From the IMG/VR virus record IMGVR_UViG_3300009678_000018, positions 1-47,355 of that record: 47,355 nt of DNA, one strand, 5' to 3'. This DNA is from a virus. The notes below the pieces were generated by a model. That model was not told the origin of the DNA. It worked only from the letters and a program-made list of their open reading frames with translations, and searched no databases. Position numbers and translations under genes: made by a program. Positions 1 through 47,355 of the stretch are shown here, one piece after another (positions within the stretch are counted from its first letter, which is position 1; the number at the start of each line of letters is the position of its first letter).

Positions 1-123
1 GGCGCGGGATGTCGCATCGAGCGCTGCCGCAAGCGCGATCTCGGCTTGGCGGTCGCGGACGGCTTCGCGGTGGTCTACGAAGGCGCCCCGGGACAGATTT
101 TCATCGCCCGGCAGGGCTGGTGA
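1..123. repeat. Terminal direct repeat, copy 1 (identical to 47233-47355). It implies a circularly closed or terminally redundant complete genome of about 47.23 kb.
   Basis: Bases 1-123 (ggcgcgggatgtcgcatcgag...cagggctggtga) recur exactly at 47233-47355. The repeat is the 3' end of CDS 47050-47355. Confidence 0.9.
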
Positions 124-134
124 CTGGAGGACAC

Positions 135-503
135 ATGGCAGGCAGGCAGGCAGGCGACATGAGCGACCACAAGCACTGGCGCACCGTGCTGATTCGTGAA
201 CTTGAGGCGGCGATCCGAGAGCACGACGACGCGAGCGCGCACCTGCGCGCGTCGCTCGAATTGGTGCGCGCTCGCCGGCTTCCGGCAACACCGCACGTGG
301 GGGCGAAGTTGCGCATCGCGGACGGCTCGCTTGAGTCGCGCATCCTCGGGCTCACCGACCCGGACGCCGTCGCGATGCCCGTGCTGCTCAAGGAGGCGAA
401 CGCGAAACCGTACGACGTGCGCCGCGCCGTCAAGCGCCTGGTCGTCGCCGGCCGGCTCGTGCAACACGGCAAAAGCAAGCACACGCGCTATCAGGCGCAG
501 TAG
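135..503 (+). CDS. Hypothetical protein with a winged-helix-like C-terminus
   Basis: ATG 135 is preceded by GGAGGA (126-131), right after the stop at 121-123, in frame with track ORF 9..503. The C-terminal PYDVRRAVKRLVVAGRLVQHGK looks like a wHTH recognition helix and wing. No family recognised. Confidence 0.55.
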   Translation: MAGRQAGDMSDHKHWRTVLIRELEAAIREHDDASAHLRASLELVRARRLPATPHVGAKLRIADGSLESRILGLTDPDAVAMPVLLKEANAKPYDVRRAVKRLVVAGRLVQHGKSKHTRYQAQ

Positions 504-522
504 GGGAGTCGACATCGTGAAG

Positions 523-990
523 ATGAAACCGTTAGGCAATCAGGTGTTCGTGCGCAAGCTCATGCCGTCCGTAAAAAACGTGGGCGGCACGATGATCATC
601 CCGGACGAGGCGCGCACGCGTCCGCAGAAAGGGATCGTCGTCGCCGTGGGGCCCGGCGGCTTCAGCGAGCTCGGGCACCGCGTGCCCATGCAAGACGTGG
701 CGCCGGGCGATCTCGTGTGCTTCGGCGAGTTCGCGGGCGTCGAAGTGCCGATCGAGGGCGAAGGGCTGTTGCTCATGCGTGACGTCGAACTCCTCGCGGT
801 CAAGCGCGCGGAGGACGTCGCGCTCGTCGAGCACGTCCTCGACGCGGTCACCGGCCGGCGCGTGTTCCACGAAGCGGACGAGACCTGCGACGACTGCGCA
901 AAGCCGGACCCCATCCCTGCACCCGACGCGCCGCGCGCGGACCTGAGCGCCATGCGCGAGCAACTCAAGGGCGAGGGAGTCATCGGGTGA
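523..990 (+). CDS. groES: GroES/Cpn10-like co-chaperonin with a C-terminal extension of about 60 aa
   Basis: MKPLGNQVFVRKL..GGTMIIPDEARTRPQKGIVVAVGPG..VAPGDLVCFGEFAGVEVPIEGEGLLLMRDVELLAV matches GroES along its whole length (mobile loop, AVGxG, GD.V.F, LL..D.ELLAV). It is followed by a non-GroES tail containing CDDC. Alternative GTG start at 517. Confidence 0.75.
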   Translation: MKPLGNQVFVRKLMPSVKNVGGTMIIPDEARTRPQKGIVVAVGPGGFSELGHRVPMQDVAPGDLVCFGEFAGVEVPIEGEGLLLMRDVELLAVKRAEDVALVEHVLDAVTGRRVFHEADETCDDCAKPDPIPAPDAPRADLSAMREQLKGEGVIG

Positions 991-1085
991 ACGACGCCCT
1001 GTGGCGGATCGTGCTGTGGGCCGGCGCCGCGCTCGTCGTCGTCGTGGCGATCGGCGCGTTCCTGTGGACGAGGCGACGCCGATGA
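987..1085 (+). CDS. Small single-pass membrane protein (32 aa)
   Basis: GTG overlaps the previous stop (GTGA). Translation is VNDALWRIVLWAGAALVVVVAIGAFLWTRRRR. Nearly every third codon position is G/C. It is below the ORF-track length cut-off. Confidence 0.45.
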   Translation: MNDALWRIVLWAGAALVVVVAIGAFLWTRRRR

Positions 1086-1180
1086 CGAAGTTCCTCGACG
1101 GCCCGGCGGCCGGCGTTGTGCTCTCGCTCCGTGGATCGCCGTTGCTGCTGCGCGTCGTGCGCGACCTCGAGGCCGCGTAA
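1082..1180 (+). CDS. Short ORF (32 aa), possibly an N-terminal remnant of a longer phage gene
   Basis: ATGA overlap with the previous ORF. Translation is MTKFLDGPAAGVVLSLRGSPLLLRVVRDLEAA, with high GC3. It ends just where the reverse-strand cassette starts. Confidence 0.3.
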   Translation: MTKFLDGPAAGVVLSLRGSPLLLRVVRDLEAA

Positions 1181-1201
1181 ATGCGCCGCGTCTTGACCGC
1201 G

Positions 1202-1480
1202 CTATCGATCGTCGCGCTTGCGGGGGCGGCCGGGGCGTCCCTTGGTCCGCGTCCGCAGACGCTCGACGTCCTCGACGCGGAGCAGGCCGCGCACGATGGC
1301 GATCGGCGGGTCGGCCTGCGCGGCGAGGACGTAGAGCCGCTGACGTCTGTAGCCCAGGCGGCGTATGGCGTCGGCGATGGTGGTGTAGCCGGCGATGGTG
1401 TGCATGGTGGTGGAGTCCGGCGTTACGTAGCCGGCCCGCCGACCACGGCGGACGCTGCGGCGGCGCAGAGGTGCGCGCAC
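1202..1480 (-). CDS. Basic HTH DNA-binding protein (MerR/excisionase-like) with an AT-hook-like tail
   Basis: 92-aa ORF. TIADAIRRLGYRRQRLYVLAAQ..IAIVRGLLRVEDVERL looks like an excisionase/MerR-type HTH, and the tail is GRPGRPRKR. High GC3 from 1480. Alternative start at M26 (1405). Confidence 0.5.
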   Translation of the reverse strand: MRAPLRRRSVRRGRRAGYVTPDSTTMHTIAGYTTIADAIRRLGYRRQRLYVLAAQADPPIAIVRGLLRVEDVERLRTRTKGRPGRPRKRDDR

Positions 1481-1486
1481 CGAAGG

Positions 1487-1669
1487 TCAGTCGGCGGCCT
1501 CGGCCTCCGCCTCCGCGAGCTGGATCACGCGGACGCACTCTGCCAGAGCCGCCTGGTCGCCGGCCAGGGCACGGGCGCACACGGCCACCATATCCAGGTC
1601 GCCGTGCTGCCCAGCCTCCGCGCGCAGGGTCTCGATTTGGGTGTCCGTCAGGGTCTCGATCGTCGTCAT
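1487..1669 (-). CDS. Small acidic hypothetical protein (60 aa)
   Basis: ATG 1669 is preceded by AGGAGGA on the reverse strand. Translation is MTTIETLTDTQIETLRAEAGQHGDLDMVAVCARALAGD... No family recognised. Confidence 0.5.
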   Translation of the reverse strand: MTTIETLTDTQIETLRAEAGQHGDLDMVAVCARALAGDQAALAECVRVIQLAEAEAEAAD

Positions 1670-1712
1670 CTGCGTATCCTCCTGTCCGGCGGTGACCGGA
1701 CTCAATATAGAG

Positions 1713-1741
1713 AGTCTACTTTATCTATAGCCTCATGTCAA
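1713..1741 (-). promoter_or_regulatory. Sigma70-like promoter for the reverse-strand two-gene cassette
   Basis: On the reverse strand: TTGACA (1741-1736), 17 nt, TAGACT (1718-1713). It lies inside the only AT-rich stretch here (about 1701-1770). The inverted hexamers TATAGA (1707-1712) and TCTATA (1724-1729) flank the -10. Confidence 0.45.
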
Positions 1742-1821
1742 CAGAATAATTCCACAATGAATACGGGCCCATTTCGCGCGTGGGCTCAATCGCGCTGGCG
1801 GGAATGGGCCCAGGCACACGC

Positions 1822-2343
1822 ATGAAGAACACCAAGAAATCGCGCCGTAAGAAGCTGACGTCGAGCGCGCTCGCGCCCACGAGTAACGACGCGTTACCCG
1901 CTGCCGACGCGGCTTTCGCCGCGCCCGCGTTCGAGCCGACGCTGGCGGATCACCAGATGTTCCACGCCTACGTTTCGCTGCTGGCTGAGGGCAAGGGCGT
2001 TACGCACACCGCGCTCGCCAAGCAGTTGAAGGTCACGCGCCCGGCCGTGTCGCTCCGGTTCATGCGGCGACCCGGGCTCCAGCGCTGGATCGGCGAGCAG
2101 CTGCGCGCGTCGATGGATCAGCTCTGGGGCCCGGTCGTGCATCGCATCGGCGCAATCGCGCTGCAGAAAGGCTCGGTGATTCACGCCGAGCTCTACGGTA
2201 AGATGCTCGGCCTGCTCAAGGACTCCGGCACGCCCGTCACGCCCGGCGCGGCGCCGACCGTCACGGTCAACGTCGTCGGCATCGCCGACCCGGTCTCGCT
2301 CAAAGAGTGGCCCGGCGGCACGTTAGAGGCACCCAAAACATGA
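1822..2343 (+). CDS. Putative small terminase subunit / HTH DNA-binding protein
   Basis: ATG 1822 (MKNTKKSRRKK..). An HTH-like GVTHTALAKQLKVTRPAVSLRF is present. Its position just upstream of the large terminase is the main argument. Confidence 0.4.
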   Translation: MKNTKKSRRKKLTSSALAPTSNDALPAADAAFAAPAFEPTLADHQMFHAYVSLLAEGKGVTHTALAKQLKVTRPAVSLRFMRRPGLQRWIGEQLRASMDQLWGPVVHRIGAIALQKGSVIHAELYGKMLGLLKDSGTPVTPGAAPTVTVNVVGIADPVSLKEWPGGTLEAPKT

Positions 2344-2546
2344 GTCCGCTAGTAATCACGCTCGTCGTTCTCGCGCTGCTGCTCCTTGCCGCGCTGCTCA
2401 GCAGTTGGCGCCACCAGCAACGGCCTCGGTGCAAGGTCTGCGGCCAGCGGCTGGGCCGCGGTGAAGTTGGCGCGGTCTGGCGGGATGGCCAGGTCTGGCA
2501 CGCTAAGTGCTGGGCCGTCGACCGCGACGCGTGGCACGAGCGCTAG
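2340..2546 (+). CDS. Small membrane-anchored Cys/His-rich protein
   Basis: ATGA overlap with the previous stop. N-terminal TM segment LVITLVVLALLLLAALL, then CKVCGQ...WHAKCW. Confidence 0.5.
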   Translation: MSPLVITLVVLALLLLAALLSSWRHQQRPRCKVCGQRLGRGEVGAVWRDGQVWHAKCWAVDRDAWHER

Positions 2547-2556
2547 AATCTCTGCG

Positions 2557-2742
2557 ATGACGCTCACGCCCGACGAAGTGGAACCGGTCGACCCCGCACG
2601 ATGCGCGCATCTCTGGGTGCTCGGGGTGTTCGGCCAACCCGTTCGTGAGGTGGCCGTGTGCATCAAGTGCCACGCGATGCGCGACAACGCGCTCAAAGAC
2701 CAATCCAGGGGAGATCCCACGCCCGCCCACGGCGATGGCTAG
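2557..2742 (+). CDS. Small hypothetical protein with a CxH...CxxCH pattern
   Basis: ATG 2557, in frame with track ORF 2386..2742. Translation is MTLTPDEVEPVDPARCAHLW...VCIKCHAMRD. It overlaps the terL start by 8 nt. Confidence 0.45.
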   Translation: MTLTPDEVEPVDPARCAHLWVLGVFGQPVREVAVCIKCHAMRDNALKDQSRGDPTPAHGDG

Positions 2743-4357
2743 GCCGATTCCGGCGCCGCCGGATGGCTACGTCTTCGCCTACCCGCCCCACCCCAAGACC
2801 GGCGTCCGCGTGCCCAACGCACGCCAGGCGCTCGCGCACATGTGCCCCGCCGACGAGCTGTTCTATGGCGGCGTTCGAGGGGGCGGCAAGACGGAGTTTC
2901 TCGGGACCGACTTTGGCGACGCCGCGCTGAAGTTCCCCGGCATCCGCATGCTGCTCGTCCGCAAAACGCGCGAGGAAATGAAATCGAACATCGTCCCGGT
3001 GTTCAAGCGCATCTATCGGGACATCGCGCGGTGGTCACGGGCGGACCACTCCTTCCTGTTCTTCAACGGCGGCGAGCTCATCGTCGACTTCATGACGAAC
3101 GAGGAGGACATCGCGCGCTACCTCGGCTCGGAGTTCGGCCTCATCGGCGTCGACCAGGCCGAGCAGCTCGCCGAGTACACGGTGCTCGGCCTCTCATCGT
3201 GCCTGCGCTCAACGCGCCCCTGGCCGAAGAAACTACGCCTGACGGGCAACCCGGGCCTCGGCGTCGGCGTGGCCTGGCTGCGGCGGCGCTACGTGCGGCC
3301 GCAACCGGCCGAGCTCGGCGACCGGCGCGCACCGCGCCCGTGCGAACTGTGGCGGCCGCTGCCGCGGCCCGGCGATCCGACACCCCCCGAGCAAGTGCCG
3401 ACGCGCTGCTTCATCCCCGCGCGCTACGAGGACAACGAGGCGCTCGTCGCCGGCGACCCGCTGTACAAGGCGCGCATCTATCAGGCGTTCACCATCAACA
3501 TCGCCCGCGCTCAAGCGGAGGGCGATTGGGATGCCAACGACGCGACGATCGTCGGTCCGTTGTGGAAGGACGACCACACGGTCACGGCCGAGCTGCAGGC
3601 CAGGTATCCCGATCTGTTTTACGTCGGCCAGCGCATCGACTGGCACGTCATTCGAAACAGCCAGTGGCGGCCGCCGAAGGGCGCGATGATCTTCGGCTCG
3701 CACGATTGGGGCTTCAATCCGTATTCGTTTCACCTGCACGCCACCCTACCCAATGGCCATACGCGCACGTTTCTCGAGGCCTATCAGTCCGGCAAGCGTG
3801 AGGTCGAGCAGGCGGCCGCGATGCGCGAGCTGCTGACCCGCGAGTGCTTCGCCGGCACTGACATCCCGCTGATGGAAGGACTGCAGTGGATCGTGTACGA
3901 CCCGATCATCGAAGGCAGCCGGCTCTACGCGAGCCAGGCCAAGACCATCATCGAAGTCTTCCGCGAGGAATTGCCGCAGGTCATCTTTCGACCGGGCTCA
4001 GCGACGCGCGCCGCGCGCATGTCGCGCCCCGGCCGTTGGCTCGACGCGCTGTCGACGGCGCCCGATGGCTTTCCGTGGTGGAGCGTGACGACGGCCTGCC
4101 CCGAGCTCATCCGCACCGTCGTCGAAGTCCCGCGCGACCCGGACGATCCCGACGTCGAGGACGACGCGAGCGAGAACCACGCGTACGAAGACACTGGCCG
4201 CTTCTTCGAAGCCCGGCCGCACGCGCCCCGTGTCGCGCCCGTCGATCCCTTCGCGCACCTGAAGGACGATCCGATCTCGCACGCGCACCAGGTCGCGCTC
4301 GCCAAGCGCCACGACCAGCCGAAAGGCGGATCGCTCGGCGGCCTCGCGAAGCGCTGA
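2735..4357 (+). CDS. terL: Terminase large subunit
   Basis: Walker A-like GGVRGGGKTE, Walker B-like LIGVDQAEQL, and a C-terminal nuclease-like region (GSHDWGFNP ... ENHAYEDTGRF). 540 aa, upstream of the portal. Confidence 0.85.
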   Translation: MARPIPAPPDGYVFAYPPHPKTGVRVPNARQALAHMCPADELFYGGVRGGGKTEFLGTDFGDAALKFPGIRMLLVRKTREEMKSNIVPVFKRIYRDIARWSRADHSFLFFNGGELIVDFMTNEEDIARYLGSEFGLIGVDQAEQLAEYTVLGLSSCLRSTRPWPKKLRLTGNPGLGVGVAWLRRRYVRPQPAELGDRRAPRPCELWRPLPRPGDPTPPEQVPTRCFIPARYEDNEALVAGDPLYKARIYQAFTINIARAQAEGDWDANDATIVGPLWKDDHTVTAELQARYPDLFYVGQRIDWHVIRNSQWRPPKGAMIFGSHDWGFNPYSFHLHATLPNGHTRTFLEAYQSGKREVEQAAAMRELLTRECFAGTDIPLMEGLQWIVYDPIIEGSRLYASQAKTIIEVFREELPQVIFRPGSATRAARMSRPGRWLDALSTAPDGFPWWSVTTACPELIRTVVEVPRDPDDPDVEDDASENHAYEDTGRFFEARPHAPRVAPVDPFAHLKDDPISHAHQVALAKRHDQPKGGSLGGLAKR

Positions 4358-4360
4358 AGG

Positions 4361-4374
4361 GTTTCACGTGGAAC
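4361..4374. promoter_or_regulatory. parS: parS-like centromere site (GTTTCACGTGGAAC)
   Basis: The reverse complement GTTCCACGTGAAAC equals the 14-bp core of the conserved bacterial parS consensus tGTTNCACGTGAAACa. It lies 3 nt after the terL stop. Confidence 0.6.
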
Positions 4375-4410
4375 GGGTCTGGCGGGGTCTGGCGGGGTCT
4401 GGCGGGGTCG
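4375..4410 (+). repeat. 3.6 tandem copies of the 10-bp unit GGGTCTGGCG (four G-runs spaced exactly 10 bp)
   Basis: gggtctggcg gggtctggcg gggtctggcg gggtcg, with G-runs at 4375-77, 4384-87, 4394-97 and 4404-07. It fits the G3+N6G3+N6G3+N6G3+ quadruplex pattern. Confidence 0.9.
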
Positions 4411-4434
4411 TTTGCTTGACGGAATGTACACGAC

Positions 4435-4758
4435 GTGCAGAATTATCAACTCGTGCGGTGGCCGTTCCTCACTCGCGCCCGACACGACGAGGCGATGAAT
4501 CTCGCGGCTGATCGTTTCCGAATCCTCGAAAAGCACGTCGACACTGAAGCGGCGCGACAGGGCTACGAGCTGTCCGGCGCGCTCGCGCGCGAAGCGTACT
4601 GGCGTGAGCGCTGTGAGCTCGCGCTCGATCAGCTCATCGCGCGCGGCGCCGCCGCGCCGCTGATGGTTGAACACGCGCCCGCCGTCAACGGGACGAGGAG
4701 CCCGTTCGCCGGCATGCTGACGACCGAAATCGATTCGAGAAAGAACGCCGCGGGGTAG
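4435..4758 (+). CDS. Hypothetical protein
   Basis: 107-aa ORF with a GTG start. Alternative ATG at 4495 (MNLAADRF..) if the TTGACG at 4416-4421 is a promoter -35. The stop overlaps the first 10 nt of the tRNA. Confidence 0.4.
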   Translation: MQNYQLVRWPFLTRARHDEAMNLAADRFRILEKHVDTEAARQGYELSGALAREAYWRERCELALDQLIARGAAAPLMVEHAPAVNGTRSPFAGMLTTEIDSRKNAAG

Positions 4759-4825
4759 CTCAGCCGGTCAGAGCACCTGGCTCATAACCAGGAGGTCGGC
4801 GGTTCGAGACCGCCCCCCGCAACCA
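4749..4825 (+). tRNA. tRNA-Met (anticodon CAT), initiator-like acceptor stem, CCA encoded
   Basis: Hand-folded 77-nt cloverleaf: cgcgggg ta gctc agccggtca gagc a cctgg ctCATaa ccagg aggtc ggcgg ttcgaga ccgcc ccccgca a cca. It has a C1xA72 mismatch, and its acceptor stem is identical to that of E. coli tRNA-fMet. Confidence 0.85.
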
Positions 4826-4838
4826 CATCGCGCCACCG

Positions 4839-4856
4839 CAGGCAGGGCAAGCCAGA
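4839..4856 (+). repeat. 18-bp motif CAGGCAGGGCAAGCCAGA, copy 1 (13 nt upstream of the portal GTG)
   Basis: Exact second copy at 33663-33680. The 14-bp core recurs inverted at 7153-7166. Confidence 0.85.
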
Positions 4857-4869
4857 GGGACGCGAACGC

Positions 4870-7152
4870 GTGACGACGACCACGCCGGCTCCGCGCTCCT
4901 CCCCCACCGGAGCGGCGCCCGCCGCAACCGATTACCAGAGCGACGCGGCACAAGCGTTGATGGAGCGGTGTCTCCAGCAGGCGCGGAACGATAGTGCGCG
5001 CAAAGCGCGCGATCGCGCGGACTGGTGGAACCTGCTGATGTACCGCGGCGGTGAGAACCAGTGGAAGGTCTGGGACCGTGCGACCGAGCGGTACGTCGAC
5101 CGCGGCACGGACCCAGCGACCGGCGGCATTCCCGCGCACGTCCCCCGCTGCTGCACCAATCACTTCGCCGTCAAGATCGACGGCATCGCCGCCATCCTCG
5201 ACCAGACGTCGCCGGCGAAAGAGTGTGGACCTGGCGCGGCTGAGGATCGCGATCGCGCCGCGGCCGAAGTCGCGAACGACGCGCTGCCGGTGCTCTTCGA
5301 GGAAATCGGCTACGAGGACGACCGGTCGCAGATTCACAAGCTCGTCACGCTCACCGACCGTGTCGGCTATGTCCTGTACTGCGACAACGACGAGAAGTAC
5401 GGGACCGACCACATTCCCGCGCTGCAGTGCCAGGCGTGCGGAGAGTTCGCCGGGCCGGCAGAGCTGACGGACGACGACACGTGCCCGCACTGCGGCAAGG
5501 GCCCGATGGTGCCCGCGCAGCATCCGCAGACGGGCGAGCTCCTTGCCTACGAATATCCGAAAGGCCGGCTCTGCGGCAGCATCGCGACGAGCTTCGAGCT
5601 CTCGACGCCGCCCAACTCACGCACGACCGACACGCGCAAGCTGCCGTGGGTCTTGCGCCACCGCCGCACGCCGCGCGAGGAAGTGCTCGCCCGCTGGCCC
5701 GAGCTCCGCGAGAAGCTCACCGACGAGGGCACGAACGATCAGAACAACGCCGCGGGCGCCATGTACGCCGATGCGCTCGCCGGCCTGGTGGCGCCGCTCG
5801 GCAACGACGGGCGGCCCGCCGGCGCGTCGGGCTTGTGGGTCGCCGAGCTCTGGCACGACCCGATCGACGACGGCGAGCTGAAGTTTCCGCAAGGCCTGTA
5901 TCGCGTGATGGTGGGGGACCACGTCGCGCACTCCGGCCCGCTCGAGTACGTCGACGACGACGGCCGCCCGTTCAAGAACGTCCTCATTCGCACCTTCGCG
6001 ACGGCGCCCGGCGGCGGCGGCAAGCCGCCCGGGGACGACCTCGCGCCGATCCAGGTGCAGCATAACGTCGTCGAGAGCTTGATCGACCTGGCGACGATGA
6101 ACTACGCCGCCGGGAAAGACTACATCCCGCTCTCGGTCACCCTCATCGACGAGCCGACCGGCGCCCCCGGCGAGCGCATCCGCTACAAGTCGAACATCCC
6201 CGGCGAAGTCCCGACACACGTTGAGGGTAAGTCGCCGGCGGCCGGGCTCTTCGAACGCTTGAAGCAGCTCGAGGAAGCGATGGACTCGGTCTCGCGCCTC
6301 AACGCGGTCCTCGCCGGCGAGCGCCCTGAGGGTGATCCGACGCTGGGCGAAGTGCAACGGTTGGACGAGAACGGCATGCGCGCGTTCCGCGCCCCGCTCG
6401 ACGAGCTCGTGCGCTGGGAGAAGCAGGCCGCGCTCATGTGCCTGCGCATCGCGCGGCAGACGTCGTGGTCGGAGCGCTTCGCCGTCATCCGAGGCGAAAA
6501 CGGCGGTTGGGAAGTGGACGCGTTCATCGGCGCCGACCTCGATGGGCGCGTCGACATCTTCATCGATAAGGCGTCGGCCTGGCCGAAGTCGCCCATGCTT
6601 GAGTCGCTCCGTCTCAAAGAAGGCTTCGAGACGGGCCTCCTGCCGTCGCCGGCCGCGGCCGATCCCGAGCTCGCCGGCAAGCTCCTGTCCGCGCTCGACC
6701 TGGCGAAGTTCAAGCCGTCGCTCGATGGCGTGAAGAAGCACATCGCGCGCGAGCTCGACCGCTGGAAGAAGGCCACCGACCCGGCCGAGATCACGCCGCC
6801 GGATCCACTCATCCTCGGACCGCAGGCGATGGCGCTGCACCTGGCGCTCAAGCGCGCGTTCATGGTGACGGAAGAAGCCGAAGCGATGGCGGCGGACCCG
6901 GCGCGTCAGCCGGTCTACATGGCGATGCGCGCGCACCTCGAGCAGCTCCAACTGCTCTTGACGCCGCAACCGATGCCGGCGCCGGGCGACGGCGACGTGC
7001 TCGGCCAGGCCGTCGCGTCCGGCGCGCTGAAGCCGGTCAGTGAAGACAAAGGCTCGAATGTGGGCGAGCTGGTGCGAAGTGGCGCGTTGCGCCCCGCGCC
7101 GGACCCGCCCGCCGCTCAAGGGACGGCGCGACCCGCGCGAGGCGTGCATTGA
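4870..7152 (+). CDS. Portal protein (putative), with a CxxC...CxxC insertion
   Basis: 760 aa, GTG start, located between terminase and scaffold/capsid genes. The size suits a podovirus portal. The call rests on position and size only. Confidence 0.6.
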   Translation: MTTTTPAPRSSPTGAAPAATDYQSDAAQALMERCLQQARNDSARKARDRADWWNLLMYRGGENQWKVWDRATERYVDRGTDPATGGIPAHVPRCCTNHFAVKIDGIAAILDQTSPAKECGPGAAEDRDRAAAEVANDALPVLFEEIGYEDDRSQIHKLVTLTDRVGYVLYCDNDEKYGTDHIPALQCQACGEFAGPAELTDDDTCPHCGKGPMVPAQHPQTGELLAYEYPKGRLCGSIATSFELSTPPNSRTTDTRKLPWVLRHRRTPREEVLARWPELREKLTDEGTNDQNNAAGAMYADALAGLVAPLGNDGRPAGASGLWVAELWHDPIDDGELKFPQGLYRVMVGDHVAHSGPLEYVDDDGRPFKNVLIRTFATAPGGGGKPPGDDLAPIQVQHNVVESLIDLATMNYAAGKDYIPLSVTLIDEPTGAPGERIRYKSNIPGEVPTHVEGKSPAAGLFERLKQLEEAMDSVSRLNAVLAGERPEGDPTLGEVQRLDENGMRAFRAPLDELVRWEKQAALMCLRIARQTSWSERFAVIRGENGGWEVDAFIGADLDGRVDIFIDKASAWPKSPMLESLRLKEGFETGLLPSPAAADPELAGKLLSALDLAKFKPSLDGVKKHIARELDRWKKATDPAEITPPDPLILGPQAMALHLALKRAFMVTEEAEAMAADPARQPVYMAMRAHLEQLQLLLTPQPMPAPGDGDVLGQAVASGALKPVSEDKGSNVGELVRSGALRPAPDPPAAQGTARPARGVH

Positions 7153-7206
7153 TGGCTTGCCCTGCCCACGCCGTGTGTCGTCCGTTGCGCCCGTCCCTTG
7201 AGCGGC
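7111..7206 (+). promoter_or_regulatory. Long-range stem-loop spanning the portal stop codon
   Basis: gccgctcaagggacgg (7111-7126) is the perfect reverse complement of ccgtcccttgagcggc (7191-7206), extendable by 4 bp with one bulge. An inner hairpin, ggcgtg (7141-46) / cacgcc (7167-72), carries the inverted motif copy in its loop. Confidence 0.6.
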
Positions 7207-7225
7207 GATTGCTTGGAGGCGAGTG

Positions 7226-8278
7226 ATGCACGTCAATCGAATTCTGTCGTCGTGTGTGCCGTGGGTGGGGGTCCTGTGGGATGCCCCGAACGCTGACGGT
7301 GGCGCAGGCGGCGCGGGCTCGACCGGTAGCGAGGCGCCCTCGACGGGCGCGGACGGCTCTGCCGGCGCGGACGGCACAGATGCGGAGGGTAGTGCGGCTG
7401 GTGGACGCCAGCCCGCCGACGCTCAAGGCGCTGCGGCCACTGCGGAAGAGACGATCGACGACCTGCTGGACGCGGAGGACGATCCGCTCAGTCCGCTCGA
7501 CTCGCGCTTGAAGGCCGTCAGTGGCCGCAACAAAAAGCTCGGGCGGAAAGTGCGCGCGTGGCAGCCGATCATCGAGCGTGTCAAGGATCTCGATCTCGAC
7601 ACCACGCTGCGCGAAGCGCAGGCGTATCGCGAGCTGCAGGAGCTCGCGAGCACGGGCGACCCCGGTGCTCGCCGCCGCCTGGCGCAGCTCGTCGGCCTCG
7701 ACGACTACACCCCGGCCGACCGCGCCGCGGCGACAACCGACGAGACGCCCGACCCGATTGACTTGAAGAATCTGCCCTTCGAACCCAAAGAGAACGACGG
7801 CAACGCGTTCATTTATCGGCTCGCCGAGACCGTGAACGCACAAGCCCGCGAGCTCCGTGCGCTCAAGGCCGGCGTCGACGCGGGCGAGAAGCGCTCGGCG
7901 CAGACCGCCGCCACGATGCGCAAGCAGACGTGGGGCGACAAGCTCGGCGCTGCGCTGGGCCAGATTCAGGACCCGGGCATCAAGATGTTACTCAAGGACG
8001 CCGTGTACGGCGCCTTCCGGGACAACGAAGCGCGCATCGCGCGCGGCGAGCGGCCGTACGCGGTCGACTTCATTCTCAATCGGTATCTCAAGCAGGTCGG
8101 GGCCTCGAAGGACACGCAGCAGCGCGCGCGCGACGCCGTGCGCCAAACGACCGCCCAAAAAACCGCCAGTCTCACAAAACCCGTCTCGACCACCACGAGC
8201 GCCCCTGCCACGGCCGCCGGCGACAAGAAGTTCGGCCTCGCCGAGGCGCGCGCTCGGATTACGTCGATGGCGGGGTGA
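7226..8278 (+). CDS. Scaffolding protein (putative)
   Basis: GGAGG at 7215-7219, then ATG 7226. Low-complexity Gly/Ala/Ser/Asp N-terminus and a charged helical remainder. Located between the portal and major capsid genes. Confidence 0.5.
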   Translation: MHVNRILSSCVPWVGVLWDAPNADGGAGGAGSTGSEAPSTGADGSAGADGTDAEGSAAGGRQPADAQGAAATAEETIDDLLDAEDDPLSPLDSRLKAVSGRNKKLGRKVRAWQPIIERVKDLDLDTTLREAQAYRELQELASTGDPGARRRLAQLVGLDDYTPADRAAATTDETPDPIDLKNLPFEPKENDGNAFIYRLAETVNAQARELRALKAGVDAGEKRSAQTAATMRKQTWGDKLGAALGQIQDPGIKMLLKDAVYGAFRDNEARIARGERPYAVDFILNRYLKQVGASKDTQQRARDAVRQTTAQKTASLTKPVSTTTSAPATAAGDKKFGLAEARARITSMAG

Positions 8279-8297
8279 GCCGGCCACAGGAGTCACC

Positions 8298-9668
8298 ATG
8301 TTGCATCGTTCCCAGGGAATGCTCGCCGCCCTCGCCGCGCTCGTCGCGTCGAGCCTCGAGCGCCAGCACATGCCCGGCGCGGACCCGACGTCGTGGGGTC
8401 CGAACCTCAAAGAAACGTACGACACCGCGTTCCGCAACCAGCTCAGCGAGGACCACATCGTTGAGTCCTTCATGCGCTCCGACACGAAATCGGAGAAGTG
8501 GGAAGGCAAGGAACGCGTCATCCCCAACAAGATCGGGCGCAACCACTCCAGCGCGTCGATCGGCGTCGGCGGCCGGCTGCCGCAGGCCGGGCGCCAGCAG
8601 TGGAAGGAATACCGCGTCGGGGCGCGGGACACGTACACGCGCGTCGGCTTCGAGCGGTACGTCATGGAGCAGACGAAGAACAAGAAGGGCGCCTTCGCTG
8701 AGGTCGTCGCGACCGAAATGGAGCTCGCCTACGAGGATCTGCTCTTCCACCGCAACCGCGTCATGTGGGGCACGGGCTCGGGCGTCCTCGCGCTCGTCAA
8801 CGGCGCGCACGTCGCCACGACCACGCTCGAGCTCAAGGCGCCGGGCAACATCACCGGCACCATCCTCGCGAACCGGTACCTGCACGGCACGACCGACGGT
8901 GGCATGTTCATCGCGATCGTCACGTCGGGCGGGGTGATCGAGGGGACCGCGTTCGTCGAGGGCGCCAACGCGGACGGCACCGACGTCACGCTCGGCACCG
9001 CCGTGACCTGCAGCGACAACTCGCGCGTCGTGGTGGCCACGGCGCCCGATCGGCACTCGCTCGACAAGGAGCCCGAGGGCCTGCTCGCCGGCATCGACGA
9101 CAGCACGTTCGTCGCGACGTACCACGACATGTCGCGCACGACCTACCCGTCGATCAAATCGACCGTCATCACCGGCGTCGGCTCGTTCTCCTTCGATGCA
9201 ATTCAGCAGGGCATCGACGCGCAGATGATCCGCACCGGGAAGACGATCGACTTCTTCCTCTGCGAGTTCGCGGTGCGCCGCGCGTACCTACAACTCCTCG
9301 AACAGGACCGCCGCTACACCGGCGCCGACCTGATGTCGCCTGATGGCGGCACGAAAGTCGTCAAGAACCCGGCCAAGAAGATCGGGGCGAACCGGAAAGC
9401 GATCACGTTCGGGGACCTGCCGATGTTCGAGGACCGCGACGCGCCGTTCGCGATGCTCTTCGGCGTCAACAAGGAAAGCTGGACGCGCTTCGTGCTCGCC
9501 GAGGGCGAATGGGACGACACGGACGGCAAGGTCATGAAGTGGGTGCAGGAGTTCGACCAGTGGACCGCGTTCTACCGGATGATGGACAACTTCCACTGTC
9601 AGTACCCGAATCGCAACATCCGCTGGGAAGGGATCGACGTCGACCAGATCCTCGTCCGCGCGGCCTGA
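8298..9668 (+). CDS. Major capsid protein (putative)
   Basis: AGGAG at 8288-8292, then ATG 8298. 456 aa, directly after the scaffold gene and followed by a strong hairpin. No family motif verified. Confidence 0.6.
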   Translation: MLHRSQGMLAALAALVASSLERQHMPGADPTSWGPNLKETYDTAFRNQLSEDHIVESFMRSDTKSEKWEGKERVIPNKIGRNHSSASIGVGGRLPQAGRQQWKEYRVGARDTYTRVGFERYVMEQTKNKKGAFAEVVATEMELAYEDLLFHRNRVMWGTGSGVLALVNGAHVATTTLELKAPGNITGTILANRYLHGTTDGGMFIAIVTSGGVIEGTAFVEGANADGTDVTLGTAVTCSDNSRVVVATAPDRHSLDKEPEGLLAGIDDSTFVATYHDMSRTTYPSIKSTVITGVGSFSFDAIQQGIDAQMIRTGKTIDFFLCEFAVRRAYLQLLEQDRRYTGADLMSPDGGTKVVKNPAKKIGANRKAITFGDLPMFEDRDAPFAMLFGVNKESWTRFVLAEGEWDDTDGKVMKWVQEFDQWTAFYRMMDNFHCQYPNRNIRWEGIDVDQILVRAA

Positions 9669-9685
9669 GATCTTACCCCGCACCG

Positions 9686-9717
9686 GCGCCGGCGAGCAGA
9701 CCACCGCTCGCCGGCGC
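9686..9717 (+). terminator. GC-rich stem-loop after the capsid gene (12-bp perfect stem, 8-nt loop, no U-tract)
   Basis: gcgccggcgagc (9686-9697) agaccacc gctcgccggcgc (9706-9717). Confidence 0.45.
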
Positions 9718-9737
9718 GCGGATGACTGAGAGGAGTT

Positions 9738-10343
9738 ATGGGACACAGCTACCAACTACCCGATCTGCCGTCCGGGACGCCGATTCAATCGCTAGCGCCG
9801 ACCGACCTGCCGTCCGACCAACTCACGCCCGATCGCATCGTGCGGTGCATCAACCGCGGCCGCGACGTGCTCGAGGTCCAGTTCGACTCGCGGCACTTTC
9901 ACATCGAGCCGGGCTACTTCGAATGCACGTACGCCCAGGCCCAACACTTCAAGTCGCACCTGATCGTGCCCGGCACGCGCGATCGCCACGCGCACGAGCG
10001 CGTCGTGAGCTGGATCGGGATCCTCGGCATCGACAGGCCGGAGCGCTGCACGCCGTTCACCGACGAGGAGCTCGCGTTCTACGGCCAGCAGGTCGAGGGG
10101 CTCGATCGCGGGACGTCCGACTTCGAGGACGAGCGTGAGGTCGAGCGCGTCGACCTGCGCGGCCGCGCCAGCAACACCCGGCACCGTCCGCGCACGTCGC
10201 CGAAAGGCGCGCTCGATGCACAGATCGACCGCCAGGCGACGCCCGAGGCGAAGCAGGCGGCCGCCACCGCCTTCAAACCCCCGCGCGCGTCGGACGCCGA
10301 GCGCGAGGCCGTCGAACACGCCCGGGAGCGCTCGCGAGGCTGA
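9738..10343 (+). CDS. Hypothetical virion-module protein
   Basis: GAGAGGAG precedes ATG 9738. 201 aa. No family recognised. Confidence 0.55.
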   Translation: MGHSYQLPDLPSGTPIQSLAPTDLPSDQLTPDRIVRCINRGRDVLEVQFDSRHFHIEPGYFECTYAQAQHFKSHLIVPGTRDRHAHERVVSWIGILGIDRPERCTPFTDEELAFYGQQVEGLDRGTSDFEDEREVERVDLRGRASNTRHRPRTSPKGALDAQIDRQATPEAKQAAATAFKPPRASDAEREAVEHARERSRG

Positions 10344-10344
10344 C

Positions 10345-10941
10345 ATGGCGAGCCCGCACGTCCCGCTGCCTCGTGCGCTCCGCGTCCCGGCGCTGTACGG
10401 CTATGCGCCCGGGTACCTCGAGCTGCACGACCCCGATCTCCGGTTGCGCAAGAGCATCGACCGGCCAGGGACGTTCGTGCTCGAGCGGCGAGTGCGACGG
10501 GCGCCAGCGATTCGGATCGGGTTACCGAACGGGTCCGACATCCACGTGCAGGCACGCGACGGCTACCTGCACGTCGGCCGGGTGCATGTGAGCTGGCTCC
10601 TGCGGCCGTGGAACATCATCCGCGCGCTGAAACAGCAGGGCGGCGACCTGTGGGCCGAAGGCGGCGCGAAGAAGTTCGACGACGCCGACCAGTACGAGCA
10701 GGCCTGGCTTAAGGAGAACCGCCGGCGCCACACGCGTGAAAACTTCCGGGCGCTGGCGCGCGAGATGTTCGACGACATGGACCGCCAGGGCAGCCCGGAG
10801 GGTCGCACGGAACGCACGCGCATCAGCAACGTCGGCCTGCCGCCGCGCGTCACGCGGCAGCAGCGACGGTCCGCGCAGCGCGCGGGCGCCAAAGCGAAGA
10901 AGCAAGCCGCTCGGTGGAACCGCGCCACCCTCCGAGCGTGA
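10345..10941 (+). CDS. Hypothetical virion-module protein with a basic C-terminus
   Basis: ATG 10345 lies 1 nt after the previous stop, in frame with track ORF 10135..10941 (MASPHVPLPRAL...). Confidence 0.55.
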   Translation: MASPHVPLPRALRVPALYGYAPGYLELHDPDLRLRKSIDRPGTFVLERRVRRAPAIRIGLPNGSDIHVQARDGYLHVGRVHVSWLLRPWNIIRALKQQGGDLWAEGGAKKFDDADQYEQAWLKENRRRHTRENFRALAREMFDDMDRQGSPEGRTERTRISNVGLPPRVTRQQRRSAQRAGAKAKKQAARWNRATLRA

Positions 10942-10969
10942 TTGGGCGCAGGCAAGGGGAGATCCCGGA

Positions 10970-11350
10970 ATGAGCAGCCGCCTTCGACAACGCGTCGTCA
11001 CCAAAACCGCCGACTACACCATCGTCGATGAGTGGGCCGGCACGCTGTTCACCAACCGCGGCGCCGCGGGCGCCGTGGTGTTCACGCTGCCAACGCCGGC
11101 CAAGTCGCGCCTCGGCGACTGGTACGAGTTCCACAGCGTCGTCGCGCAAGACCTGACCGTGGCCGGCCGGACCGCGGGCGACGTGCTCGCGCTGAACGAC
11201 GTGACCGCGAACAGCCTCGCGGCCTCGACCAACAACGAGAAGATCGGCGCCCGCATCCGCGTGCAGTGCATCGAGACGAGCGCCGCCGGCGTCTACAAGT
11301 GGGCCGCGTCAGGCATCGCGGTCGGCCACACGTACACCATCGCCACGTAA
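10970..11350 (+). CDS. Small beta-rich virion protein (possible head decoration or head-tail protein)
   Basis: GGGGAGATCC precedes ATG 10970. 126 aa (MSSRLRQRVVTKTADYTIVDEWAGTLFTN...). Confidence 0.5.
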   Translation: MSSRLRQRVVTKTADYTIVDEWAGTLFTNRGAAGAVVFTLPTPAKSRLGDWYEFHSVVAQDLTVAGRTAGDVLALNDVTANSLAASTNNEKIGARIRVQCIETSAAGVYKWAASGIAVGHTYTIAT

Positions 11351-11389
11351 GCACTGTGACGCCGGAGCGTCACAAAGGGAGATCCTGAC

Positions 11390-11929
11390 ATGCGATTCGC
11401 AGAACACGACACACTGATGAAGAACCTCAAGGCGCTCGGCATGGCCGACGAGTATCTCGGCCTGGTCGCCGGCGCGCTCGTCGACACCGTGGCCACGGCC
11501 TCGGGCGCGGTGCAGAACACCAATTACACGGTCAACAGCGTCACGGTGCCCGCCGGGTTCTTCGGTAAAATCAAGCGCGGCTGCCTGATTTTCGCGTGGG
11601 GCACGACCGCGGCCAACGCCAACGCCAAAAACATCCGCATCCTGCTCGGCACGACCGAGATCACCATCGTGACCGGCACGACCGCCAACGCGAAGGACTA
11701 CTCCGTCGCGCTGCTCGTGCTGCGCACGGCGGTCGACACCCAGATCGTCGCGCCGATTGCGGTGCTCGTCGACGGCGCCGTGGTGGCGGCCTCGGGCATC
11801 CTCGACGCCGGCGCGGAAGATGATGCCGTCGCGATGGCCATCTCGGTCACGCTCGCGAACACCGCCGCGGCCGCGGCTTCCGGTACCGGCAAGGGGCTCG
11901 TCGTGATCCCGTTCGGCCAGGTCACCTAA
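11390..11929 (+). CDS. Hypothetical Ala/Thr/Val-rich structural protein
   Basis: GGGAGATCC precedes ATG 11390. 179 aa, followed by a strong hairpin. Confidence 0.55.
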   Translation: MRFAEHDTLMKNLKALGMADEYLGLVAGALVDTVATASGAVQNTNYTVNSVTVPAGFFGKIKRGCLIFAWGTTAANANAKNIRILLGTTEITIVTGTTANAKDYSVALLVLRTAVDTQIVAPIAVLVDGAVVAASGILDAGAEDDAVAMAISVTLANTAAAAASGTGKGLVVIPFGQVT

Positions 11930-11954
11930 AGCGCACCGCCTGACGCCCGGTTAC

Positions 11955-11981
11955 GCGCCGCCGGTATCTGCCCGGCGGCGC
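11955..11981 (+). terminator. GC-rich stem-loop (10-bp perfect stem, 7-nt loop)
   Basis: gcgccgccgg (11955-64) tatctgc ccggcggcgc (11972-81). Confidence 0.4.
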
Positions 11982-12009
11982 GCGCCGCGCGAAGCGCGAG
12001 GGAGGTCAC

Positions 12010-12300
12010 ATGGCACGACTGAACGGCGCGACGAAGATCAACGCCCCGTACCGCGTCACGGTGGGTGTGGCCGCGGTCCAGCTCACGAGCAACGGCACCG
12101 TGCATGGGCAGCTCATCAAAGCCCTGTGCCCGGGCCAGACCATCTACATCGGCCGGACGTCGGCGGTCACCACGTTGACCGGCTACCCGTTGGCTGACAT
12201 GGAAACTCTCACGCTCGAGGTGGCCGATGTCTCAGAACTCTGGGCGATTGCGGACGCGGCGGCTCAAGAAGTCGCGATCCTGCCGTACAAGTACCTCTAG
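12010..12300 (+). CDS. Small hypothetical structural protein
   Basis: GAGGGAGG precedes ATG 12010. 96 aa. Confidence 0.55.
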   Translation: MARLNGATKINAPYRVTVGVAAVQLTSNGTVHGQLIKALCPGQTIYIGRTSAVTTLTGYPLADMETLTLEVADVSELWAIADAAAQEVAILPYKYL

Positions 12301-14170
12301 CCTGCTGCTCGCGGTCCTGCTGGCCCTCGCGGCGCCGGCGGCCGCGCAGGTCACACCGGGGAACCCGCCGTCGAGTATTCCGCGCGGCGCGTCCCTGCCG
12401 GCGACGTGCGCGGTCGGCCAGGTCTTCTCAAAGACGGCCGCGACGATCGGGCTCTACTTCTGCACGGCCACGAACACGTGGACCCTGCTCGAGGCCGGCG
12501 CCGGCGCCGGCGATGCGCTCGTCGGCGATCCCCTCTCGCAGTTCGCGGCCACGACGCTCGCGCAGTTCTTTGGGGTACTCAGTAACGAAGCGACGGGGCT
12601 GGAGACCTTCGCGGGGACGCCGAGCCTGGCGAACTTCTGCACGCTCCTGACCGGCGAGGGCACGGGGGTCTGCACCGCGCTCGGGATCAACGTGGGCAGC
12701 GCGGGCGCCGTTGTGGTGCTCGACGGGGCCGGCGGGACGCCGTCGTCGCTCACGCTCACTAACGGCATCGGGCTTCCGCTGTCGACGGGCGTCGCGGGCG
12801 ATCTGCCCTTCGCGAACCTCACGCAGGGCGCGGCGCTCTCCGTGCTCGGCGTCGCCGGCAACGCGACCGCGGACGTCGCCGCGATCGCGGCCGCATCCGA
12901 CCATCAGGTCATGCGGCGCTCTGGCACGGCGATCGCGTTCGGCGCCGTCAACTTGGCGAGCTCGGCGGCGGTGACGGGCAACCTGCCGGTCGCGAACCTC
13001 AACAGCGGCACGAGCGCCTCAAGCGCGACGTTCTGGCGCGGCGACGGCACGTGGGCGACTCCGGCTGGTAGCGGCGACGTCCTGCTGTCTGGCACGCCAG
13101 CAGAAGACGACTTGATGTGCAAGCACGCCAGTGCGAACACGATCGTTAGCTGCGGCGTCAATCTCTCGGAGCTTGTCGAGATCACCGATCCGGGCTTCGA
13201 TGCGTTGATCGGCTGGGATGATTCGGCCGGTGCGGAGGCAATGGCGACGGGGTTCGGGTTCAATGCGAGTTTCGCGCTGGAGACGTTGACGCCCGTCACG
13301 GGCGGGGCGCTGCGCTCCGCGACGAGCGCAGGCAACACGGTCAAGCTCCAGGCGTACGACGTCGATGGCACGGCGTACGCCGACTTCTGCACACTCACCG
13401 CGAACAACACGCCGACGATGAGCTGCACCAATCTCACGCTCGTCACGCCAGCGCTGGGGACGCCCGCGTCTGGGGTGGCCACGAACATCACCGGCCTGCC
13501 GATCGCGACGGGTGTCTCTGGCCTCGGCACGGGCGTCGCGACCGCGCTCGCGGTGAACGTCGGCTCGGCAGGCGCGCTGCTCGTGTTCAACGGCGCGCTC
13601 GGGACGCCGACGTCCGGCACGCTGACGTTGCCGTTTCATGCGGTCTTCCTCGCCGGCAACTGCCAGAACGCCACGGCGGCGTCAGGCGGCAACCTACCGA
13701 CCACGCTCGGCGCGGCTGGGGGATGCCGAGGCACGACGGCGGCATCGGGCGATCCGGCCTATGGCGTCGCGGTGTTCGTCACCGGTGGCAATAACACCGA
13801 ATGGCATGGCAACTTTCCGCTGCCGTCCGACTGGACCGGCGCGATCGACGTCGCCGTCCGATGGGTTGCGAACTCGGCGACCACGAATGACGCGGTGTTT
13901 CAAGTGAAATTCGGCTGCACCGCGAACGGTGAAGCCCCGACGTCGGTCTCGCTGAACAACACAGCCTTCACCGCATCGACGAATGCCGGGAGCCTGCTGC
14001 TGAACACGGCGACTAAAACCGCCATCACGACGACCGGCTGCGCGGCGGGTGAGCACGCCTTTTTCATTCTCGACCTCGACACCGACACGTCCGGCGACAC
14101 GTTGGATGTTGACAAGGAAGTGCTAACCATCGACTTCACCTATCGCCGCGCGGTGGTGATTGGTGGGTAA
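12227..14170 (+). CDS. Tail fibre-like protein with a signal-peptide-like N-terminus
   Basis: GAGGTGG precedes ATG 12227 (74-nt overlap with the previous CDS, and no alternative start downstream). N-terminus RLRTRRLKK..LLLAVLLALAAPAAA|Q. The module NVGSAGAxxVxxGAxGTPxSxTLT occurs twice. FWRGDGTWATP is a motif common in phage fibres. Confidence 0.55.
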   Translation: MSQNSGRLRTRRLKKSRSCRTSTSSLLLAVLLALAAPAAAQVTPGNPPSSIPRGASLPATCAVGQVFSKTAATIGLYFCTATNTWTLLEAGAGAGDALVGDPLSQFAATTLAQFFGVLSNEATGLETFAGTPSLANFCTLLTGEGTGVCTALGINVGSAGAVVVLDGAGGTPSSLTLTNGIGLPLSTGVAGDLPFANLTQGAALSVLGVAGNATADVAAIAAASDHQVMRRSGTAIAFGAVNLASSAAVTGNLPVANLNSGTSASSATFWRGDGTWATPAGSGDVLLSGTPAEDDLMCKHASANTIVSCGVNLSELVEITDPGFDALIGWDDSAGAEAMATGFGFNASFALETLTPVTGGALRSATSAGNTVKLQAYDVDGTAYADFCTLTANNTPTMSCTNLTLVTPALGTPASGVATNITGLPIATGVSGLGTGVATALAVNVGSAGALLVFNGALGTPTSGTLTLPFHAVFLAGNCQNATAASGGNLPTTLGAAGGCRGTTAASGDPAYGVAVFVTGGNNTEWHGNFPLPSDWTGAIDVAVRWVANSATTNDAVFQVKFGCTANGEAPTSVSLNNTAFTASTNAGSLLLNTATKTAITTTGCAAGEHAFFILDLDTDTSGDTLDVDKEVLTIDFTYRRAVVIGG

Positions 14171-14174
14171 CGGA

Positions 14175-14891
14175 ATGCGCGCCCTCCGTCGCGGCTTCGC
14201 CGCGCTCCTGCTTGCCCTGCCGTGCTGGGTGTCGCTGCCGGTGGCGGCGGCACGGCGTTCGCTTCCAGCGACAGACACGTTCAACCGTACGGATGCGTCC
14301 TGCGCCTCTGGGGCGCTCGGCGCGAACTGGACGCAGCAGAACGGGGAGTCGCGCATTTTTGACAACGCTTCGCGCGGATGCGCGTCGGTGGGCTCTGTCT
14401 TCTGGAACGCGGATACCTTCTCCAACGATCACTACAGCGAAGCAACTGATGGAGCTGGCGCGTTCGGCCAGTATGCCGTCACGGTGCGTGCCAGCGGGAC
14501 GGGCGGGTCGGCGCATTTCTGCGGGTTGCTCGTGCGCGATGGCCTCGCGATGCGATTTATCGAAGATGACCCAAGCAATGTGCTGGAAACCACCGATGAT
14601 GAGGCGGTCGCTGGGGATACGGTCAAACTGGAGATCGTTGGCACGACGATGACGGCCTACATCAATGACGTCGCAGTGGACACCAATACGGCCTGCACCA
14701 TCACGAGCGGAGGAGCGGCGGGGATCTATCAGACTGTTAGCGTGGACATCGATACGTGGGAGGGCGGCGACGTGGGCGGTGCGGCTCCGTCGAACCTCCC
14801 AGCGATCATCAATTCGCCGATTCGTGGGGGCGGAATCATCGCGTCCTTCCATCTTCTCTCCCTGTTGAGGAGTCCCCGTGCGGGTTTCTAA
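14175..14891 (+). CDS. Jelly-roll (LamG/concanavalin-like) protein with a signal-peptide-like N-terminus
   Basis: MRALRRGFAALLLALPCWVSLPVAAA|RR. The pattern DTFNR..LG.NW......F.....SNDHYSEA....G..AVTVRAS....GD.VKLEIVGTT..AYIND resembles lectin-fold phage proteins. Confidence 0.5.
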   Translation: MRALRRGFAALLLALPCWVSLPVAAARRSLPATDTFNRTDASCASGALGANWTQQNGESRIFDNASRGCASVGSVFWNADTFSNDHYSEATDGAGAFGQYAVTVRASGTGGSAHFCGLLVRDGLAMRFIEDDPSNVLETTDDEAVAGDTVKLEIVGTTMTAYINDVAVDTNTACTITSGGAAGIYQTVSVDIDTWEGGDVGGAAPSNLPAIINSPIRGGGIIASFHLLSLLRSPRAGF

Positions 14892-15828
14892 CGTGGGGGC
14901 TTTTCTTCTCGGGCTGTTCCTGCTCCTGCCCGCGTCAGCGCCGCGCACGCTGCCGACTGGCTACCTGGCCGACTACGACCTGACGCAACTCGTCGGCGGC
15001 GACACCATCGCCAACCTCAGCAGCGACCCGGATGCCCTCCCGGACTTTGTGCTCGACTGCGGCGTCACCGATGTCACGGTGTCAGGCGGGTATATCCAGT
15101 GGAACGCGGGGTATATCGACTCCTACGAGCCGACCGAACTGTTTCCGTTCGACGAGACCAATGGGACGTGTGCGACGACGGGCGGCGGGTTCCCGAACGT
15201 GGCGGGCGATTTCCCAAACACGTTCGCGAGCGGGTCGTATGGCGTGCGTCTGGAGATTGCCGCCGCCCAAGTCACGTCGCTCGGCCAAGGGAGCGACATT
15301 GCGGTCATCACGTTTCGGCGCTCGCCGGATGTCAATGAACACAGCTACGGGCCGCGCTGGTTGACGTTGCATCGCGGCTCGCCGGGGGCGGACCTGCAAA
15401 TCCGCGCGGCTGAGGGGCAGTACTCTGACCCGCCCGGTTCGTTTCAGGACGAGGCGGTCTCGGCAGGATTCATCAGTTCTACGGTAAATCGGGATCTCAC
15501 GATCATTGTCGTGTGGGATCCGGATATCGTGACGCTCTACCTCAATGGGAGCCAAGCCGCCGAGAAAGATCCCCGGACGCAGCCGGATAACGTTGGGACG
15601 CCGGATCAGGCGATCTTCTTCGCCGCGCAGCCGGGATTGATTCACAGTGAGGACCAACAGTTTTTCGTCGGCGCGATCAAACGGTTCGTGGTCTATGACC
15701 GGGTGCTCGACGCGGGCGAGATTGCCGCGCTGCACGCAGACATGGCCGGTGGCGACCCGCCGCGCACGTTCCTCAAGATGATCATTCGTGCGGCGTTGTT
15801 TCTGCCGCCGTCCTGGGGGCGCTCGTGA
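14878..15828 (+). CDS. LamG (Laminin_G_3-like) domain protein with a signal-peptide-like N-terminus
   Basis: GAGGAG precedes GTG 14878. N-terminus MRVSNVGAFLLGLFLLLPASA. The C-terminal LYLNG....FFVGAIKRFVVYDRVLDAGEIAAL is the classic LamG_3 ending. Tail is PPRTFLKMIIRAALFLPP. Confidence 0.6.
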   Translation: MRVSNVGAFLLGLFLLLPASAPRTLPTGYLADYDLTQLVGGDTIANLSSDPDALPDFVLDCGVTDVTVSGGYIQWNAGYIDSYEPTELFPFDETNGTCATTGGGFPNVAGDFPNTFASGSYGVRLEIAAAQVTSLGQGSDIAVITFRRSPDVNEHSYGPRWLTLHRGSPGADLQIRAAEGQYSDPPGSFQDEAVSAGFISSTVNRDLTIIVVWDPDIVTLYLNGSQAAEKDPRTQPDNVGTPDQAIFFAAQPGLIHSEDQQFFVGAIKRFVVYDRVLDAGEIAALHADMAGGDPPRTFLKMIIRAALFLPPSWGRS

Positions 15829-18260
15829 GCGTGCGACTCTTCGCGGTGCTCCTAGCGGTCGCGGCTTTTGCGCCGGGCCCGTTCGTGCCGCCTGCTATCC
15901 CCGACCTCTGCGCGACCGGCACGGCGACGAAGACCGCCAGCACGGGTAACTGGAACACGGCTGGCACCTGGACGCCGAGTGGTGTGCCTGGGGCGGGAGC
16001 GCGCGTCACAATTCCGAATGGCGTCACGGTCACATATGACCTCAGCGCGAGCACGGAAATCGACTGCATTGACCTGCACGGTGTCTTGACATTTGTGACG
16101 GGCTCGGCGACAGCCCTGCATGTCACCAATCTCCAAGTGCGGTCTGATGGAGAACTTATTGTTGGCACCGCAGGGGCACCGATTACCAGCACGGTATCGA
16201 TTGTCATCAATGATGTTGCGCCAGATGCAGGATCGTGCTGCCCTTCCGCCGGGACCGATCCGGAGCAGTACGGCACTGGGATCATCGCGTGGGGTAAGGT
16301 TCAGATGCACGGGGCTACGAAAACCCCCACCTGGGTGCGGTTGACCGAAGAACTCGACGATGGTGAGACGGTCCTGACGGTGGCGACCGCGCCGAGTGGC
16401 TGGGCGAACGGCGACACTATCGTGATTCCAGACACACGCACCTGGACCGGCTTCTCGACGAGCGGCTACACCGGGCAGTACGAGGAAGAAACGATCAGCA
16501 GCATCTCCAGCGCAGACATCACGATTTCGGCGGGGTTGACCTACGACCACGTTGGCGCACGGGATTACCAGGGCACGATTCAGAAGCTGCCGCACGTCGC
16601 GAACCTCACTCGCAACATCGTCGTGAGCAGCGAGAACGCGGCGGGCACCCGTGGCCATCTGCTCTTCACTGACCAAGCTGACGTTGATATTCGATACGCG
16701 CAGTTTTCCGGGCTGGGCCGCACGTTGGCGACCGTCCTGCACTGCACGCTAGGCACCACAGGGACGCTCGCGCTCGGCGGTAATTGCTCCTTTGGCTCTG
16801 GTGATGTCACGCAGATCGGCACCAATCAGATCGGCCGCTACCCCATCCACTTCCACCACTTGCGCGGTCCGGCTTCCCCGCCGTCGAACGGGTATCAGTT
16901 CACATTCACTGGCAACACCGTCAATGACTGCACGAAGTGGTGTGTGGCCGTCCACAATAGCCACTATGGGCTGATTGACAAGAACGTCCTTTACGATGGT
17001 CAAGGCGCTCTCCTCATGACCGAGGACGGGTCCGAGTCGGAGAATGTGATTGAACAGAACATCGCGATCCGCGCGACGGGTAAGGGTGGGCGCGATTCTG
17101 GGGGGCGCGAAGCGGTGGGGTTCTACTTCCGCGGCCCCAATAACTACGTGCGCGACAACGTGGCGTGCAACATCCTCAACGACGACGACCCCAATTCCGG
17201 CTATGGCTTCAAATACTTCTCAGCGCCCGGCGAGGGTGGGGACCCAGGGATCGTCCGCATTCCGAACGCCCCTGGGGTGGACACGACAGACAACGGGAAC
17301 GTGACGCAGGTGAATCTCTGGGAAATCCCGATCCTGGAGTTCGACAACAACGAAGTCTACGGCGCGACCGAATCGGGGATCACGTGGTGGTGGATCGGCG
17401 CGGCCACGAACACGCCCGTGGCGGGCATGGCCACCAGCACCCTCAGCAACACCGTCATCTGGCACATCTCGAACAAAGGGGCATTCAACTACCCGTCCTC
17501 GAAGCTCATCATCGACGGCTTCACGGTCTACGGCCAGCAGTGGGCAGAAAACTATTGCTCGGGGTTTGAGGGGGGGGACTATCTCGCGCACGACCTGATC
17601 TACCGCAACTGGAACATTCAAGGCTGCTGGCACGGCATGCATTTCTCGGTCCGCACGGCATCAACAGCCTCCCCCACCGTGTCGATCCAAACGCTCCAAG
17701 ATTCGTTTTTCGCCAACTACTACCGCGACATCGAGTATTTCTCACAACTCACGTCTGACGGTGATGCGACCGCCAACATGAACGCGCGGCATGTCTATCT
17801 CGACAATGTGGAGTTCGGACCATGGACATCACGCCATGCCTCGCATCGCACGATTGCGATGATCACGTTGCCCGATGAGGGGGGTGTCCTCAACTACACG
17901 AATATTGATGAGATGCAAGTGAGTGGCTACGTCTACGACGGCACTCCAAGTGCGGGTGATTTCCAAGTCTTCTATCCCGCGCAAGCGGCGAGCTATGTGA
18001 TGCCACAGACGGTCATGAGTGGGCCGAATGTGCGAGTCGCCGGGTGCCCCGATGCGGGGCTGACGAATACCCAATGCCTCGCAACCCATGGGGACGCGAT
18101 GGCGGGCGGGATCGCCGATTGTGAAGACTCAACGTCGCGGCCGGAGATTACTGGCTTCACCTGCGATGCCGCCGCCGCGCCACGCCGGTTCCTGAAAGTC
18201 ATTATCCGCACGCTCGACTGGCTGCTGCCCGCGCCGCTGCCGTTTCCGGTGCCGCGCTGA
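15825..18260 (+). CDS. G8-like domain plus right-handed beta-helix protein (putative polysaccharide depolymerase / tailspike)
   Basis: GTGA overlap. N-terminus MSVRLFAVLLAVAAFA. GNWNTAGTWTPSGVPGAGARVTIPNGVTVTYD...CIDLHGVLTF resembles a G8 domain and is followed by PbH1-like repeats. Tail is APRRFLKVIIRTLDWLLP. Confidence 0.55.
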   Translation: MSVRLFAVLLAVAAFAPGPFVPPAIPDLCATGTATKTASTGNWNTAGTWTPSGVPGAGARVTIPNGVTVTYDLSASTEIDCIDLHGVLTFVTGSATALHVTNLQVRSDGELIVGTAGAPITSTVSIVINDVAPDAGSCCPSAGTDPEQYGTGIIAWGKVQMHGATKTPTWVRLTEELDDGETVLTVATAPSGWANGDTIVIPDTRTWTGFSTSGYTGQYEEETISSISSADITISAGLTYDHVGARDYQGTIQKLPHVANLTRNIVVSSENAAGTRGHLLFTDQADVDIRYAQFSGLGRTLATVLHCTLGTTGTLALGGNCSFGSGDVTQIGTNQIGRYPIHFHHLRGPASPPSNGYQFTFTGNTVNDCTKWCVAVHNSHYGLIDKNVLYDGQGALLMTEDGSESENVIEQNIAIRATGKGGRDSGGREAVGFYFRGPNNYVRDNVACNILNDDDPNSGYGFKYFSAPGEGGDPGIVRIPNAPGVDTTDNGNVTQVNLWEIPILEFDNNEVYGATESGITWWWIGAATNTPVAGMATSTLSNTVIWHISNKGAFNYPSSKLIIDGFTVYGQQWAENYCSGFEGGDYLAHDLIYRNWNIQGCWHGMHFSVRTASTASPTVSIQTLQDSFFANYYRDIEYFSQLTSDGDATANMNARHVYLDNVEFGPWTSRHASHRTIAMITLPDEGGVLNYTNIDEMQVSGYVYDGTPSAGDFQVFYPAQAASYVMPQTVMSGPNVRVAGCPDAGLTNTQCLATHGDAMAGGIADCEDSTSRPEITGFTCDAAAAPRRFLKVIIRTLDWLLPAPLPFPVPR

Positions 18261-19222
18261 TGCAGTCCACCCGCAAGGAGTTCCTCGACACGTTCCTCGC
18301 GCGCATGGGCGCGAAGGGCGACGTCGCGCATCGCGACCGCGCGGAGCGCGCGCTCAACCTGGCGCTCGACGAAGTGTGGAAGCGGCACGCCTGGCGCGCG
18401 TTCCTGTCGCCGACGCCGTACACCTTCTCGACGGTGGCCAATGTGCGCACGTATGCCCTGCCGGACTGGTTCGGCCGCGTCGCCACGGGCGAGCAAGCAC
18501 TCCGCAATGCGACCACTGGCGCGCGCATCCGGCCGATCAGCCAGGACGAAGTGACCGCGCTCGACCCGGCGCAGGGCACGGACCTCGAAGCGCCCGGCAC
18601 GCCGCAGCGCTACTTCCTCGCGGGTTCGGTGGGCGTCCACACGCAGCCCGCAGCCGCCGGCGAGGCGCTCGAGGTGGTCTCGACGAGCGTCGCCGACCTG
18701 ACCGTGCGCGCGCTCGTCGAGGGCATCGACAGCACCGGCGACTGGCGCCGCGAGCAAGTCGTGCTCAACGGGACGACGCCGGTCGCGATCGGCACATGGA
18801 AGCACGTCCAGACGTTCGGCAAGTCGGCGCCGGAGGGCCTCGACCCGACGACCGAGTTCACCACGAGCGCGGGCAACGTCACGCTGCGCATCGTCGCCGG
18901 CGCCGTCGAGCTGCAGAAGCTCCTACCGGACGAGTCTGCGCTCGAGCTGCCGACGCTCACGCTCTACCCGATGCCGAATGTCGTCAACGTCATCGCGGTC
19001 CCGACCTTCCGGCGGCCGCGGCGGCTGCGCTACGACGCCGACGTCCTGCCGGCGGATTGGGACGCGGCGCTCGACGAAGACATGACCGTCCAGTGGCGCG
19101 TGCAGGCCGGTGAGATCGCGGCCGACACCAACGTGCCGCGGCCGAAGCTCGTCAGCCTGATCGAGCTCGAGAACCTCAACGCCCCGCGCAGCTATCAGCT
19201 GCCGTTCACGGGGGGCTACTGA
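18260..19222 (+). CDS. Putative neck/adaptor or tail tubular A-like protein
   Basis: TGATG junction. 320 aa. The call rests on position only. Confidence 0.35.
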   Translation: MQSTRKEFLDTFLARMGAKGDVAHRDRAERALNLALDEVWKRHAWRAFLSPTPYTFSTVANVRTYALPDWFGRVATGEQALRNATTGARIRPISQDEVTALDPAQGTDLEAPGTPQRYFLAGSVGVHTQPAAAGEALEVVSTSVADLTVRALVEGIDSTGDWRREQVVLNGTTPVAIGTWKHVQTFGKSAPEGLDPTTEFTTSAGNVTLRIVAGAVELQKLLPDESALELPTLTLYPMPNVVNVIAVPTFRRPRRLRYDADVLPADWDAALDEDMTVQWRVQAGEIAADTNVPRPKLVSLIELENLNAPRSYQLPFTGGY

Positions 19223-21336
19223 TGTCGGCCGCGAGCGGTTACCCGCTCCTCGTCGAGGACTTCTCGCCGGGCTTTCACGCCGCCACGGTGAGCAACCGGC
19301 TCCCGCCGGGTGCGACGCCGGACGCGAAGAACGCGTGGTTCCACCAAGTCGGCTTCACGCCCAAGCGCGCGACGATGGGCCGCCGGCCAGGCGACCGGCT
19401 GATTAACCCGACCGCGATGTCGCTCGGCGATCGCGTCGAGGCGCTCTTCGAGTTTCGGCAGCGCGGCGCCAACCCGAAGCTCCTCGCGATCTGCGATGGC
19501 CTCCTGTATGCGTTCGACGGCATCGACGCCTTTGTCGCGCAGACGATCGCGATCTGGACGCCGGGTGAGCCCGTGCGCGTGTCGATGTTCCGCGAGAACG
19601 TGCTGCTCGTCGACGGCACGGTCAACAAGCGCTGGAACGGCGCCGCCGCGTTCGACCTCGGCACGATCGCGCCCACCGCGGCACCGGCGCTGGCCACCGC
19701 GGCCGGGCCCGGTGTGACGGGCACCTACGAGGGGTACGGCGTCTGGTACGACCCCGTCATGGATCACGAGAGCTCGCCGTCCGCGACCTCGGCCCAAGTT
19801 GTCTTCGCGAACCAGGCGCGGCAGTGGACGAAGCCCGCGGGCGCGCCCGGCGCCGAGTACACGCACTGGCGCATCTACGTGCGGCGTGTCGACACCAACG
19901 AGCTCAACTTCTATCGCGCGGCCACTGAGCCGATCGCGAGCGCCACGCTCACGGAGAACACGTCAGACACCGCGCGCCGCGATCTCGGACCGCAGGCCAA
20001 CGACAACGATCCCCCGAGTGCGCCGTTCGCGATGATCGGCGAGTGGAACGGGTTCGGCATCGGCGTCGAGCCGGATAGCGACGAGTTCGTGGTCTCGAAG
20101 CAGGGCGACCTGCAGAGCTGGCACCCGAAGCACCGCTTTCCGGTCAACCGCGGGAGTGGCACCCCGACGACGACGGCCAAGCCCTACGGCGAAGAGTACC
20201 TGCTGCAGAAGGACTCAGGTACCTGGCGGCTCATCGGCACCAAGGTGCCGTTTATCTGCCGGAAGGTGGTCGGCTCGTTCGGCAACGTCGCGTACGACGC
20301 GTCAATGGAGATCGGGTCGCAGTACTGGGGCTGGGACCGCGAGAAGGGGCCGTACGTCACCGACCTCGTGACCTGGCGGGCGCTCGACGAAGGCCGGCTC
20401 AAGAACTTCCTCGCGACCATCACGCCGACCGCGCTGCACAAGATTCGGATCGGGCATGTGCCCTCCGAGCGGATCGTCTTTTGGGCCGTTCCAGTCGGCG
20501 GCGCGTCGCGCACGCGCGTCCTACTACCCTACCAGTACGAGCTCGACGCCTGGCTGCCGCCGATCGAGGGCCTTGAGTACAGCGCGTTCTGCACGTTCAC
20601 CGACCCGACATCCGCCACCCTCGCGACGTACGCCGGCGACGAGTGGGGGCGGGTCCATCGGCTCTTCATTGGCGACCGGCAGAGCGTGCCCACGACGAAC
20701 CCCATGTCGACGCTCACGGGCACGGCGACCGCCGCCACGGCCTCGACGATCACCGACGCTGGCGCGGCCTTCTACACGACCGGCAGCGGCCTCGCGGGGC
20801 TACCCGTGGCCGTGCGGTCGCCCGCCGGGGATTGGCAGTGGCGGCGGATCGCGTCGAACACGGGGACCGTGCTTACCCTCGACACCGTCAACGGCGCGCC
20901 GTTCTCGCCGGCGCCGGCCGCCGGCTGGACGTACTACGTCGGCGGCATCGAGTGGTACCAATGGACGCCGGTGCTCGACGTCGGCGATCCGTTCCTCGAG
21001 AAGCTGCTCCATGACCTGCACATTGCCGCGCTGGCGCCGACGAGTGCGCTCGCGTTGTCGGTCGACGTGCGCGTCAACGGCGACCTGGCCAGCGTGCGGC
21101 CAACGCTTGAGTTCGCCTTCTCGGCGGGTTCCGGCGGCGTGTGGGGCGTCTCGACGTGGGGCTCGGCCGTGTGGGGCGGCGCCGCGCAACGGCCGTCGAA
21201 ACAAAGCCTCGGGCGCACCGTCGAGAGCGTTCAGTTTCGGTTTCGCAACTTCACGCCGGACGCGCGCGTCATCCTGTCGGCCTACGCGCTTGGCGCCGAT
21301 CCGAACGTGCGCCGACGGTCAGTGGGAGGCGCCTGA
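19222..21336 (+). CDS. Putative large tail (nozzle / tubular B-like) protein
   Basis: TGATG junction. 704 aa. The call rests on position and size only. Confidence 0.35.
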   Translation: MSAASGYPLLVEDFSPGFHAATVSNRLPPGATPDAKNAWFHQVGFTPKRATMGRRPGDRLINPTAMSLGDRVEALFEFRQRGANPKLLAICDGLLYAFDGIDAFVAQTIAIWTPGEPVRVSMFRENVLLVDGTVNKRWNGAAAFDLGTIAPTAAPALATAAGPGVTGTYEGYGVWYDPVMDHESSPSATSAQVVFANQARQWTKPAGAPGAEYTHWRIYVRRVDTNELNFYRAATEPIASATLTENTSDTARRDLGPQANDNDPPSAPFAMIGEWNGFGIGVEPDSDEFVVSKQGDLQSWHPKHRFPVNRGSGTPTTTAKPYGEEYLLQKDSGTWRLIGTKVPFICRKVVGSFGNVAYDASMEIGSQYWGWDREKGPYVTDLVTWRALDEGRLKNFLATITPTALHKIRIGHVPSERIVFWAVPVGGASRTRVLLPYQYELDAWLPPIEGLEYSAFCTFTDPTSATLATYAGDEWGRVHRLFIGDRQSVPTTNPMSTLTGTATAATASTITDAGAAFYTTGSGLAGLPVAVRSPAGDWQWRRIASNTGTVLTLDTVNGAPFSPAPAAGWTYYVGGIEWYQWTPVLDVGDPFLEKLLHDLHIAALAPTSALALSVDVRVNGDLASVRPTLEFAFSAGSGGVWGVSTWGSAVWGGAAQRPSKQSLGRTVESVQFRFRNFTPDARVILSAYALGADPNVRRRSVGGA

Positions 21337-21647
21337 TGCCCGGCCCGTACTCCACCCCAGCGACGGAGGCCGCGATTGCGCGCGCGATCGATGACGAGCG
21401 CGGGGCCATCCTCGCCGAGGGCCCGGTGCTCGAGGTCTACTTTCCGGTCGCCGGCACGCGGCTCGACGTCGCGCACCGGCTCGGCGCGACGCCGCAGGGC
21501 TACGTCACGCTACTCGAAGTCGGCGGGTCTGTGCGCGGTATCGACGTCCCGCAGTGGACCCCCGAGCTCGCCTATCTCGTCGCCGACGCGAACCACACAC
21601 GCGCGCGGCTGTTCTTCGTCGTCACGGAGGTTCCGATCAATGCGTAA
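21336..21647 (+). CDS. Hypothetical protein (103 aa)
   Basis: TGATG junction, in frame with track ORF 21141..21647 (MPGPYSTPATEAAIARAIDD...). Confidence 0.5.
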   Translation: MPGPYSTPATEAAIARAIDDERGAILAEGPVLEVYFPVAGTRLDVAHRLGATPQGYVTLLEVGGSVRGIDVPQWTPELAYLVADANHTRARLFFVVTEVPINA

Positions 21648-22857
21648 GCTGCTTCTCGCCCTGGCGCTCGTGCTGGCGTGCGCTCCGCGCGCGGCCGCCC
21701 AGATCACGCCGACCTACTCTTTTGTGGCGGGCACGGTCATCAATCCGGACGAGGTCAACGCGAACTTCGCGCTGCTCGGCAACGCGCTGAATCGCACCGG
21801 CGGGACGATGACCGGCACGCTGACGACTCTAGATCTCCTGCCGGACGGCGATGGCACGCGGGACCTGGCGGCCACCGGCACGCGCTATCGCGATCTCTGG
21901 CTCGGGCGTAACGCGACCATCGGGGGCACGCTCAGCGTGACGGGCGTGACGGCGTTTGGTTCCACGCTGACGGTAACGGGCGCGACCTCGCTCAGCTCCA
22001 CGTTGGGCGTGACCGGCGCGACGTCGTTGAACTCCACACTCGCTGTGACCGGCGCCGCAACGCTCAGCGGAGGGCTGTCAGTCACCGGGACCGCCACCGC
22101 GACAACGTTCAGCGGCAGCGGCGCGAGCCTGACGAGCATTCCAGAGACCGCGATCACTGACGGCACGCTCCTCGCGCGGGTCGCCGGCACCGAAACCATC
22201 AGCGGCGGCTGGACCTTCAGTACCACGCCAACGGTCACCGCGGCGCTGACGATGTCACACGCCACCGCCCCGCAGATTTGGCTCTTGGAAAATGATCAAG
22301 CGGTGGGATCGAAAGTGTGGTCGATCTTTGCCAACGGCGCGAATCTCAGCATCGGGATCAACAACGGCGACGACACCCTCGCCGTGTCCGACACCGAAGT
22401 GATGTTCGACCGCTTCGGGAATGCCATCCTCGACGGCAGCGTCTACGAGAGCTCGCGCGGGTTCGCGATGGGCGCGACCCAGACGCGCAGCTTCAGCGCG
22501 GGCAATTACACCGGCTCGGGCGGGGGATCTTGGACAGTTGCCTCCGGGGACATGATCGGCGAAAGCTGGCGAGTGGTCGGCGACACGATGTTCTTCACGG
22601 TGGCGATCGCCACTTCGACGATCAGCGGCACGGTCACGACGCTTCAAGTGGCGATCCCCGGTGGATTCACGGCGGCTGAGACCACTAGCGTGCCGGGTCA
22701 GGTGTTCGACGGGGCCGGGCCGGCCGTCTACAGCACTGCCTGTGGTGTTCCGGACTCAGGCAGCCTAGTGAACATCACGCACCAAAACGGCGCGGCGTTC
22801 GTGACGGGCACGGACAACCAGCAGGTGCGGTGCCAGATTGCCTTTAAGGTGAGCTAA
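21640..22857 (+). CDS. Tail fibre protein with a signal-peptide/lipobox-like N-terminus
   Basis: GGAGG at 21626-30, then ATG 21640. N-terminus MRKLLLALALVLACAPRAAA|QITPTYSFVAGTVINPDEVNANFALLGNAL (typical fibre N-terminal motif), then repeated TLxVTGxT units. Confidence 0.6.
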   Translation: MRKLLLALALVLACAPRAAAQITPTYSFVAGTVINPDEVNANFALLGNALNRTGGTMTGTLTTLDLLPDGDGTRDLAATGTRYRDLWLGRNATIGGTLSVTGVTAFGSTLTVTGATSLSSTLGVTGATSLNSTLAVTGAATLSGGLSVTGTATATTFSGSGASLTSIPETAITDGTLLARVAGTETISGGWTFSTTPTVTAALTMSHATAPQIWLLENDQAVGSKVWSIFANGANLSIGINNGDDTLAVSDTEVMFDRFGNAILDGSVYESSRGFAMGATQTRSFSAGNYTGSGGGSWTVASGDMIGESWRVVGDTMFFTVAIATSTISGTVTTLQVAIPGGFTAAETTSVPGQVFDGAGPAVYSTACGVPDSGSLVNITHQNGAAFVTGTDNQQVRCQIAFKVS

Positions 22858-23210
22858 TGAAAACCACGATCGTGCGTCTCGTCGTCATCCTCGCGCTCTT
22901 TGGAAGCCTCTTCGCCGCCGCGGCGGCCCAAGCGCCCGCGGCGCCGAACGGGAAACCCGTGCCGCCTCCGGCGATGTCCGAGACCGTCAAGCTGCGGCTC
23001 GAGCTCGCGCAGCTCGCCGACGAGCTCGCCGTCGCGAAGGGGCAACTGTCGATCTGCCAGGGCGAGCTCGCGCCGGCCGTGTTCCAGCGCCGCGCGCAGG
23101 AGGTCGCCGGCTCGCGCAGCAAGATCGTCGCGGATTTCGAAGCCGCGAATCCGGGCTTCACCATCGATCTCAAGACGCTCGCGATCATTCCCAAGAAAGG
23201 CGGGAGCTGA
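22857..23210 (+). CDS. Small coiled-coil protein with a signal-peptide-like N-terminus
   Basis: TAATG junction. Translation is MKTTIVRLVVILALFGSLFAAAAA|QAPAAPNGKPVPPP, followed by a helical region. Confidence 0.5.
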   Translation: MKTTIVRLVVILALFGSLFAAAAAQAPAAPNGKPVPPPAMSETVKLRLELAQLADELAVAKGQLSICQGELAPAVFQRRAQEVAGSRSKIVADFEAANPGFTIDLKTLAIIPKKGGS

Positions 23211-24190
23211 TGCCGTCTCGGATTCCTGTCGCTGGAACGCCCTACGGGGAGGCGCACCCTGCCGGGCAGCAGGCGGTGACGTCCCTGTCGCCGAAGACGA
23301 TCGACAATCGCGCCCGCGCGGCGCAGTACGGGATTCCCCCGACCGTGAACCCGCTCAATGTGCGCGAAGTCGAGCGCGTCTTCGCGCAGCAAGGACTCAC
23401 AGGCGAGGCGCTCGGCGAGCGGCTCTACCAGTACGCCGACGAGCAGGGCCTCATCCATCATCCCGATTGGATCGAGAACCTCACGAAGTACTTCACCATC
23501 GGCTCGGCGGCGTTGGCGGGCGGCGCCGCGCTCGGTGCGTTCGGTGGCGGTGGCGGCGGCGGCGCCGTGCCCGGCCTCTCGGCGTCGACGGTCGATCTGA
23601 GCGCGCTGTATCCCGGCGGCACCGGGGCCGGGATGGGCGCCGCCGCGGCCGCCGGGAAGAGCCTGCTCTCGCCGAGCACGGTCAACCTCGTCAAGGGGAT
23701 CGGCGAGGGCTTCAAGGCGTTCGGGGATCTGCGGAGTCGCGGCCAAGACCGCGAGTCGCAGGAGAAGATCGCCCGCGAGGCCCTCGCGCAGCGTGAGCAG
23801 GAATCTCTGCGGGACAACGCGTCGCGCGAGGCGACGCTCGACCCGTACCGTCAGCAGAAGCAGCAGGCGCGCGCCGCGCTCGGGCTGAACTTCCTGCGCG
23901 ATGCGCGCAACCCGGCGAGCTCGCTGAAGCCGGCCGCCCGGTACGCGAGCAACGTCTCGGACTTTCGACCGAGCTATGAGGCGGATGAGACGCTCCGCGG
24001 CGACGCCGATCGGCTCCTGCAGGATGTGCGCGCCGGCCACACCGCGCCGACGATGACCGACCCGGCGAACTACGGGGACACGGCCGCGCTCGATCTGACG
24101 CAGCCGCCGGCGCCCCCACAGCCGGGACTCCTGTCGAGTCCGCTGCTCAATCTGCGCCGGCGCACGCGCCGGGCGCCGGGGCGCGTCTGA
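23210..24190 (+). CDS. Putative internal virion / ejection protein
   Basis: TGATG junction. 326 aa with a central Gly/Ala hydrophobic segment IGSAALAGGAALGAFGGGGGGG. Function is inferred from position. Confidence 0.4.
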   Translation: MPSRIPVAGTPYGEAHPAGQQAVTSLSPKTIDNRARAAQYGIPPTVNPLNVREVERVFAQQGLTGEALGERLYQYADEQGLIHHPDWIENLTKYFTIGSAALAGGAALGAFGGGGGGGAVPGLSASTVDLSALYPGGTGAGMGAAAAAGKSLLSPSTVNLVKGIGEGFKAFGDLRSRGQDRESQEKIAREALAQREQESLRDNASREATLDPYRQQKQQARAALGLNFLRDARNPASSLKPAARYASNVSDFRPSYEADETLRGDADRLLQDVRAGHTAPTMTDPANYGDTAALDLTQPPAPPQPGLLSSPLLNLRRRTRRAPGRV

Positions 24191-26025
24191 TGCCGGCCGC
24201 CACCAAGCGCACGCGGATTCCGCAGCCGCAAGATCCGCTGCTGCCAAGCTATGCCGACCCGTTGGCCGGCGGCCTCGGCACGCCGATCACCGGCCGCTCG
24301 CGCGAGCAGCCGTTCGATCAGGACTTCGGCGGCGAGTTCTCCTGGGAGAGTCCGCTGACGGACGTACAGAGCCCCAACCAGCCCGCGCCGACCACGCCGC
24401 AGGCGGGGCCCGCACCCGACGTCGGCGATGACCCGCGCCGCAACAATCCCGGCATGGCCGACCCGATGTCGGACCTGACCAACGCGCTCGAGGCGCTCAA
24501 GACCGCGACCGACCCCGGCAAGCGCTCGATGATTCGCGACCACCTGGCGCGGACGATCTTCACGGCGCTCAAAACGGGCGGGCACGACGTCTCGTGGGAA
24601 GGCGAGGACATTCTCATCGTCGACGGCCGTCGCTACGAGGTCGCCGGCGCCGCGTCGTCGGCCGACGCGTCGGGGTGGGACACGGACGGCTACGCGCAGC
24701 CGGGCTTCACGGCGTCGAACTTTGGGAACGCGCCGTCTGGCTACGACCCGGCGAAGTGGAGCAACCCGAACCACCAGACCCCGAAGTACGTCGTGTCGCG
24801 CATCCTCGCGACGCATGACCTGAAGACGGCCGATGGCCGCGCCGCGGCGATCGCCGACATCCAGCGCGCCTACCCGGGCACCACCTGGGGCGGCCGCGAC
24901 GTCGTCAATATTCCCGGCATCGGCGAGGTCGACATCATCGGCGACTTCGGCGATGACCCGCGCAGCCAGAACACGCTCGCCTGGCAACCGGTCGGCGCCG
25001 GCGGGCCGGCCAGCGCCGCCGCGCCGGGCCCGCGTGGCGTCACCAGCGGCACGGCGCTCGAGAGCGGGGGCGCGTCCGGTCAGGCCGGCCTGGCGGGCGG
25101 CATCGCTGCCCCGGCGGCGCCGACGCGGTTCGCGCCGTCGTATCAGCCCGGGCCGATCTCGTTCGACGACATCCCAGACTTCTCCTTCGACGAGCAGCTC
25201 GAGCGCGCGGGCAGCTACGCCCCTGGTGACCTCGGCGGGCTCGCGCCGACCGACCTCGACCGTGCGAGCGAAGCCGCCGCGATGCGGCTGCTCGAGCACC
25301 CGTACAGCCTCAACGACCTCGACGTCGACAAGCTGAAGGCGCGCTCGAAAGACGAGCTCGCTGAGATGCAGCGGATGGACGAGGACGACCTGTTGACGGC
25401 GTCGTACGCGCAGGGGTGGGGCGACTCGCCGTTCCATAAGTCGGAAATCAACGCGGGCCGCGCGTCGCGCGATCGCGCGCTCATCAGCAGCAACCGCGAC
25501 ATCGACGAATTCGCGGCCGAGACCCGGAAGGGCGACGAGCGCTCGGCGGCCCAGCTCGCCAGCCAGATCGGCGGGCAGTCGCACGCGCAGCGACTCTCGT
25601 CGGCGTCGCTGCGGGAATCGACGAGGCAGGCCGCGGCCTCGAGCCGGCAGCAAGCCGTGTCGCAGGCGACGAACGCGACGCTGCAGCGCGCGGCCCTCAC
25701 GGGTGACCGGATGGCCCTCCGCGAGTCCGTGAATCAGGAAGCGGCGCGCATCGGCATCGCGGCCGACGAGCTGCAACAGCGCTGGACAATCGCGATGCTG
25801 CAGGACGCGACGCAGCGCTACGGGATCGACGCCGACGTCGACGTCGCCCTCGCGCAGCTCAGTCAGCGCGGCCGCGAGTTTGCCGAGGAGCTCGCGTTCA
25901 AGTTCGCGCAGCTCGCGCAAAACGACGCTCAATTTGGGGCGGACTTCGGGTTGAACTTTGAAAAGTTCCGACACGACGTCGATCAGGACTACATCGACAA
26001 CGTGTTCCGGGCGACGGAGGATTGA
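24190..26025 (+). CDS. Putative internal virion / ejection protein (611 aa)
   Basis: TGATG junction. No family recognised. Helical Gln/Ala/Arg-rich C-terminal half. Confidence 0.4.
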   Translation: MPAATKRTRIPQPQDPLLPSYADPLAGGLGTPITGRSREQPFDQDFGGEFSWESPLTDVQSPNQPAPTTPQAGPAPDVGDDPRRNNPGMADPMSDLTNALEALKTATDPGKRSMIRDHLARTIFTALKTGGHDVSWEGEDILIVDGRRYEVAGAASSADASGWDTDGYAQPGFTASNFGNAPSGYDPAKWSNPNHQTPKYVVSRILATHDLKTADGRAAAIADIQRAYPGTTWGGRDVVNIPGIGEVDIIGDFGDDPRSQNTLAWQPVGAGGPASAAAPGPRGVTSGTALESGGASGQAGLAGGIAAPAAPTRFAPSYQPGPISFDDIPDFSFDEQLERAGSYAPGDLGGLAPTDLDRASEAAAMRLLEHPYSLNDLDVDKLKARSKDELAEMQRMDEDDLLTASYAQGWGDSPFHKSEINAGRASRDRALISSNRDIDEFAAETRKGDERSAAQLASQIGGQSHAQRLSSASLRESTRQAAASSRQQAVSQATNATLQRAALTGDRMALRESVNQEAARIGIAADELQQRWTIAMLQDATQRYGIDADVDVALAQLSQRGREFAEELAFKFAQLAQNDAQFGADFGLNFEKFRHDVDQDYIDNVFRATED

Positions 26026-26657
26026 TGACGGACACGCACCGGCGTCATCACTGCGCGCTCTTCGCTCCAGCCGTCCTGCAGGCGGCTGTGAATGATCCGG
26101 GTGTCGATCTTCGTCGTGCGACTCCACTGGGCCATCGTCTTCCTAACGCCGTTCACTGTGAGGAACCGACTCGTCCGCGTGTGGCTCTGCTGCTCTTCTC
26201 CGAGTGCCCATCGGCAATTGCCCGGCTCGTAGTTTCCGTCGTTCTCGATCCGATCAATCGAGTGCTCGGACGATGGACGCGGACCCATATCCGCGAAGAA
26301 GGCCTCAAACGACCGCTGCCATCGACGGCAGACACGGATGCCGCGCCCGCCGTAGAGGTGATAGCTCGAATGCTTCGGGTAGTTGCAACGCTGGCGCATG
26401 CCGTACCAGACGTTGTACTCAGGGGTGTCGGTCCGACCGTGCTTGTAGTTGTGATTGCCCTGGCCGGTCCGAGCCGCGCGACCGACGCACCCGCACGACT
26501 TCGATCGCCCGCTCGTCAGGTTCTCCGTGTTGACATCGCGCTCCTGTCCGCAGTCGCAGCGACAGCGCCAGTGGATTTTTCGGTCGGCCCGGAGCACGCG
26601 CGTGAGAACTCTCCAGCCTCCAAAGCGCTGGCCGCGCAGGTCTCGCAGCTTCGGCAC
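25989..26657 (-). CDS. Free-standing homing-endonuclease-like protein (Cys-rich N-terminus, HNH-related core, C-terminal DNA-binding module)
   Basis: LRGQRFGGWRVL..WRCRCDCG...SCGC; PEYNVWYGMRQRCNYP..YGGRGIRVCRRW..FEAFFADMGPRP...SIDRIENDGNYEPGNCRWA; TMAQWSRTTKIDTRIIHSRLQDGWSEERA. It is the only reverse-strand gene in the structural block, has visibly lower GC, and starts with GTG at 26657. Confidence 0.65.
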   Translation of the reverse strand: MPKLRDLRGQRFGGWRVLTRVLRADRKIHWRCRCDCGQERDVNTENLTSGRSKSCGCVGRAARTGQGNHNYKHGRTDTPEYNVWYGMRQRCNYPKHSSYHLYGGRGIRVCRRWQRSFEAFFADMGPRPSSEHSIDRIENDGNYEPGNCRWALGEEQQSHTRTSRFLTVNGVRKTMAQWSRTTKIDTRIIHSRLQDGWSEERAVMTPVRVRHQSSVARNTLSM

Positions 26658-26686
26658 GCATTCCTTCTACCACAGGAGGCGACCTA

Positions 26687-27781
26687 ATGTTCGGAGAGAT
26701 CCTCGGAGGAATCGGCGCCGGCGCGAGTGCCTTCGCCGACGCGACCACGGCCGAACGCGATCAGCGTGCCCGCGAGGCCTTCGAGCGGCGCAAGCTCGAG
26801 GTGCAGCAGCTCGTCGACGAGCTCGCCCGCGAGCACGACGTCACGATGGAGAACACACGGTTCGCGCACGAGACGGAACTCGATCGCAATCGGGAGTCTG
26901 ACACCGCGCGCCGCGAGGAACGCCAGGCCGGGCAGCGCACGCAGGACCGTGTCGTCGATCGCGCGCTCGCCAATACGGACCGCGATGCCGCGCGTCGCGT
27001 CGCGCAAATGGAGCGGGACGCCACCACGCAAAGCCAGGAGAGCTTTATCAAGACGCTCTCACCGGACGAACAGAAGCGCGCGCGGGGGGCGATTCTTGGG
27101 ATCACCCTGCCGGCGCCGGCGCGGGAGAACCTCGAACGCGTCGACACGATCAACGAGCAGGGGCAGGACGTCACGCAGTTCGTCGCCCCGCGCGCGGGCC
27201 AGTCATTTCTGAAGCTCAAGAAGGATGAGGCCCGCGACGACCCCGCGCTGCCGCAGGGCGTGCGCAGCTACATCAGCGGCTTCGGGCCGCGCTACGCGGA
27301 CCGTGCCGGCGCCGAAGAGGAGCTCAGGAAGGCGCTGCCGGACCTGCAGCGCGATCACCCGCGGCTCGACGTCAACAAGGCCTTCCAGTTGCTCGACGGC
27401 GTCTACGGCACGCGACCGCCGAAGAAGGCGGTTGGCGAGGGCGGCTTTGAGGACCTGCCGCCAGCATCCGGTACGACCGCCGCTTCGGCCGCTCCCCCAC
27501 CCGCCGCCGCGCCGCCCGCGCGGCCGTCCGCGTTCCCGACCATGCGGCCGGTCGCGTCGCACGCGGGTGCTCCCGCTGCCGCCGCACCAGCGCCGAAGCC
27601 CTCCGTGCCGAACGTCGACGCGAGCGCGATTCCCGCGCCGGTGCGGAGCTCGACGACGTCAGCCGCCGCCGCGGCGCCCGCGGTGCTTTCCGGCGCGGAC
27701 ATCAAGCCCGGCAAGTACACCCTGACGGACGGCACCGTCTGGATCGTGCAGCCCGGCCAGCCGCCCCAACAGGTCAAGTAA
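26687..27781 (+). CDS. Putative internal virion protein (364 aa)
   Basis: AGGAGG at 26674-79, then ATG 26687. Charged helical N-terminal half and Ala/Pro-rich C-terminal half. Confidence 0.45.
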   Translation: MFGEILGGIGAGASAFADATTAERDQRAREAFERRKLEVQQLVDELAREHDVTMENTRFAHETELDRNRESDTARREERQAGQRTQDRVVDRALANTDRDAARRVAQMERDATTQSQESFIKTLSPDEQKRARGAILGITLPAPARENLERVDTINEQGQDVTQFVAPRAGQSFLKLKKDEARDDPALPQGVRSYISGFGPRYADRAGAEEELRKALPDLQRDHPRLDVNKAFQLLDGVYGTRPPKKAVGEGGFEDLPPASGTTAASAAPPPAAAPPARPSAFPTMRPVASHAGAPAAAAPAPKPSVPNVDASAIPAPVRSSTTSAAAAAPAVLSGADIKPGKYTLTDGTVWIVQPGQPPQQVK

Positions 27782-27783
27782 AC

Positions 27784-30700
27784 GTGGCGCAGGGGCAGGT
27801 TCGCATCCTCAGCTACGAACCCCTACCGGCCACCCCGCCGGCCGGGCCGAGGATTGCCGCCTTCGAACCCCTCGACGAGCCGGTCCCGGCGCCGCGTGCG
27901 CCGATCGCCGCTCGCGGCACCGGCCTCGACGTGCGCCCGGTCGGGGAGGCGTGGGAGACGGTCAATCGCTCGCTGACCCCGTGGATCGCGACGGGAGCGC
28001 ACGCACTCGAGGAGAAGATCGCTGCGCCGAGTCCAGCGGGCCGCGCGTTCGATCTCATCGCATCCCTCACGACCGGGACACGGCCGGGGGCTGCACGTGG
28101 CTTCGTGGCCGGCGCGACCGGTGCCACGGGCGATGTCATCTCTAGCTTCACGTCACCAGCGAGTCTCGCCGAGATGGCGGCCAGCGGCGGCACGCGGCTC
28201 GCACTGAAACGAGGACTCACAGGCCTGGCCACCGGACTCCGGGCCGTGGAGGCGGGCGCCGGCGCAGCGTTTGGGATCGAGGGAGCAGAACAGATACTCA
28301 GCGACCCAACGCTCGCCGGCAAGCTCGTCGGCGTCGCCAACCTCGCCGGCGGCGCCGCCGGCGTGGCGTCCGCGAGCCGGCCGCATCCGTCAGGTCTGAA
28401 GGAAAGATCAGAAAGTCTGAAGGAAACTTTTCCGGTTGAGCAACCGGCAATCGCCAAGGTGGAGCCGCTCGAGGGTATCGAGGGTCTCAAGCCCGTCGAG
28501 GCTATCGCGGCGCCGGCGATCGCGAAAGTCGAGCCGCTCGAGCCGCGGACGGTCGTGTCCGATGCGTATGCCAGCCGACCGGACCCGGCCGAGGCCCAGC
28601 AGCCCAGCAGCATCCTCAACGCGCTCACGCCGGACGAACTCGCGACCCGCCGACCGGACGATGCGCAGTCCCCCGAAGCCGTCGCGGCGCACCTAGCGGC
28701 CGCGGCCGAGCGCCCCCCGCGCGATCCGACCTTCGTGCTCGACACGGCCACGCCCGCCTACGAGAAGCTCACGCCGGCCGAGCAGCGCGAAGTGCGACGT
28801 ATCGACGCGGAGCTCGACGCGTTCCAATTTCAGCGAGGCACGACGATCGACGATCCGAACCCAACGGCATCGCCCGAGGGATGGACCGATTCGTCGAAGA
28901 ACCGCAACGCGTTCGAGGCCAATCCCGCGCACCCCAACCTCGTCCGGCACACGGCCGGGGCGCCGGTGCTCCACGCGATCAACGTCACCACCAAGCGGAC
29001 CAATCGCGACATCCGCGCCGCGATTGCCCGCTACATCGCCGGCGGCAAACCCTCGTCCCTGATCGTCGACGTTGTGCGCGAGGCGCGGAAGCAAGCCAAC
29101 TCCCTCGAAGGGCGGGCGCGCATTTCCATGACGCACGAGATGGTCGACACCGTACCCGACGCGCCGGGCACGGAGTTCGAGTTTGGCGAGAATCTGCCGG
29201 TGGAAACGCGGCTGCCGGACGACGTCGGCGCCGTCCGCGATCGCGAGGTCGCGCACCCGACCTTCGAGCAACCCAAGGCCCGGCCCGAGGACTTCGAGCT
29301 CACCGGCGAGTCGGTTGAGAAGGGCCGCACGCAAGGCGCGCTCTTCGACGATGCCCGGGCGAGCGTCGGCTCACCCACGCGCGCACTCTACGACCAGGTG
29401 CGGCCACAGGCGCGTCCGTTCTCGGGCCGGCCGGTCTCCGAACCGCAGGTCGTCGATCGTATGCGTCAGATCTTCGCGATTCCGCAGCGGACGGGCCTGA
29501 TCGAACGGCTCACGCTGGGCCGAGCCTCGCGGCCGCTGCCGGTCCGCACGGGTCGCTCGGGCGTGCTGTCACGCGCGTTCGGTGTGTATTTCCCAGAGAC
29601 CGCGATGACGCGGCTGCGCCGGCACGGCGACCTGACGACGTTTTCGCACGAGCTCGGGCACCACATTGACTTCAACATCTTCGACGACGTCGGCAAGCCG
29701 GTCGGGCTGTTCAAGGCCGAGCTCGAGCGGCTCGGCGAGCCCACGACGCCGAAGTCCAAGATCGGGACCGACTATCACCTCGCCGAGGGCGTGGCCGAGT
29801 ACTTCCGCATCCGCCTCGCCGACCCGCAGCTCGCGACGCGCCAGGCGCCCGGCTTCACGCAGGCGCTCGACACGGTGTTCAGCCAGGCGCCGACGTTCAA
29901 GCGCCAGGTCGACGAAGCATCTGGACTCGTGCAGCGGTATCTCGCACAACCGCTCGAAGTCCGCGGCCGCGCGCGCGTCGACGTCGCGCCGCTCGGCGTC
30001 CGCGGCCGCGTCCGTGATGTCATCGGCGAGGTGAAGAGCAACCCGGAGCGCGGATCGTGGCCGCGCCGGTTTGCCCATGCGCTGCGCGACACACAAAACC
30101 TGCCGGATGCTGCCGTCCATCGCCGCGGCGCCGTCGATCGCTTCGTTTCTCTCTTTACGGATCGGCACCGCGCGATCTGGCGCGCGGTCCGTGATAGCCA
30201 AGGCAATTCGCTGCCGGCATCACACAACGCGTATGTGCTCGCGCGCCTCGCCGACAAAGCCCCCGCAATGGCCGAGGCATTCCTCAAAGTCGGTCCGCGC
30301 GGGCTCGACGGTCGATTTGTTGGCAGCTCGCTCGACGCCGCGCTGAAACCGATGGGACACCGGCTCTACCCGGATGCGAACGATCCGGCACGACCGAACC
30401 TTGTCACGTACCTCGTCGCGCTACGCGCGAGCGAGCTCCATCACGAAGGTCTCGGCCGGTGGCCCGGCCTCACGCCGGAGGAAGCGAAGGCCGTCATCGA
30501 CCGCACGGCCGCCGACCCGGAGTTCGATGGCTTCAAGGCCGCGGCGAAGGGCGTCTACTCGTACCTCGGCGGGCTCCGTAAGTACGCGCAGGACTACGGC
30601 GCGATGTCGGCCGCGCAGGTCAAAAAGCTCGAGGAGGCCGTTTTCTACATTCCGCTGAAGCGAGTCATGGACCAGGCCGACGAGGGCGTGGCGCCTGGCG

Positions 30701-32787
30701 CGGCGAAGTTCGCCGACCGGCAGTCCCCCATCAAGCGGCTCAAGGGATCCGGACGCGACATCATCGACCCGATCGAGAGCATCGTGCGCAACACGTTCGC
30801 GATGACGTCATTCGTTCAGCGCAACCACGCGGCCGCGACACTCGTGAAGAGCGTCGCGGGCACGGCCGACTCGGGCGCGATTCTGCAGCGCATCGCGACG
30901 CCACAAGAGGGGACATCGTTCAGCTTAAAGCAGGTCCAGAAGCAAGCCCTCGAGGCGATGGCGCAGGCGGGCGTACTGGATCCAGATGCGTTGCTGCCGG
31001 CATTTGCGAGTGGTGCGCTCGATAAGGCGTTCGACGAGCTCGTCACGGTCTACACACCCACAGCCTTTGGGCGACCAGGGGAGCGCATCCTCTTCGTCAT
31101 GGACCACGGCGAGCGGAAGTTCTACCAGGTGCAAGACGAGGCGCTGTACCAAAACCTCGTCGCGCTGGGTCCCGGCCCGACCGACGTGCTCATGCGGCTG
31201 GCCGGCCGATTCGCGGAGGCGCTTCGGACCGGCGTGACGACGTCTGGTACCTTCGCGATTAAGAACCTCGTCCGAGACACCGTCGGCGCGTACTTCCAAT
31301 CGCGACATGGGTTTTTGCCCGTGTACGATCACTTCCGTGCGCTCAAGAGCCAACTGACCCAAGACGAAGACTACGGCCGGTTCATCGCGTTCGGCATCAA
31401 CCAGGCGACGCTCGCCGGCAATAACCGTGGGCAACTTCGCGCGGCGCTCGACAATGCCATCGCGCCCAAACGGTGGCCTTCGAAGCTGTTCAAGCCCGTC
31501 CTCCACCCGTTCCGCTTTCTCCAGGATTTCAGCGCAGCACTCGAGACGACCACGCGCCTGGGAGAATTCAAAGTCGCCCTCGACACGGGCGGCGAGGAGC
31601 GCCGTGCGGGCGTGCTCGGCACGTTTCAGCGCGCGCGCGACGTCGGCAAAAAGCGCCCGGCAGTCAACGAAGAGGCGCTGACAGTGGCGGCGCTCGCAGC
31701 GTCCGACGTCACGGTTGACTTTAGTCGTGGCGGCAACTTGACGAAGAACCTCTCCACCGTGTCGGCGTTCCTCAACGCGCGCGTGCAGGGCATGGTACGG
31801 ATGGGCGAGACCTTCAAACGCGATCCGGTCGGCGTTGCGCTGACTGGCGCGTCGATGGCGGCGGTCTCAGCGATCCTGTGGGAGTGGAACAAGGACGATG
31901 AGGCCTACCGGGAACTCGATCCACAGCTCAAACGCGACTACTGGTTCGTTCGATTGCCTGGGACCGACTATTGGCTCACACCGCCCAAGCCGTTCGAGTA
32001 CTCGATCTTTGCCAACCTGACGGAAGCGACATTAGAACAGGCCAGAGCAAGCGACCGACCCGAGGCCCTCCATCCGTTGCGGGACTTCGTTCAAGCGCAG
32101 GGCGTCGCGTTTCTCGCGCAGGTGCTCCCGTCGATGGTTGTGCCGACCCTAGAGGTCACGACCAATTACAGCTATTACCGTCGACGGCAGATCGTTCCCT
32201 TCTGGAAAGAAAAACTCGAGCCGGACCTCCAGGTCAACGACTGGACGAGCGAGACCGCTCGAGTCGTCGCGAACGCTATCGGCGTGTCGCCGGCGAAGTT
32301 CGAGCACTTCATCAGGGGCACCTTTGGGAACCTCGGCGGCGAGGTCCTTGCTGGCACGGACGTCATCGCCGGCCTTGCCGGTGGCAAGACACGACCGCCC
32401 GCGCCGGCAACGGGTGTCGAACGGCTGCCGGTTGTCCGCGCGCTGATTAAGCCGCGGCGGGTCGAGGGTCGCGCGGCGTCGATGGACGAGTTCTACAGGC
32501 GGCTCAACGAGCTCGAGGGCGCCGAGGCCTCGCTCAAGGCGTACACGGCAGGCGACGGTCGCACCGACGCGAAAGCGTTCGCGCAGCAGCTCGGCCAGAC
32601 GTGGACGCCGGCGCGCATGGCGCGGATGAAGCAAGCCAAGAGCCGGATCGATGAGATTCGCGATCAGCTCGAGACCGTGCGCGGCAGTGCGACGCTTTCG
32701 CCCGAGGACAAACGCACGCGCGTCGACCACCTGCACACGCAGCTCGCCCGCTGGGCGCGGCACGGGCTCGAGGGGGATCGGCCGTGA
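27784..32787 (+). CDS. Giant 1667-aa virion-associated protein with a zincin HExxH motif (polyvalent-protein-like)
   Basis: GTG 27784 lies 2 nt after the previous stop. HELGH is encoded at 29647-29661 (TFSHELGHHIDF). There is an internal duplication PAIAKVEPLE. No TMP-like context. Confidence 0.55.
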   Translation: MAQGQVRILSYEPLPATPPAGPRIAAFEPLDEPVPAPRAPIAARGTGLDVRPVGEAWETVNRSLTPWIATGAHALEEKIAAPSPAGRAFDLIASLTTGTRPGAARGFVAGATGATGDVISSFTSPASLAEMAASGGTRLALKRGLTGLATGLRAVEAGAGAAFGIEGAEQILSDPTLAGKLVGVANLAGGAAGVASASRPHPSGLKERSESLKETFPVEQPAIAKVEPLEGIEGLKPVEAIAAPAIAKVEPLEPRTVVSDAYASRPDPAEAQQPSSILNALTPDELATRRPDDAQSPEAVAAHLAAAAERPPRDPTFVLDTATPAYEKLTPAEQREVRRIDAELDAFQFQRGTTIDDPNPTASPEGWTDSSKNRNAFEANPAHPNLVRHTAGAPVLHAINVTTKRTNRDIRAAIARYIAGGKPSSLIVDVVREARKQANSLEGRARISMTHEMVDTVPDAPGTEFEFGENLPVETRLPDDVGAVRDREVAHPTFEQPKARPEDFELTGESVEKGRTQGALFDDARASVGSPTRALYDQVRPQARPFSGRPVSEPQVVDRMRQIFAIPQRTGLIERLTLGRASRPLPVRTGRSGVLSRAFGVYFPETAMTRLRRHGDLTTFSHELGHHIDFNIFDDVGKPVGLFKAELERLGEPTTPKSKIGTDYHLAEGVAEYFRIRLADPQLATRQAPGFTQALDTVFSQAPTFKRQVDEASGLVQRYLAQPLEVRGRARVDVAPLGVRGRVRDVIGEVKSNPERGSWPRRFAHALRDTQNLPDAAVHRRGAVDRFVSLFTDRHRAIWRAVRDSQGNSLPASHNAYVLARLADKAPAMAEAFLKVGPRGLDGRFVGSSLDAALKPMGHRLYPDANDPARPNLVTYLVALRASELHHEGLGRWPGLTPEEAKAVIDRTAADPEFDGFKAAAKGVYSYLGGLRKYAQDYGAMSAAQVKKLEEAVFYIPLKRVMDQADEGVAPGAAKFADRQSPIKRLKGSGRDIIDPIESIVRNTFAMTSFVQRNHAAATLVKSVAGTADSGAILQRIATPQEGTSFSLKQVQKQALEAMAQAGVLDPDALLPAFASGALDKAFDELVTVYTPTAFGRPGERILFVMDHGERKFYQVQDEALYQNLVALGPGPTDVLMRLAGRFAEALRTGVTTSGTFAIKNLVRDTVGAYFQSRHGFLPVYDHFRALKSQLTQDEDYGRFIAFGINQATLAGNNRGQLRAALDNAIAPKRWPSKLFKPVLHPFRFLQDFSAALETTTRLGEFKVALDTGGEERRAGVLGTFQRARDVGKKRPAVNEEALTVAALAASDVTVDFSRGGNLTKNLSTVSAFLNARVQGMVRMGETFKRDPVGVALTGASMAAVSAILWEWNKDDEAYRELDPQLKRDYWFVRLPGTDYWLTPPKPFEYSIFANLTEATLEQARASDRPEALHPLRDFVQAQGVAFLAQVLPSMVVPTLEVTTNYSYYRRRQIVPFWKEKLEPDLQVNDWTSETARVVANAIGVSPAKFEHFIRGTFGNLGGEVLAGTDVIAGLAGGKTRPPAPATGVERLPVVRALIKPRRVEGRAASMDEFYRRLNELEGAEASLKAYTAGDGRTDAKAFAQQLGQTWTPARMARMKQAKSRIDEIRDQLETVRGSATLSPEDKRTRVDHLHTQLARWARHGLEGDRP

Positions 32788-33035
32788 ATCTAGAGATTTG
32801 GATGTTCGTCGTGACGATTGCGATCAACTTGACGTCGGCCGCGTTCATTGTCGGCAGTTGGCGGCAACAGCAAAAGAACGTGATCGCGCGCCTCGAAAAA
32901 GTCGAGGTGTGCAAGGTCGAGACGATCGTCTATGACCGAGATCTCGCCGAGCTCAAGCGCACCGACGCCCGGATTGAGCACGACGTTGACGAACTCGGCC
33001 GGACGGTCGCACGGTCGGGAGGAGGGCGACGATGA
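32784..33035 (+). CDS. Small N-terminally anchored membrane protein with a coiled coil (lysis-module candidate)
   Basis: GTGA overlap. Translation is MNLEIWMFVVTIAINLTSAAFIVGSW, followed by a charged helix. Locally low GC. Confidence 0.5.
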   Translation: MNLEIWMFVVTIAINLTSAAFIVGSWRQQQKNVIARLEKVEVCKVETIVYDRDLAELKRTDARIEHDVDELGRTVARSGGGRR

Positions 33036-33205
33036 GACTGGCGGTGTTTCTCCTGTGGGCGCTCTTGCATGTCAGTTACATCACCATGCTCGGGCTGACC
33101 CTGAGTCAGGTGATCTATCTCCGCGGGCAGATCGCCTACTTGCGGCGTGAGCTCGAGCGCCAACGGGCCGGCGCCTTTCCGCTCGAATCGACCGAGTCAC
33201 CATGA
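33032..33205 (+). CDS. Small membrane protein (57 aa; lysis-module candidate)
   Basis: ATGA overlaps at both ends. Translation is MRLAVFLLWALLHVSYITMLGLTLSQVIYLRGQIAYLRRELERQRAG... It is below the ORF-track cut-off. Confidence 0.45.
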   Translation: MRLAVFLLWALLHVSYITMLGLTLSQVIYLRGQIAYLRRELERQRAGAFPLESTESP

Positions 33206-33642
33206 CGCTCCGCAGCATTCGCGAGCCGTCCGTCGCCGGCGGCACGCTCGGCGCGCTGTACGTCAACGGCGTGTGGCGCTGCTGGCAGCTCGAGGACGAG
33301 ATCCGCGAGATTCCGGGGGTGCCGGTGTCGGAGTGGAAGATTCCCGGCCGGACCGCGATCCCCGCCGGCCGCTATCGCGTGCGCCTGACCTTCTCGCCGC
33401 GGTTCAATCGCGTCCTCCCCGAACTGCTCCACGTGCCCGGCTTCAGCGCGATCCGGATTCACGTCGGCAACCGGCCGGAGGATACCGAGGGCTGCGTGCT
33501 CGTCGGGCTGCGTCGCGCGGGCTCCGCGGTCGTCGCTGATTCGACGCGCGCACTCGCCCCGCTGCTCGAGGAGCTCGGCGCCGCGCAGGCGCGCGATGAG
33601 GAGATCTGGCACGTGATTGAAAATCCGTACGTCGGGGCGTAG
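33202..33642 (+). CDS. DUF5675-like protein (possible cell-wall-active enzyme)
   Basis: GGTLGALYVNG..CWQLED...IPAGRYRVRLTFSPRFNRVLPELLHVPGFSAIRIHVGN....GCVLVG matches my recollection of the DUF5675 pattern. The H...GC spacing is reminiscent of YkuD-type catalytic motifs. Confidence 0.5.
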   Translation: MTLRSIREPSVAGGTLGALYVNGVWRCWQLEDEIREIPGVPVSEWKIPGRTAIPAGRYRVRLTFSPRFNRVLPELLHVPGFSAIRIHVGNRPEDTEGCVLVGLRRAGSAVVADSTRALAPLLEELGAAQARDEEIWHVIENPYVGA

Positions 33643-33662
33643 ACTCTCGTCCTCTCGATCGC

Positions 33663-33680
33663 CAGGCAGGGCAAGCCAGA
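33663..33680 (+). repeat. 18-bp motif CAGGCAGGGCAAGCCAGA, copy 2 (12 nt upstream of GTG 33693)
   Basis: Identical to 4839-4856. It sits in the loop of the hairpin ctcgatcg (33654-61) / cgatcgag (33683-90). Confidence 0.85.
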
Positions 33681-33692
33681 AACGATCGAGCC

Positions 33693-35237
33693 GTGAATTA
33701 CGTCAGCGTGTGCCGCGGGCACTCGGTCATCACCGACGAGCTTAAGCGGCATCTCTTCATCGACGGCCAGCGGGTCGCGTGTCCCGCGGCGCCGACGCAG
33801 GTCGATATCGACGGCACATTCGGCGGCGACTGCCTCGTCGTGGCGAAGAGCCACGAGCCCGGCGACGCGTTCGTCGTCAACGCCGCGGGTCGATTCGCCT
33901 GGCTTGGCCCGTGCGCGCACATTCCCAAGATCGAGCGCCAGCTTAACGGTCGATATCTCGTCGCGTTCGTGACGTCGACGACGCACCTGCGGCTTGTCGA
34001 CGTGTCGCAGGCGTGCGAGATCCTCAAGCAAGACGACGTCGCGCTGCCACCGTACCGCATCGGGGCCTCTGGCGTGCTGGATGTGCAGGGCCGTGTCGTC
34101 ACGCTGCTCGATGACGAGATTTGGAACCCGGACGGCACGCCGAAGGCGGCGCCGGAGTTCGCGGGCGTCACAGGCCGCTACGTCACCCGTCGCGGGATGT
34201 GGACGGTGTTCCAGGGGCTCGAGGTGGGCGGCGTGCTGGCCTTCAGCCACCAGCGCGATCGCCTCTATCGCGTCAGCCACGCGCCGACCGTGCATCCGCC
34301 GCGCCTGGCACTCGCCGGCGCCGACCAACCGAACGCCGACGACTGCCTCGTCGGGATCAGCTTCGGCGTGGGCTTGCTCATCGGCTCCGACGACTTCGAG
34401 GCGTACGTGCCGGACGTCGTGACGCCGCCACCCCCGCCACCGCCACCACCACCCGAGGAGCTCATGATCAGCCAACAGGACGGCGAACGCATCGTCAACG
34501 AATTGCATCACGACTTTCCGCCGCCCAGGACCGTCGATGGCGCGTTCAACTTCGCGCGGCGCGTGGCAACCCGACTGAAAGTGGAAGGCGCGGGCATGTT
34601 CCTGAAGCCGGACTGCGCCGGCGAGAACATCGCGGTCTACAACGGCCGCGCGGAGCAGCTCGCGCGGTTCGCGGAGCGGTGTTTTCGGAGCTCGCGGATC
34701 ATCTTTCCGAGCGGGCACGTGGTGAAGGTGCTGACGGATGTGCCGACCACGAACGGCCCGTCGTGGCAGGTCGCGCACGAACCGGAGAATCTACAGTTCC
34801 GCGTCGACGCGATCGCGCCGGACGACGCACCAGGTGAGCCGGACCAGCCGCCTCCCCCGCCAGACGGCGCTCTCGAGATCCGCGTCGCGAACCTCGAGCG
34901 CCATCTGCGCGAGACCGACGTCGCGTTCACCGCTGTCCTCGAGAACGTCAAAGGCGATCTTCGCAAGGTGTCGGAACGGGTGAGCACGCTCGAAGGCCGA
35001 CCGCCTGGCGGCGACACCTCCGCGCTCGAGGGACGCATCGAAGCACTCGAGGGCCAGCTCGCGCGCGGCTTCAAGGGCCGCGTCGGCGCTGTCAGCATCG
35101 CGGGGCTCAACCGCACGCTCGAGGTCACCGTCACGCCGAATATGGCGGGCATCGTCGACGACGTCGACCTGCCGGAAGACGAGATGACCGTCGACGAGTT
35201 CATTCGGAAGCTACGCCGCGCCGGGAAGGGAAACTGA
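33693..35237 (+). CDS. Hypothetical 514-aa multidomain protein with a Pro10 linker and a C-terminal coiled coil
   Basis: GTG start. PPPPPPPPPP is encoded at about 34424-34453. C-terminal LEGR-type heptads. No family recognised. Confidence 0.5.
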   Translation: MNYVSVCRGHSVITDELKRHLFIDGQRVACPAAPTQVDIDGTFGGDCLVVAKSHEPGDAFVVNAAGRFAWLGPCAHIPKIERQLNGRYLVAFVTSTTHLRLVDVSQACEILKQDDVALPPYRIGASGVLDVQGRVVTLLDDEIWNPDGTPKAAPEFAGVTGRYVTRRGMWTVFQGLEVGGVLAFSHQRDRLYRVSHAPTVHPPRLALAGADQPNADDCLVGISFGVGLLIGSDDFEAYVPDVVTPPPPPPPPPPEELMISQQDGERIVNELHHDFPPPRTVDGAFNFARRVATRLKVEGAGMFLKPDCAGENIAVYNGRAEQLARFAERCFRSSRIIFPSGHVVKVLTDVPTTNGPSWQVAHEPENLQFRVDAIAPDDAPGEPDQPPPPPDGALEIRVANLERHLRETDVAFTAVLENVKGDLRKVSERVSTLEGRPPGGDTSALEGRIEALEGQLARGFKGRVGAVSIAGLNRTLEVTVTPNMAGIVDDVDLPEDEMTVDEFIRKLRRAGKGN

Positions 35238-35238
35238 C

Positions 35239-35643
35239 ATGGAAGGATTATTCGAGTGGCTCGCGCCCGCACTCGCGCCCGTGCGCGACGTCGTCGTCAC
35301 GCTCCTCGTCGGTGTCCTCGTGGCGCTCGCGGTCAAGGGGCTCCGACGGCTGGGCCTCGACGTCGAAGTCAAACAGGAGCAGCAGCTCGGCGCCCTCGCG
35401 CGCCAGGCCGTGCTCTACGTCGAGGAGATCGCGGCGCAGCAGCTCAAGAAGCAGATGCGCACCTGGTCGCCCGATGAAAAGCTCGCGCGTGCCATGCAGG
35501 TCGTGCAAGACAAGTTGCCGAAGGCCGACGCCGGCGACGTCCGACGAGCCGTGCATGCGGCGCTGCCTGACGTGAACGCCGGCGCGACCGTCGTCGTCAA
35601 CGCCGTCGTCACGCCGGCGGCGCGACCGCCGTACGGGATCTGA
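35239..35643 (+). CDS. Putative holin (LL-H-like topology)
   Basis: N-terminal TM segment VVVTLLVGVLVALAV, followed by a charged helical region (QAVLYVEEIAAQQLKKQ...KLARAMQVVQDKLPKA). Confidence 0.45.
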   Translation: MEGLFEWLAPALAPVRDVVVTLLVGVLVALAVKGLRRLGLDVEVKQEQQLGALARQAVLYVEEIAAQQLKKQMRTWSPDEKLARAMQVVQDKLPKADAGDVRRAVHAALPDVNAGATVVVNAVVTPAARPPYGI

Positions 35644-35978
35644 TGGGCCTCATTGACACCTTCCTCCGATGTCTCGAGCTCCTGCTCAAGATCGTGCTGC
35701 TGGCGATGGAAGGCCAGCCGATCGCGATCCGCGAGAAGATGTGGGAACGGTACGACCGGATTATGAGCTGGCTCGAGAAGACGTTCGGCGGCTTCCTCGT
35801 CGACCCGCCCCCGGATTCGGCGAGGGCGCGGCGGTCTTGGTGGACGCGTTTCTCGCGGCGCGCCGCGGCGTCGTCGTCACGACGGCGCCGGTCATCCCGT
35901 CGCACCTCGAGGCGGTCACGTGGGCGTTCTCCTGCGGCTGCGGCCGCCGCTGGACGGCGATCGCGAGCGCGACCCTGA
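35643..35978 (+). CDS. Small hydrophobic N-terminal ORF. Only about the first 55 codons look coding.
   Basis: TGATG junction. MGLIDTFLRCLELLLKIVLLAMEGQ...EKTFGGFLVDPP looks real. After the C5 run at 35808-35812 the frame becomes Arg/Ser-rich and the high-GC3 signal moves to the -1 frame. Confidence 0.35.
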   Translation: MGLIDTFLRCLELLLKIVLLAMEGQPIAIREKMWERYDRIMSWLEKTFGGFLVDPPPDSARARRSWWTRFSRRAAASSSRRRRSSRRTSRRSRGRSPAAAAAAGRRSRARP

Positions 35979-36106
35979 CGGACTGCCAGATCACCCCGCC
36001 ACGGCGCGAGTGCCGCGGGCGGCGCGATCTGCCCACGACCGACCCGCGATATGACGCCGAGGATTACGGGTGCGGCCGGTGGTCGGCGGGTTTTCGCGGC
36101 GTGTAA
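35840..36106 (+). CDS. Cys-rich hypothetical protein (or the C-terminal part of a frameshifted 35643 gene)
   Basis: The frame of track ORF 35669..36106 has about 90 percent GC3 from about 35801. The first usable start is GTG 35840. Translation is ...VTWAFSCGCGRRW...DCQITPPRRECRG...DYGCGRW. Confidence 0.4.
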   Translation: MDAFLAARRGVVVTTAPVIPSHLEAVTWAFSCGCGRRWTAIASATLTDCQITPPRRECRGRRDLPTTDPRYDAEDYGCGRWSAGFRGV

Positions 36107-36125
36107 AGCCCGTGCGGTGTCGGCA

Positions 36126-36163
36126 GGGGGTCGTGCGGGGTTTGGCGGGGTTCCGCGGGGTCC
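36126..36163 (+). repeat. Second 10-bp-phased G-run array (GGGTCGTGCG GGGTTTGGCG GGGTTCCGCG GGGTCC)
   Basis: G-runs at 36126-30, 36137-40, 36147-50 and 36157-60. Phase, copy number and consensus GGGTYNNGCG are the same as in the array at 4375-4410. Confidence 0.85.
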
Positions 36164-36243
36164 AACAGTGACACGCAAATTGCATTTTGGCGCGATTGGG
36201 CTGATAGGCCGATTGCCAGTAACCCATACGTGCGAAAGGGCTT

Positions 36244-36287
36244 TGGACGGCGCGAGGCTCGAACTCGCGACCTCCGCGTTGCGAACG
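36244..36287 (-). other. attP: attP core: 3' portion of a tRNA-Ala(CGC) gene (anticodon loop to discriminator)
   Basis: The reverse strand reads cg ttCGCaa cgcgg aggtc gcgag ttcgagc ctcgc gccgtcc a. It has an intact T-arm, U70 (partner of G3), A73 and anticodon loop UUCGCAA. The 5' half of the tRNA is absent. It lies 9 nt from the integrase stop. Confidence 0.7.
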
Positions 36288-36295
36288 GCCAGACG

Positions 36296-37402
36296 TCACG
36301 ATTGCCTCGATTTCTGACGGGTCTTTCTCGACTGTAAAGCCCGCGGCACGGCGACCCCCTCGCCAATCCGCTCCACGGCCGCCACTTTGGCGGCATCGGC
36401 CGGATGCACGTAGCGCTCGAGCATGCGCAGCGAGCTCCACCCGCCGAGGACCTGCAACGTCCGCAGATCGACCCCCGCCTCCATCAACCGCGTCGCGCCG
36501 GTGTGGCGTAATCCGTGGAAGGTGATCCCGCCCGCCAGGCGGCCGTAGGCGAGGCGCGCACGCGTGCACCCGTCCTCCAGCATCTGTTTCAGGGAATTCG
36601 TCTGCAGGCGGGGCGTCGAGGCTTTCCGCCGATGCGCAAAGATGTACCGGCCGCGGCGTCGGAGCCTGTCGAGGGCCGCGCGCAGCCGCGACGAAATCGG
36701 CACGCGGTACGCGGTCCCTGTCTTCGGCTGCACGACGGTCAGGTACGTCCCGTGGTCATGCGCCCACTCGAGCCGCAGCAGGTCGCCGGCGCGCATCAAC
36801 GTGTCGAGCGCGGCGATCACGAGCACTTGGTCGCGCCGTTCGAGGACGGCGAGCAGCCGCGTTTCATCGTCGCGCGACAGCACGGCGGGCTCGCGCGTCG
36901 GCGCCGCCGGCAGCCGCTTCAACCCCTCGAGCGGATTGCGCGCGAGGTACGTCGGCACCGCTTCGCCGAGCGCGTGCTTGAGCACGTCGACCTCGCGATT
37001 GACGGTGGCGGCCGCGACCTGGCCGCGGCGCATCGTGCGCCATTCGAGCACACGTTCGCGCGTGAGTTCGGCGAGCGGCCACTTCCCCACGCCCGCGCGC
37101 AGCGCGGCGAGGATCTCACGCTCGCGCGCGGCGCCGCGCTTGTGCGTGGTGACGTGCTGCTCATACCACGCGAGAAACGCCGACGTCTGGATCGTCGGCT
37201 TCGGGCCGGCGCCGGCGAGCCCGAGTACGCGCTCGGCCTGGCTTTGCCGAAACAGGGTCTCGGCCGACGCCTTCAGCTTGAGCCGTTGCGTGGCGGTGTC
37301 CGCGTCGTGATGAATCTTCGTGCTCTGTTGGACGACCGGCCGGCCGGGTGGCGTGAGCGTCATCCACCAATAGGGTGAACCGCTCCGGCGATAGATGCCC
37401 AT
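36296..37402 (-). CDS. int: Tyrosine recombinase / phage integrase
   Basis: Start at MGIYRRSGSPYWW (ATG 37402, ATGA overlap with the upstream gene). C-terminal HGLRHTGATRL...LGGWSSLRMLERYVH supplies the R-H-R-Y catalytic signature. Confidence 0.9.
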   Translation of the reverse strand: MGIYRRSGSPYWWMTLTPPGRPVVQQSTKIHHDADTATQRLKLKASAETLFRQSQAERVLGLAGAGPKPTIQTSAFLAWYEQHVTTHKRGAAREREILAALRAGVGKWPLAELTRERVLEWRTMRRGQVAAATVNREVDVLKHALGEAVPTYLARNPLEGLKRLPAAPTREPAVLSRDDETRLLAVLERRDQVLVIAALDTLMRAGDLLRLEWAHDHGTYLTVVQPKTGTAYRVPISSRLRAALDRLRRRGRYIFAHRRKASTPRLQTNSLKQMLEDGCTRARLAYGRLAGGITFHGLRHTGATRLMEAGVDLRTLQVLGGWSSLRMLERYVHPADAAKVAAVERIGEGVAVPRALQSRKTRQKSRQS

Positions 37403-37584
37403 CAACCCTTGCGGGCGAGCTTCACAGCGATGATCAGCCCCACGAGGATCGGTAGCCAGCGGACCACTCGTCGCACCACCGTCCGGGCCGCATCTGCATC
37501 GTCCTGGGTTGCCCAAACGATAACGCCGCTGACAAGAAGGCCAACGAGCACGCCAGGTATCCAGACACGCGGATTTAGGGTCAC
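37402..37584 (-). CDS. Small two-TM membrane protein translationally coupled to int
   Basis: GTG 37584 is preceded by GAGAGGTGA. Translation is VTLNPRVWIPGVLVGLLVSGVIVW...WLPILVGLIIAVKL. The track ORF extends to 37632. Confidence 0.45.
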   Translation of the reverse strand: MTLNPRVWIPGVLVGLLVSGVIVWATQDDADAARTVVRRVVRWLPILVGLIIAVKLARKG

Positions 37585-37713
37585 AGCTTCACCTCTCTCG
37601 TCGGAACGCGAGGTACAGGCGTCCGCAGACACACGGCGATCGCCTGGGACACTCCGCGCATGTCGTTCCCGGCACAGGTGGCCCGGCGACGCTGGGGAGA
37701 CCGCAGCGGACCA

Positions 37714-38067
37714 TCATGAGCTTGCGCGTCGAACCTTGCCGGGGCGCGGTTCCCGGAGTGCCTTCGGTGGCGACTCGGTCGCGTCGTCGTGCGTTGTCGC
37801 CCACTCCTGCCGTTCGATCGCCAGGAGGTCAACGAGCTCCTGTACCGTGACGTTGCCGTAGAGGCGGGCAAGCCGCCAGAGCACCGCGGGATCGGGAAAC
37901 TGAACGCGGCCCGCCTCGTAGCGCGAGAGTTGCGCCTGGCTGAAGCCGTTGAAGATCGGCCCTGTTTGGATCACTTTCGCGACAACCTGCCCCATCGTGA
38001 ATCCGCGGTCTTCACGGGCGCGGGCGAGACGTGCCCCGAACTTTGGAGTAATGACCGGCCGCGCCAT
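37714..38067 (-). CDS. CI-like repressor (XRE-family HTH, no S24 peptidase domain)
   Basis: ARLARAREDRGFTMGQVVAKV...FSQAQLSRYEAGRVQFPDPAVLWRLARLYG is a typical HTH_3 pattern. It is divergent from a Cro-like gene. Alternative ATG at 38097. Confidence 0.7.
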   Translation of the reverse strand: MARPVITPKFGARLARAREDRGFTMGQVVAKVIQTGPIFNGFSQAQLSRYEAGRVQFPDPAVLWRLARLYGNVTVQELVDLLAIERQEWATTHDDATESPPKALREPRPGKVRRASS

Positions 38068-38161
38068 GCCCCCACAGCTTAAAGCCTGAAGCGCCATGAT
38101 GGCTGACTGCGGCTGAAAAAGACTTGACTTGGAATCTGGTTTAAGAATATGGTTTTTTGTC
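38068..38161. promoter_or_regulatory. Divergent immunity promoter/operator region
   Basis: AT-rich gap between divergent HTH genes. TTGACT (38124-38129), 18 nt, TATGGT faces the Cro-like gene. Confidence 0.45.
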
Positions 38162-38389
38162 ATGGGCGTTCGGTACAACACAGATCGCATGGAAGCCGAC
38201 GCGAAATCCCTCGGCTATTCAGACACCGAGCTCGCGAGCGTCGCTGGCATCGCACAGGTCACCGTCTCGCGAATCTTCCGCGGTCAACAGCCCGCGCCAC
38301 GCACCGCCAAGAAGATCGCCAGCGCGCTCGGCAAGCAACTCCGACGCTACGTCGTCACTGAAACCGAACCACCGGCGGTCTCCCAATGA
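38162..38389 (+). CDS. Cro-like XRE-family HTH regulator
   Basis: LGYSDTELASVAGIAQVTVSRIFRGQQ. 75 aa. Divergent from the CI-like gene. Confidence 0.65.
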   Translation: MGVRYNTDRMEADAKSLGYSDTELASVAGIAQVTVSRIFRGQQPAPRTAKKIASALGKQLRRYVVTETEPPAVSQ

Positions 38390-38649
38390 GCCGCCATCAG
38401 GGCGAGACCGTGGCGGCGACGGAGTTCAACATCGAGGTCCTCGCGAAGCAGGTCTATCTCAGCTCGGCCGAGGCCGCGTTCTACATCGGGTATCGCGCGC
38501 CGGACTACCCGAACCCACGGAAGGCCTTCATGAAGGCCGTGGCGCGCATCAGCGAGCTCTACCTCGCCAAGGGCTACTGGGGCACCCGCTTACGGTTTCG
38601 TCGGTCCGATCTGGATCGCTACATCCAACACGGAGGGCGGCAACAGTGA
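38386..38649 (+). CDS. Excisionase/AlpA-like HTH protein (putative)
   Basis: ATGA overlap. VYLSSAEAAFYIGY...RLRFRRSDLDRYI resembles the HTH_17/excisionase family. Confidence 0.45.
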   Translation: MSRHQGETVAATEFNIEVLAKQVYLSSAEAAFYIGYRAPDYPNPRKAFMKAVARISELYLAKGYWGTRLRFRRSDLDRYIQHGGRQQ

Positions 38650-38677
38650 CCCTGTCCTTTCCGGCAAGGCAACGCCA

Positions 38678-38699
38678 ATCAGTTGCCGATCAGTTGCCG
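38678..38699 (+). repeat. Perfect tandem duplication of the 11-bp unit ATCAGTTGCCG
   Basis: atcagttgccg (38678-88) atcagttgccg (38689-99), in the gap between the stop at 38649 and ATG 38721. Confidence 0.85.
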
Positions 38700-38720
38700 G
38701 TCAAGGCGCGGCCGGCGCGG

Positions 38721-39074
38721 ATGCGCGTCTCGGTTGTGCGCTGCGTGCTGCGCGCGCTCGTGCGCACCGGCCTCTCGCAGGGCGAGCTCGCCGACGTGCT
38801 GAAGATGTCGCCGTCGCAGTGGGCGAAACAAAAAGCCGGCGCCGCCGGCAACGTGCTCAGCCTGCAGCGCCTCGACCTCGAGCTGCCGGCCGACATCCAC
38901 GCCGTCTTCGTCGACGCGCTCGTCGACGAGCTCGCGCGCGCGCTCGGCAAGCGGGTCGTCGCGCCCGCCGGGCACCTGCTGCAGGTCGCGAACGCGCTGC
39001 GCGCGACGAGTGACGCGCTCGAGTCCATCGCCGGCGGCCCGCAGCCGTCGCTCTTCGAGGAGACCGGCTCATGA
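38721..39074 (+). CDS. HTH regulatory protein (CII-like position)
   Basis: MRVSVVRCVLRALVRTGLSQGELADVLKMSPSQWAKQKAG. Alternative GTG start at 38646 (GTGA overlap). Confidence 0.5.
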   Translation: MRVSVVRCVLRALVRTGLSQGELADVLKMSPSQWAKQKAGAAGNVLSLQRLDLELPADIHAVFVDALVDELARALGKRVVAPAGHLLQVANALRATSDALESIAGGPQPSLFEETGS

Positions 39075-39289
39075 GCGATCCCACCGAAGCACGCGTCTGG
39101 GGGCCGTGGGTGTTTCTCTTGGTCGTGTTCGTGCTGGCGCTCGGCGCCGTCGCGATCGCGCTCGACCTCGTGTTCGGTCGATCGGTCAAGCGGACCACCG
39201 ACGCGCTCTCGCAGAAACAACTTCAGAAATACCGCGACGACGAACCCGTCGACGCGTTGGTCATTCGTCAGCTCAGAGGGAGGAAGTAA
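39071..39289 (+). CDS. Small single-pass membrane protein
   Basis: ATGA overlap. TM segment WGPWVFLLVVFVLALGAVAIALDLVF. Confidence 0.5.
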   Translation: MSDPTEARVWGPWVFLLVVFVLALGAVAIALDLVFGRSVKRTTDALSQKQLQKYRDDEPVDALVIRQLRGRK

Positions 39290-39633
39290 TGTCAGTGAAT
39301 TTCGGAAGTGCGAACGGCAGCAGTCCCTTGGCCGGAAACTCACGCGACGGTCTTGAGGCTCAGGCCAGTCAGACCAAGTCGAACCGGCTCGAGGATGCCG
39401 TCGCGCGGCTCAACTCAGAGATCGAGACCCTTGAGCAGGGGTTCAACCTCCTCGAACAACGGCTCGGCTGCGCCGTGCTTCGTCCGTCCACACCAGCGCC
39501 GGCCGCGACTGCTGGAAGCGCGCAGGTTTCCTCGGCCGCGAGTCCACTGACCGAGCACGTGCGCCGCCAGGCGATCGCGGTCGGGCAACTCAATCACCGG
39601 CTCGGGTCGATTTTCGACCGGCTTGATCTCTAA
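39289..39633 (+). CDS. Hypothetical coiled-coil protein
   Basis: GAGGGAGGAAG precedes ATG 39289. 114 aa. Confidence 0.5.
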   Translation: MSVNFGSANGSSPLAGNSRDGLEAQASQTKSNRLEDAVARLNSEIETLEQGFNLLEQRLGCAVLRPSTPAPAATAGSAQVSSAASPLTEHVRRQAIAVGQLNHRLGSIFDRLDL

Positions 39634-39641
39634 ACAACAGA

Positions 39642-39670
39642 GGGCCGCGCTGCTTAGAACAGCGCGGCCC
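39642..39670 (+). terminator. Stem-loop with an 11-bp perfect stem
   Basis: gggccgcgctg (39642-52) cttagaa cagcgcggccc (39660-70), between an early gene and the replication block. Confidence 0.5.
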
Positions 39671-39693
39671 GCACCCCACAAGGAGAAACGAAC

Positions 39694-40656
39694 GTGCAGA
39701 CACATCCTACACCAACCCCGCCGCTGGCCGCGAAGCGCGTCGTCGCGATCGGCGTGCATGTGCAGCCGGCCTCGCGCCGGCTGTGCGATCGCGCGCTCGC
39801 CGAATTCCGCGCGGGGCTCGGCGCCGCCGCGGCCGCGAACGGCCGGGACCAACTCGACTTCGAGATCACCACGGTCGACGGCAAGACGCGTCGACTGATT
39901 CTCGAAGTCGATCAACCCTCGGTCTTCATCGTGCGCACGCGCGACCACGCGATCGCGCACGCCTACGTCGCCATCGACCGGCACACGCGCGGCCTGGCCG
40001 CCGAGATCGCGAACATCTACGGGCTGCGGTTTGACCGCGAGGGCGAGAGCCTCTACGCCGACACCACGCATTGGGCCGACGTCGCCGATCTCGTGTGGCG
40101 CGCGCTGCAGGGCTGTCTCGCGATCCTCGCCGCGGCCGACTGGCTGCCATCGACACCGGCGTCGACGCGGACGGATTGCTCGATGGCGCAGGCGCTCACC
40201 GCGTCGCTCGAGGCGCGCGCGCTGGTCGTCGCCGGCGAACTGCTCGGCGCGTGCGAGCGCCAAGTGCCCGAGGACGTCGGGCCCGCGTGGCATCGACTGC
40301 GCCGCGCGATCGGTCTCGCGCCGCAGCTCGCGGCCGCTGAGAACCTCCCGGACGTCAAGTTCGGGATGAAGTCTCGGACGGCCTACGAAATCACCGCACG
40401 CGTCGTCTCGGCGGCGCTGCGCAACGCCGACGCGATCGACGCGCTCCGGCACTGGCGCGACGTCGAGGCCGCGGTCCGCGCGCTCTGTGAGACCGAGCGG
40501 CGGTATCACCAGGCGAACGCCAACGCCGCGCGCGACGCCGATCCCGACACCGATCACCCCTGGCCCGACGTCGAGCGCGCGGAGCGCCTCGTGCGCCACG
40601 AGGGCCAGGCCGCCTACTTCACCCCGTTTGCGCTCGGACAGGAGGTCCAGCGATGA
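39694..40656 (+). CDS. Hypothetical protein (320 aa)
   Basis: AAGGAGA precedes GTG 39694. No family recognised. Confidence 0.55.
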   Translation: MQTHPTPTPPLAAKRVVAIGVHVQPASRRLCDRALAEFRAGLGAAAAANGRDQLDFEITTVDGKTRRLILEVDQPSVFIVRTRDHAIAHAYVAIDRHTRGLAAEIANIYGLRFDREGESLYADTTHWADVADLVWRALQGCLAILAAADWLPSTPASTRTDCSMAQALTASLEARALVVAGELLGACERQVPEDVGPAWHRLRRAIGLAPQLAAAENLPDVKFGMKSRTAYEITARVVSAALRNADAIDALRHWRDVEAAVRALCETERRYHQANANAARDADPDTDHPWPDVERAERLVRHEGQAAYFTPFALGQEVQR

Positions 40657-41846
40657 GCATCTTCAAACCCGTCGCCATCGAACAGACCGCCGCGAAGGTC
40701 GGCATCTTCGGCTCGCAGGGCTCTGGCAAAACCACCACGAGCGCGCTGATGCTGATCGGCCTCTCGCTGACGTTCCACAAGGGCGCGCCGGTCTTCATGC
40801 TCGACACCGAGAACGGCAGCGACTACCTCGAGCCGCTGTTTAAGCTCGAGGGCGTGCCCCTCCTCGTCGGCAAGAGCCGCGCGTTCAAGGACATGCGCGC
40901 CGGACTCGGCGAGGCCGAGCACGCCGAGGCCTGCGGGTATCTCGTCGACTCCTACTCACACCCGTGGACGGAGTTGACGGACACGTTCAAGGAGAAATCT
41001 CGCCGCAAGAAGCTCGAGTTTCACCACATGGCCGAGCTCAAGGGCTTGTGGCAACAGTGGACGACGCAGATGCTCAACTCGCCGCTGCACTGCGTGCTGT
41101 CGGGCCGGCTCGGCTACGTGTGGGACCGCGAGGAGGACGACGCGGACGGCGAGAAGGGCGACCTCATCAAGCTCGGCACGAAGATGAAAACCGAGTCCGA
41201 GGCCGGGTACGAGCCGTCGCTGCTGATCGAGATGGAGGGCATTCAGAGCGACGCGGGCCGCGTGAAGAAGACCAAGGCCAAGAAGGGCACGATCGCCCAT
41301 CACGCCTACGTGCTGAAGGACCGGTGGCGCACGCTGAACGGCCGCACCTTCATGTGGCCCGACATGAACACCTACAAGAAGGGCGACTGGAAGAAGGTCT
41401 TCGAGGTCTTCGCGCCGCACTTCAAACAGCTCGCCATCGGGCAGGCGACGACGCAACGCGCAATGGACCCCTCGCGCACGAGCCGCGCGCTGTTCGACGG
41501 TGGCGAGGCGGCCGAGTTCGGTCGGCAGCGTGACATCGCGCTCGAGGAGATCCAGGAGTCGGTCGCCGCGTGCTTCCCCGGACAGACGCGCGAAGAGAAA
41601 CTCCTGCGGCAAACCATCCTCGAGGCGCTCGTCGGCACGTTGTCGTGGACGAAGGTCACGACGATGCCGCTCGCCGAGCTCCAGCTTGCGAGTGCGACGG
41701 TGCAGGAGTTTCGTCGACAGGCCAGCGAGTCGCGCGATCGGGCCACCAACCCCGCGGGCGTCCTCGACCTCCTGAAGGTCTCCAGCGAGCTCGTCAATGC
41801 CCGCCGTGCGGCGCTCGACTTCGAGGCCGAGGGGGTGCCGCTCTAA
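40653..41846 (+). CDS. P-loop ATPase (AAA_24 / RecA-like phage NTPase) with a C-terminal extension
   Basis: GGAGG, then ATG 40653 (ATGA overlap). Walker A is GSQGSGKTT, and Walker B-like segments are VFMLDTE and YLVDSYS. Confidence 0.6.
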   Translation: MSIFKPVAIEQTAAKVGIFGSQGSGKTTTSALMLIGLSLTFHKGAPVFMLDTENGSDYLEPLFKLEGVPLLVGKSRAFKDMRAGLGEAEHAEACGYLVDSYSHPWTELTDTFKEKSRRKKLEFHHMAELKGLWQQWTTQMLNSPLHCVLSGRLGYVWDREEDDADGEKGDLIKLGTKMKTESEAGYEPSLLIEMEGIQSDAGRVKKTKAKKGTIAHHAYVLKDRWRTLNGRTFMWPDMNTYKKGDWKKVFEVFAPHFKQLAIGQATTQRAMDPSRTSRALFDGGEAAEFGRQRDIALEEIQESVAACFPGQTREEKLLRQTILEALVGTLSWTKVTTMPLAELQLASATVQEFRRQASESRDRATNPAGVLDLLKVSSELVNARRAALDFEAEGVPL

Positions 41847-41847
41847 C

Positions 41848-42594
41848 ATGGCCGGTCCGCGTCTCACCCGCCTCGCGTCCGATATCGGCCCGTTTGTCAT
41901 TGTGCCCGACTGGATTCTCCGGTCGGGCATCAGTGACCGGGGCGTGCGGCTGTTCGCCGTGTTGGCGCGCTATGCCGATCGGGCGGGGGAGGCGTTTCCG
42001 AGTCGCCGGCAACTGACGACCGACCTGCTGGCGTCTGCGGCGTCCATTGATCGGGCCACGAAGGAGCTCATCGACATCGGCGCGCTCGACGTCCAAGCGC
42101 GCTTCGACCACAACGGCGATCAGACCTCAAACCTGTACATCGTGCGGTACGCAAAACCAGCGGGGGGGTCGTCAGACCCGCAGCCCCCCCTCCTCACTGG
42201 TGACGAGGGGGGTCCTCACCCGAGCAACGGGGGGGTCATCACCAGTGAGGAGGGGGGCTCTGCACCCGTGATGCCCCCCCTCATCACGAGTGGGACCACC
42301 CCCTCATCACCGGTGACGAACGGAACTAGATCCACGTTAACTAGATCAGATCAAGATCAAGAGCAGCGCGCGTCCGCGCGCCCCGTTCACGTAAACACCA
42401 AAGGGCACAACCCCAGAGCCCTCATCAAGCTCGTGCACCTGGTGCTCGACGACATCGAGGCCGGACGCATCCACGAGCTCGACAAGAACGAAGAGCTCAA
42501 GCTGCGCGCCGCCCGCGCGCGCCTGACCTACGACATCGACAAACTCGGCAAGGCCGAACGCGCCGCCCGCGCGCGCAGGAAGAAGCGCGCATGA
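41848..42594 (+). CDS. Replication initiator-like wHTH protein (lambda O-like organisation)
   Basis: FVIVPDWILRSGISDRGVRLFAVLARYADRAGEAFPSRRQLTTDLLASAASIDRATKELIDIGAL resembles an HTH_36/replication-protein N-terminus. The repeat array is encoded in its central linker. Confidence 0.6.
   Translation: MAGPRLTRLASDIGPFVIVPDWILRSGISDRGVRLFAVLARYADRAGEAFPSRRQLTTDLLASAASIDRATKELIDIGALDVQARFDHNGDQTSNLYIVRYAKPAGGSSDPQPPLLTGDEGGPHPSNGGVITSEEGGSAPVMPPLITSGTTPSSPVTNGTRSTLTRSDQDQEQRASARPVHVNTKGHNPRALIKLVHLVLDDIEAGRIHELDKNEELKLRAARARLTYDIDKLGKAERAARARRKKRA
42162..42360 (+). repeat. ori: Putative origin of replication: seven iteron-like units of about 22-23 bp plus an AT-rich GATC cluster
   Basis: Units start at 42162, 42184, 42207, 42229, 42252, 42274 and 42299. 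Each is a G- or C-homopolymer (5-7 nt) followed by TCNTCAC-like. After them comes ggaactagatccacgttaactagatcagatcaagatcaag, with 4 GATC sites in 42329-42358. Confidence 0.65.
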
Positions 42595-42809
42595 CGGTCC
42601 TGACCACGACCTGCCCGGCGTATCAGTGCGACGGCACCGGCTGGCGCCGGTTCGAGTCGCTTGCCGGCGTCCCGCGCGTGACGCGCTGTGCCTGCTGGCG
42701 CCGGGCGCATCCCGTGGCGCCGCCGCCCACGCGCAAGACGAAGAAGACCGCCCCTCGCCCGAGGCCCGTGCGCGACGGGCGCGCCGCGGCCGCGGGTCTG
42801 TCCGACTAG
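42591..42809 (+). CDS. Small zinc-finger-like protein
   Basis: ATGA overlap. CPAYQCDGTGW...VTRCACW. Confidence 0.45.
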   Translation: MTVLTTTCPAYQCDGTGWRRFESLAGVPRVTRCACWRRAHPVAPPPTRKTKKTAPRPRPVRDGRAAAAGLSD

Positions 42810-42817
42810 GAGATCCC

Positions 42818-44317
42818 ATGCCCCGCCGCGCCGTCACCACCGCGAACGAAGTGCCGCCGATGCCCCCGATCACGACACATGCCCTCGAGGCGAGCTGGCT
42901 CGACATTGACAGCATCATCGCGAGTCCCCTCAATCCCCGGAAGCCCCACGCGGGCGACGATACGGATCTGGACGGCCTCGAGGCGTCGATCCGGCAGCAC
43001 GGCGTCTTGCAGCCGATCGTCGTCCGCGTCTCTCTGTTCGAGCCCGGGAAATACGAACTCGTCGCCGGCAGCCGGCGCCACGCCGCCACGAAGCGCGCCG
43101 GCCTCGAGACGATCCCGGCGACGGTGCGCGCCGTCACCGACGCGCAGCTCCTCGAGCTCGCGCTCACCGAGAACATCCAGCGCAAGAACATGCACCCGCT
43201 CGACGAAGCGAAGGCGCTCGATCGACTCCGCACGCTCGATCGCATCTACGCCGACGACAAGGTGCTCGCCGGCAAGATCGGCCGCTCCGAGACCTACGTG
43301 CGCGATCGGCTGAAGCTGCTCAAACTCGAGCCGGTCGTGCTCGAGGCGCTCGACGTCGACGCGATCACCGCGAAGCACGCCGAGCGCATCGCGCGACTGC
43401 CCAAGGATCAGCACATCGCGGCCCTGGCGGCGTGTTTCGGCGCGCTCTACAACGCGAGGAAGTCCATCGAGAAGCAGATCGACGACAAGGAGTGGGCAGA
43501 GCTCGCGCTCGACCTCGTGAAGCTCAGCCAATTCGATGAGTGGGTCGAGGACCACACCAAGGTCGACATCGACGATCCCGCTGTTCGAAAACAGCTCAAG
43601 CTCGAGCCGGTCGCGGAGCAGCGCACCGAGGCGGACGACCAGGCCGACATCGACGCGGCCGCCGTCGTGCGCCTGCAGTTGTCGGACGACGGGTATCTCG
43701 ACCGAGACACCGCGAGGGCGATGAACGTCATCCCGTCGACCGCGTGGAAGGAAGTCAAGAGCGAGAAGAACCGCTGCGAATACACGCGCGCGGCCGTCGT
43801 TGTCCACGGCGGCAAACTCCGGACGCTCGACGCCTGCACGCGCCGTTCGTGCTCGAAGCACTTCCCGAAGCCCCGGGCGACCAGCTCGGGCCGGTCGGCG
43901 CCCGCGAACGACTACAAGGCCGAGCAGGAGAAGTGTGAGAAGCGCGCTGCCGAGTGGAAGCGGGTGCGGGGCCGGTACTTCGCGGCGCTCGCCGAGCACG
44001 TCGAGCTCAAGTTCACGAAGCTCACGGCGGCCATTGTCAGAAACGCCGTCGCCCAGTGGGAGAGGAACTTCATCGCGAAGGAGTACGGCGTCGCCCTGAC
44101 GGACAAGACCGCTTTGACGGTGCTGGTGCTCTCCCTGCCCCGAACGAGCGAGCTTCAGTTCTTCGGCCCCGACGCGAAGAAGCTCGGCCTCAACGTCGAC
44201 GCGGTGACGAAGGCGATCGCGGCCGAGGACGCGGCCGCAGCGAAGGCGGCCGCCAAGACCGACACGCAAGCCAAGACGCCGGCGCCGGCGAAGAAGAAGG
44301 GCAAGGCCAAGAAGTGA
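42818..44317 (+). CDS. parB: ParB/Spo0J-like protein
   Basis: GGAGATCCC precedes ATG 42818. Matches include LNPRK, GVLQPIVVR, YELVAGSRRHAATKRAG (arginine patch), LTENIQRKNMHPLDEAKAL and the HTH LAGKIGRSETYVRDRLKLLKL. Lys/Ala-rich tail. Confidence 0.8.
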   Translation: MPRRAVTTANEVPPMPPITTHALEASWLDIDSIIASPLNPRKPHAGDDTDLDGLEASIRQHGVLQPIVVRVSLFEPGKYELVAGSRRHAATKRAGLETIPATVRAVTDAQLLELALTENIQRKNMHPLDEAKALDRLRTLDRIYADDKVLAGKIGRSETYVRDRLKLLKLEPVVLEALDVDAITAKHAERIARLPKDQHIAALAACFGALYNARKSIEKQIDDKEWAELALDLVKLSQFDEWVEDHTKVDIDDPAVRKQLKLEPVAEQRTEADDQADIDAAAVVRLQLSDDGYLDRDTARAMNVIPSTAWKEVKSEKNRCEYTRAAVVVHGGKLRTLDACTRRSCSKHFPKPRATSSGRSAPANDYKAEQEKCEKRAAEWKRVRGRYFAALAEHVELKFTKLTAAIVRNAVAQWERNFIAKEYGVALTDKTALTVLVLSLPRTSELQFFGPDAKKLGLNVDAVTKAIAAEDAAAAKAAAKTDTQAKTPAPAKKKGKAKK

Positions 44318-44505
44318 GCCGGCGTTTCATTCGCTACGTCGAGTGTTGGGCCTGTGGGCGCCGAATCTCATGCGACGCCTTCGGCCGTGCCCGCCTTCAT
44401 GGTCCAAAGGGTCGGCACTGCCTCGGCTCGAACACGAACCCGCCCGCCGGGCGTCGGTATGACCTCGCGAGCGGTCGGGTCATCGAGATCGGCGGCAATA
44501 AGTGA
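44314..44505 (+). CDS. Small Cys/His-rich protein
   Basis: GTGA overlap. VECWACGRRISC....HGPKGRHCLG. Confidence 0.4.
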   Translation: MSRRFIRYVECWACGRRISCDAFGRARLHGPKGRHCLGSNTNPPAGRRYDLASGRVIEIGGNK

Positions 44506-45107
44506 AACTGGCCGCCCGCGCCGCGCATTGGATGGCGACGTTCTCGGACAACGAGGCGGCCTGGCCGCGCGTGGTGTTCGAGCGCGGGCGGCCGGTGATC
44601 TACGCGACCTGGCTCACCGGCGGCGACTACCGCAACGCCGCCGCGAGCCGCGGGTTCTACGGCGCGTACCCGAGGGGCTATCTCGAGCGCGTCGCGGCTT
44701 TTTTCCCAGACGTCCGCGACGGCATTCTTCACGCCTTCTCGGGGTCACTGCCGACCAGTCCTGTCTACGTTCGGCTCGATACCCGCGAAGCCTGCACGCC
44801 CGACGTCGTCGGCAGCGTGTATGACGTCGCCGCGTTGTTCCGGCCGTTCCGTTTCAAGCTCATCTATGCGGACCCCCCGTACTCGGCGGCTGATGCCGAG
44901 CGCTACGGGACCGCCGGCGTCGATCGGCTCCGCGCCACGCGCGCGCTCGCCGAGGTGACGGTCAAGGGCGGGCATCTGGTGTGGCTAGACACCTGTTGGC
45001 CGCAATTCGACAAGACGCAGTGGACGACGGTCATGCGGATCACGCTGATCCGCTCCTGCAATCACCGCGTGCGGTTGGTCTCGGTCTTCGAGCGGGGGGC
45101 CGCGTAA
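44502..45107 (+). CDS. DNA methyltransferase (DPPY motif; N6-adenine or N4-cytosine)
   Basis: GTGA overlap. Motif I-like is HAFSGSL and motif IV is IYADPPYS. 201 aa. Confidence 0.7.
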   Translation: MKLAARAAHWMATFSDNEAAWPRVVFERGRPVIYATWLTGGDYRNAAASRGFYGAYPRGYLERVAAFFPDVRDGILHAFSGSLPTSPVYVRLDTREACTPDVVGSVYDVAALFRPFRFKLIYADPPYSAADAERYGTAGVDRLRATRALAEVTVKGGHLVWLDTCWPQFDKTQWTTVMRITLIRSCNHRVRLVSVFERGAA

Positions 45108-45364
45108 TGGCCGTGGTGAAAACGATCCGCGTGTTCGGCGACCGCGTGAATTTCAATCAGACCTGCCGCGGCTGCGGCGTCCGGCTCTGGTTCATCAAGT
45201 CGGTGCAGTCGGGGAAATGGCTCCCGTGCGACCGCGAGCCGGTGGCGCTGGCCACCGAGTCGCCGTACGAGCACGCCGAGGGCGCCGTCATCTGGCGCAT
45301 CGACGCCGACGTCGTGCATTTCTCGCGCTGCCCCGACGCCGAGCGCTTCCGGAGGGCGCGATGA
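45107..45364 (+). CDS. Small zinc-ribbon-like protein
   Basis: TAATG junction. CRGCGVRLWF....LPCD....HFSRCPD. Confidence 0.45.
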   Translation: MAVVKTIRVFGDRVNFNQTCRGCGVRLWFIKSVQSGKWLPCDREPVALATESPYEHAEGAVIWRIDADVVHFSRCPDAERFRRAR

Positions 45365-45648
45365 ACACGGACGTCACCGCGATCGGGACGACGCGCCGGC
45401 GCAAGCCGCAGGGCGGCAAGTGTGCCGATCCCGCGTGGCGCCGCGCGCGGGCTGCGAAAGCGAGCGCGGCGGCGCGGCGCACGTGGTGGCGCGCGCTCAC
45501 GACGCACGCCGAGCGCTTCCCGACGAAGGCGGCGGCGTATCGGGAGGGCTACCGCCTGGGATACGGCCGGGCGTACCGGTACTGGAAACGCCGGGCCGAC
45601 CGTCTCGAGCGCCGGCTGCGCGAGTTGCAGGCGAAGGCGGCCACATGA
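45361..45648 (+). CDS. Small basic hypothetical protein
   Basis: ATGA overlap. 95 aa, Arg/Ala-rich with a helical C-terminus. Confidence 0.4.
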   Translation: MNTDVTAIGTTRRRKPQGGKCADPAWRRARAAKASAAARRTWWRALTTHAERFPTKAAAYREGYRLGYGRAYRYWKRRADRLERRLRELQAKAAT

Positions 45649-46130
45649 CGCGCCGGATACCGCAGCAGCGCGAGAAGATCGAGCAGCGCCAGGGCGTGTA
45701 TGTGCCCTTCGAGCCGGGCCGTCGCGTTGGCCACGTCGTCGATGACGTCACTGGTTGCTGGATCTTCAGCGGCTCTAAGGACACGCACGGATACGGCAAG
45801 CTCAGTGTTGACGGCCACGGGAAGCCCGCACGGCCCGCACATCGCGTCTATTACGAGCGTGCAGCTGGGCGAATCCCGCGCGGACTGACACTTGACCACT
45901 TGTGCAGAAGCCGCGCGTGTGTAAATCCGATTCACCTCGAGCCGGTCACAAACCAAGTGAACGTGCAGCGCGGGAGGCGGACGCGACTAACTGTCGAGCT
46001 CGTCGATCAGTTGAATCGAGAATACGTGCTCGGTGGGACTTCACACGCCCAGCTCGCGAGACGCCTCGGGGTCTCGAAGTCGACCATCTCGCATGCGCTC
46101 CAAGGCAGAAAGTGGAGGCCGAGCCGATGA
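45645..46130 (+). CDS. HNH endonuclease (HNH_3-like) with a C-terminal HTH
   Basis: CWIFSGSKDTHGYGKLSVDG..ARPAHRVYYERAAGRIPRGLTLDHLCRSRACVNPIHLEPVT..VN, followed by SHAQLARRLGVSKSTISHAL. Confidence 0.85.
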   Translation: MTRRIPQQREKIEQRQGVYVPFEPGRRVGHVVDDVTGCWIFSGSKDTHGYGKLSVDGHGKPARPAHRVYYERAAGRIPRGLTLDHLCRSRACVNPIHLEPVTNQVNVQRGRRTRLTVELVDQLNREYVLGGTSHAQLARRLGVSKSTISHALQGRKWRPSR

Positions 46131-46528
46131 AGCAGCAACGCGAAAAAGTTGTGCAGGCGCAAGGTTGCGCGCTTCTTCGATCGATCGGCGCCTCAGTTTA
46201 TGTTCTCGGCACCAGGCGCCCGCGCGGGGACCATCAGGGGACGTGCCAAACCGCGGGGATCGCTGACGTCATCGCGTTCCTGCCGACGCCGCCACGGCCG
46301 CCCCGCCCGCAGTTCGCCGCCGCGACGGTGCTCTTTTGGGAAGTGAAGGCCGCCGGCGGCCGCGCGAGCGCCGATCAGCGCACCTTCGAGACCGCGTGTC
46401 TCGCCACAGCGACGCCGTACGTCCGCGGCGGGCTCGACGCGCTCTTTCACTTCCTGATTCGCGGCGGCTGGCTCCTGCCCGACCGCGTCGCGCACTACCG
46501 CGTACCACCGGAGACCGTAACGCCATGA
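46127..46528 (+). CDS. VRR-NUC-like (PD-(D/E)xK) nuclease
   Basis: ATGA overlap. GIADVIAF......LFWEVKAAGGRASADQRTF fits the D...ExK...Q pattern. Confidence 0.55.
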   Translation: MKQQREKVVQAQGCALLRSIGASVYVLGTRRPRGDHQGTCQTAGIADVIAFLPTPPRPPRPQFAAATVLFWEVKAAGGRASADQRTFETACLATATPYVRGGLDALFHFLIRGGWLLPDRVAHYRVPPETVTP

Positions 46529-46836
46529 CCGACACCAAGGGCTCCACCGTCGAGCTGCATGTCGTTAACACCGTGTCGGCGAGCCTGATTCACATCGCGC
46601 TCGAGATCGCGGAAGCCGTGTTCGTCGAGCTCGCGCGCCACGGCCGGCTCGCGCCCGAACTCATTGTCGACGATGTCGCGCGCCAGCGCACAAAGGTCGA
46701 GATCGGCGACGCGGCCATCAAGCGCCTGGCCGACGTGCTCATCGCCGGCAGCGTGGGCGCCGAGTGGCGCGTCGACCGACGTGCCGAGGGCGACCCGGTG
46801 GGGCTCGAGCACATGAAGTCCAAAACGGAGGCCTGA
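46525..46836 (+). CDS. Hypothetical protein (103 aa)
   Basis: ATGA overlap, in frame with track ORF 46336..46836. Confidence 0.45.
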   Translation: MTDTKGSTVELHVVNTVSASLIHIALEIAEAVFVELARHGRLAPELIVDDVARQRTKVEIGDAAIKRLADVLIAGSVGAEWRVDRRAEGDPVGLEHMKSKTEA

Positions 46837-46837
46837 C

Positions 46838-47050
46838 ATGCGACTCAAGGATGCACGCAAGAAGCTCGAGGGCGATCTCACGCGAGCGAGAAACGAAGCA
46901 GAGAAGGCGCTCCGCGCCGTCGAAACCGCGCAGACCGCGCACGCCGTCACCCGCGCGAAGGTCGAGGCCCTGCAGGACATGCTCAGCCAGCTCGCGCCGG
47001 CCGCCCGGCTGCGTACCGCGCGCCCGAAACCGCTGAAGGGAGACGCCTGA
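46838..47050 (+). CDS. Small coiled-coil protein
   Basis: 70 aa, MRLKDARKKLEGDLTRARNEAEKALRAVE... Confidence 0.45.
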   Translation: MRLKDARKKLEGDLTRARNEAEKALRAVETAQTAHAVTRAKVEALQDMLSQLAPAARLRTARPKPLKGDA

Positions 47051-47355
47051 TGTTCACCACGCCCAACGTCAAGCTCGTCCTCGCCCGCGCCACGCTGCGG
47101 AAGCGCAAGCAGCAGGACGCGCTCGATCGCGCGCGCGAGCCGGTCCTCACGTACTACGTCGTGCCGCGCGCGCTCTACGAGCGTCACGTTGGCGGCCCCT
47201 GGCTCGAGCTGGCGTCGGCAGCAGACGCCGCGGGCGCGGGATGTCGCATCGAGCGCTGCCGCAAGCGCGATCTCGGCTTGGCGGTCGCGGACGGCTTCGC
47301 GGTGGTCTACGAAGGCGCCCCGGGACAGATTTTCATCGCCCGGCAGGGCTGGTGA
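47050..47355 (+). CDS. Hypothetical protein (101 aa). Its 3' end is the terminal repeat.
   Basis: TGATG junction. It ends at the TGA at 47353-47355, equivalent to 121-123. Confidence 0.5.
   Translation: MFTTPNVKLVLARATLRKRKQQDALDRAREPVLTYYVVPRALYERHVGGPWLELASAADAAGAGCRIERCRKRDLGLAVADGFAVVYEGAPGQIFIARQGW
47233..47355. repeat. Terminal direct repeat, copy 2 (identical to 1-123)
   Basis: Exact 123-bp identity with the window start. Confidence 0.9.

Follow-up and report, generated by a model that had tools for sequence, protein, structure and literature searches.

We found that a temperate phage genome of 47,355 bp (67.6% GC), analysed here at its full length and referred to as the window, carries one exact core of the bacterial parS site, and that this 14-mer, GTTTCACGTGGAAC at 4361-4374 on the + strand, is best read as a genuine, selected parS-type site that is predicted to load a ParB-family HTH dimer. 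Our leading, still tentative explanation is that it serves as a loading site for the chromosomal ParB of the host, by analogy with phi29. The sequence itself, its improbability by chance, its conservation, the layout of the cassette in which it stands and the residue differences of the ParB that the phage encodes were observed directly.

The reverse complement of GTTTCACGTGGAAC is GTTCCACGTGAAAC, which fits the 14-bp core of the bacterial parS consensus TGTTNCACGTGAAACA at 14/14 positions, so that all 12 specified core positions are matched. Extended to the 16-mer GGTTTCACGTGGAACG (4360-4375), the site agrees with TGTTNCACGTGNAACA at 14/16 positions, and the mismatches fall on the two outer bases (consensus T and A). 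Membership of the parS consensus tolerates one to two mismatches to TGTTNCACGTGAAACA, and the window site lies within that tolerance. By chance, 0.0013 (zero-order model) to 0.0017 (first-order model) exact GTTNCACGTGNAAC cores are expected in the window; this exclusion of chance argues for a site read by host ParB. The sequence-only reading of this genome had found no second full copy by eye and had called for a scan with a parS matrix; our scan of the 47,355 bp returned the core at 4361-4374 alone, the next best matches having 2-3 mismatches.

As a control we used generic chromosomal ParBs, which were collected by scanning metagenome contigs with an alignment of the phage ParB, a broad pattern. 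The 80 metagenomic loci with ordinary ParBs among the matches listed carry 33 canonical cores, mostly clustered just 5′ of parB. Variants at the outer bases are found among these cores, such as GGTTTCACGTGGAACA (a single outer base), CGTTTCACGTGAAACA and, in one site with both outer bases altered, CGTTTCACGTGAAACT. Because the control loci show comparable outer-base variants, the window site is within the natural variation of chromosomal parS, which again favours the host protein as its reader. The central hexamer CACGTG occurs 14 times in the genome against 20 ± 4 expected, neither depleted nor enriched, and a restriction-site effect was rejected on this count.

The same genome was assembled in at least three metagenomes, at 47,353, 47,355 and 47,373 bp. 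These assemblies are of near-equal length and have different start points; therefore, the genome is that of a complete circular or terminally redundant phage. A tyrosine integrase (36296-37516, - strand; phrog_1, 7.6e-52; Phage_integrase family in the gene calls), already recognised in the sequence-only reading, marks the phage, to judge from its gene content, as temperate and integrative. A gene for a GroES/Cpn10-like co-chaperonin lies at 196-990, just 5′ of the terminase module, and is conserved in the relatives L014, L020, L025, L032 and L207.

The gene for the large terminase subunit, terL, occupies 2735-4357 (+ strand; 540-aa gene call; phrog_979, 1.6e-21; Walker A at 2870); its open frame reaches upstream to a GTG at 2645 and ends with a TGA at 4355-4357. 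The core had been described as lying 3 nt past this stop and adjoining a 10-bp repeat array, and both statements proved correct. The array, (GGGTCTGGCG)x3.5 with a 10-bp period, spans 4375-4409 (+ strand; TRF, copies 100% identical), abuts the parS core and fills the gap up to a -35 hexamer; elsewhere in the window, the GGGTCTGGCG unit was not found beyond chance. The hexamer belongs to a sigma-70-like promoter, TTGACG-16-CAGAAT at 4416-4443 (+ strand), of which one was found against 0.0 in shuffles and which reads into a small ORF, a tRNA gene and the portal gene. The small ORF (4435-4758, + strand; 107 aa; metagenome gene call), the first gene past the promoter in the gap between terL and portal, has homologues in L019, L020, L032, L025, L028, L029 and L009. 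The tRNA-Met (CAT) gene at 4749-4825 (+ strand; ARAGORN; Rfam tRNA, 66 bits) shares 10 nt with the 3′ end of the small ORF and is absent from the closest relatives L019, L020 and L032. The portal gene (4870-7152, + strand; phrog_156) is the first large gene of the unit 3′ of the cassette, and portal homologues adjoin terL in all relatives.

The window, L019 and L020 share one order of elements: terL stop, 3 nt, parS, 41-44 nt of repeats, sigma-70-like promoter, small ORF and portal. The repeats are clear 10-bp direct repeats in two of these three phages, the window and L019. Direct repeats run from the palindrome to the -35 hexamer at 4375-4409 in the window, 3076-3115 in L019, approximately 4398-4441 in L020 and approximately 11829-11870 in L015; the unit is GCGTGGGTTC in L019 and is degenerate in L020 (TC..CGTGG) and L015 (GCCGGGaCCGT). 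Because the sequence of the unit varies between phages while its position and its phase into the -35 hexamer are retained, the repeats suggest either a phage-specific site for a second factor or activator, or a phased upstream element. Membership of a promoter cassette, which the sequence-only reading had missed, makes a regulatory role of the parS-type site as plausible as a role in segregation.

Explanations at the level of RNA fail, which also counts in favour of a site for host ParB. No terminator-like site was found near the core, the RNA fold of the site region is not unusual (z-score -0.69) and Rfam recovered only the tRNA in this region; an RNA element or terminator was rejected on these grounds. 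An additional CI/Cro operator was likewise rejected, given that no related half-sites were found in the control region at 37.5-38.2 kb and that half-sites elsewhere are at chance level.

We found no DNA-level relative among the cultured phages of INPHARED; the relatives compared here are metagenomic and were found by protein searches. In L020/L021, whose terL is 71% identical to that of the window, GTTCCACGTGGAAC starts 3 nt past the terL stop. It departs from the window core only where the bacterial consensus has N, and the remaining intergenic DNA has diverged; a position conserved between diverged flanks is a further argument for reading by host ParB. The promoter of L020, TTGACA-17-CACAAT, lies 44 nt downstream of the site. 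L019 (terL 71%) retains GTTCCACG with an unchanged offset from the terL stop, and in the alignment a 9-nt insertion and substitutions break up the right half; past this decayed site follow (GCGTGGGTTC)x4 and then TGGACA-17-CATTAT. Loss of the site between conserved flanks was the pattern that would speak against the sequence-only reading, and what we found is that L020/L021 retain the site between diverged flanks and that the L019 copy is decayed. The element is, on this comparative pattern, real and selected, yet dispensable in at least one lineage (L019).

Past the terL stop of L032 (terL 63%), no site was found; a 14/16 match in this relative falls within the coding sequence of a conserved EVPRE peptide and probably arose by coincidence. 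More distant relatives (terL 42-52%) have promoter-like hexamers past terL when inspected by eye, for example TTGACA-17-TACACT in L009, and no parS past terL. A scan of metagenome contigs with the terL alignment yielded no matches. Relatives of terL at 44-48% identity (L009, which is JBFWZN010000001.1, as well as P0158 and P0183) lie in Vicinamibacterales/Acidobacteria MAG contigs of 48 kb to 1.6 Mb. There are hints that the host lineage is Acidobacteriota (Vicinamibacterales), with which the GC content of 67.6% would be compatible. Because several long terL relatives (P0128, P0168, P0172, P0193, P0198 and P0210; 735-937 aa) carry intein/Hint or homing-endonuclease (LAGLIDADG-type) Pfam families, this terminase lineage has been invaded by inteins; the L006/L008 tblastn matches are split in keeping with this.

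The element recurs outside this terminase lineage. L015 has a different terminase and portal module and shares an early module with the window (AAA_24 ATPase, ParB with 42% identity, methyltransferase); in the gap past its terminase genes lies TGTTCCACGCGGAACA, a 15/16 match of which 0.0006 are expected in the locus. This independent recurrence next to a different head module supports host ParB as the reader. A stretch of 17 nt, CGCTGACGTGTTCCACG, is identical between L015 and L019. The promoter downstream of the L015 site was seen by eye only and failed the promoter scan.

Near-consensus sites were also found near promoters in three further relatives. In L029 (417-432) and L207 (8685-8700), with terL at 50-56% identity, TGTTCC(C/G)CGTGGAACA matches parS at 15/16 positions and lies directly past a -10 hexamer, across the GTG start of a PhageMetallopep (PF18894) gene approximately 1.3 kb 5′ of terL. 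In nine other relatives, the PhageMetallopep homologues have the promoter and lack the palindrome. L025 carries GGTTTCACGAGGAACA just 5′ of its Cpn10 gene. The pattern scan built on ParB relatives, which has limited sensitivity, recovered no ParB on the L025 and L029 contigs, and none was found in the 10 kb upstream of terL in L207. Because the site-bearing relatives include some without a detected ParB, the host ParB would be the simpler common factor.

The phage itself encodes an orphan long ParB of 499 aa (42818-44317, + strand; ParB_N 4e-24, HTH_ParB 1e-10). This protein has the marks of the ParB-CTPase fold, namely a ParB_N domain with the GxxRxxA and ENxQR boxes (here GSRRHAA and ENIQR) and an HTH_ParB domain. 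Among proteins of solved structure, those nearest to it are T. thermophilus Spo0J (3e-27), B. subtilis Spo0J, Noc and Caulobacter ParB, with KorB far more distant at 1e-9. In an AlphaFold2 model (pLDDT 82), the N-terminal half matches the Noc, ParB and KorB folds at an E-value of 2e-13; no PDB fold match was returned for the C-terminal half in this search, which the N-terminal domain dominated. The protein had been described as a Spo0J-type ParB: its ParB_N and HTH domains and its GSRRHAA box are real, and the chromosomal-type character is confined to the N-terminal and HTH domains. Beyond these, a C-terminal extension of approximately 300 residues contains an invariant Cys/His motif as well as a Lys-rich tail. 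PF23552 (ParB C-terminal dimerisation) was not recorded for the phage ParB in a search that listed it for many chromosomal ParBs of approximately 290 aa, and the ParA-binding motif LG(R/K)GL, which is present in the canonical ParBs of L039 and L052, is absent from its N-terminus.

This ParB belongs to a metagenomic family of proteins of approximately 500 aa that are encoded in phage early regions; among the cultured phages of INPHARED, no full-length relative was found, the coverage being at most 44%. One metagenomic contig of 16.2 kb encodes both a terL (P0126) and a ParB of 509 aa. Residues C320, H330, C340, C345 and H348 are invariant in the family (residues 320-348, window 43775-43861) and probably form a zinc site; they lie in a beta-rich module that is followed by a helical domain and then by the Lys-rich tail.

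That no ParA with a deviant Walker A accompanies this ParB, as had been proposed from inspection, was borne out: six-frame translation of the window contains no KGGxxK[ST], Walker A motifs occur only in terL and the AAA_24 ATPase, and the metagenome gene calls include no ParA or CbiA Pfam family. Orphan phage ParBs without a ParA motif are a described class (PMC12704722). With the circular junction in between, 7.4 kb separate the site from the parB gene upstream of it, so that it does not adjoin the par genes as a partition centromere would. In the search for a different cognate palindrome of the phage ParB, none was seen in the 185-nt gap 3′ of parB, and the ParB-family loci share no perfect palindrome of 14-16 bp.

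Whether this ParB could read parS depends on its recognition residues. The specificity for parS or NBS has been mapped to Caulobacter positions 173, 179, 184 and 201, which are R/T/A/G in ParB and Q/K/K/R in Noc (Jalal et al., PMC7383237). R173 reads G1 of the parS core, and in deep mutational scanning, R173 was invariant among the parS-binding variants, whose residue at position 201 was limited to G, C, S or T (PMC7383237). In an alignment with Spo0J and Noc, the residues of the phage ParB are E173, R179, K184 and K201 (E/R/K/K versus R/T/A/G in ParB), as well as D178 and E204, so that the cis-encoded protein has E, D, K and E in place of the parS-reading residues R173, N178, G201 and R204. 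Among the matches listed, the 80 aligned ordinary ParBs have R173 in all but seven, a near-universal N178 and G201 wherever that position aligned, and in L039, L052 and L064, the three viral loci in which a canonical parS occurs together with a ParB, the protein has the canonical residues and a ParA motif. On this comparison, which transfers residues from another protein scaffold, that of Caulobacter, the reading of canonical parS by the phage ParB is doubtful, and its lack of parS-reading residues argues for host ParB instead (PMC7383237). It had also been suggested that the phage ParB might load at origin-proximal sites of the host; E173, D178, K201 and E204, set against the residues needed (PMC7383237), make this doubtful too. 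Because position 173 varies within the family of approximately 500-aa ParBs (E, A, V, P or K) while R177 is conserved, recognition could be re-wired.

A search of IMG/VR placed the site in a wider setting. The exact parS core is present in more than 120 contigs, compared with 20 and 76 for two composition-matched controls, which sets a lower bound of at least 1.6-6 fold on the enrichment, and tblastn detected no ParB-like gene in the flanks of 233 fetched core-bearing loci. Orphan host-type parS sites may be fairly common on viral contigs. Two full 16-mers and no ParB gene in the fetched flanks were seen in L087, L104, L110, L134, L141 and L166. In L180, L306, L325, L346, L350 and L355, all from sample 3300045988 and approximately 11.2-11.8 kb in length, each end of the contig has a parS core nearby, the two being inverted relative to each other as parts of terminal inverted repeats. 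These contigs recall phi29, whose parS sites lie near the genome ends.

From these observations, we infer which protein binds and what binding does. The chromosomal ParB of the host, which binds this near-universal sequence in most bacteria, would be the most likely reader. On phage DNA that is not integrated, be it in incoming, replicating or excised circles, this protein would use the site for nucleation, form a closed CTP clamp and then spread across the terminase-portal region, and the clamps would tie the phage genome to the ParABS/SMC positioning machinery of the host. Loading may also modulate, dampen or insulate the adjacent promoter. The phage ParB would then be a ParA-less paralogue with shifted specificity.

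The precedent for host ParB as reader is phi29, which carries five host-type parS sites that are used through Spo0J (Meijer et al. 2005, as cited in PMC2731898). Both phages have a consensus site for host ParB/Spo0J on their genome, and a chromosomal partition protein could be used in trans where no phage ParA exists. The differences are considerable, since phi29 is a lytic, protein-primed Firmicute phage with five sites, no ParB of its own and a role in spore entrapment, whereas the window phage is a temperate, integrase-bearing soil phage with 67.6% GC, one site in a promoter cassette and a divergent ParB of its own, and its use of host ParB is our proposal. Compared with chromosomal ParABS, the 14-bp core and its dyad symmetry are identical and variation is limited to the degenerate and outer positions; however, the window site is neither origin-proximal nor clustered, no ParA is present and the cis-encoded ParB lacks the four parS-reading residues. 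What survives of the sequence-only reading, in sum, is a non-random, retained parS site with a precedent for host ParB loading in phi29 as reported in PMC2731898; its plasmid-like lifestyle finds no support, and its phage ParB acting at host sites is doubtful.

Several observations stand against loading by host ParB. There is one site only, compared with five in phi29 and the usual clusters on chromosomes, and if host ParB sufficed, it would be hard to see why the clade also keeps a chromosomal-type ParB. The site is decayed in L019 and hence dispensable there. In a lysogen, an ectopic host-type parS that is functional could upset chromosome organisation through ParB/SMC loading. Finally, the near-identical cassettes of the window and L015, together with their common ParB-containing early module, would fit the phage ParB as the reader equally well.

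That the long ParB of the phage reads the site is accordingly the alternative to be weighed most closely, and we consider it a real possibility, if an unlikely one. ParB produced from the early operon would load at the site, at approximately -85, and slide as a CTP clamp into the neighbouring promoter, perhaps being captured by a factor on the 10-bp repeats, and would switch the portal/head operon on or off in the manner of KorB or BisD. The CTP-binding motifs GSRRHAA and ENIQR are intact, as this requires, and an HTH nearest to that of Spo0J/Noc (3e-27 versus 1e-9 for KorB) would be expected to target a 16-bp palindrome of the parS/NBS type. The lack of both a ParA and a ParA-binding motif is shared with the described orphan phage ParBs (PMC12704722). 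The site lies 41-44 nt 5′ of the -35 hexamer in the window, L020 and L019, and the layout looks similar by eye in L015. The recognition helix is the same in the ParB of that phage, which has the early module, ParB included, but not the head module in common with the window. The variable position 173 may not read bases in this family, and R177 or R179 could take over. Against this, parS binding by the Caulobacter scaffold does not tolerate E173 and K201 (PMC7383237), residues that almost never occur in ordinary ParBs, near-consensus sites are also found in relatives without a detected ParB, and the L015 promoter failed the scan. The site is decayed in L019 while L014, from the same sample and of matching relatedness, keeps the ParB; no overlap was found that would join the ParB-bearing contig L014 to the terL-bearing contig L019, and the two may be one phage. 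In L016, L018 and L033, we found no site at distances of up to 10 kb from the ParB gene, which also bears against the phage ParB as the reader, within the extent of these loci: the post-terL region of L016 is beyond the locus end, L018 ends 2.5 kb past parB and L033 has no true terL identified.

Comparison with other ParB-fold proteins sharpens this alternative. As with KorB-OB of RK2 and BisD of ICEclc, a mobile element here encodes an HTH-bearing CTPase of the ParB fold and has a palindrome near or upstream of promoters (PMC12409273; PDB 8qa8/8qa9), and by analogy, a regulatory outcome instead of partition is plausible for the phage ParB. It differs from KorB in being far closer to Spo0J/Noc (3e-27 versus 1e-9) and in that the site is a chromosomal parS, not OB; no KorA-like partner was identified in the window phage. 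The basic residues at 179, 184 and 201 and the non-Arg residue at 173 in this ParB paralogue recall the switch from ParB to the QKKR of Noc (PMC7383237). Unlike Noc, the phage protein has E rather than Q at 173 as well as D178, E204 and a large Cys/His C-terminal extension, and an NBS-like site ATTTCCCGGGAAAT was not found. In a bolder form, which we regard as rather doubtful, the ParBs of approximately 500 aa would constitute a third specificity class after ParB and Noc, load in the form of CTP clamps at a parS-like site approximately 85 bp 5′ of the structural-gene promoter, control late transcription and compete or co-operate there with host ParB.

The palindrome might instead be the operator of a phage or host regulator outside the ParB family, its likeness to parS being convergent, which we consider improbable. 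Many protein families bind CACGTG-centred palindromes; the site stands in a promoter cassette, and the L029/L207 palindrome, right past the -10 hexamer and across a start codon, occupies a classic repressor position. However, the match extends to all 12 specified core positions, and the single base at which the phages differ is the one already known to be degenerate. The cI/cro control region, moreover, has no similar half-sites, and no other palindrome is common to the ParB-family loci.

Still less probable is a plasmid-like prophage state in which the site would act as centromere and the phage ParB as partition protein. In cells with ParABS, one parS can be enough to stabilise a plasmid, and circular assemblies of the genome come from at least three metagenomes; such assemblies, however, are equally expected for any terminally redundant phage. 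P1 ParAB-parS, N15 SopAB and actinobacteriophage parABS likewise combine a temperate phage with a ParB-family protein and a centromere-like site, but those systems have a ParA, a non-chromosomal parS of their own beside parB and usually no integrase, none of which holds for the window phage. Here, an integrase is present, the site is 7.4 kb from parB, neither a ParA nor a ParA-binding motif in ParB was found, and the site is decayed in L019, the lineage that may be the one keeping ParB (L014). The dual integrative and plasmid-like lifestyle raised in the sequence-only reading consequently finds no support. A functionless chance match, for which one could cite the many windows scanned for many motifs and the presence of the same 14-mer in more than 120 IMG/VR contigs, is effectively excluded by the approximately 0.0015 cores expected per window, the unchanged distance to the terL stop in a relative that is 71% identical and has diverged flanks and the recurrence in L015.

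What is new compared with phi29 is a single, positionally conserved site in the promoter cassette of a temperate high-GC soil phage with a divergent ParB, and the mismatch between the site and this ParB presents a clean puzzle. Were host ParB to load at the site, temperate soil phages would join phi29 in using the centromere system of bacteria to position, pass on or silence their DNA, and with the prophage the host chromosome would gain an ectopic ParB/SMC loading site. Were it the phage ParB that loads there, the ParB CTP switch would be put to a regulatory use that is new, and nature would provide an example of parS recognition that has been re-wired. Should the ParBs of this family form a third specificity class, the phage would possess a developmental switch that is made from, and wired into, the centromere system of its host.

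What the first reader, a model, noticed from the sequence alone, without database searches (positions are those of the whole stretch)
12227..23210. Six tail-module proteins carry Sec-type signal-peptide-like N-termini
Six predicted products begin with a basic n-region, a Leu/Ala-rich h-region and an AxA-type site.

| Start | N-terminus |
|---|---|
| 12227 | ..LLLAVLLALAAPAAA\|Q |
| 14175 | MRALRRGFAALLLALPCWVSLPVAAA\|R |
| 14878 | ..AFLLGLFLLLPASA\|P |
| 15825 | MSVRLFAVLLAVAAFA\|P |
| 21640 | MRKLLLALALVLACAPRAAA\|Q (also lipobox-like) |
| 22857 | ..LVVILALFGSLFAAAAA\|Q |

Tailed-phage virions assemble in the cytoplasm, so exported fibres, lectin-fold proteins and a depolymerase in the middle of the tail module are not what standard models predict.

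There are three possible explanations.

- The proteins are secreted or anchored glycan-binding enzymes made alongside virions.
- The hydrophobic N-termini are used as tail-attachment or trimerisation elements.
- There is a membrane-associated assembly step.
Basis: partly seen in the sequence, partly recalled or inferred. Interest (0 to 1): 0.75.

Follow-up and report, generated by a model that had tools for sequence, protein, structure and literature searches.

The report
Export signals on phage tail fibres
In an uncultivated group of short-tailed phages, the tail fibre and the sugar-binding and sugar-cutting proteins next to it all start with what look like genuine bacterial export signals, which suggests that these outer tail parts are made outside the cytoplasm where the rest of the virus particle is built.

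Summary
The window is a complete ~47-kb temperate SU10/T7-like podophage. Six proteins in its tail module have N-termini far more hydrophobic than almost any internal segment, with a basic n-region and small residues at -3/-1.

Independent gene calls agree with the starts. Details that do not hold:
- The p5 lipobox is not conserved.

Comparative data show this is not chance.
- **p5 (post-nozzle fibre):** 77 homologues carry a prefix that varies in sequence but keeps its pattern. It has a median length of 21 aa, with -3 A/V 94%, -1 A/G 100% and +1 Q 100%. All 12 related phage genomes have it.
- **p4:** it belongs to a mostly cellular family of signal-bearing G8/beta-helix proteins, and two members examined lie in exopolysaccharide loci.
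- **p2:** a CBM66-like lectin whose relatives mostly lack the signal.
- **Cysteines:** signal-bearing versions have paired cysteines (p5 family 66 even vs 2 odd). Signal-less relatives do not.

Core virion proteins lack such signals. I conclude these are real Sec-type export signals. That exported fibres join particles only at lysis is inferred and untested. I found no precedent for tailed phages.

The parts
12227..14170 (+). p1: 647-aa (or 640-aa from TTG 12248) fibre-like protein. Long basic n-region, h-region LLLAVLLALAA, AAA|Q site after residue 40, then a small two-Cys module (LPATC...FC) and fibre-shaft repeats with an internal duplication.
   Evidence: matrix score 32.1, the highest; shaft repeats are shared with many signal-less phage fibres, while the nearest relatives share the signal plus the Cys module; 12 Cys in the mature part, in closely spaced pairs.
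12227..12346 (+). p1 signal-peptide coding segment (residues 1-40). The first 74 nt overlap the upstream gene 12010-12300.
   Evidence: The same 74-nt overlap with a homologous upstream gene (58% identity) occurs in related phage L005, where the downstream mature protein is unrelated.
14175..14891 (+). p2: 238-aa CBM66-like / ConA-like beta-sandwich lectin. Signal MRALRRGFAALLLALPCWVSLPVAAA|RR (residues 1-26, nt 14175-14252), with a disordered C-terminal tail carrying IINSPIRGGG.
   Evidence: Family profile against PDB levanase CBM66, E 3e-6. AF2 model pLDDT 80, Foldseek 4b1l E 6.6e-8. Of the short relatives, 92 start directly at M[AS]LPATD with no signal and 29 carry a signal ending just before LPATD.
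14878..15828 (+). p3: 316-aa protein with a LamG/ConA-like lectin domain. Signal MRVSNVGAFLLGLFLLLPASA (nt 14878-14940).
   Evidence: Pfam Laminin_G_3, E 1e-7. GAGGAG ribosome-binding site 5 nt upstream of the GTG.. C-terminal PRTFLKMIIR motif shared with p4.
15825..18260 (+). p4: 811-aa G8 + CEMIP-type right-handed beta-helix protein, a putative exopolysaccharide glycanase. Short signal MSVRLFAVLLAVAAFA (nt 15825-15872) directly before the family's conserved IPDxCA motif.
   Evidence: Pfam G8 8.6e-19 and CEMIP_beta-hel 2.1e-20. 737 homologues at about 40% identity, most on non-phage contigs and most with a signal in the same position. Homologues P0005 and P0019 sit among Wzy, glycosyltransferase, Bac_transf and deacetylase genes. 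Local GC is 0.59-0.64 against 0.68-0.70 elsewhere.
21640..22857 (+). p5: 405-aa conserved post-nozzle tail fibre. Signal MRKLLLALALVLACAPRAAA|Q (nt 21640-21699), conserved N-domain QITPTYSF...EVNANF...ALNRTGGTMTG, repeat shaft, C-terminal beta-sandwich head with one Cys pair.
   Evidence: family statistics. Synteny in 12 related phage genomes. AF2 model with helix 2-18 and a head of pLDDT about 90. The head resembles viral receptor-binding heads (E about 1e-3, E 5.7e-11). Shaft repeats match cyanophage tail-fibre and structural proteins.
22857..23210 (+). p6: 117-aa small partner of the fibre. Signal or anchor MKTTIVRLVVILALFGSLFAAAAA|Q (nt 22857-22928), Pro/Ala linker, coiled coil, C-terminal NPGFTID motif.
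   Evidence: Homologues with the same build and position occur in L003, L005, L013 and L022. L004 and L022 carry further small signal-bearing proteins in this slot.
12010..12300 (+). Conserved 96-aa gene whose 3' end carries, in another frame, the start and basic n-region of the following signal-bearing gene.
18260..21647 (+). Core tail genes without export signals: adaptor (18260-19222), nozzle (19222-21336) and a 103-aa protein (21336-21647) whose stop overlaps the p5 start by 8 nt.
   Evidence: Pfam SU10_adaptor 7e-7. Nozzle conserved at 28-60% identity in nine related phage sequences aligned, with synteny in 12 genomes.. These proteins contain 0-3 Cys.
35239..35643 (+). Holin-like small membrane protein. 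It is context for a canonical lysis step that would mix cytoplasm and periplasm.
   Evidence: phrog_608 holin, E 1.4e-3, a weak match. Transmembrane segment at residues 18-32.

Best explanation
The six N-termini are functional Sec-type export signals, mostly cleavable by signal peptidase I at AxA|Q. p2 is possibly Tat-dependent, and p3, p4 and p6 are possibly uncleaved anchors.

The element is a complete temperate SU10/T7-like podophage of an uncultivated clade. Contigs of this clade have been binned with Acidobacteriota genomes. In this clade the core particle proteins carry no signal: portal, capsid, adaptor, nozzle and ejection proteins. Every peripheral, glycan-facing protein does carry one:
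- the conserved post-nozzle fibre p5;
- its small partner p6;
- the swappable cargo in front of the adaptor gene. Here that is the fibre-like p1 plus a lower-GC cassette of CBM66-like lectin (p2), LamG lectin (p3) and G8/beta-helix glycanase (p4). The cassette was probably captured from a cellular exopolysaccharide locus together with its signal.

**Proposed mechanism.**
1. Late in infection these proteins are co-expressed with the virion genes.
2. They are threaded through the host Sec translocon into the periplasm and trimmed.
3. They fold there with disulfide bonds.
4. The glycanase and lectins act on envelope polysaccharide.
5. The fibre, through its conserved N-domain that begins exactly at +1 Gln, docks on cytoplasmically built fibre-less particles only once the holin breaches the inner membrane.

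**Shown:** the signal-like anatomy, its clade-wide and family-wide conservation, the homology of p4's signal to that of cellular secreted relatives, and the cysteine pairing.

**Inferred:** actual export, cleavage, and above all the late attachment of the fibres to particles.
For: **Anatomy and starts.**

**p5 family.**
- 84 of 86 alignable homologues have [AG]|Q 26-32 residues before ALNRTGGTMTG.
- 77 have a prefix of 16-37 aa (median 21).
- The prefix has a Leu-rich but sequence-variable core, Pro often at -4/-6, -3 A 77% / V 17%, -1 A 95% / G 5%, +1 Q 100%, and a net positive n-region in 74 of 77.
- Sequence conservation starts exactly at +1.

**Synteny.** All 12 related phage genomes recovered by fibre or by nozzle have the signal on the post-nozzle fibre. 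L004 has no other receptor-binding candidate.

**p4.** Most of 119 homologues, largely on non-phage contigs, carry a signal immediately before the conserved IPDFCA motif. Two lie in exopolysaccharide loci.

**Cysteines.**
- Signal-bearing proteins of the window have 1.54% Cys against 0.48% in the other structural proteins.
- Mature Cys counts are 12, 4, 2 and 2 for p1, p2, p3 and p5.
- In the p5 family, members with Cys are 66 even and 2 odd. Signal-less fibres hit by p1 are 32 even and 46 odd.
- In the p2 family, signal-bearing members are 20 even / 6 odd and signal-less members are 25 even / 47 odd.
- The motif ALNRTGG becomes ACNRTGC with both Cys in 6 cases and a single Cys in none.

**Fibre identity of p5.**

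**Operon structure.** There are no promoter- or terminator-like sites around p2-p4, and gene junctions overlap, so they are co-expressed with late genes.

**Precedents.** Sec-exported phage-like trimeric fibres can function outside the cytoplasm, as with the Bdellovibrio MAT fibres (PMC10769870). A tailspike-like EPS glycanase with an export signal is known: WceF (PMC7949094).
Against: - No dedicated predictor (SignalP, DeepTMHMM) and no experiment was available. My hydrophobicity and matrix scores do not separate cleaved signals from membrane anchors (one search also flags small transmembrane proteins and the capsid N-terminus).
- p3 and p4 have Pro at +1 of the obvious site.
- p2 has Arg-Arg at +1/+2, which hampers Sec export in E. 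coli (established knowledge).
- p6 could be an anchor.
- p4's low GC suggests recent capture, so its signal could be an unpurged relic.
- Cysteine pairing could reflect oxidation after release rather than periplasmic folding. The parity statistics count related sequences as independent.
- I found no tailed phage reported to export virion proteins.
- Nothing shows that p1-p6 are in the particle at all.
- The host is known only from metagenomic binning.
Confidence: 0.55

Rival explanations
1. The signals work, but the exported proteins never join the particle. They are accessory factors made during late infection or lysogeny. On this view they thin or remodel the host's exopolysaccharide to help release. 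They could also stop progeny sticking to debris, mask receptors against superinfection, or decorate the lysogen's surface. The true receptor-binding element is the nozzle or another protein.
For: - p2-p4 look like a captured cellular cassette with lower GC.
- The cargo slot before the adaptor gene varies between related phages and is empty in L004.
- p2's fold is a free-standing carbohydrate-binding module.
- Signal-bearing accessory genes beside tail genes are known: lambda lom and T5 llp (my own knowledge).
- Bdellovibrio displays phage-like fibres on its own surface.
Against: - p5 is a core gene fixed between the nozzle and the ejection proteins in all 12 genomes.
- p5 has the classic fibre layout of conserved N-domain plus variable tip and a receptor-binding-head-like C-terminus.
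- L004 would be left with no fibre at all.
- There are no independent promoter or terminator signals around the cassette.
Confidence: 0.25
2. The hydrophobic N-termini are inserted in the inner membrane but not cleaved (signal anchors). Fibres and enzymes stay tethered to the membrane, and tail completion is a membrane-associated step.
For: - Pro at +1 in p3 and p4 and the long h-region of p6.
- L020 carries a signal-bearing cargo protein that also ends in a hydrophobic stretch plus KRA.
- Membrane-associated steps exist in T4 head and baseplate assembly (my own knowledge).
Against: - An N-in signal anchor puts the mature domain in the periplasm, away from the cytoplasmic tail.
- The near-invariant small residues at -3/-1 and Gln at +1 in 77 p5 relatives point to cleavage.
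- h-regions are mostly 10-15 residues, short for stable anchors.
Confidence: 0.1
3. The N-termini are never exported. They stay in the cytoplasm and serve as trimerisation or tail-docking helices.
For: - AF2 models the p5 prefix as a helix.
- Tail fibres normally dock by their N-termini (established knowledge).
- Tailed-phage assembly is cytoplasmic in every studied case.
Against: - The helix sequence is not conserved, whereas the flanking -3/-1/+1 positions are.
- The same kind of prefix sits on unrelated proteins: lectins, a glycanase and small coiled-coil proteins.
- p4's prefix is positionally homologous to the signals of cellular secreted enzymes.
- Cysteine pairing tracks presence of the prefix.
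Confidence: 0.07
4. Artefact: wrong start codons, or chance Ala/Leu-rich stretches in a 68% GC genome.
For: - High GC enriches Ala, Leu, Arg, Gly and Pro.
- The p1 start is ambiguous between 12227 and 12248, and it overlaps the upstream gene.
Against: - Internal segments this hydrophobic are about 0.08% of windows in the same proteins.
- There are no alternative in-frame starts between the prefix and the conserved mature sequence.
- Independent gene calls agree.
- The feature is conserved in about 77 p5 relatives and in 12 genomes, including one with 57% GC (L006).
Confidence: 0.03

Closest known systems
Sec-type (signal peptidase I) signal peptides of Gram-negative exported proteins
   Same: A basic n-region, a 10-15-residue Leu/Ala-rich h-region, often a helix-breaking Pro, small residues at -3/-1, variable sequence with a conserved pattern, and position at the extreme N-terminus.
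   Different: They sit on proteins encoded in the tail module of a tailed phage, including its conserved fibre. Export and cleavage have not been shown. Two of the six have Pro at +1 of the obvious site.
Bdellovibrio bacteriovorus MAT (mosaic adhesive trimer) fibres (PMC10769870)
   Same: The architecture is signal peptide, then a conserved N-terminal domain, then a phage-tail-fibre-like trimeric shaft, then a variable tip. Some members have an S74 chaperone domain, as do some p5 relatives.
   Different: MATs are chromosomal genes of a predator and sit on its cell surface. The p5 family is encoded between the nozzle and ejection-protein genes of phages. There is no detectable sequence relationship. 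The only Foldseek hit, to Bd2133, had probability 0.08.
Exopolysaccharide-locus glycanases with export signals, e.g. Pantoea stewartii WceF (PMC7949094)
   Same: A beta-helix, tailspike-like enzyme with an N-terminal export signal, encoded in an EPS biosynthesis cluster. Cellular relatives of p4 have exactly this context.
   Different: WceF uses a Tat signal and a different beta-helix family. p4 is G8 + CEMIP-type and is carried by a phage inside its late operon, with a phage-specific C-terminal extension.
Signal-bearing accessory genes in or next to tail genes (lambda lom and bor, T5 llp, phi80 cor; my own knowledge)
   Same: Exported proteins encoded beside receptor-binding genes. p2-p4 share the hallmark of deviating base composition.
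   Different: Those are single small outer-membrane proteins or lipoproteins, often with their own promoters. Here there are six genes, translationally coupled to virion genes, with no own promoter or terminator. They include fibre-like proteins that are core to the clade.
Tail fibres of T7 (gp17) and SU10-like podophages (PMC9509320 for SU10)
   Same: The adaptor-nozzle gene pair, and a fibre with a conserved N-terminal domain, a repeat shaft and a variable head.
   Different: Known fibres have no export signal and attach in the cytoplasm. Most fibres that share p1's shaft repeats also lack one.
Filamentous phage coat proteins g8p and g3p (Inoviridae; established knowledge)
   Same: Virion proteins made with Sec signal peptides and assembled onto the particle outside the cytoplasm.
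   Different: Inoviruses are extruded through the envelope without lysis and have no head-tail architecture. Nothing comparable is described for Caudoviricetes.

Membership tests
Sec / signal peptidase I signal peptide | Net positive n-region at the extreme N-terminus of the translated product | tested here: met
   All six have at least +1 before the h-region, and p1 has +8. 74 of 77 p5 relatives are net positive. Starts are confirmed by independent calls and by the lack of downstream alternatives.
Sec / signal peptidase I signal peptide | Uncharged hydrophobic h-region of roughly 7-15 residues | tested here: met
   12-residue KD maxima are 2.30-3.06, against 9 of 11,101 internal windows at or above 2.3. 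The median best 10-residue KD mean in the p5 family is 2.74.
Sec / signal peptidase I signal peptide | c-region with small neutral residues at -3 and -1, and no Pro at +1 | tested here: inconclusive
   Met for p1, p2, p5 and p6 (AAA|Q, AAA|R). In the p5 family -3 is A/V in 94% and -1 is A/G in 100%. For p3 and p4 the obvious sites have Pro at +1, and only weaker upstream sites (LPA|S, VAA|F) comply.
Sec / signal peptidase I signal peptide | Actual translocation and cleavage | not testable with these tools
   Needs reporter fusions or N-terminal proteomics. Paired-cysteine statistics give only indirect support.
Lipoprotein (signal peptidase II) signal | Lipobox [LVI][ASTVI][GAS]C with the invariant Cys at +1 | tested here: not met
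   p5 has VLAC, with Leu at -2, which is non-canonical. A lipobox-like string occurs in only 2 of 59 relatives. No lipobox ORF lies near p6 or in the lysis region.
Tat signal peptide (p2 only) | Twin-arginine motif S/T-R-R-x-F-L-K before a weakly hydrophobic h-region | tested here: inconclusive
   p2 has L-R-R-G-F-A-A, the least hydrophobic h-region of the six (2.30) and basic residues after the site. No NCBIfam Tat model matched at E<=1. The close relative P0378 has KR rather than RR.
Phage tail fibre / receptor-binding protein (p5) | Conserved N-terminal domain, repeat shaft and variable C-terminal head, encoded next to tail-tube genes | tested here: met
   (N-domain conserved, rest variable). 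(shaft repeats match annotated cyanophage fibre and structural proteins). (head fold). (fixed position after the nozzle).
Phage tail fibre / receptor-binding protein (p5) | Physical presence on the virion and a role in adsorption | not testable with these tools
   No cultured relative exists. The INPHARED collection holds none.
Moron / lysogenic-conversion cassette (p2-p4) | Deviating base composition and cellular ancestry | tested here: met
   GC is 0.59-0.64 against 0.68-0.70. The p4 family is mostly cellular.
Moron / lysogenic-conversion cassette (p2-p4) | Own promoter and terminator allowing expression from the prophage | tested here: not met
   No plus-strand sigma-70-like promoter was found. 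Terminator-like sites were fewer than in shuffles (5 against 9.6) and none flanks the cassette. Start and stop codons overlap those of neighbours. The scan covers only sigma-70-type consensus.
i-spanin (p6) | N-terminal membrane helix plus periplasmic coiled coil, paired with an o-spanin lipoprotein gene, in the lysis cassette | tested here: not met
   The helix and coiled coil are present. There is no lipobox ORF embedded or adjacent. The gene sits 12 kb from the holin-like gene, directly after the fibre, in every relative.
PEP-CTERM / exosortase sorting signal (C-termini of p2-p4 and the L020 cargo) | C-terminal PEP motif, transmembrane helix and basic cluster recognised by the TIGR02595-type model | tested here: not met
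   There were no NCBIfam hits. The hydrophobic tails of p2-p4 are too short, and only L020's PDPWWPLVGLLAVVSALAVKRA looks similar.

The most novel reading that the evidence does not exclude
A lineage of tailed phages builds its particle in two compartments. Head, adaptor, nozzle and ejection proteins assemble in the cytoplasm. The receptor-binding fibre, its helper and the glycan-binding and glycan-degrading appendages are exported by the host Sec system. They are trimmed to an N-terminal Gln, disulfide-bonded in the periplasm, and snap onto the tail only when the holin opens the inner membrane. The signal peptide would then be a built-in part of tail morphogenesis. It would also serve as a portable 'slot' into which new receptor-binding cargo recombines, as the conserved 74-nt start/n-region junction suggests.
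Probability: 0.3. Interest if true: 0.9.

Novelty: new variant of a known kind. Interest (0 to 1): 0.7.

Why it matters
Textbook assembly of tailed phages is entirely cytoplasmic. The absence of signal peptides is even used as an argument that a tail-like protein is of phage origin (PMC6199706).

Here a whole clade of soil or freshwater podophages puts canonical export signals on its conserved fibre and on every peripheral tail-module protein. These signals are conserved in pattern rather than in sequence, and they are accompanied by a paired-cysteine signature.

If export is real, there are three consequences:
- Either fibres are added to particles outside the cytoplasm, which would be a new morphogenetic route, or these phages devote a large part of their late operon to secreted envelope-remodelling proteins.
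- Phages can capture host exopolysaccharide-processing enzymes whole, signal included.
- Filters that discard signal-bearing proteins would miss the receptor-binding proteins of such phages.

The question can be tested directly with reporter fusions and virion proteomics.

Tried and rejected
- **Nozzle protein as a single query against IMG/VR:** nothing found. Alignment-based queries were needed.
- **Isolated-phage collection:** no useful relatives. The portal gave one hit at 27% identity, p4 and p2 gave none, and p5 matched only shaft repeats. No virion proteomics can therefore be borrowed.
- **GTDB genome scan:** one phage-sized contig binned as Acidobacteriota and no integrated prophage. 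The host remains a weak inference.
- **p5 as a lipoprotein:** rejected.
- **p6 as an i-spanin:** rejected, because there is no o-spanin and the location is wrong.
- **p2-p4 as an autonomous moron with its own promoter or terminator:** not supported.
- **Tat and PEP-CTERM models:** no hits.
- **First rule-based signal-peptide caller:** too permissive, since it flagged the capsid protein and others. I replaced it with hydrophobicity statistics and a family-trained matrix. The matrix still cannot tell signals from anchors.
- **Genomic context of signal-less p2 relatives:** the contigs were 1 kb or shorter, so I cannot say whether those are virion proteins.
- **Literature:** six searches found no report of signal peptides on tail fibres of tailed phages. 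The library is limited to open-access papers.

Full report
**What the window is**

The 47,355-base window has 68% GC and nearly all its genes lie on the plus strand. It encodes:
- a large terminase (2645-4357, phrog_979 E 1.6e-21) and a major head protein (8298-9668, phrog_14242 E 2.8e-33);
- a portal (4870-7152, 27% identical to an annotated portal);
- an SU10-type adaptor (18260-19222, Pfam 7e-7);
- a 704-aa nozzle-like protein;
- a run of Cys-free proteins ending in a 1667-aa LPD38 'polyvalent' protein;
- a weak holin match (35239-35643), an integrase (36296-37516, minus strand) and ParB.

The same genome was assembled independently in JGI 3300027573 and ENA ERZ27267619 as contigs of 47,353 and 47,373 bp with different end points. 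This suggests a complete, circularly permuted or terminally redundant temperate podophage. No isolated phage is close to it.

**Check of the observation**

The six ORFs are real, and an independent gene caller gives the same starts for p2-p6. For p1 it chose TTG 12248 rather than ATG 12227. Both starts precede the hydrophobic core. No ATG, GTG or TTG lies between them and the AAA|Q site. Good Shine-Dalgarno-like sequences precede p1, p3, p5 and p6, and the genes abut or overlap their neighbours.

- **Hydrophobicity.** The best 12-residue Kyte-Doolittle means at the six N-termini are 2.30-3.06. Only 9 of 11,101 internal windows of 34 window proteins reach 2.3. This gives a rough chance of 2.8% per protein, so P(>=6 of 23) is about 3e-5.
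- **Family-trained matrix.** A matrix trained only on relatives of p5 scores all six above the 99.99th percentile of 166,892 internal positions. It recognises 74 of 119 N-termini of the mostly cellular p4 family. It also flags ordinary membrane helices, so it is a test of 'signal-or-anchor' rather than of cleavage.

- ASA|P (p3) and AFA|P (p4) put Pro at +1, which signal peptidase I does not accept (established knowledge). Weaker sites exist two residues upstream.
- The p5 'lipobox' VLAC is non-canonical and not conserved.
- p2 has Tat-like traits but no Tat model hit.
- p6 may be an anchor.

**What each protein is**

- **p4** has G8 and CEMIP-type beta-helix domains. It has 737 homologues at about 40% identity over about 94% of its length, many on long non-phage contigs and some named from Gemmataceae. 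Most begin with a signal peptide placed directly before the conserved G-L-P-H-G-I-P-D-F-C-A motif. The p4 equivalent of that motif is PPAIPDLCA. Two cellular homologues sit among Wzy polymerase, glycosyltransferase, Bac_transf, polysaccharide deacetylase and carbamoyltransferase genes. The family therefore looks like exported exopolysaccharide-processing enzymes, functionally comparable to WceF (PMC7949094).
- **p3** has a LamG/ConA-like lectin domain.
- **p2** matches the CBM66 carbohydrate-binding module by profile (E 3e-6) and by fold (model pLDDT 80, Foldseek E 6.6e-8).

The 14-18 kb stretch has lower GC, 0.59-0.64. There are no promoter- or terminator-like sites around it. I read p2-p4 as a cassette captured from a cellular genome and now embedded in the late operon.

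- **p1** shares its shaft repeats with thousands of fibre-like proteins. Most of these begin with ordinary signal-less phage-fibre N-termini. Its nearest relatives share a signal followed by a small two-Cys module, LPxxCxxGQ...C..W.
- **p5** has a C-terminal beta-sandwich head (pLDDT about 90) that resembles viral receptor-binding heads. The PDB matches are weak, with E about 1e-3. They include the TP901-1 and lactococcal phage receptor-binding heads, reovirus sigma1 and the Det7 tailspike. Against predicted viral structures the best match is E 5.7e-11. Its shaft repeats match annotated cyanophage fibre and structural proteins.

**The key comparative result**

Among 86 p5 homologues that can be aligned at the N-terminus:
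- 84 have [AG]|Q 26-32 residues before the invariant ALNRTGGTMTG motif;
- 77 have a full prefix of 16-37 residues (median 21);
- the n-region is net positive in 74 of 77;
- the core is Leu-rich and variable in sequence, with Pro often at -4/-6;
- -3 is Ala in 77% and Val in 17%;
- -1 is Ala in 95% and Gly in 5%;
- +1 is Gln in 100%.

Sequence conservation of the family begins exactly at +1. This is what a cleaved signal peptide looks like, and not what a docking helix looks like.

The genes sit on phage-sized contigs. Every one of 12 distinct related genomes shows the order adaptor, nozzle, ~105-aa protein, signal-bearing fibre, small signal- or anchor-bearing protein(s), ejection proteins. 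These genomes were found either through the fibre motif or through the nozzle.

p6 has homologues in L003, L005, L013 and L022 with the same build: signal, Pro/Ala linker, coiled coil and an NPGW/HPGY motif.

The slot before the adaptor gene is variable. It is empty in L004 and elsewhere is filled with different proteins, most of which carry the same kind of N-terminus. Core proteins do not carry it. L004 has no candidate receptor-binding protein other than the signal-bearing fibre.

**An independent line of evidence: cysteines**

- In the window, the six proteins contain 1.54% Cys against 0.48% in the other 17 structural proteins (Fisher p 8e-7). The adaptor, the 103-aa protein and most ejection proteins have none.
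- After removing the prefix, p1, p2, p3 and p5 have 12, 4, 2 and 2 Cys.
- In the p5 family the mature parts have 0, 2, 4 or 6 Cys in 82 of 84 members. Among members with any Cys, 66 are even and 2 are odd.
- Signal-less fibres retrieved with p1 show no such bias (32 even, 46 odd).
- In the p2 family, signal-bearing members are 20 even / 6 odd and signal-less members are 25 even / 47 odd.
- The invariant motif ALNRTGG changes to ACNRTGC with both Cys in 6 members and one Cys in none.

Paired cysteines that track the presence of the prefix fit folding in an oxidising compartment. Two caveats apply. The sequences are related, so the p-values are inflated. Oxidation after release from the cell is an alternative explanation.

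**Mechanism proposed**

*Shown:* signal-like anatomy, conservation in pattern but not in sequence, positional homology of p4's signal with cellular secreted relatives, restriction to peripheral glycan-facing proteins, and cysteine pairing.

*Inferred:* the host Sec system exports these proteins late in infection. Signal peptidase I trims p1, p5 and probably p6 at AxA|Q. They fold with disulfides in the periplasm. p2-p4 bind and cut envelope polysaccharide. The fibre docks through its conserved mature N-domain onto cytoplasmically assembled, fibre-less particles once the holin opens the inner membrane. In-vitro addition of fibres or tailspikes to fibre-less particles is classical for T4 and P22 (my own knowledge), so late attachment is biochemically plausible.

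I put about 0.75 on 'functional export signals' and about 0.3 on 'exported fibres end up on virions'.

**Rivals**

- **Exported but never virion-bound accessory proteins.** This is plausible for p2-p4. It fits poorly for p5, which is core, fibre-shaped and the only receptor-binding candidate in L004.
- **Uncleaved signal anchors with a membrane-associated assembly step.** The topology argues against this, and so does the -3/-1/+1 conservation.
- **Cytoplasmic docking or trimerisation helices.** The sequence variability argues against this. So do the presence of the prefix on unrelated folds and the cysteine pairing.
- **Artefact.** Internal-window statistics, independent gene calls and conservation in a 57% GC relative argue against this.

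**Comparison with what is known**

- The prefixes meet the sequence definition of Sec/SPase I signals, except for Pro at +1 in p3 and p4. Export itself is untested.
- The nearest architectural analogue of p5 is the cellular MAT fibre family of Bdellovibrio. It has a signal peptide, a conserved N-domain, a phage-like fibre and a variable tip (PMC10769870). There is no sequence relationship between the two families.
- p4's cellular relatives parallel WceF-type enzymes.
- Signal-bearing genes next to tail genes are known as accessory genes (lambda lom, T5 llp; my own knowledge). Those are single small envelope proteins.
- Typical phage genomes carry 0-2 predicted signal peptides (PMC5723332).
- Lack of signals has been used as evidence that a protein is of phage origin (PMC6199706).
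- Only filamentous phages are known to assemble signal-bearing coat proteins outside the cytoplasm.
- I found no report of a tailed-phage fibre family with conserved export signals, within the limits of an open-access library.

**Host**

Three relatives were binned with Acidobacteriota or Vicinamibacterales genomes, always as phage-sized contigs. This is weak evidence. The AxA|Q style of site is also common among the cellular p4 relatives.

**Verdict**

This is a new variant of a known kind: tail fibres and tail-associated glycan-binding proteins that carry conserved export signals. There is a substantial chance that it reflects a new assembly route. Interest 0.7.

Noticed in passing
window 15740-15828 and 18170-18260; also 14780-14891: p3 and p4 end in a shared motif, PRTFLKMIIRAALFLPP against PRRFLKVIIRTLDWLLP (pairwise E 0.003). 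Cellular p4 relatives end earlier, at APRNVRIVTSQ-like strands. p2 and the signal-bearing subset of its family share a different C-terminal motif, IINxPIRGGG, followed by a short hydrophobic, basic tail. These may be docking or sorting elements that go with the N-terminal signal.
   Followed up: partly
window 12227-12300 and L005 3999-4072: The start codon and Arg-rich n-region of the first signal-bearing cargo gene lie in a 74-nt overlap with the 3' end of a conserved upstream gene (58% identical between the two phages). The downstream mature proteins are unrelated. It looks like a fixed junction behind which cargo is exchanged.
   Followed up: partly
L005 3665-4072: The L005 homologue of window gene 12010-12300 has an extra hydrophobic N-terminal extension of about 40 residues ending in TAA|Q, which the window copy lacks.
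   Followed up: no
window 12659-12759 and 13526-13626: p1 contains an internal direct duplication (101 nt, 72% identity, 867 nt apart). Shorter 180-nt-spaced repeats encode the LP.ANL fibre motif.
   Followed up: no
L020 1635-3428: In a related 4.1-kb contig, a 597-aa protein sits between a signal-bearing p2 homologue and an adaptor-like gene. It has a hydrophobic N-terminus and ends in PDPWWPLVGLLAVVSALAVKRA. This resembles a PEP-CTERM-type sorting signal but matched no model.
   Followed up: partly
window 14000-18000: GC drops to 0.59-0.64 across p2-p4, against 0.68-0.70 elsewhere. This is consistent with recent acquisition of the cassette.
   Followed up: partly
window 4749-4825: A tRNA-Met (CAT) gene lies between a small ORF and the portal gene.
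   Followed up: no
window 196-990: A 264-aa protein carries a Cpn10/GroES co-chaperonin domain (E 3.4e-18) behind an Arg-rich N-terminal extension of about 100 residues. The start codon is uncertain.
   Followed up: no
window 27784-32787; L003 and L004 equivalents: A giant Cys-free 'polyvalent' protein with an LPD38 domain ends the ejection-protein block. Relatives of 2300-2400 aa add ART-PolyVal, acetyltransferase or Zeta-toxin-like hits.
   Followed up: no
window 26025-26687: A 220-aa protein in the ejection-protein block has the only strongly hydrophobic internal segment of the structural proteins (VGPTVLVVVIAL, from residue 135). It may be a membrane-inserting ejection protein.
   Followed up: no
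window 2307-2546 and 39071-39289: Two small ORFs (79 and 72 aa) with a single strongly hydrophobic helix. It is uncertain whether they are real genes.
   Followed up: no
window 33202-35978: The probable lysis region holds a DUF5675 protein, a 514-aa protein, a holin-like 134-aa protein and a 111-aa protein. I found no recognisable endolysin family or spanin pair.
   Followed up: partly

Follow-up and report, generated by a model that had tools for sequence, protein, structure and literature searches.

A candidate iteron-type replication origin within the winged-helix initiator gene of an uncultured temperate phage

Introduction

Can a stretch of DNA that is translated as part of a replication initiator also be the place where replication begins? 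The question is raised by positions 42162-42362 of a 47,355-nt stretch of viral DNA (the window, to which all coordinates refer), where repeats followed by AT-rich DNA lie within a gene for a winged-helix protein, a layout that the original prediction likened to lambda O/ori. That an origin may reside inside the gene of its initiator is a textbook principle and not new. Judged from sequence, the region is very probably a vegetative (theta-type) replication origin of the iteron class, situated inside the gene of its own initiator. The source is an uncultured temperate phage, and relatives tie it to actinomycetes. The principal genes and domains are as follows.

40653..41846, + strand: AAA_24 ATPase gene, directly 5′ of the initiator gene, with conserved synteny
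41848..42594, + strand: initiator gene, 248 aa, Pfam HTH_36 at 26.1 bits (cut-off 25)
41905..42147, + strand: winged-helix DNA-binding domain, aa 20-100, pLDDT >90
42412..42591, + strand: C-terminal helical domain, aa 189-247, pLDDT ~90
44502-45107: DPPY methyltransferase gene, phrog_3816, 2 kb downstream

The initiator and its linker

HTH_36 is the sole Pfam match of the protein, neither Phage_rep_O nor RepA_N (PF06970) being among the matches. It also matches PHROG 270 and 391, ‘replication initiation (O-like)’, the latter at E = 1e-8, where the ‘O-like’ of PHROG 391 is the name of a remote-homology cluster. In the AF2 model, an N-terminal winged helix is joined to a C-terminal three-helix domain by a disordered linker of about aa 110-185, which is rich in Gly, Pro, Ser and Thr and has pLDDT values mostly below 50 between two confident domains. 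In protein terms, the array at 42162-42320 covers aa 105-158 and the whole origin region aa 105-171. The earlier placement of the repeats in the linker-coding part of the gene thus agrees with the predicted disorder separating the winged-helix and C-terminal domains.

The recognition helix spans aa 64-77, with A65 as the candidate specificity residue. By structural comparison with Foldseek, the N-terminal domain best resembles the N-terminal domains (NTDs) of RepA_N plasmid initiators and of DnaD (5kbj, 4pql, 4pt7, 4pta, 2v79), in weak matches with E values of ~1e-3 to 1e-2 and TM scores of ~0.5; the family profile matched no PDB sequence. The C-terminal domain is presumed, by analogy, to recruit the host replication machinery.

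An array of palindromic iterons

Seven units of 22-23 bp each occupy 42162-42320, and Tandem Repeats Finder likewise assigns the array a period of 22. Each combines a 16-bp palindrome, TCNTCAC-NN-GTGANGA, with a run of 5-7 G or C; the palindrome is perfect in three units, near-perfect in one and degenerate in the other three.

42162..42190, unstranded: unit 1, leading G7 (42162-68), degenerate TCGTCAG-AC-CCGCAGC, C7 spacer (42184-90)
42191..42212, unstranded: unit 2, perfect palindrome TCCTCAC-TG-GTGACGA, G6 spacer (42207-12)
42213..42235, unstranded: unit 3, good left half-site TCCTCAC, degenerate right half, G7 spacer (42229-35)
42236..42257, unstranded: unit 4, perfect palindrome TCATCAC-CA-GTGAGGA, G6 spacer (42252-57)
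42258..42280, unstranded: unit 5, degenerate CTCTGCAC-CC-GTGATG, C7 spacer (42274-80)
42281..42303, unstranded: unit 6, near-palindrome TCATCAC-GA-GTGGGAC with two mismatches, CCACCCCC spacer (C5 at 42299-303)
42304..42319, unstranded: unit 7, perfect palindrome TCATCAC-CG-GTGACGA

The seven G/C-run units had been predicted from the letters alone, and all are present at the anticipated spacing of 22-25 bp between runs. Palindromic units, too, had been foreseen: the full 16-bp palindrome occurs in the window at 42191, 42236 and 42304 only (0.12 expected), with a two-mismatch copy at 42281. Two details of the prediction hold in part. Its unit motif, a G/C run followed by TC-N-TCAC, is exact in five of seven units on the + strand, the first and fifth being degenerate; and both kinds of run are indeed present, but their order (G,C,G,G,G,C,C) is mixed rather than strictly alternating. 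The clustering itself is striking. The 47-kb window has 60 G or C runs of 5 nt or more, seven of which crowd into 140 bp at the array, and SSSSS-TCNTCAC has 12 matches in the window against 3.0 expected, a number reached by none of 100 shuffles, with seven of the 12 falling in the array. Unit 2 and the C7 run before it together form a 28-bp palindrome.

The units start in codon phases 0,1,2,1,2,1,0. Since all three phases are used, the units are repeats of DNA and not of peptide. As a single strand, the array has an unusually strong predicted fold (z = -4.3), which stems from the inverted iteron copies and not from the G/C tracts. An Rfam scan yielded sub-threshold, hairpin-like matches only (17-28 bits against gathering scores of 38-100), a promoter scan of the array region found none, and no GenBank phage matched the region at the nucleotide level.

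The layout in relatives

Some 70 distinct origin regions among relatives show the same succession of iterons and then tandem 11-mers. Their arrays hold two to seven iterons, mostly three to five, with a period of ~20-24 bp, and are followed by two or three AACTAGAACCA-like 11-mers spaced 14-15 bp apart; G-runs form regular spacers between the iterons. Arthrobacter phages, a Bacillus phage and an actinomycete prophage are among these relatives. In most of 26 homologous genes, the top repeated 12-mer family (12-mers being counted on both strands) lies just past the winged helix, at aa 95-135, with a period of 22-23 and mixed codon phases. Of 30 loci, 22 have pairs or triples resembling AACTAGAACCA after the iterons, again in mixed codon phases, and 52 of the 61 exact 11-mer matches in IMG/VR fall within winged-helix ORFs. 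The window displays each of these traits, with HTH_36 followed by an array of period ~22-23 bp and then by 11-mers.

The nearest full-length homologues, at ~50% identity, keep the AAA_24 synteny and carry different iterons at the same position. Distant relatives (~32-33% protein identity over the N-terminal two-thirds; ~50% GC), for their part, have iteron DNA that is nearly that of the window. At single units, the iteron of L067 is one base apart from unit 4, and the 16-mer of unit 7 recurs identically in L088. Nucleotide identity is 0.74 in the linker, 0.76 in the folded domain and 0.66 in the C-terminal domain. The reading of the DNA as protein varies as well: the same DNA yields both VVTSEE and SSPVTR in L006; in L076 iterons and 11-mers lie just past the stop codon of an ORF comprising the winged helix only; and L089 and L096 have them between genes.

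Gene order adds context in two relatives. In the actinomycete prophage L108, the initiator is followed by an IstB/DnaC-like and a DnaB-like gene, and in Bacillus phage IEBH, gp08 contains six iterons and tandem 15-mers and is followed by a DnaC-like loader gene. In the window, no helicase-loader partner gene lies immediately 3′ of the initiator, which is followed by a 72-aa ORF and then by a ParB-like gene (42821-44317). The 72-aa ORF has no similarity to the N-terminus of a DnaC-like loader, and no helicase, loader or polymerase was recognised in ~14 ORFs of the early/lysogeny region (36.3-38.2 and 38.2-46.8 kb). A scan of a genome collection retrieved one MAG prophage with a smaller alignment and no match with the single protein; a literature search on HTH_36 origins and on the 11-mer sequence brought up no relevant description. 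On these comparisons of sequence, initiators with a putative internal origin are a large, uncharacterised phage family of the HTH_36 type.

Iteron core and recognition helix

Among relatives the iteron core varies, and it follows a single residue where the recognition helix begins, the one preceding S-[IV]-D-R-A. Loci with A or S at this position have TCAC..GTGA cores. D goes with CCGCA..TGCGG (9 of 9), K with GGGACA, GGGTCA or GACAC (13 of 13) and R with TACTGAC (11 of 11), counts that ignore shared ancestry and rest on iteron classes defined after the data were seen. The window, with A65 and TCAC-NN-GTGA iterons, falls in line with 13 other class-A loci. The iterons of L043 read GTAGCCGCAC-NNN-TGCGGC.

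The AT-rich segment and its tandem 11-mers

The array is followed by the part of the gene with the lowest GC content, in which two features stand out.

42324..42349, + strand: tandem 11-mers, AACTAGATCCA at 42324 and AACTAGATCAG at 42339, 15 bp apart; putative unwinding or loading element
42329..42362, unstranded: four GATC sites and 3.5 copies of AGATCA, within the lowest-GC part of the gene

The predicted AT-rich stretch with a twofold direct repeat and four GATC sites is borne out: AACTAGATC occurs twice 3′ of the iterons, at 42324 and 42339, and GATC lies at 42329, 42344, 42349 and 42355, with AGATCA repeated 3.5 times at 42343-62. The 60 bp at 42300-42359 are the lowest in GC of the gene (48%), while 42323-62, at 37.5% GC, ties for the third-lowest 40-bp stretch in the window, whose overall GC content is 67.6%.

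AACTAGATCCA has one mismatch and AACTAGATCAG three mismatches to AACTAGAACCA. This type of 11-mer is conserved across phage hosts of 44-74% GC and across all iteron specificities, and the pair at 42324..42349 is proposed to be an unwinding or loading element. A more far-reaching view takes the 11-mer as an origin element of a kind not recognised before, which an invariant portion of the initiator would read, or which would be read as single-stranded DNA; its re-coding to GATC in this phage could then put the firing of the origin under control of the phage's own methyltransferase. As a whole, this seems unlikely. The reader could be the S-[IV]-D-R-A recognition helix, and a single-stranded reading could, by analogy, resemble that of DnaA-trios or the binding of plasmid Rep to its DNA-unwinding element (DUE).

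Alternative readings

A related proposal, which would add to the main reading rather than replace it, holds that the origin is gated by methylation, the GATC-re-coded 11-mers allowing the phage DPPY methyltransferase or a host enzyme to time firing. The gene for that enzyme lies close by, as listed above, and A to T changes in both 11-mer copies create GATC, with a duplication of GATCAA following. Yet GATC is common in the window (337 sites), and four within 26 bp would arise somewhere in it with P ~0.25 under random placement, so that the cluster alone is not significant. Nor is it conserved: the closest relatives, L041-L043, have zero or one GATC at the equivalent place, and the cluster is absent as a trait from the wider family, being particular to the window. 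Searches of the methyltransferase in NCBIfam, Pfam and PDB gave no clue to its specificity. Such gating is accordingly a doubtful addition, with distinctly poor prospects.

The iterons might also be initiator-bound sites of mainly regulatory function (roadblock autorepression, copy-number handcuffing or incompatibility), replication starting elsewhere, for example at ~38.1 kb. Plasmid iterons act both in replication and in its control, and two other spots in the window, 38104-63 and 1704-63, have a still higher AT content. GC skew is uninformative here, with no usable inflection at the array across the window. Against this stands the tight coupling of 11-mers to iterons in ~70 relatives, whatever the context; moreover, the 38.1-kb AT-rich region adjoins a CI-like repressor gene and has a promoter-like TTGACT...TAAGAAT, and so looks like a promoter. 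We regard a mainly regulatory array as quite improbable.

Still less can be said for the G/C homopolymers as G-quadruplex, i-motif or slippage tracts that switch initiator expression, a very improbable reading. It draws on the seven runs of 5-7 G or C and on the strong single-strand fold, but the G4 or i-motif structures suggested at the outset find no canonical G4/C4 pattern with loops of up to 12 nt in 42100-42400, a match appearing only with loops of up to 20, and in relatives the G-runs are plain spacers. It is likewise highly unlikely that the ParB-like protein of 42821-44317 uses the palindromes as parS-type centromere sites. Their length of 16 bp, their CAC..GTG core and the nearby parB-like gene would fit, but in dozens of loci with HTH_36 and an array no ParB could be detected within 3 kb (two weak matches by tblastn), and the core co-varies with the recognition helix of the initiator, not with ParB. 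For want of any association of arrays with ParB, parS sites were rejected. A duplicated peptide linker devoid of DNA-level function, finally, is scarcely credible and was rejected as contradicted by the codon phases: the region is translated and loosely repeats LLTGDE, VITSEE and LITSGT, but its period of 22-23 bp is not a multiple of three, L006 reads the same DNA in two ways, L076, L089 and L096 carry the elements in non-coding DNA, and the case that the original prediction had set against itself, such a linker lacking DNA conservation in relatives, is clearly not what was found.

How the proposed origin may work

The preferred reading thus remains an iteron-class origin inside the initiator gene. 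The shared layout, the co-varying core and the DnaC/DnaB-like neighbours in relatives support the lambda-like origin that had been predicted, a support comparative in kind, and units in all three phases and their position in the linker point the same way. Dimers of the N-terminal winged helix would bind the 16-bp cores, with A65 at the start of the recognition helix setting core specificity. Four strong and three weak sites, 22-23 bp or about two helical turns apart, would then organise a phased, DNA-distorting nucleoprotein complex, whereupon the adjoining low-GC segment with AACTAGATCCA and AACTAGATCAG may melt and the small C-terminal helical domain may bring in a host helicase or primosome. 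The linker peptide would be largely a by-product of translation through the origin.

The locus provides a concrete candidate origin for an uncultured temperate phage and, beyond it, a signature predicting origins in the family: an HTH_36 domain, G-run-spaced iterons and tandem AACTAGAACCA-like 11-mers, in that order. The family includes Bacillus phages and cultured Arthrobacter phages such as LiSara (gene 86; L046 2780-2967); in the Arthrobacter phages the genes bear the labels ‘HTH DNA binding protein’, ‘transcriptional repressor’ or ‘RepA-like replication initiator’. With this signature, annotation could be improved and pairs of origin and initiator could be obtained for actinobacterial vectors. 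An apparent one-residue iteron code (A/S, D, K or R before S-I/V-D-R-A) comes with it.

Comparison with known systems

Escherichia coli oriC likewise has short tandem AT-rich repeats with GATC, its 13-mers, beside initiator-binding sites, and there the GATC-rich 13-mers time origin firing by methylation. The GATC content here, in contrast, is specific to the window and not a family trait, and no link to Dam or SeqA emerged. The initiator G38P of phage SPP1 binds repeats in its own gene beside an AT-rich region (oriL), and loader and helicase genes follow. This SPP1/DnaD-like ‘replisome organiser’ gene order is matched by IEBH and L108, a likeness of layout; the window, unlike SPP1, is without the loader and helicase genes.

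RepA_N replicons (pSK41, pTZ2162, pAD1, pCI2000/pNP40) and the RepA of PLE offer a second parallel, their RepA NTD-DNA complexes being the best, if weak, structural matches. Iterons within the rep coding sequence were reportedly described for RepA_N by Weaver and colleagues in 2009. RepA_N proteins use the NTD to bind semi-palindromic iterons with inverted repeats that meet at a poly-A tract, and host specificity resides in the CTD (PMC7145576); the iterons lie inside the rep coding sequence (PMC4490491). The present array differs in its 2-nt core centre and G/C-run spacers, and belongs to a phage, not a plasmid, with Pfam RepA_N absent.

The closest layout is that of lambda. Among lambdoid phages, iteron specificity diverges between relatives, as it does in the window's family. 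The lambda origin, too, is embedded in the gene of its initiator, flanked by the sequences that encode the DNA-binding and the C-terminal domain (location of ori in the O gene: PMC7157519). Its iterons are likewise dyad-symmetric and about two turns apart, and an AT-rich segment follows. The differences are equally clear: the protein is of the HTH_36 type and not Phage_rep_O, seven units stand in place of the four in lambda, the spacers are G/C runs, and a conserved tandem 11-mer replaces the plain AT tract. A P-like loader gene does not come next in the window, whereas L108 and IEBH each have a DnaC-like gene there.

The initiator gene and its surroundings

The repeat array and AT-rich segment embedded in the phage's initiator gene (42162-42362) are most likely its replication origin. 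The window, a contig from metagenomic data, belongs to a temperate phage; in it, the following genes frame the element:

36296-37516, minus strand, integrase gene
37714-38190, minus strand, CI-like repressor gene
Directly 5′ of the initiator gene, AAA_24 ATPase gene
41848-42594, plus strand, initiator gene (248 aa; Pfam HTH_36; PHROG replication-initiator families, one named 'O-like')
3′ of the initiator gene, a 72-aa ORF, a ParB-like gene and a methyltransferase gene (44502-45107)

An AlphaFold2 model of the initiator, built on 14 homologues, comprises a confident winged helix (aa 20-100), a low-confidence stretch with pLDDT mostly <50 (~aa 110-185) and a confident three-helix domain (aa 189-247). 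Codons for aa 105-171, within the low-confidence part, hold both the repeats and the AT-rich stretch. In the PDB, the best fold matches, all with modest scores, come from staphylococcal RepA_N plasmid initiators (N-terminal domains on iteron DNA; 5kbj, 4pql, 4pt7, 4pta) and from the DnaD N-terminal domain. No helicase, loader or polymerase is apparent among the ~14 early-region and lysogeny-region ORFs scanned. The Cys-containing 72-aa ORF (42591-42809) overlaps the initiator stop codon (ATGA) and has neither a family match nor similarity to the loader of an actinomycete prophage (L108); the relatives L041-L043 carry small ORFs at the matching position. Separately, the 60-bp stretch that ranks second-lowest in GC across the window (38104-38163, 37%) overlaps the beginning of the CI-like repressor gene and holds TTGACT-N17-TAAGAAT, resembling a temperate phage's early promoter/operator region.

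A phased array of palindromic iterons

The seven G- or C-runs of 5-7 nt, recurring every 22-25 bp at 42162-42360, are as originally described. The whole 47-kb window has 60 such runs, and these seven are packed into 140 bp. Their order (G,C,G,G,G,C,C) is mixed rather than strictly alternating; the mixture reflects units lying in both orientations. The unit as first proposed, SSSSS-TCNTCAC, has 12 matches in the window versus 3.0 expected, a number reached by none of 100 shuffles, and 7 of the 12 fall in the array. A better description of the unit is the 16-bp palindrome TCNTCAC-NN-GTGANGA, whose only perfect copies in the window lie at 42191, 42236 and 42304 (0.12 expected by chance), joined by a two-mismatch copy at 42281 and degenerate units at 42169, 42213 and 42258. 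The resulting register is 22, 22, 23, 22, 23 and 23 bp, and Tandem Repeats Finder reports a period of 22. Unit 2 with its C-run and unit 4 with its G-run (42185-42257) are 95% reverse complementary over 22 nt, such that a single strand or the mRNA could form a long hairpin.

A duplicated peptide linker, devoid of DNA-level conservation, had been named as a reading that would refute an origin. It is ruled out by the codon phases of the unit starts (0,1,2,1,2,1,0); a period of 22-23 bp cannot sustain a peptide repeat, and arrays recur in relatives. One relative (L006) translates the same DNA (TCGTCACCAGTGA) as VVTSEE in one copy and SSPVTR in the next.

Conservation of the array in relatives

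Homologues were drawn from a protein search, IMG/VR loci, contigs of the closest homologues, GenBank phages and one actinomycete MAG prophage. In most of 26 homologous genes, the most-repeated 12-mer family (both strands) lies at aa 95-135, directly after the winged helix, with a period of 22-23 bp and mixed codon phases. The predicted lambda-like order, iterons and then an AT-rich segment in the initiator linker, is supported by ~70 distinct origin regions, which have 2-7 iterons (mostly 3-5) followed by two or three tandem 11-mers. The closest full-length homologues (~50% identity, with shared AAA_24 synteny) carry other iterons at the same position, GTGGCCCCAC..GGGG or GTAGCCGCAC..TGCGGC. 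Conversely, relatives only ~32-33% identical over the N-terminal two-thirds, on contigs of ~50% GC, have iteron DNA almost equal to that of the window: L067 contains GGGGGGG-TCATCAC-CA-GTGACGA-GGGGGG, one base off unit 4, and L088 an exact copy of unit 7. All spacers in these relatives are G6-7 runs, and in L004 (44% GC) all are C runs; the homopolymers are thus regular inter-iteron spacers in relatives of the window's iteron type. Across 250 related pairs, which are not independent, mean nucleotide identity is 0.74 in the 'linker' (origin) segment, 0.76 in the winged-helix coding region and 0.66 in that of the C-terminal domain; the first value is higher than would be expected for a disordered linker.

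The prophage L108 (MAG Actinomycetes bacterium JAKOUY010000006, 1877-6899), the only match in the genome collection, links the clade to actinomycetes. Its genes run from a UvrD-like helicase through the HTH_36 initiator, with internal iterons and two copies of GAACAAGACCCC, to an IstB/DnaC-like ATPase and a DnaB-like helicase. Bacillus phage IEBH gp08 (L109 2267-2422), labeled 'DnaD-like helicase loader', bears six iterons, TAGTGTCTCACAGAAAC and TAGTGTCTGAGGGAAAC, with a period of 20-23 bp, then TAACAATACTAAT / TAACAATACTAATCT twice, spaced 15 bp; a DnaC-like loader gene is next. Both gene orders are classic initiator, loader, helicase modules. Among cultured Arthrobacter phages, LiSara gene 86 (L046 2474-3418) has ~five copies of GGGGTAGGCCCGTCAGCGGGCC, then AACTAGAACCACT three times, and homologues in Salgado, Laroye, Prairie and Altadena have a LiSara-like iteron-plus-11-mer architecture; labels of these Arthrobacter homologues vary among 'transcriptional repressor', 'HTH DNA binding domain protein' and 'RepA-like replication initiator'.

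Co-variation of initiator and iterons

One residue at the start of helix 3, immediately ahead of the conserved S-[IV]-D-R-A (A65 in the window), tracks the iteron core.

Table. Residue, iteron core and agreement; counts ignore shared ancestry, and the iteron classes were drawn after the data were seen.
A, S or P (2 K exceptions); TCAY-NN-RTGA; 17/19
D; CCGCA..TGCGG; 9/9
K; GGGACA, GGGTCA or GACAC types; 13/13
R; TACTGAC; 11/11

The window, with A, has the TCAY-NN-RTGA type; other cores occur in the homologues nearest to it, L042 and L043 (both D) and L041 (N). Overall protein relatedness and iteron type thus disagree, and this favors direct read-out even so.

A tandem 11-mer as the second conserved element

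Two or three copies of a AACTAGAACCA-like 11-mer, spaced 14-15 bp, follow the iterons in 22 of 30 representative loci. Copies 14 bp apart fall in different frames (TRT.. and ..LEP), and the three copies of LiSara in yet another. An exact IMG/VR search for the two-copy form returned 61 loci, against a chance expectation (22 specified bases) that we estimate at well below one; 52 lie within ORFs bearing the family winged helix, preceded by iterons in each, and six of the remainder are low-GC peptide repeats. In L076 (3761-4293), a winged-helix-only ORF ends just before the iterons, so that its origin unit sits in non-coding DNA. The iteron-plus-11-mer unit is likewise intergenic in L089 (~60-243) and L096 (~6000-6176), loci that showed no family winged helix; ~650 bp downstream of the L096 unit is an SSB-like ORF, recognized by eye. 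These three loci suggest that the linker simply results from reading through the origin and that the unit is able to move.

In the window, the AT-rich part after the repeats indeed contains AACTAGATC twice (42324 and 42339) and the gene's lowest GC. Its 40-bp GC minimum of 37.5% ties for third-lowest in the window (67.6% GC overall). The window's lowest-GC 60 bp (1704-1763, 30%) precede the terminase region; this AT-rich patch may be a late promoter, cos or pac. Four GATC sites occur at 42329-42358, alongside 3.5 copies of AGATCA. This cluster is a weak point of the observation: GATC is abundant in the window (337 sites versus 280 +/- 16 in dinucleotide-preserving shuffles, 0/100 reaching 337), and four sites within 26 bp anywhere have P ~0.25 under random placement. 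AACTAGATCCA and AACTAGATCAG are the window's versions of the family 11-mer, in each of which an A to T change creates GATC; the closest relatives have GGAACTATAACCA..GGAACGAGAACCA at that position and at most one GATC nearby.

Alternative explanations and proposed mechanism

The iterons could conceivably be binding sites for control only, but an origin is favored by how closely they are coupled to the AT-rich 11-mers. Methylation gating, raised in the original prediction, is possible but unsupported. A parS for the neighboring ParB-like protein is rejected, as dozens of loci have arrays but no detectable ParB within 3 kb, and the arrays co-vary with the initiator. The suggested G4 or i-motif did not hold up, since such a motif is absent at loop lengths of ≤12 nt; the strong single-strand fold (DNA z = -4.3) stems from the inverted iteron copies. 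No known RNA family was found at the region.

As a replication origin, the element would operate as follows. Initiator dimers would bind the palindromic cores, and phased binding to four strong and three weak sites would build a complex straining the DNA. The adjacent low-GC 11-mer region would then melt, and the C-terminal domain may recruit host replication proteins. Judged by sequence comparison, the function appears well supported, and its principle textbook.

Comparison with known systems

No description of an origin of the HTH_36 family, or of the 11-mer, was found in the searchable literature, and cultured family members are inconsistently annotated; a signature that holds across the family comes as a useful by-product. 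In its layout, the window element matches SPP1 G38P/oriL. It also has the layout of lambda O/ori (PMC7157519), and matches that of RepA_N plasmids, where the N-terminal domain binds semi-palindromic iterons situated inside rep and the C-terminal domain is host-specific (PMC7145576, PMC4490491). The initiator has no Pfam membership in Phage_rep_O or RepA_N, and thus would function as those systems do while standing outside them.
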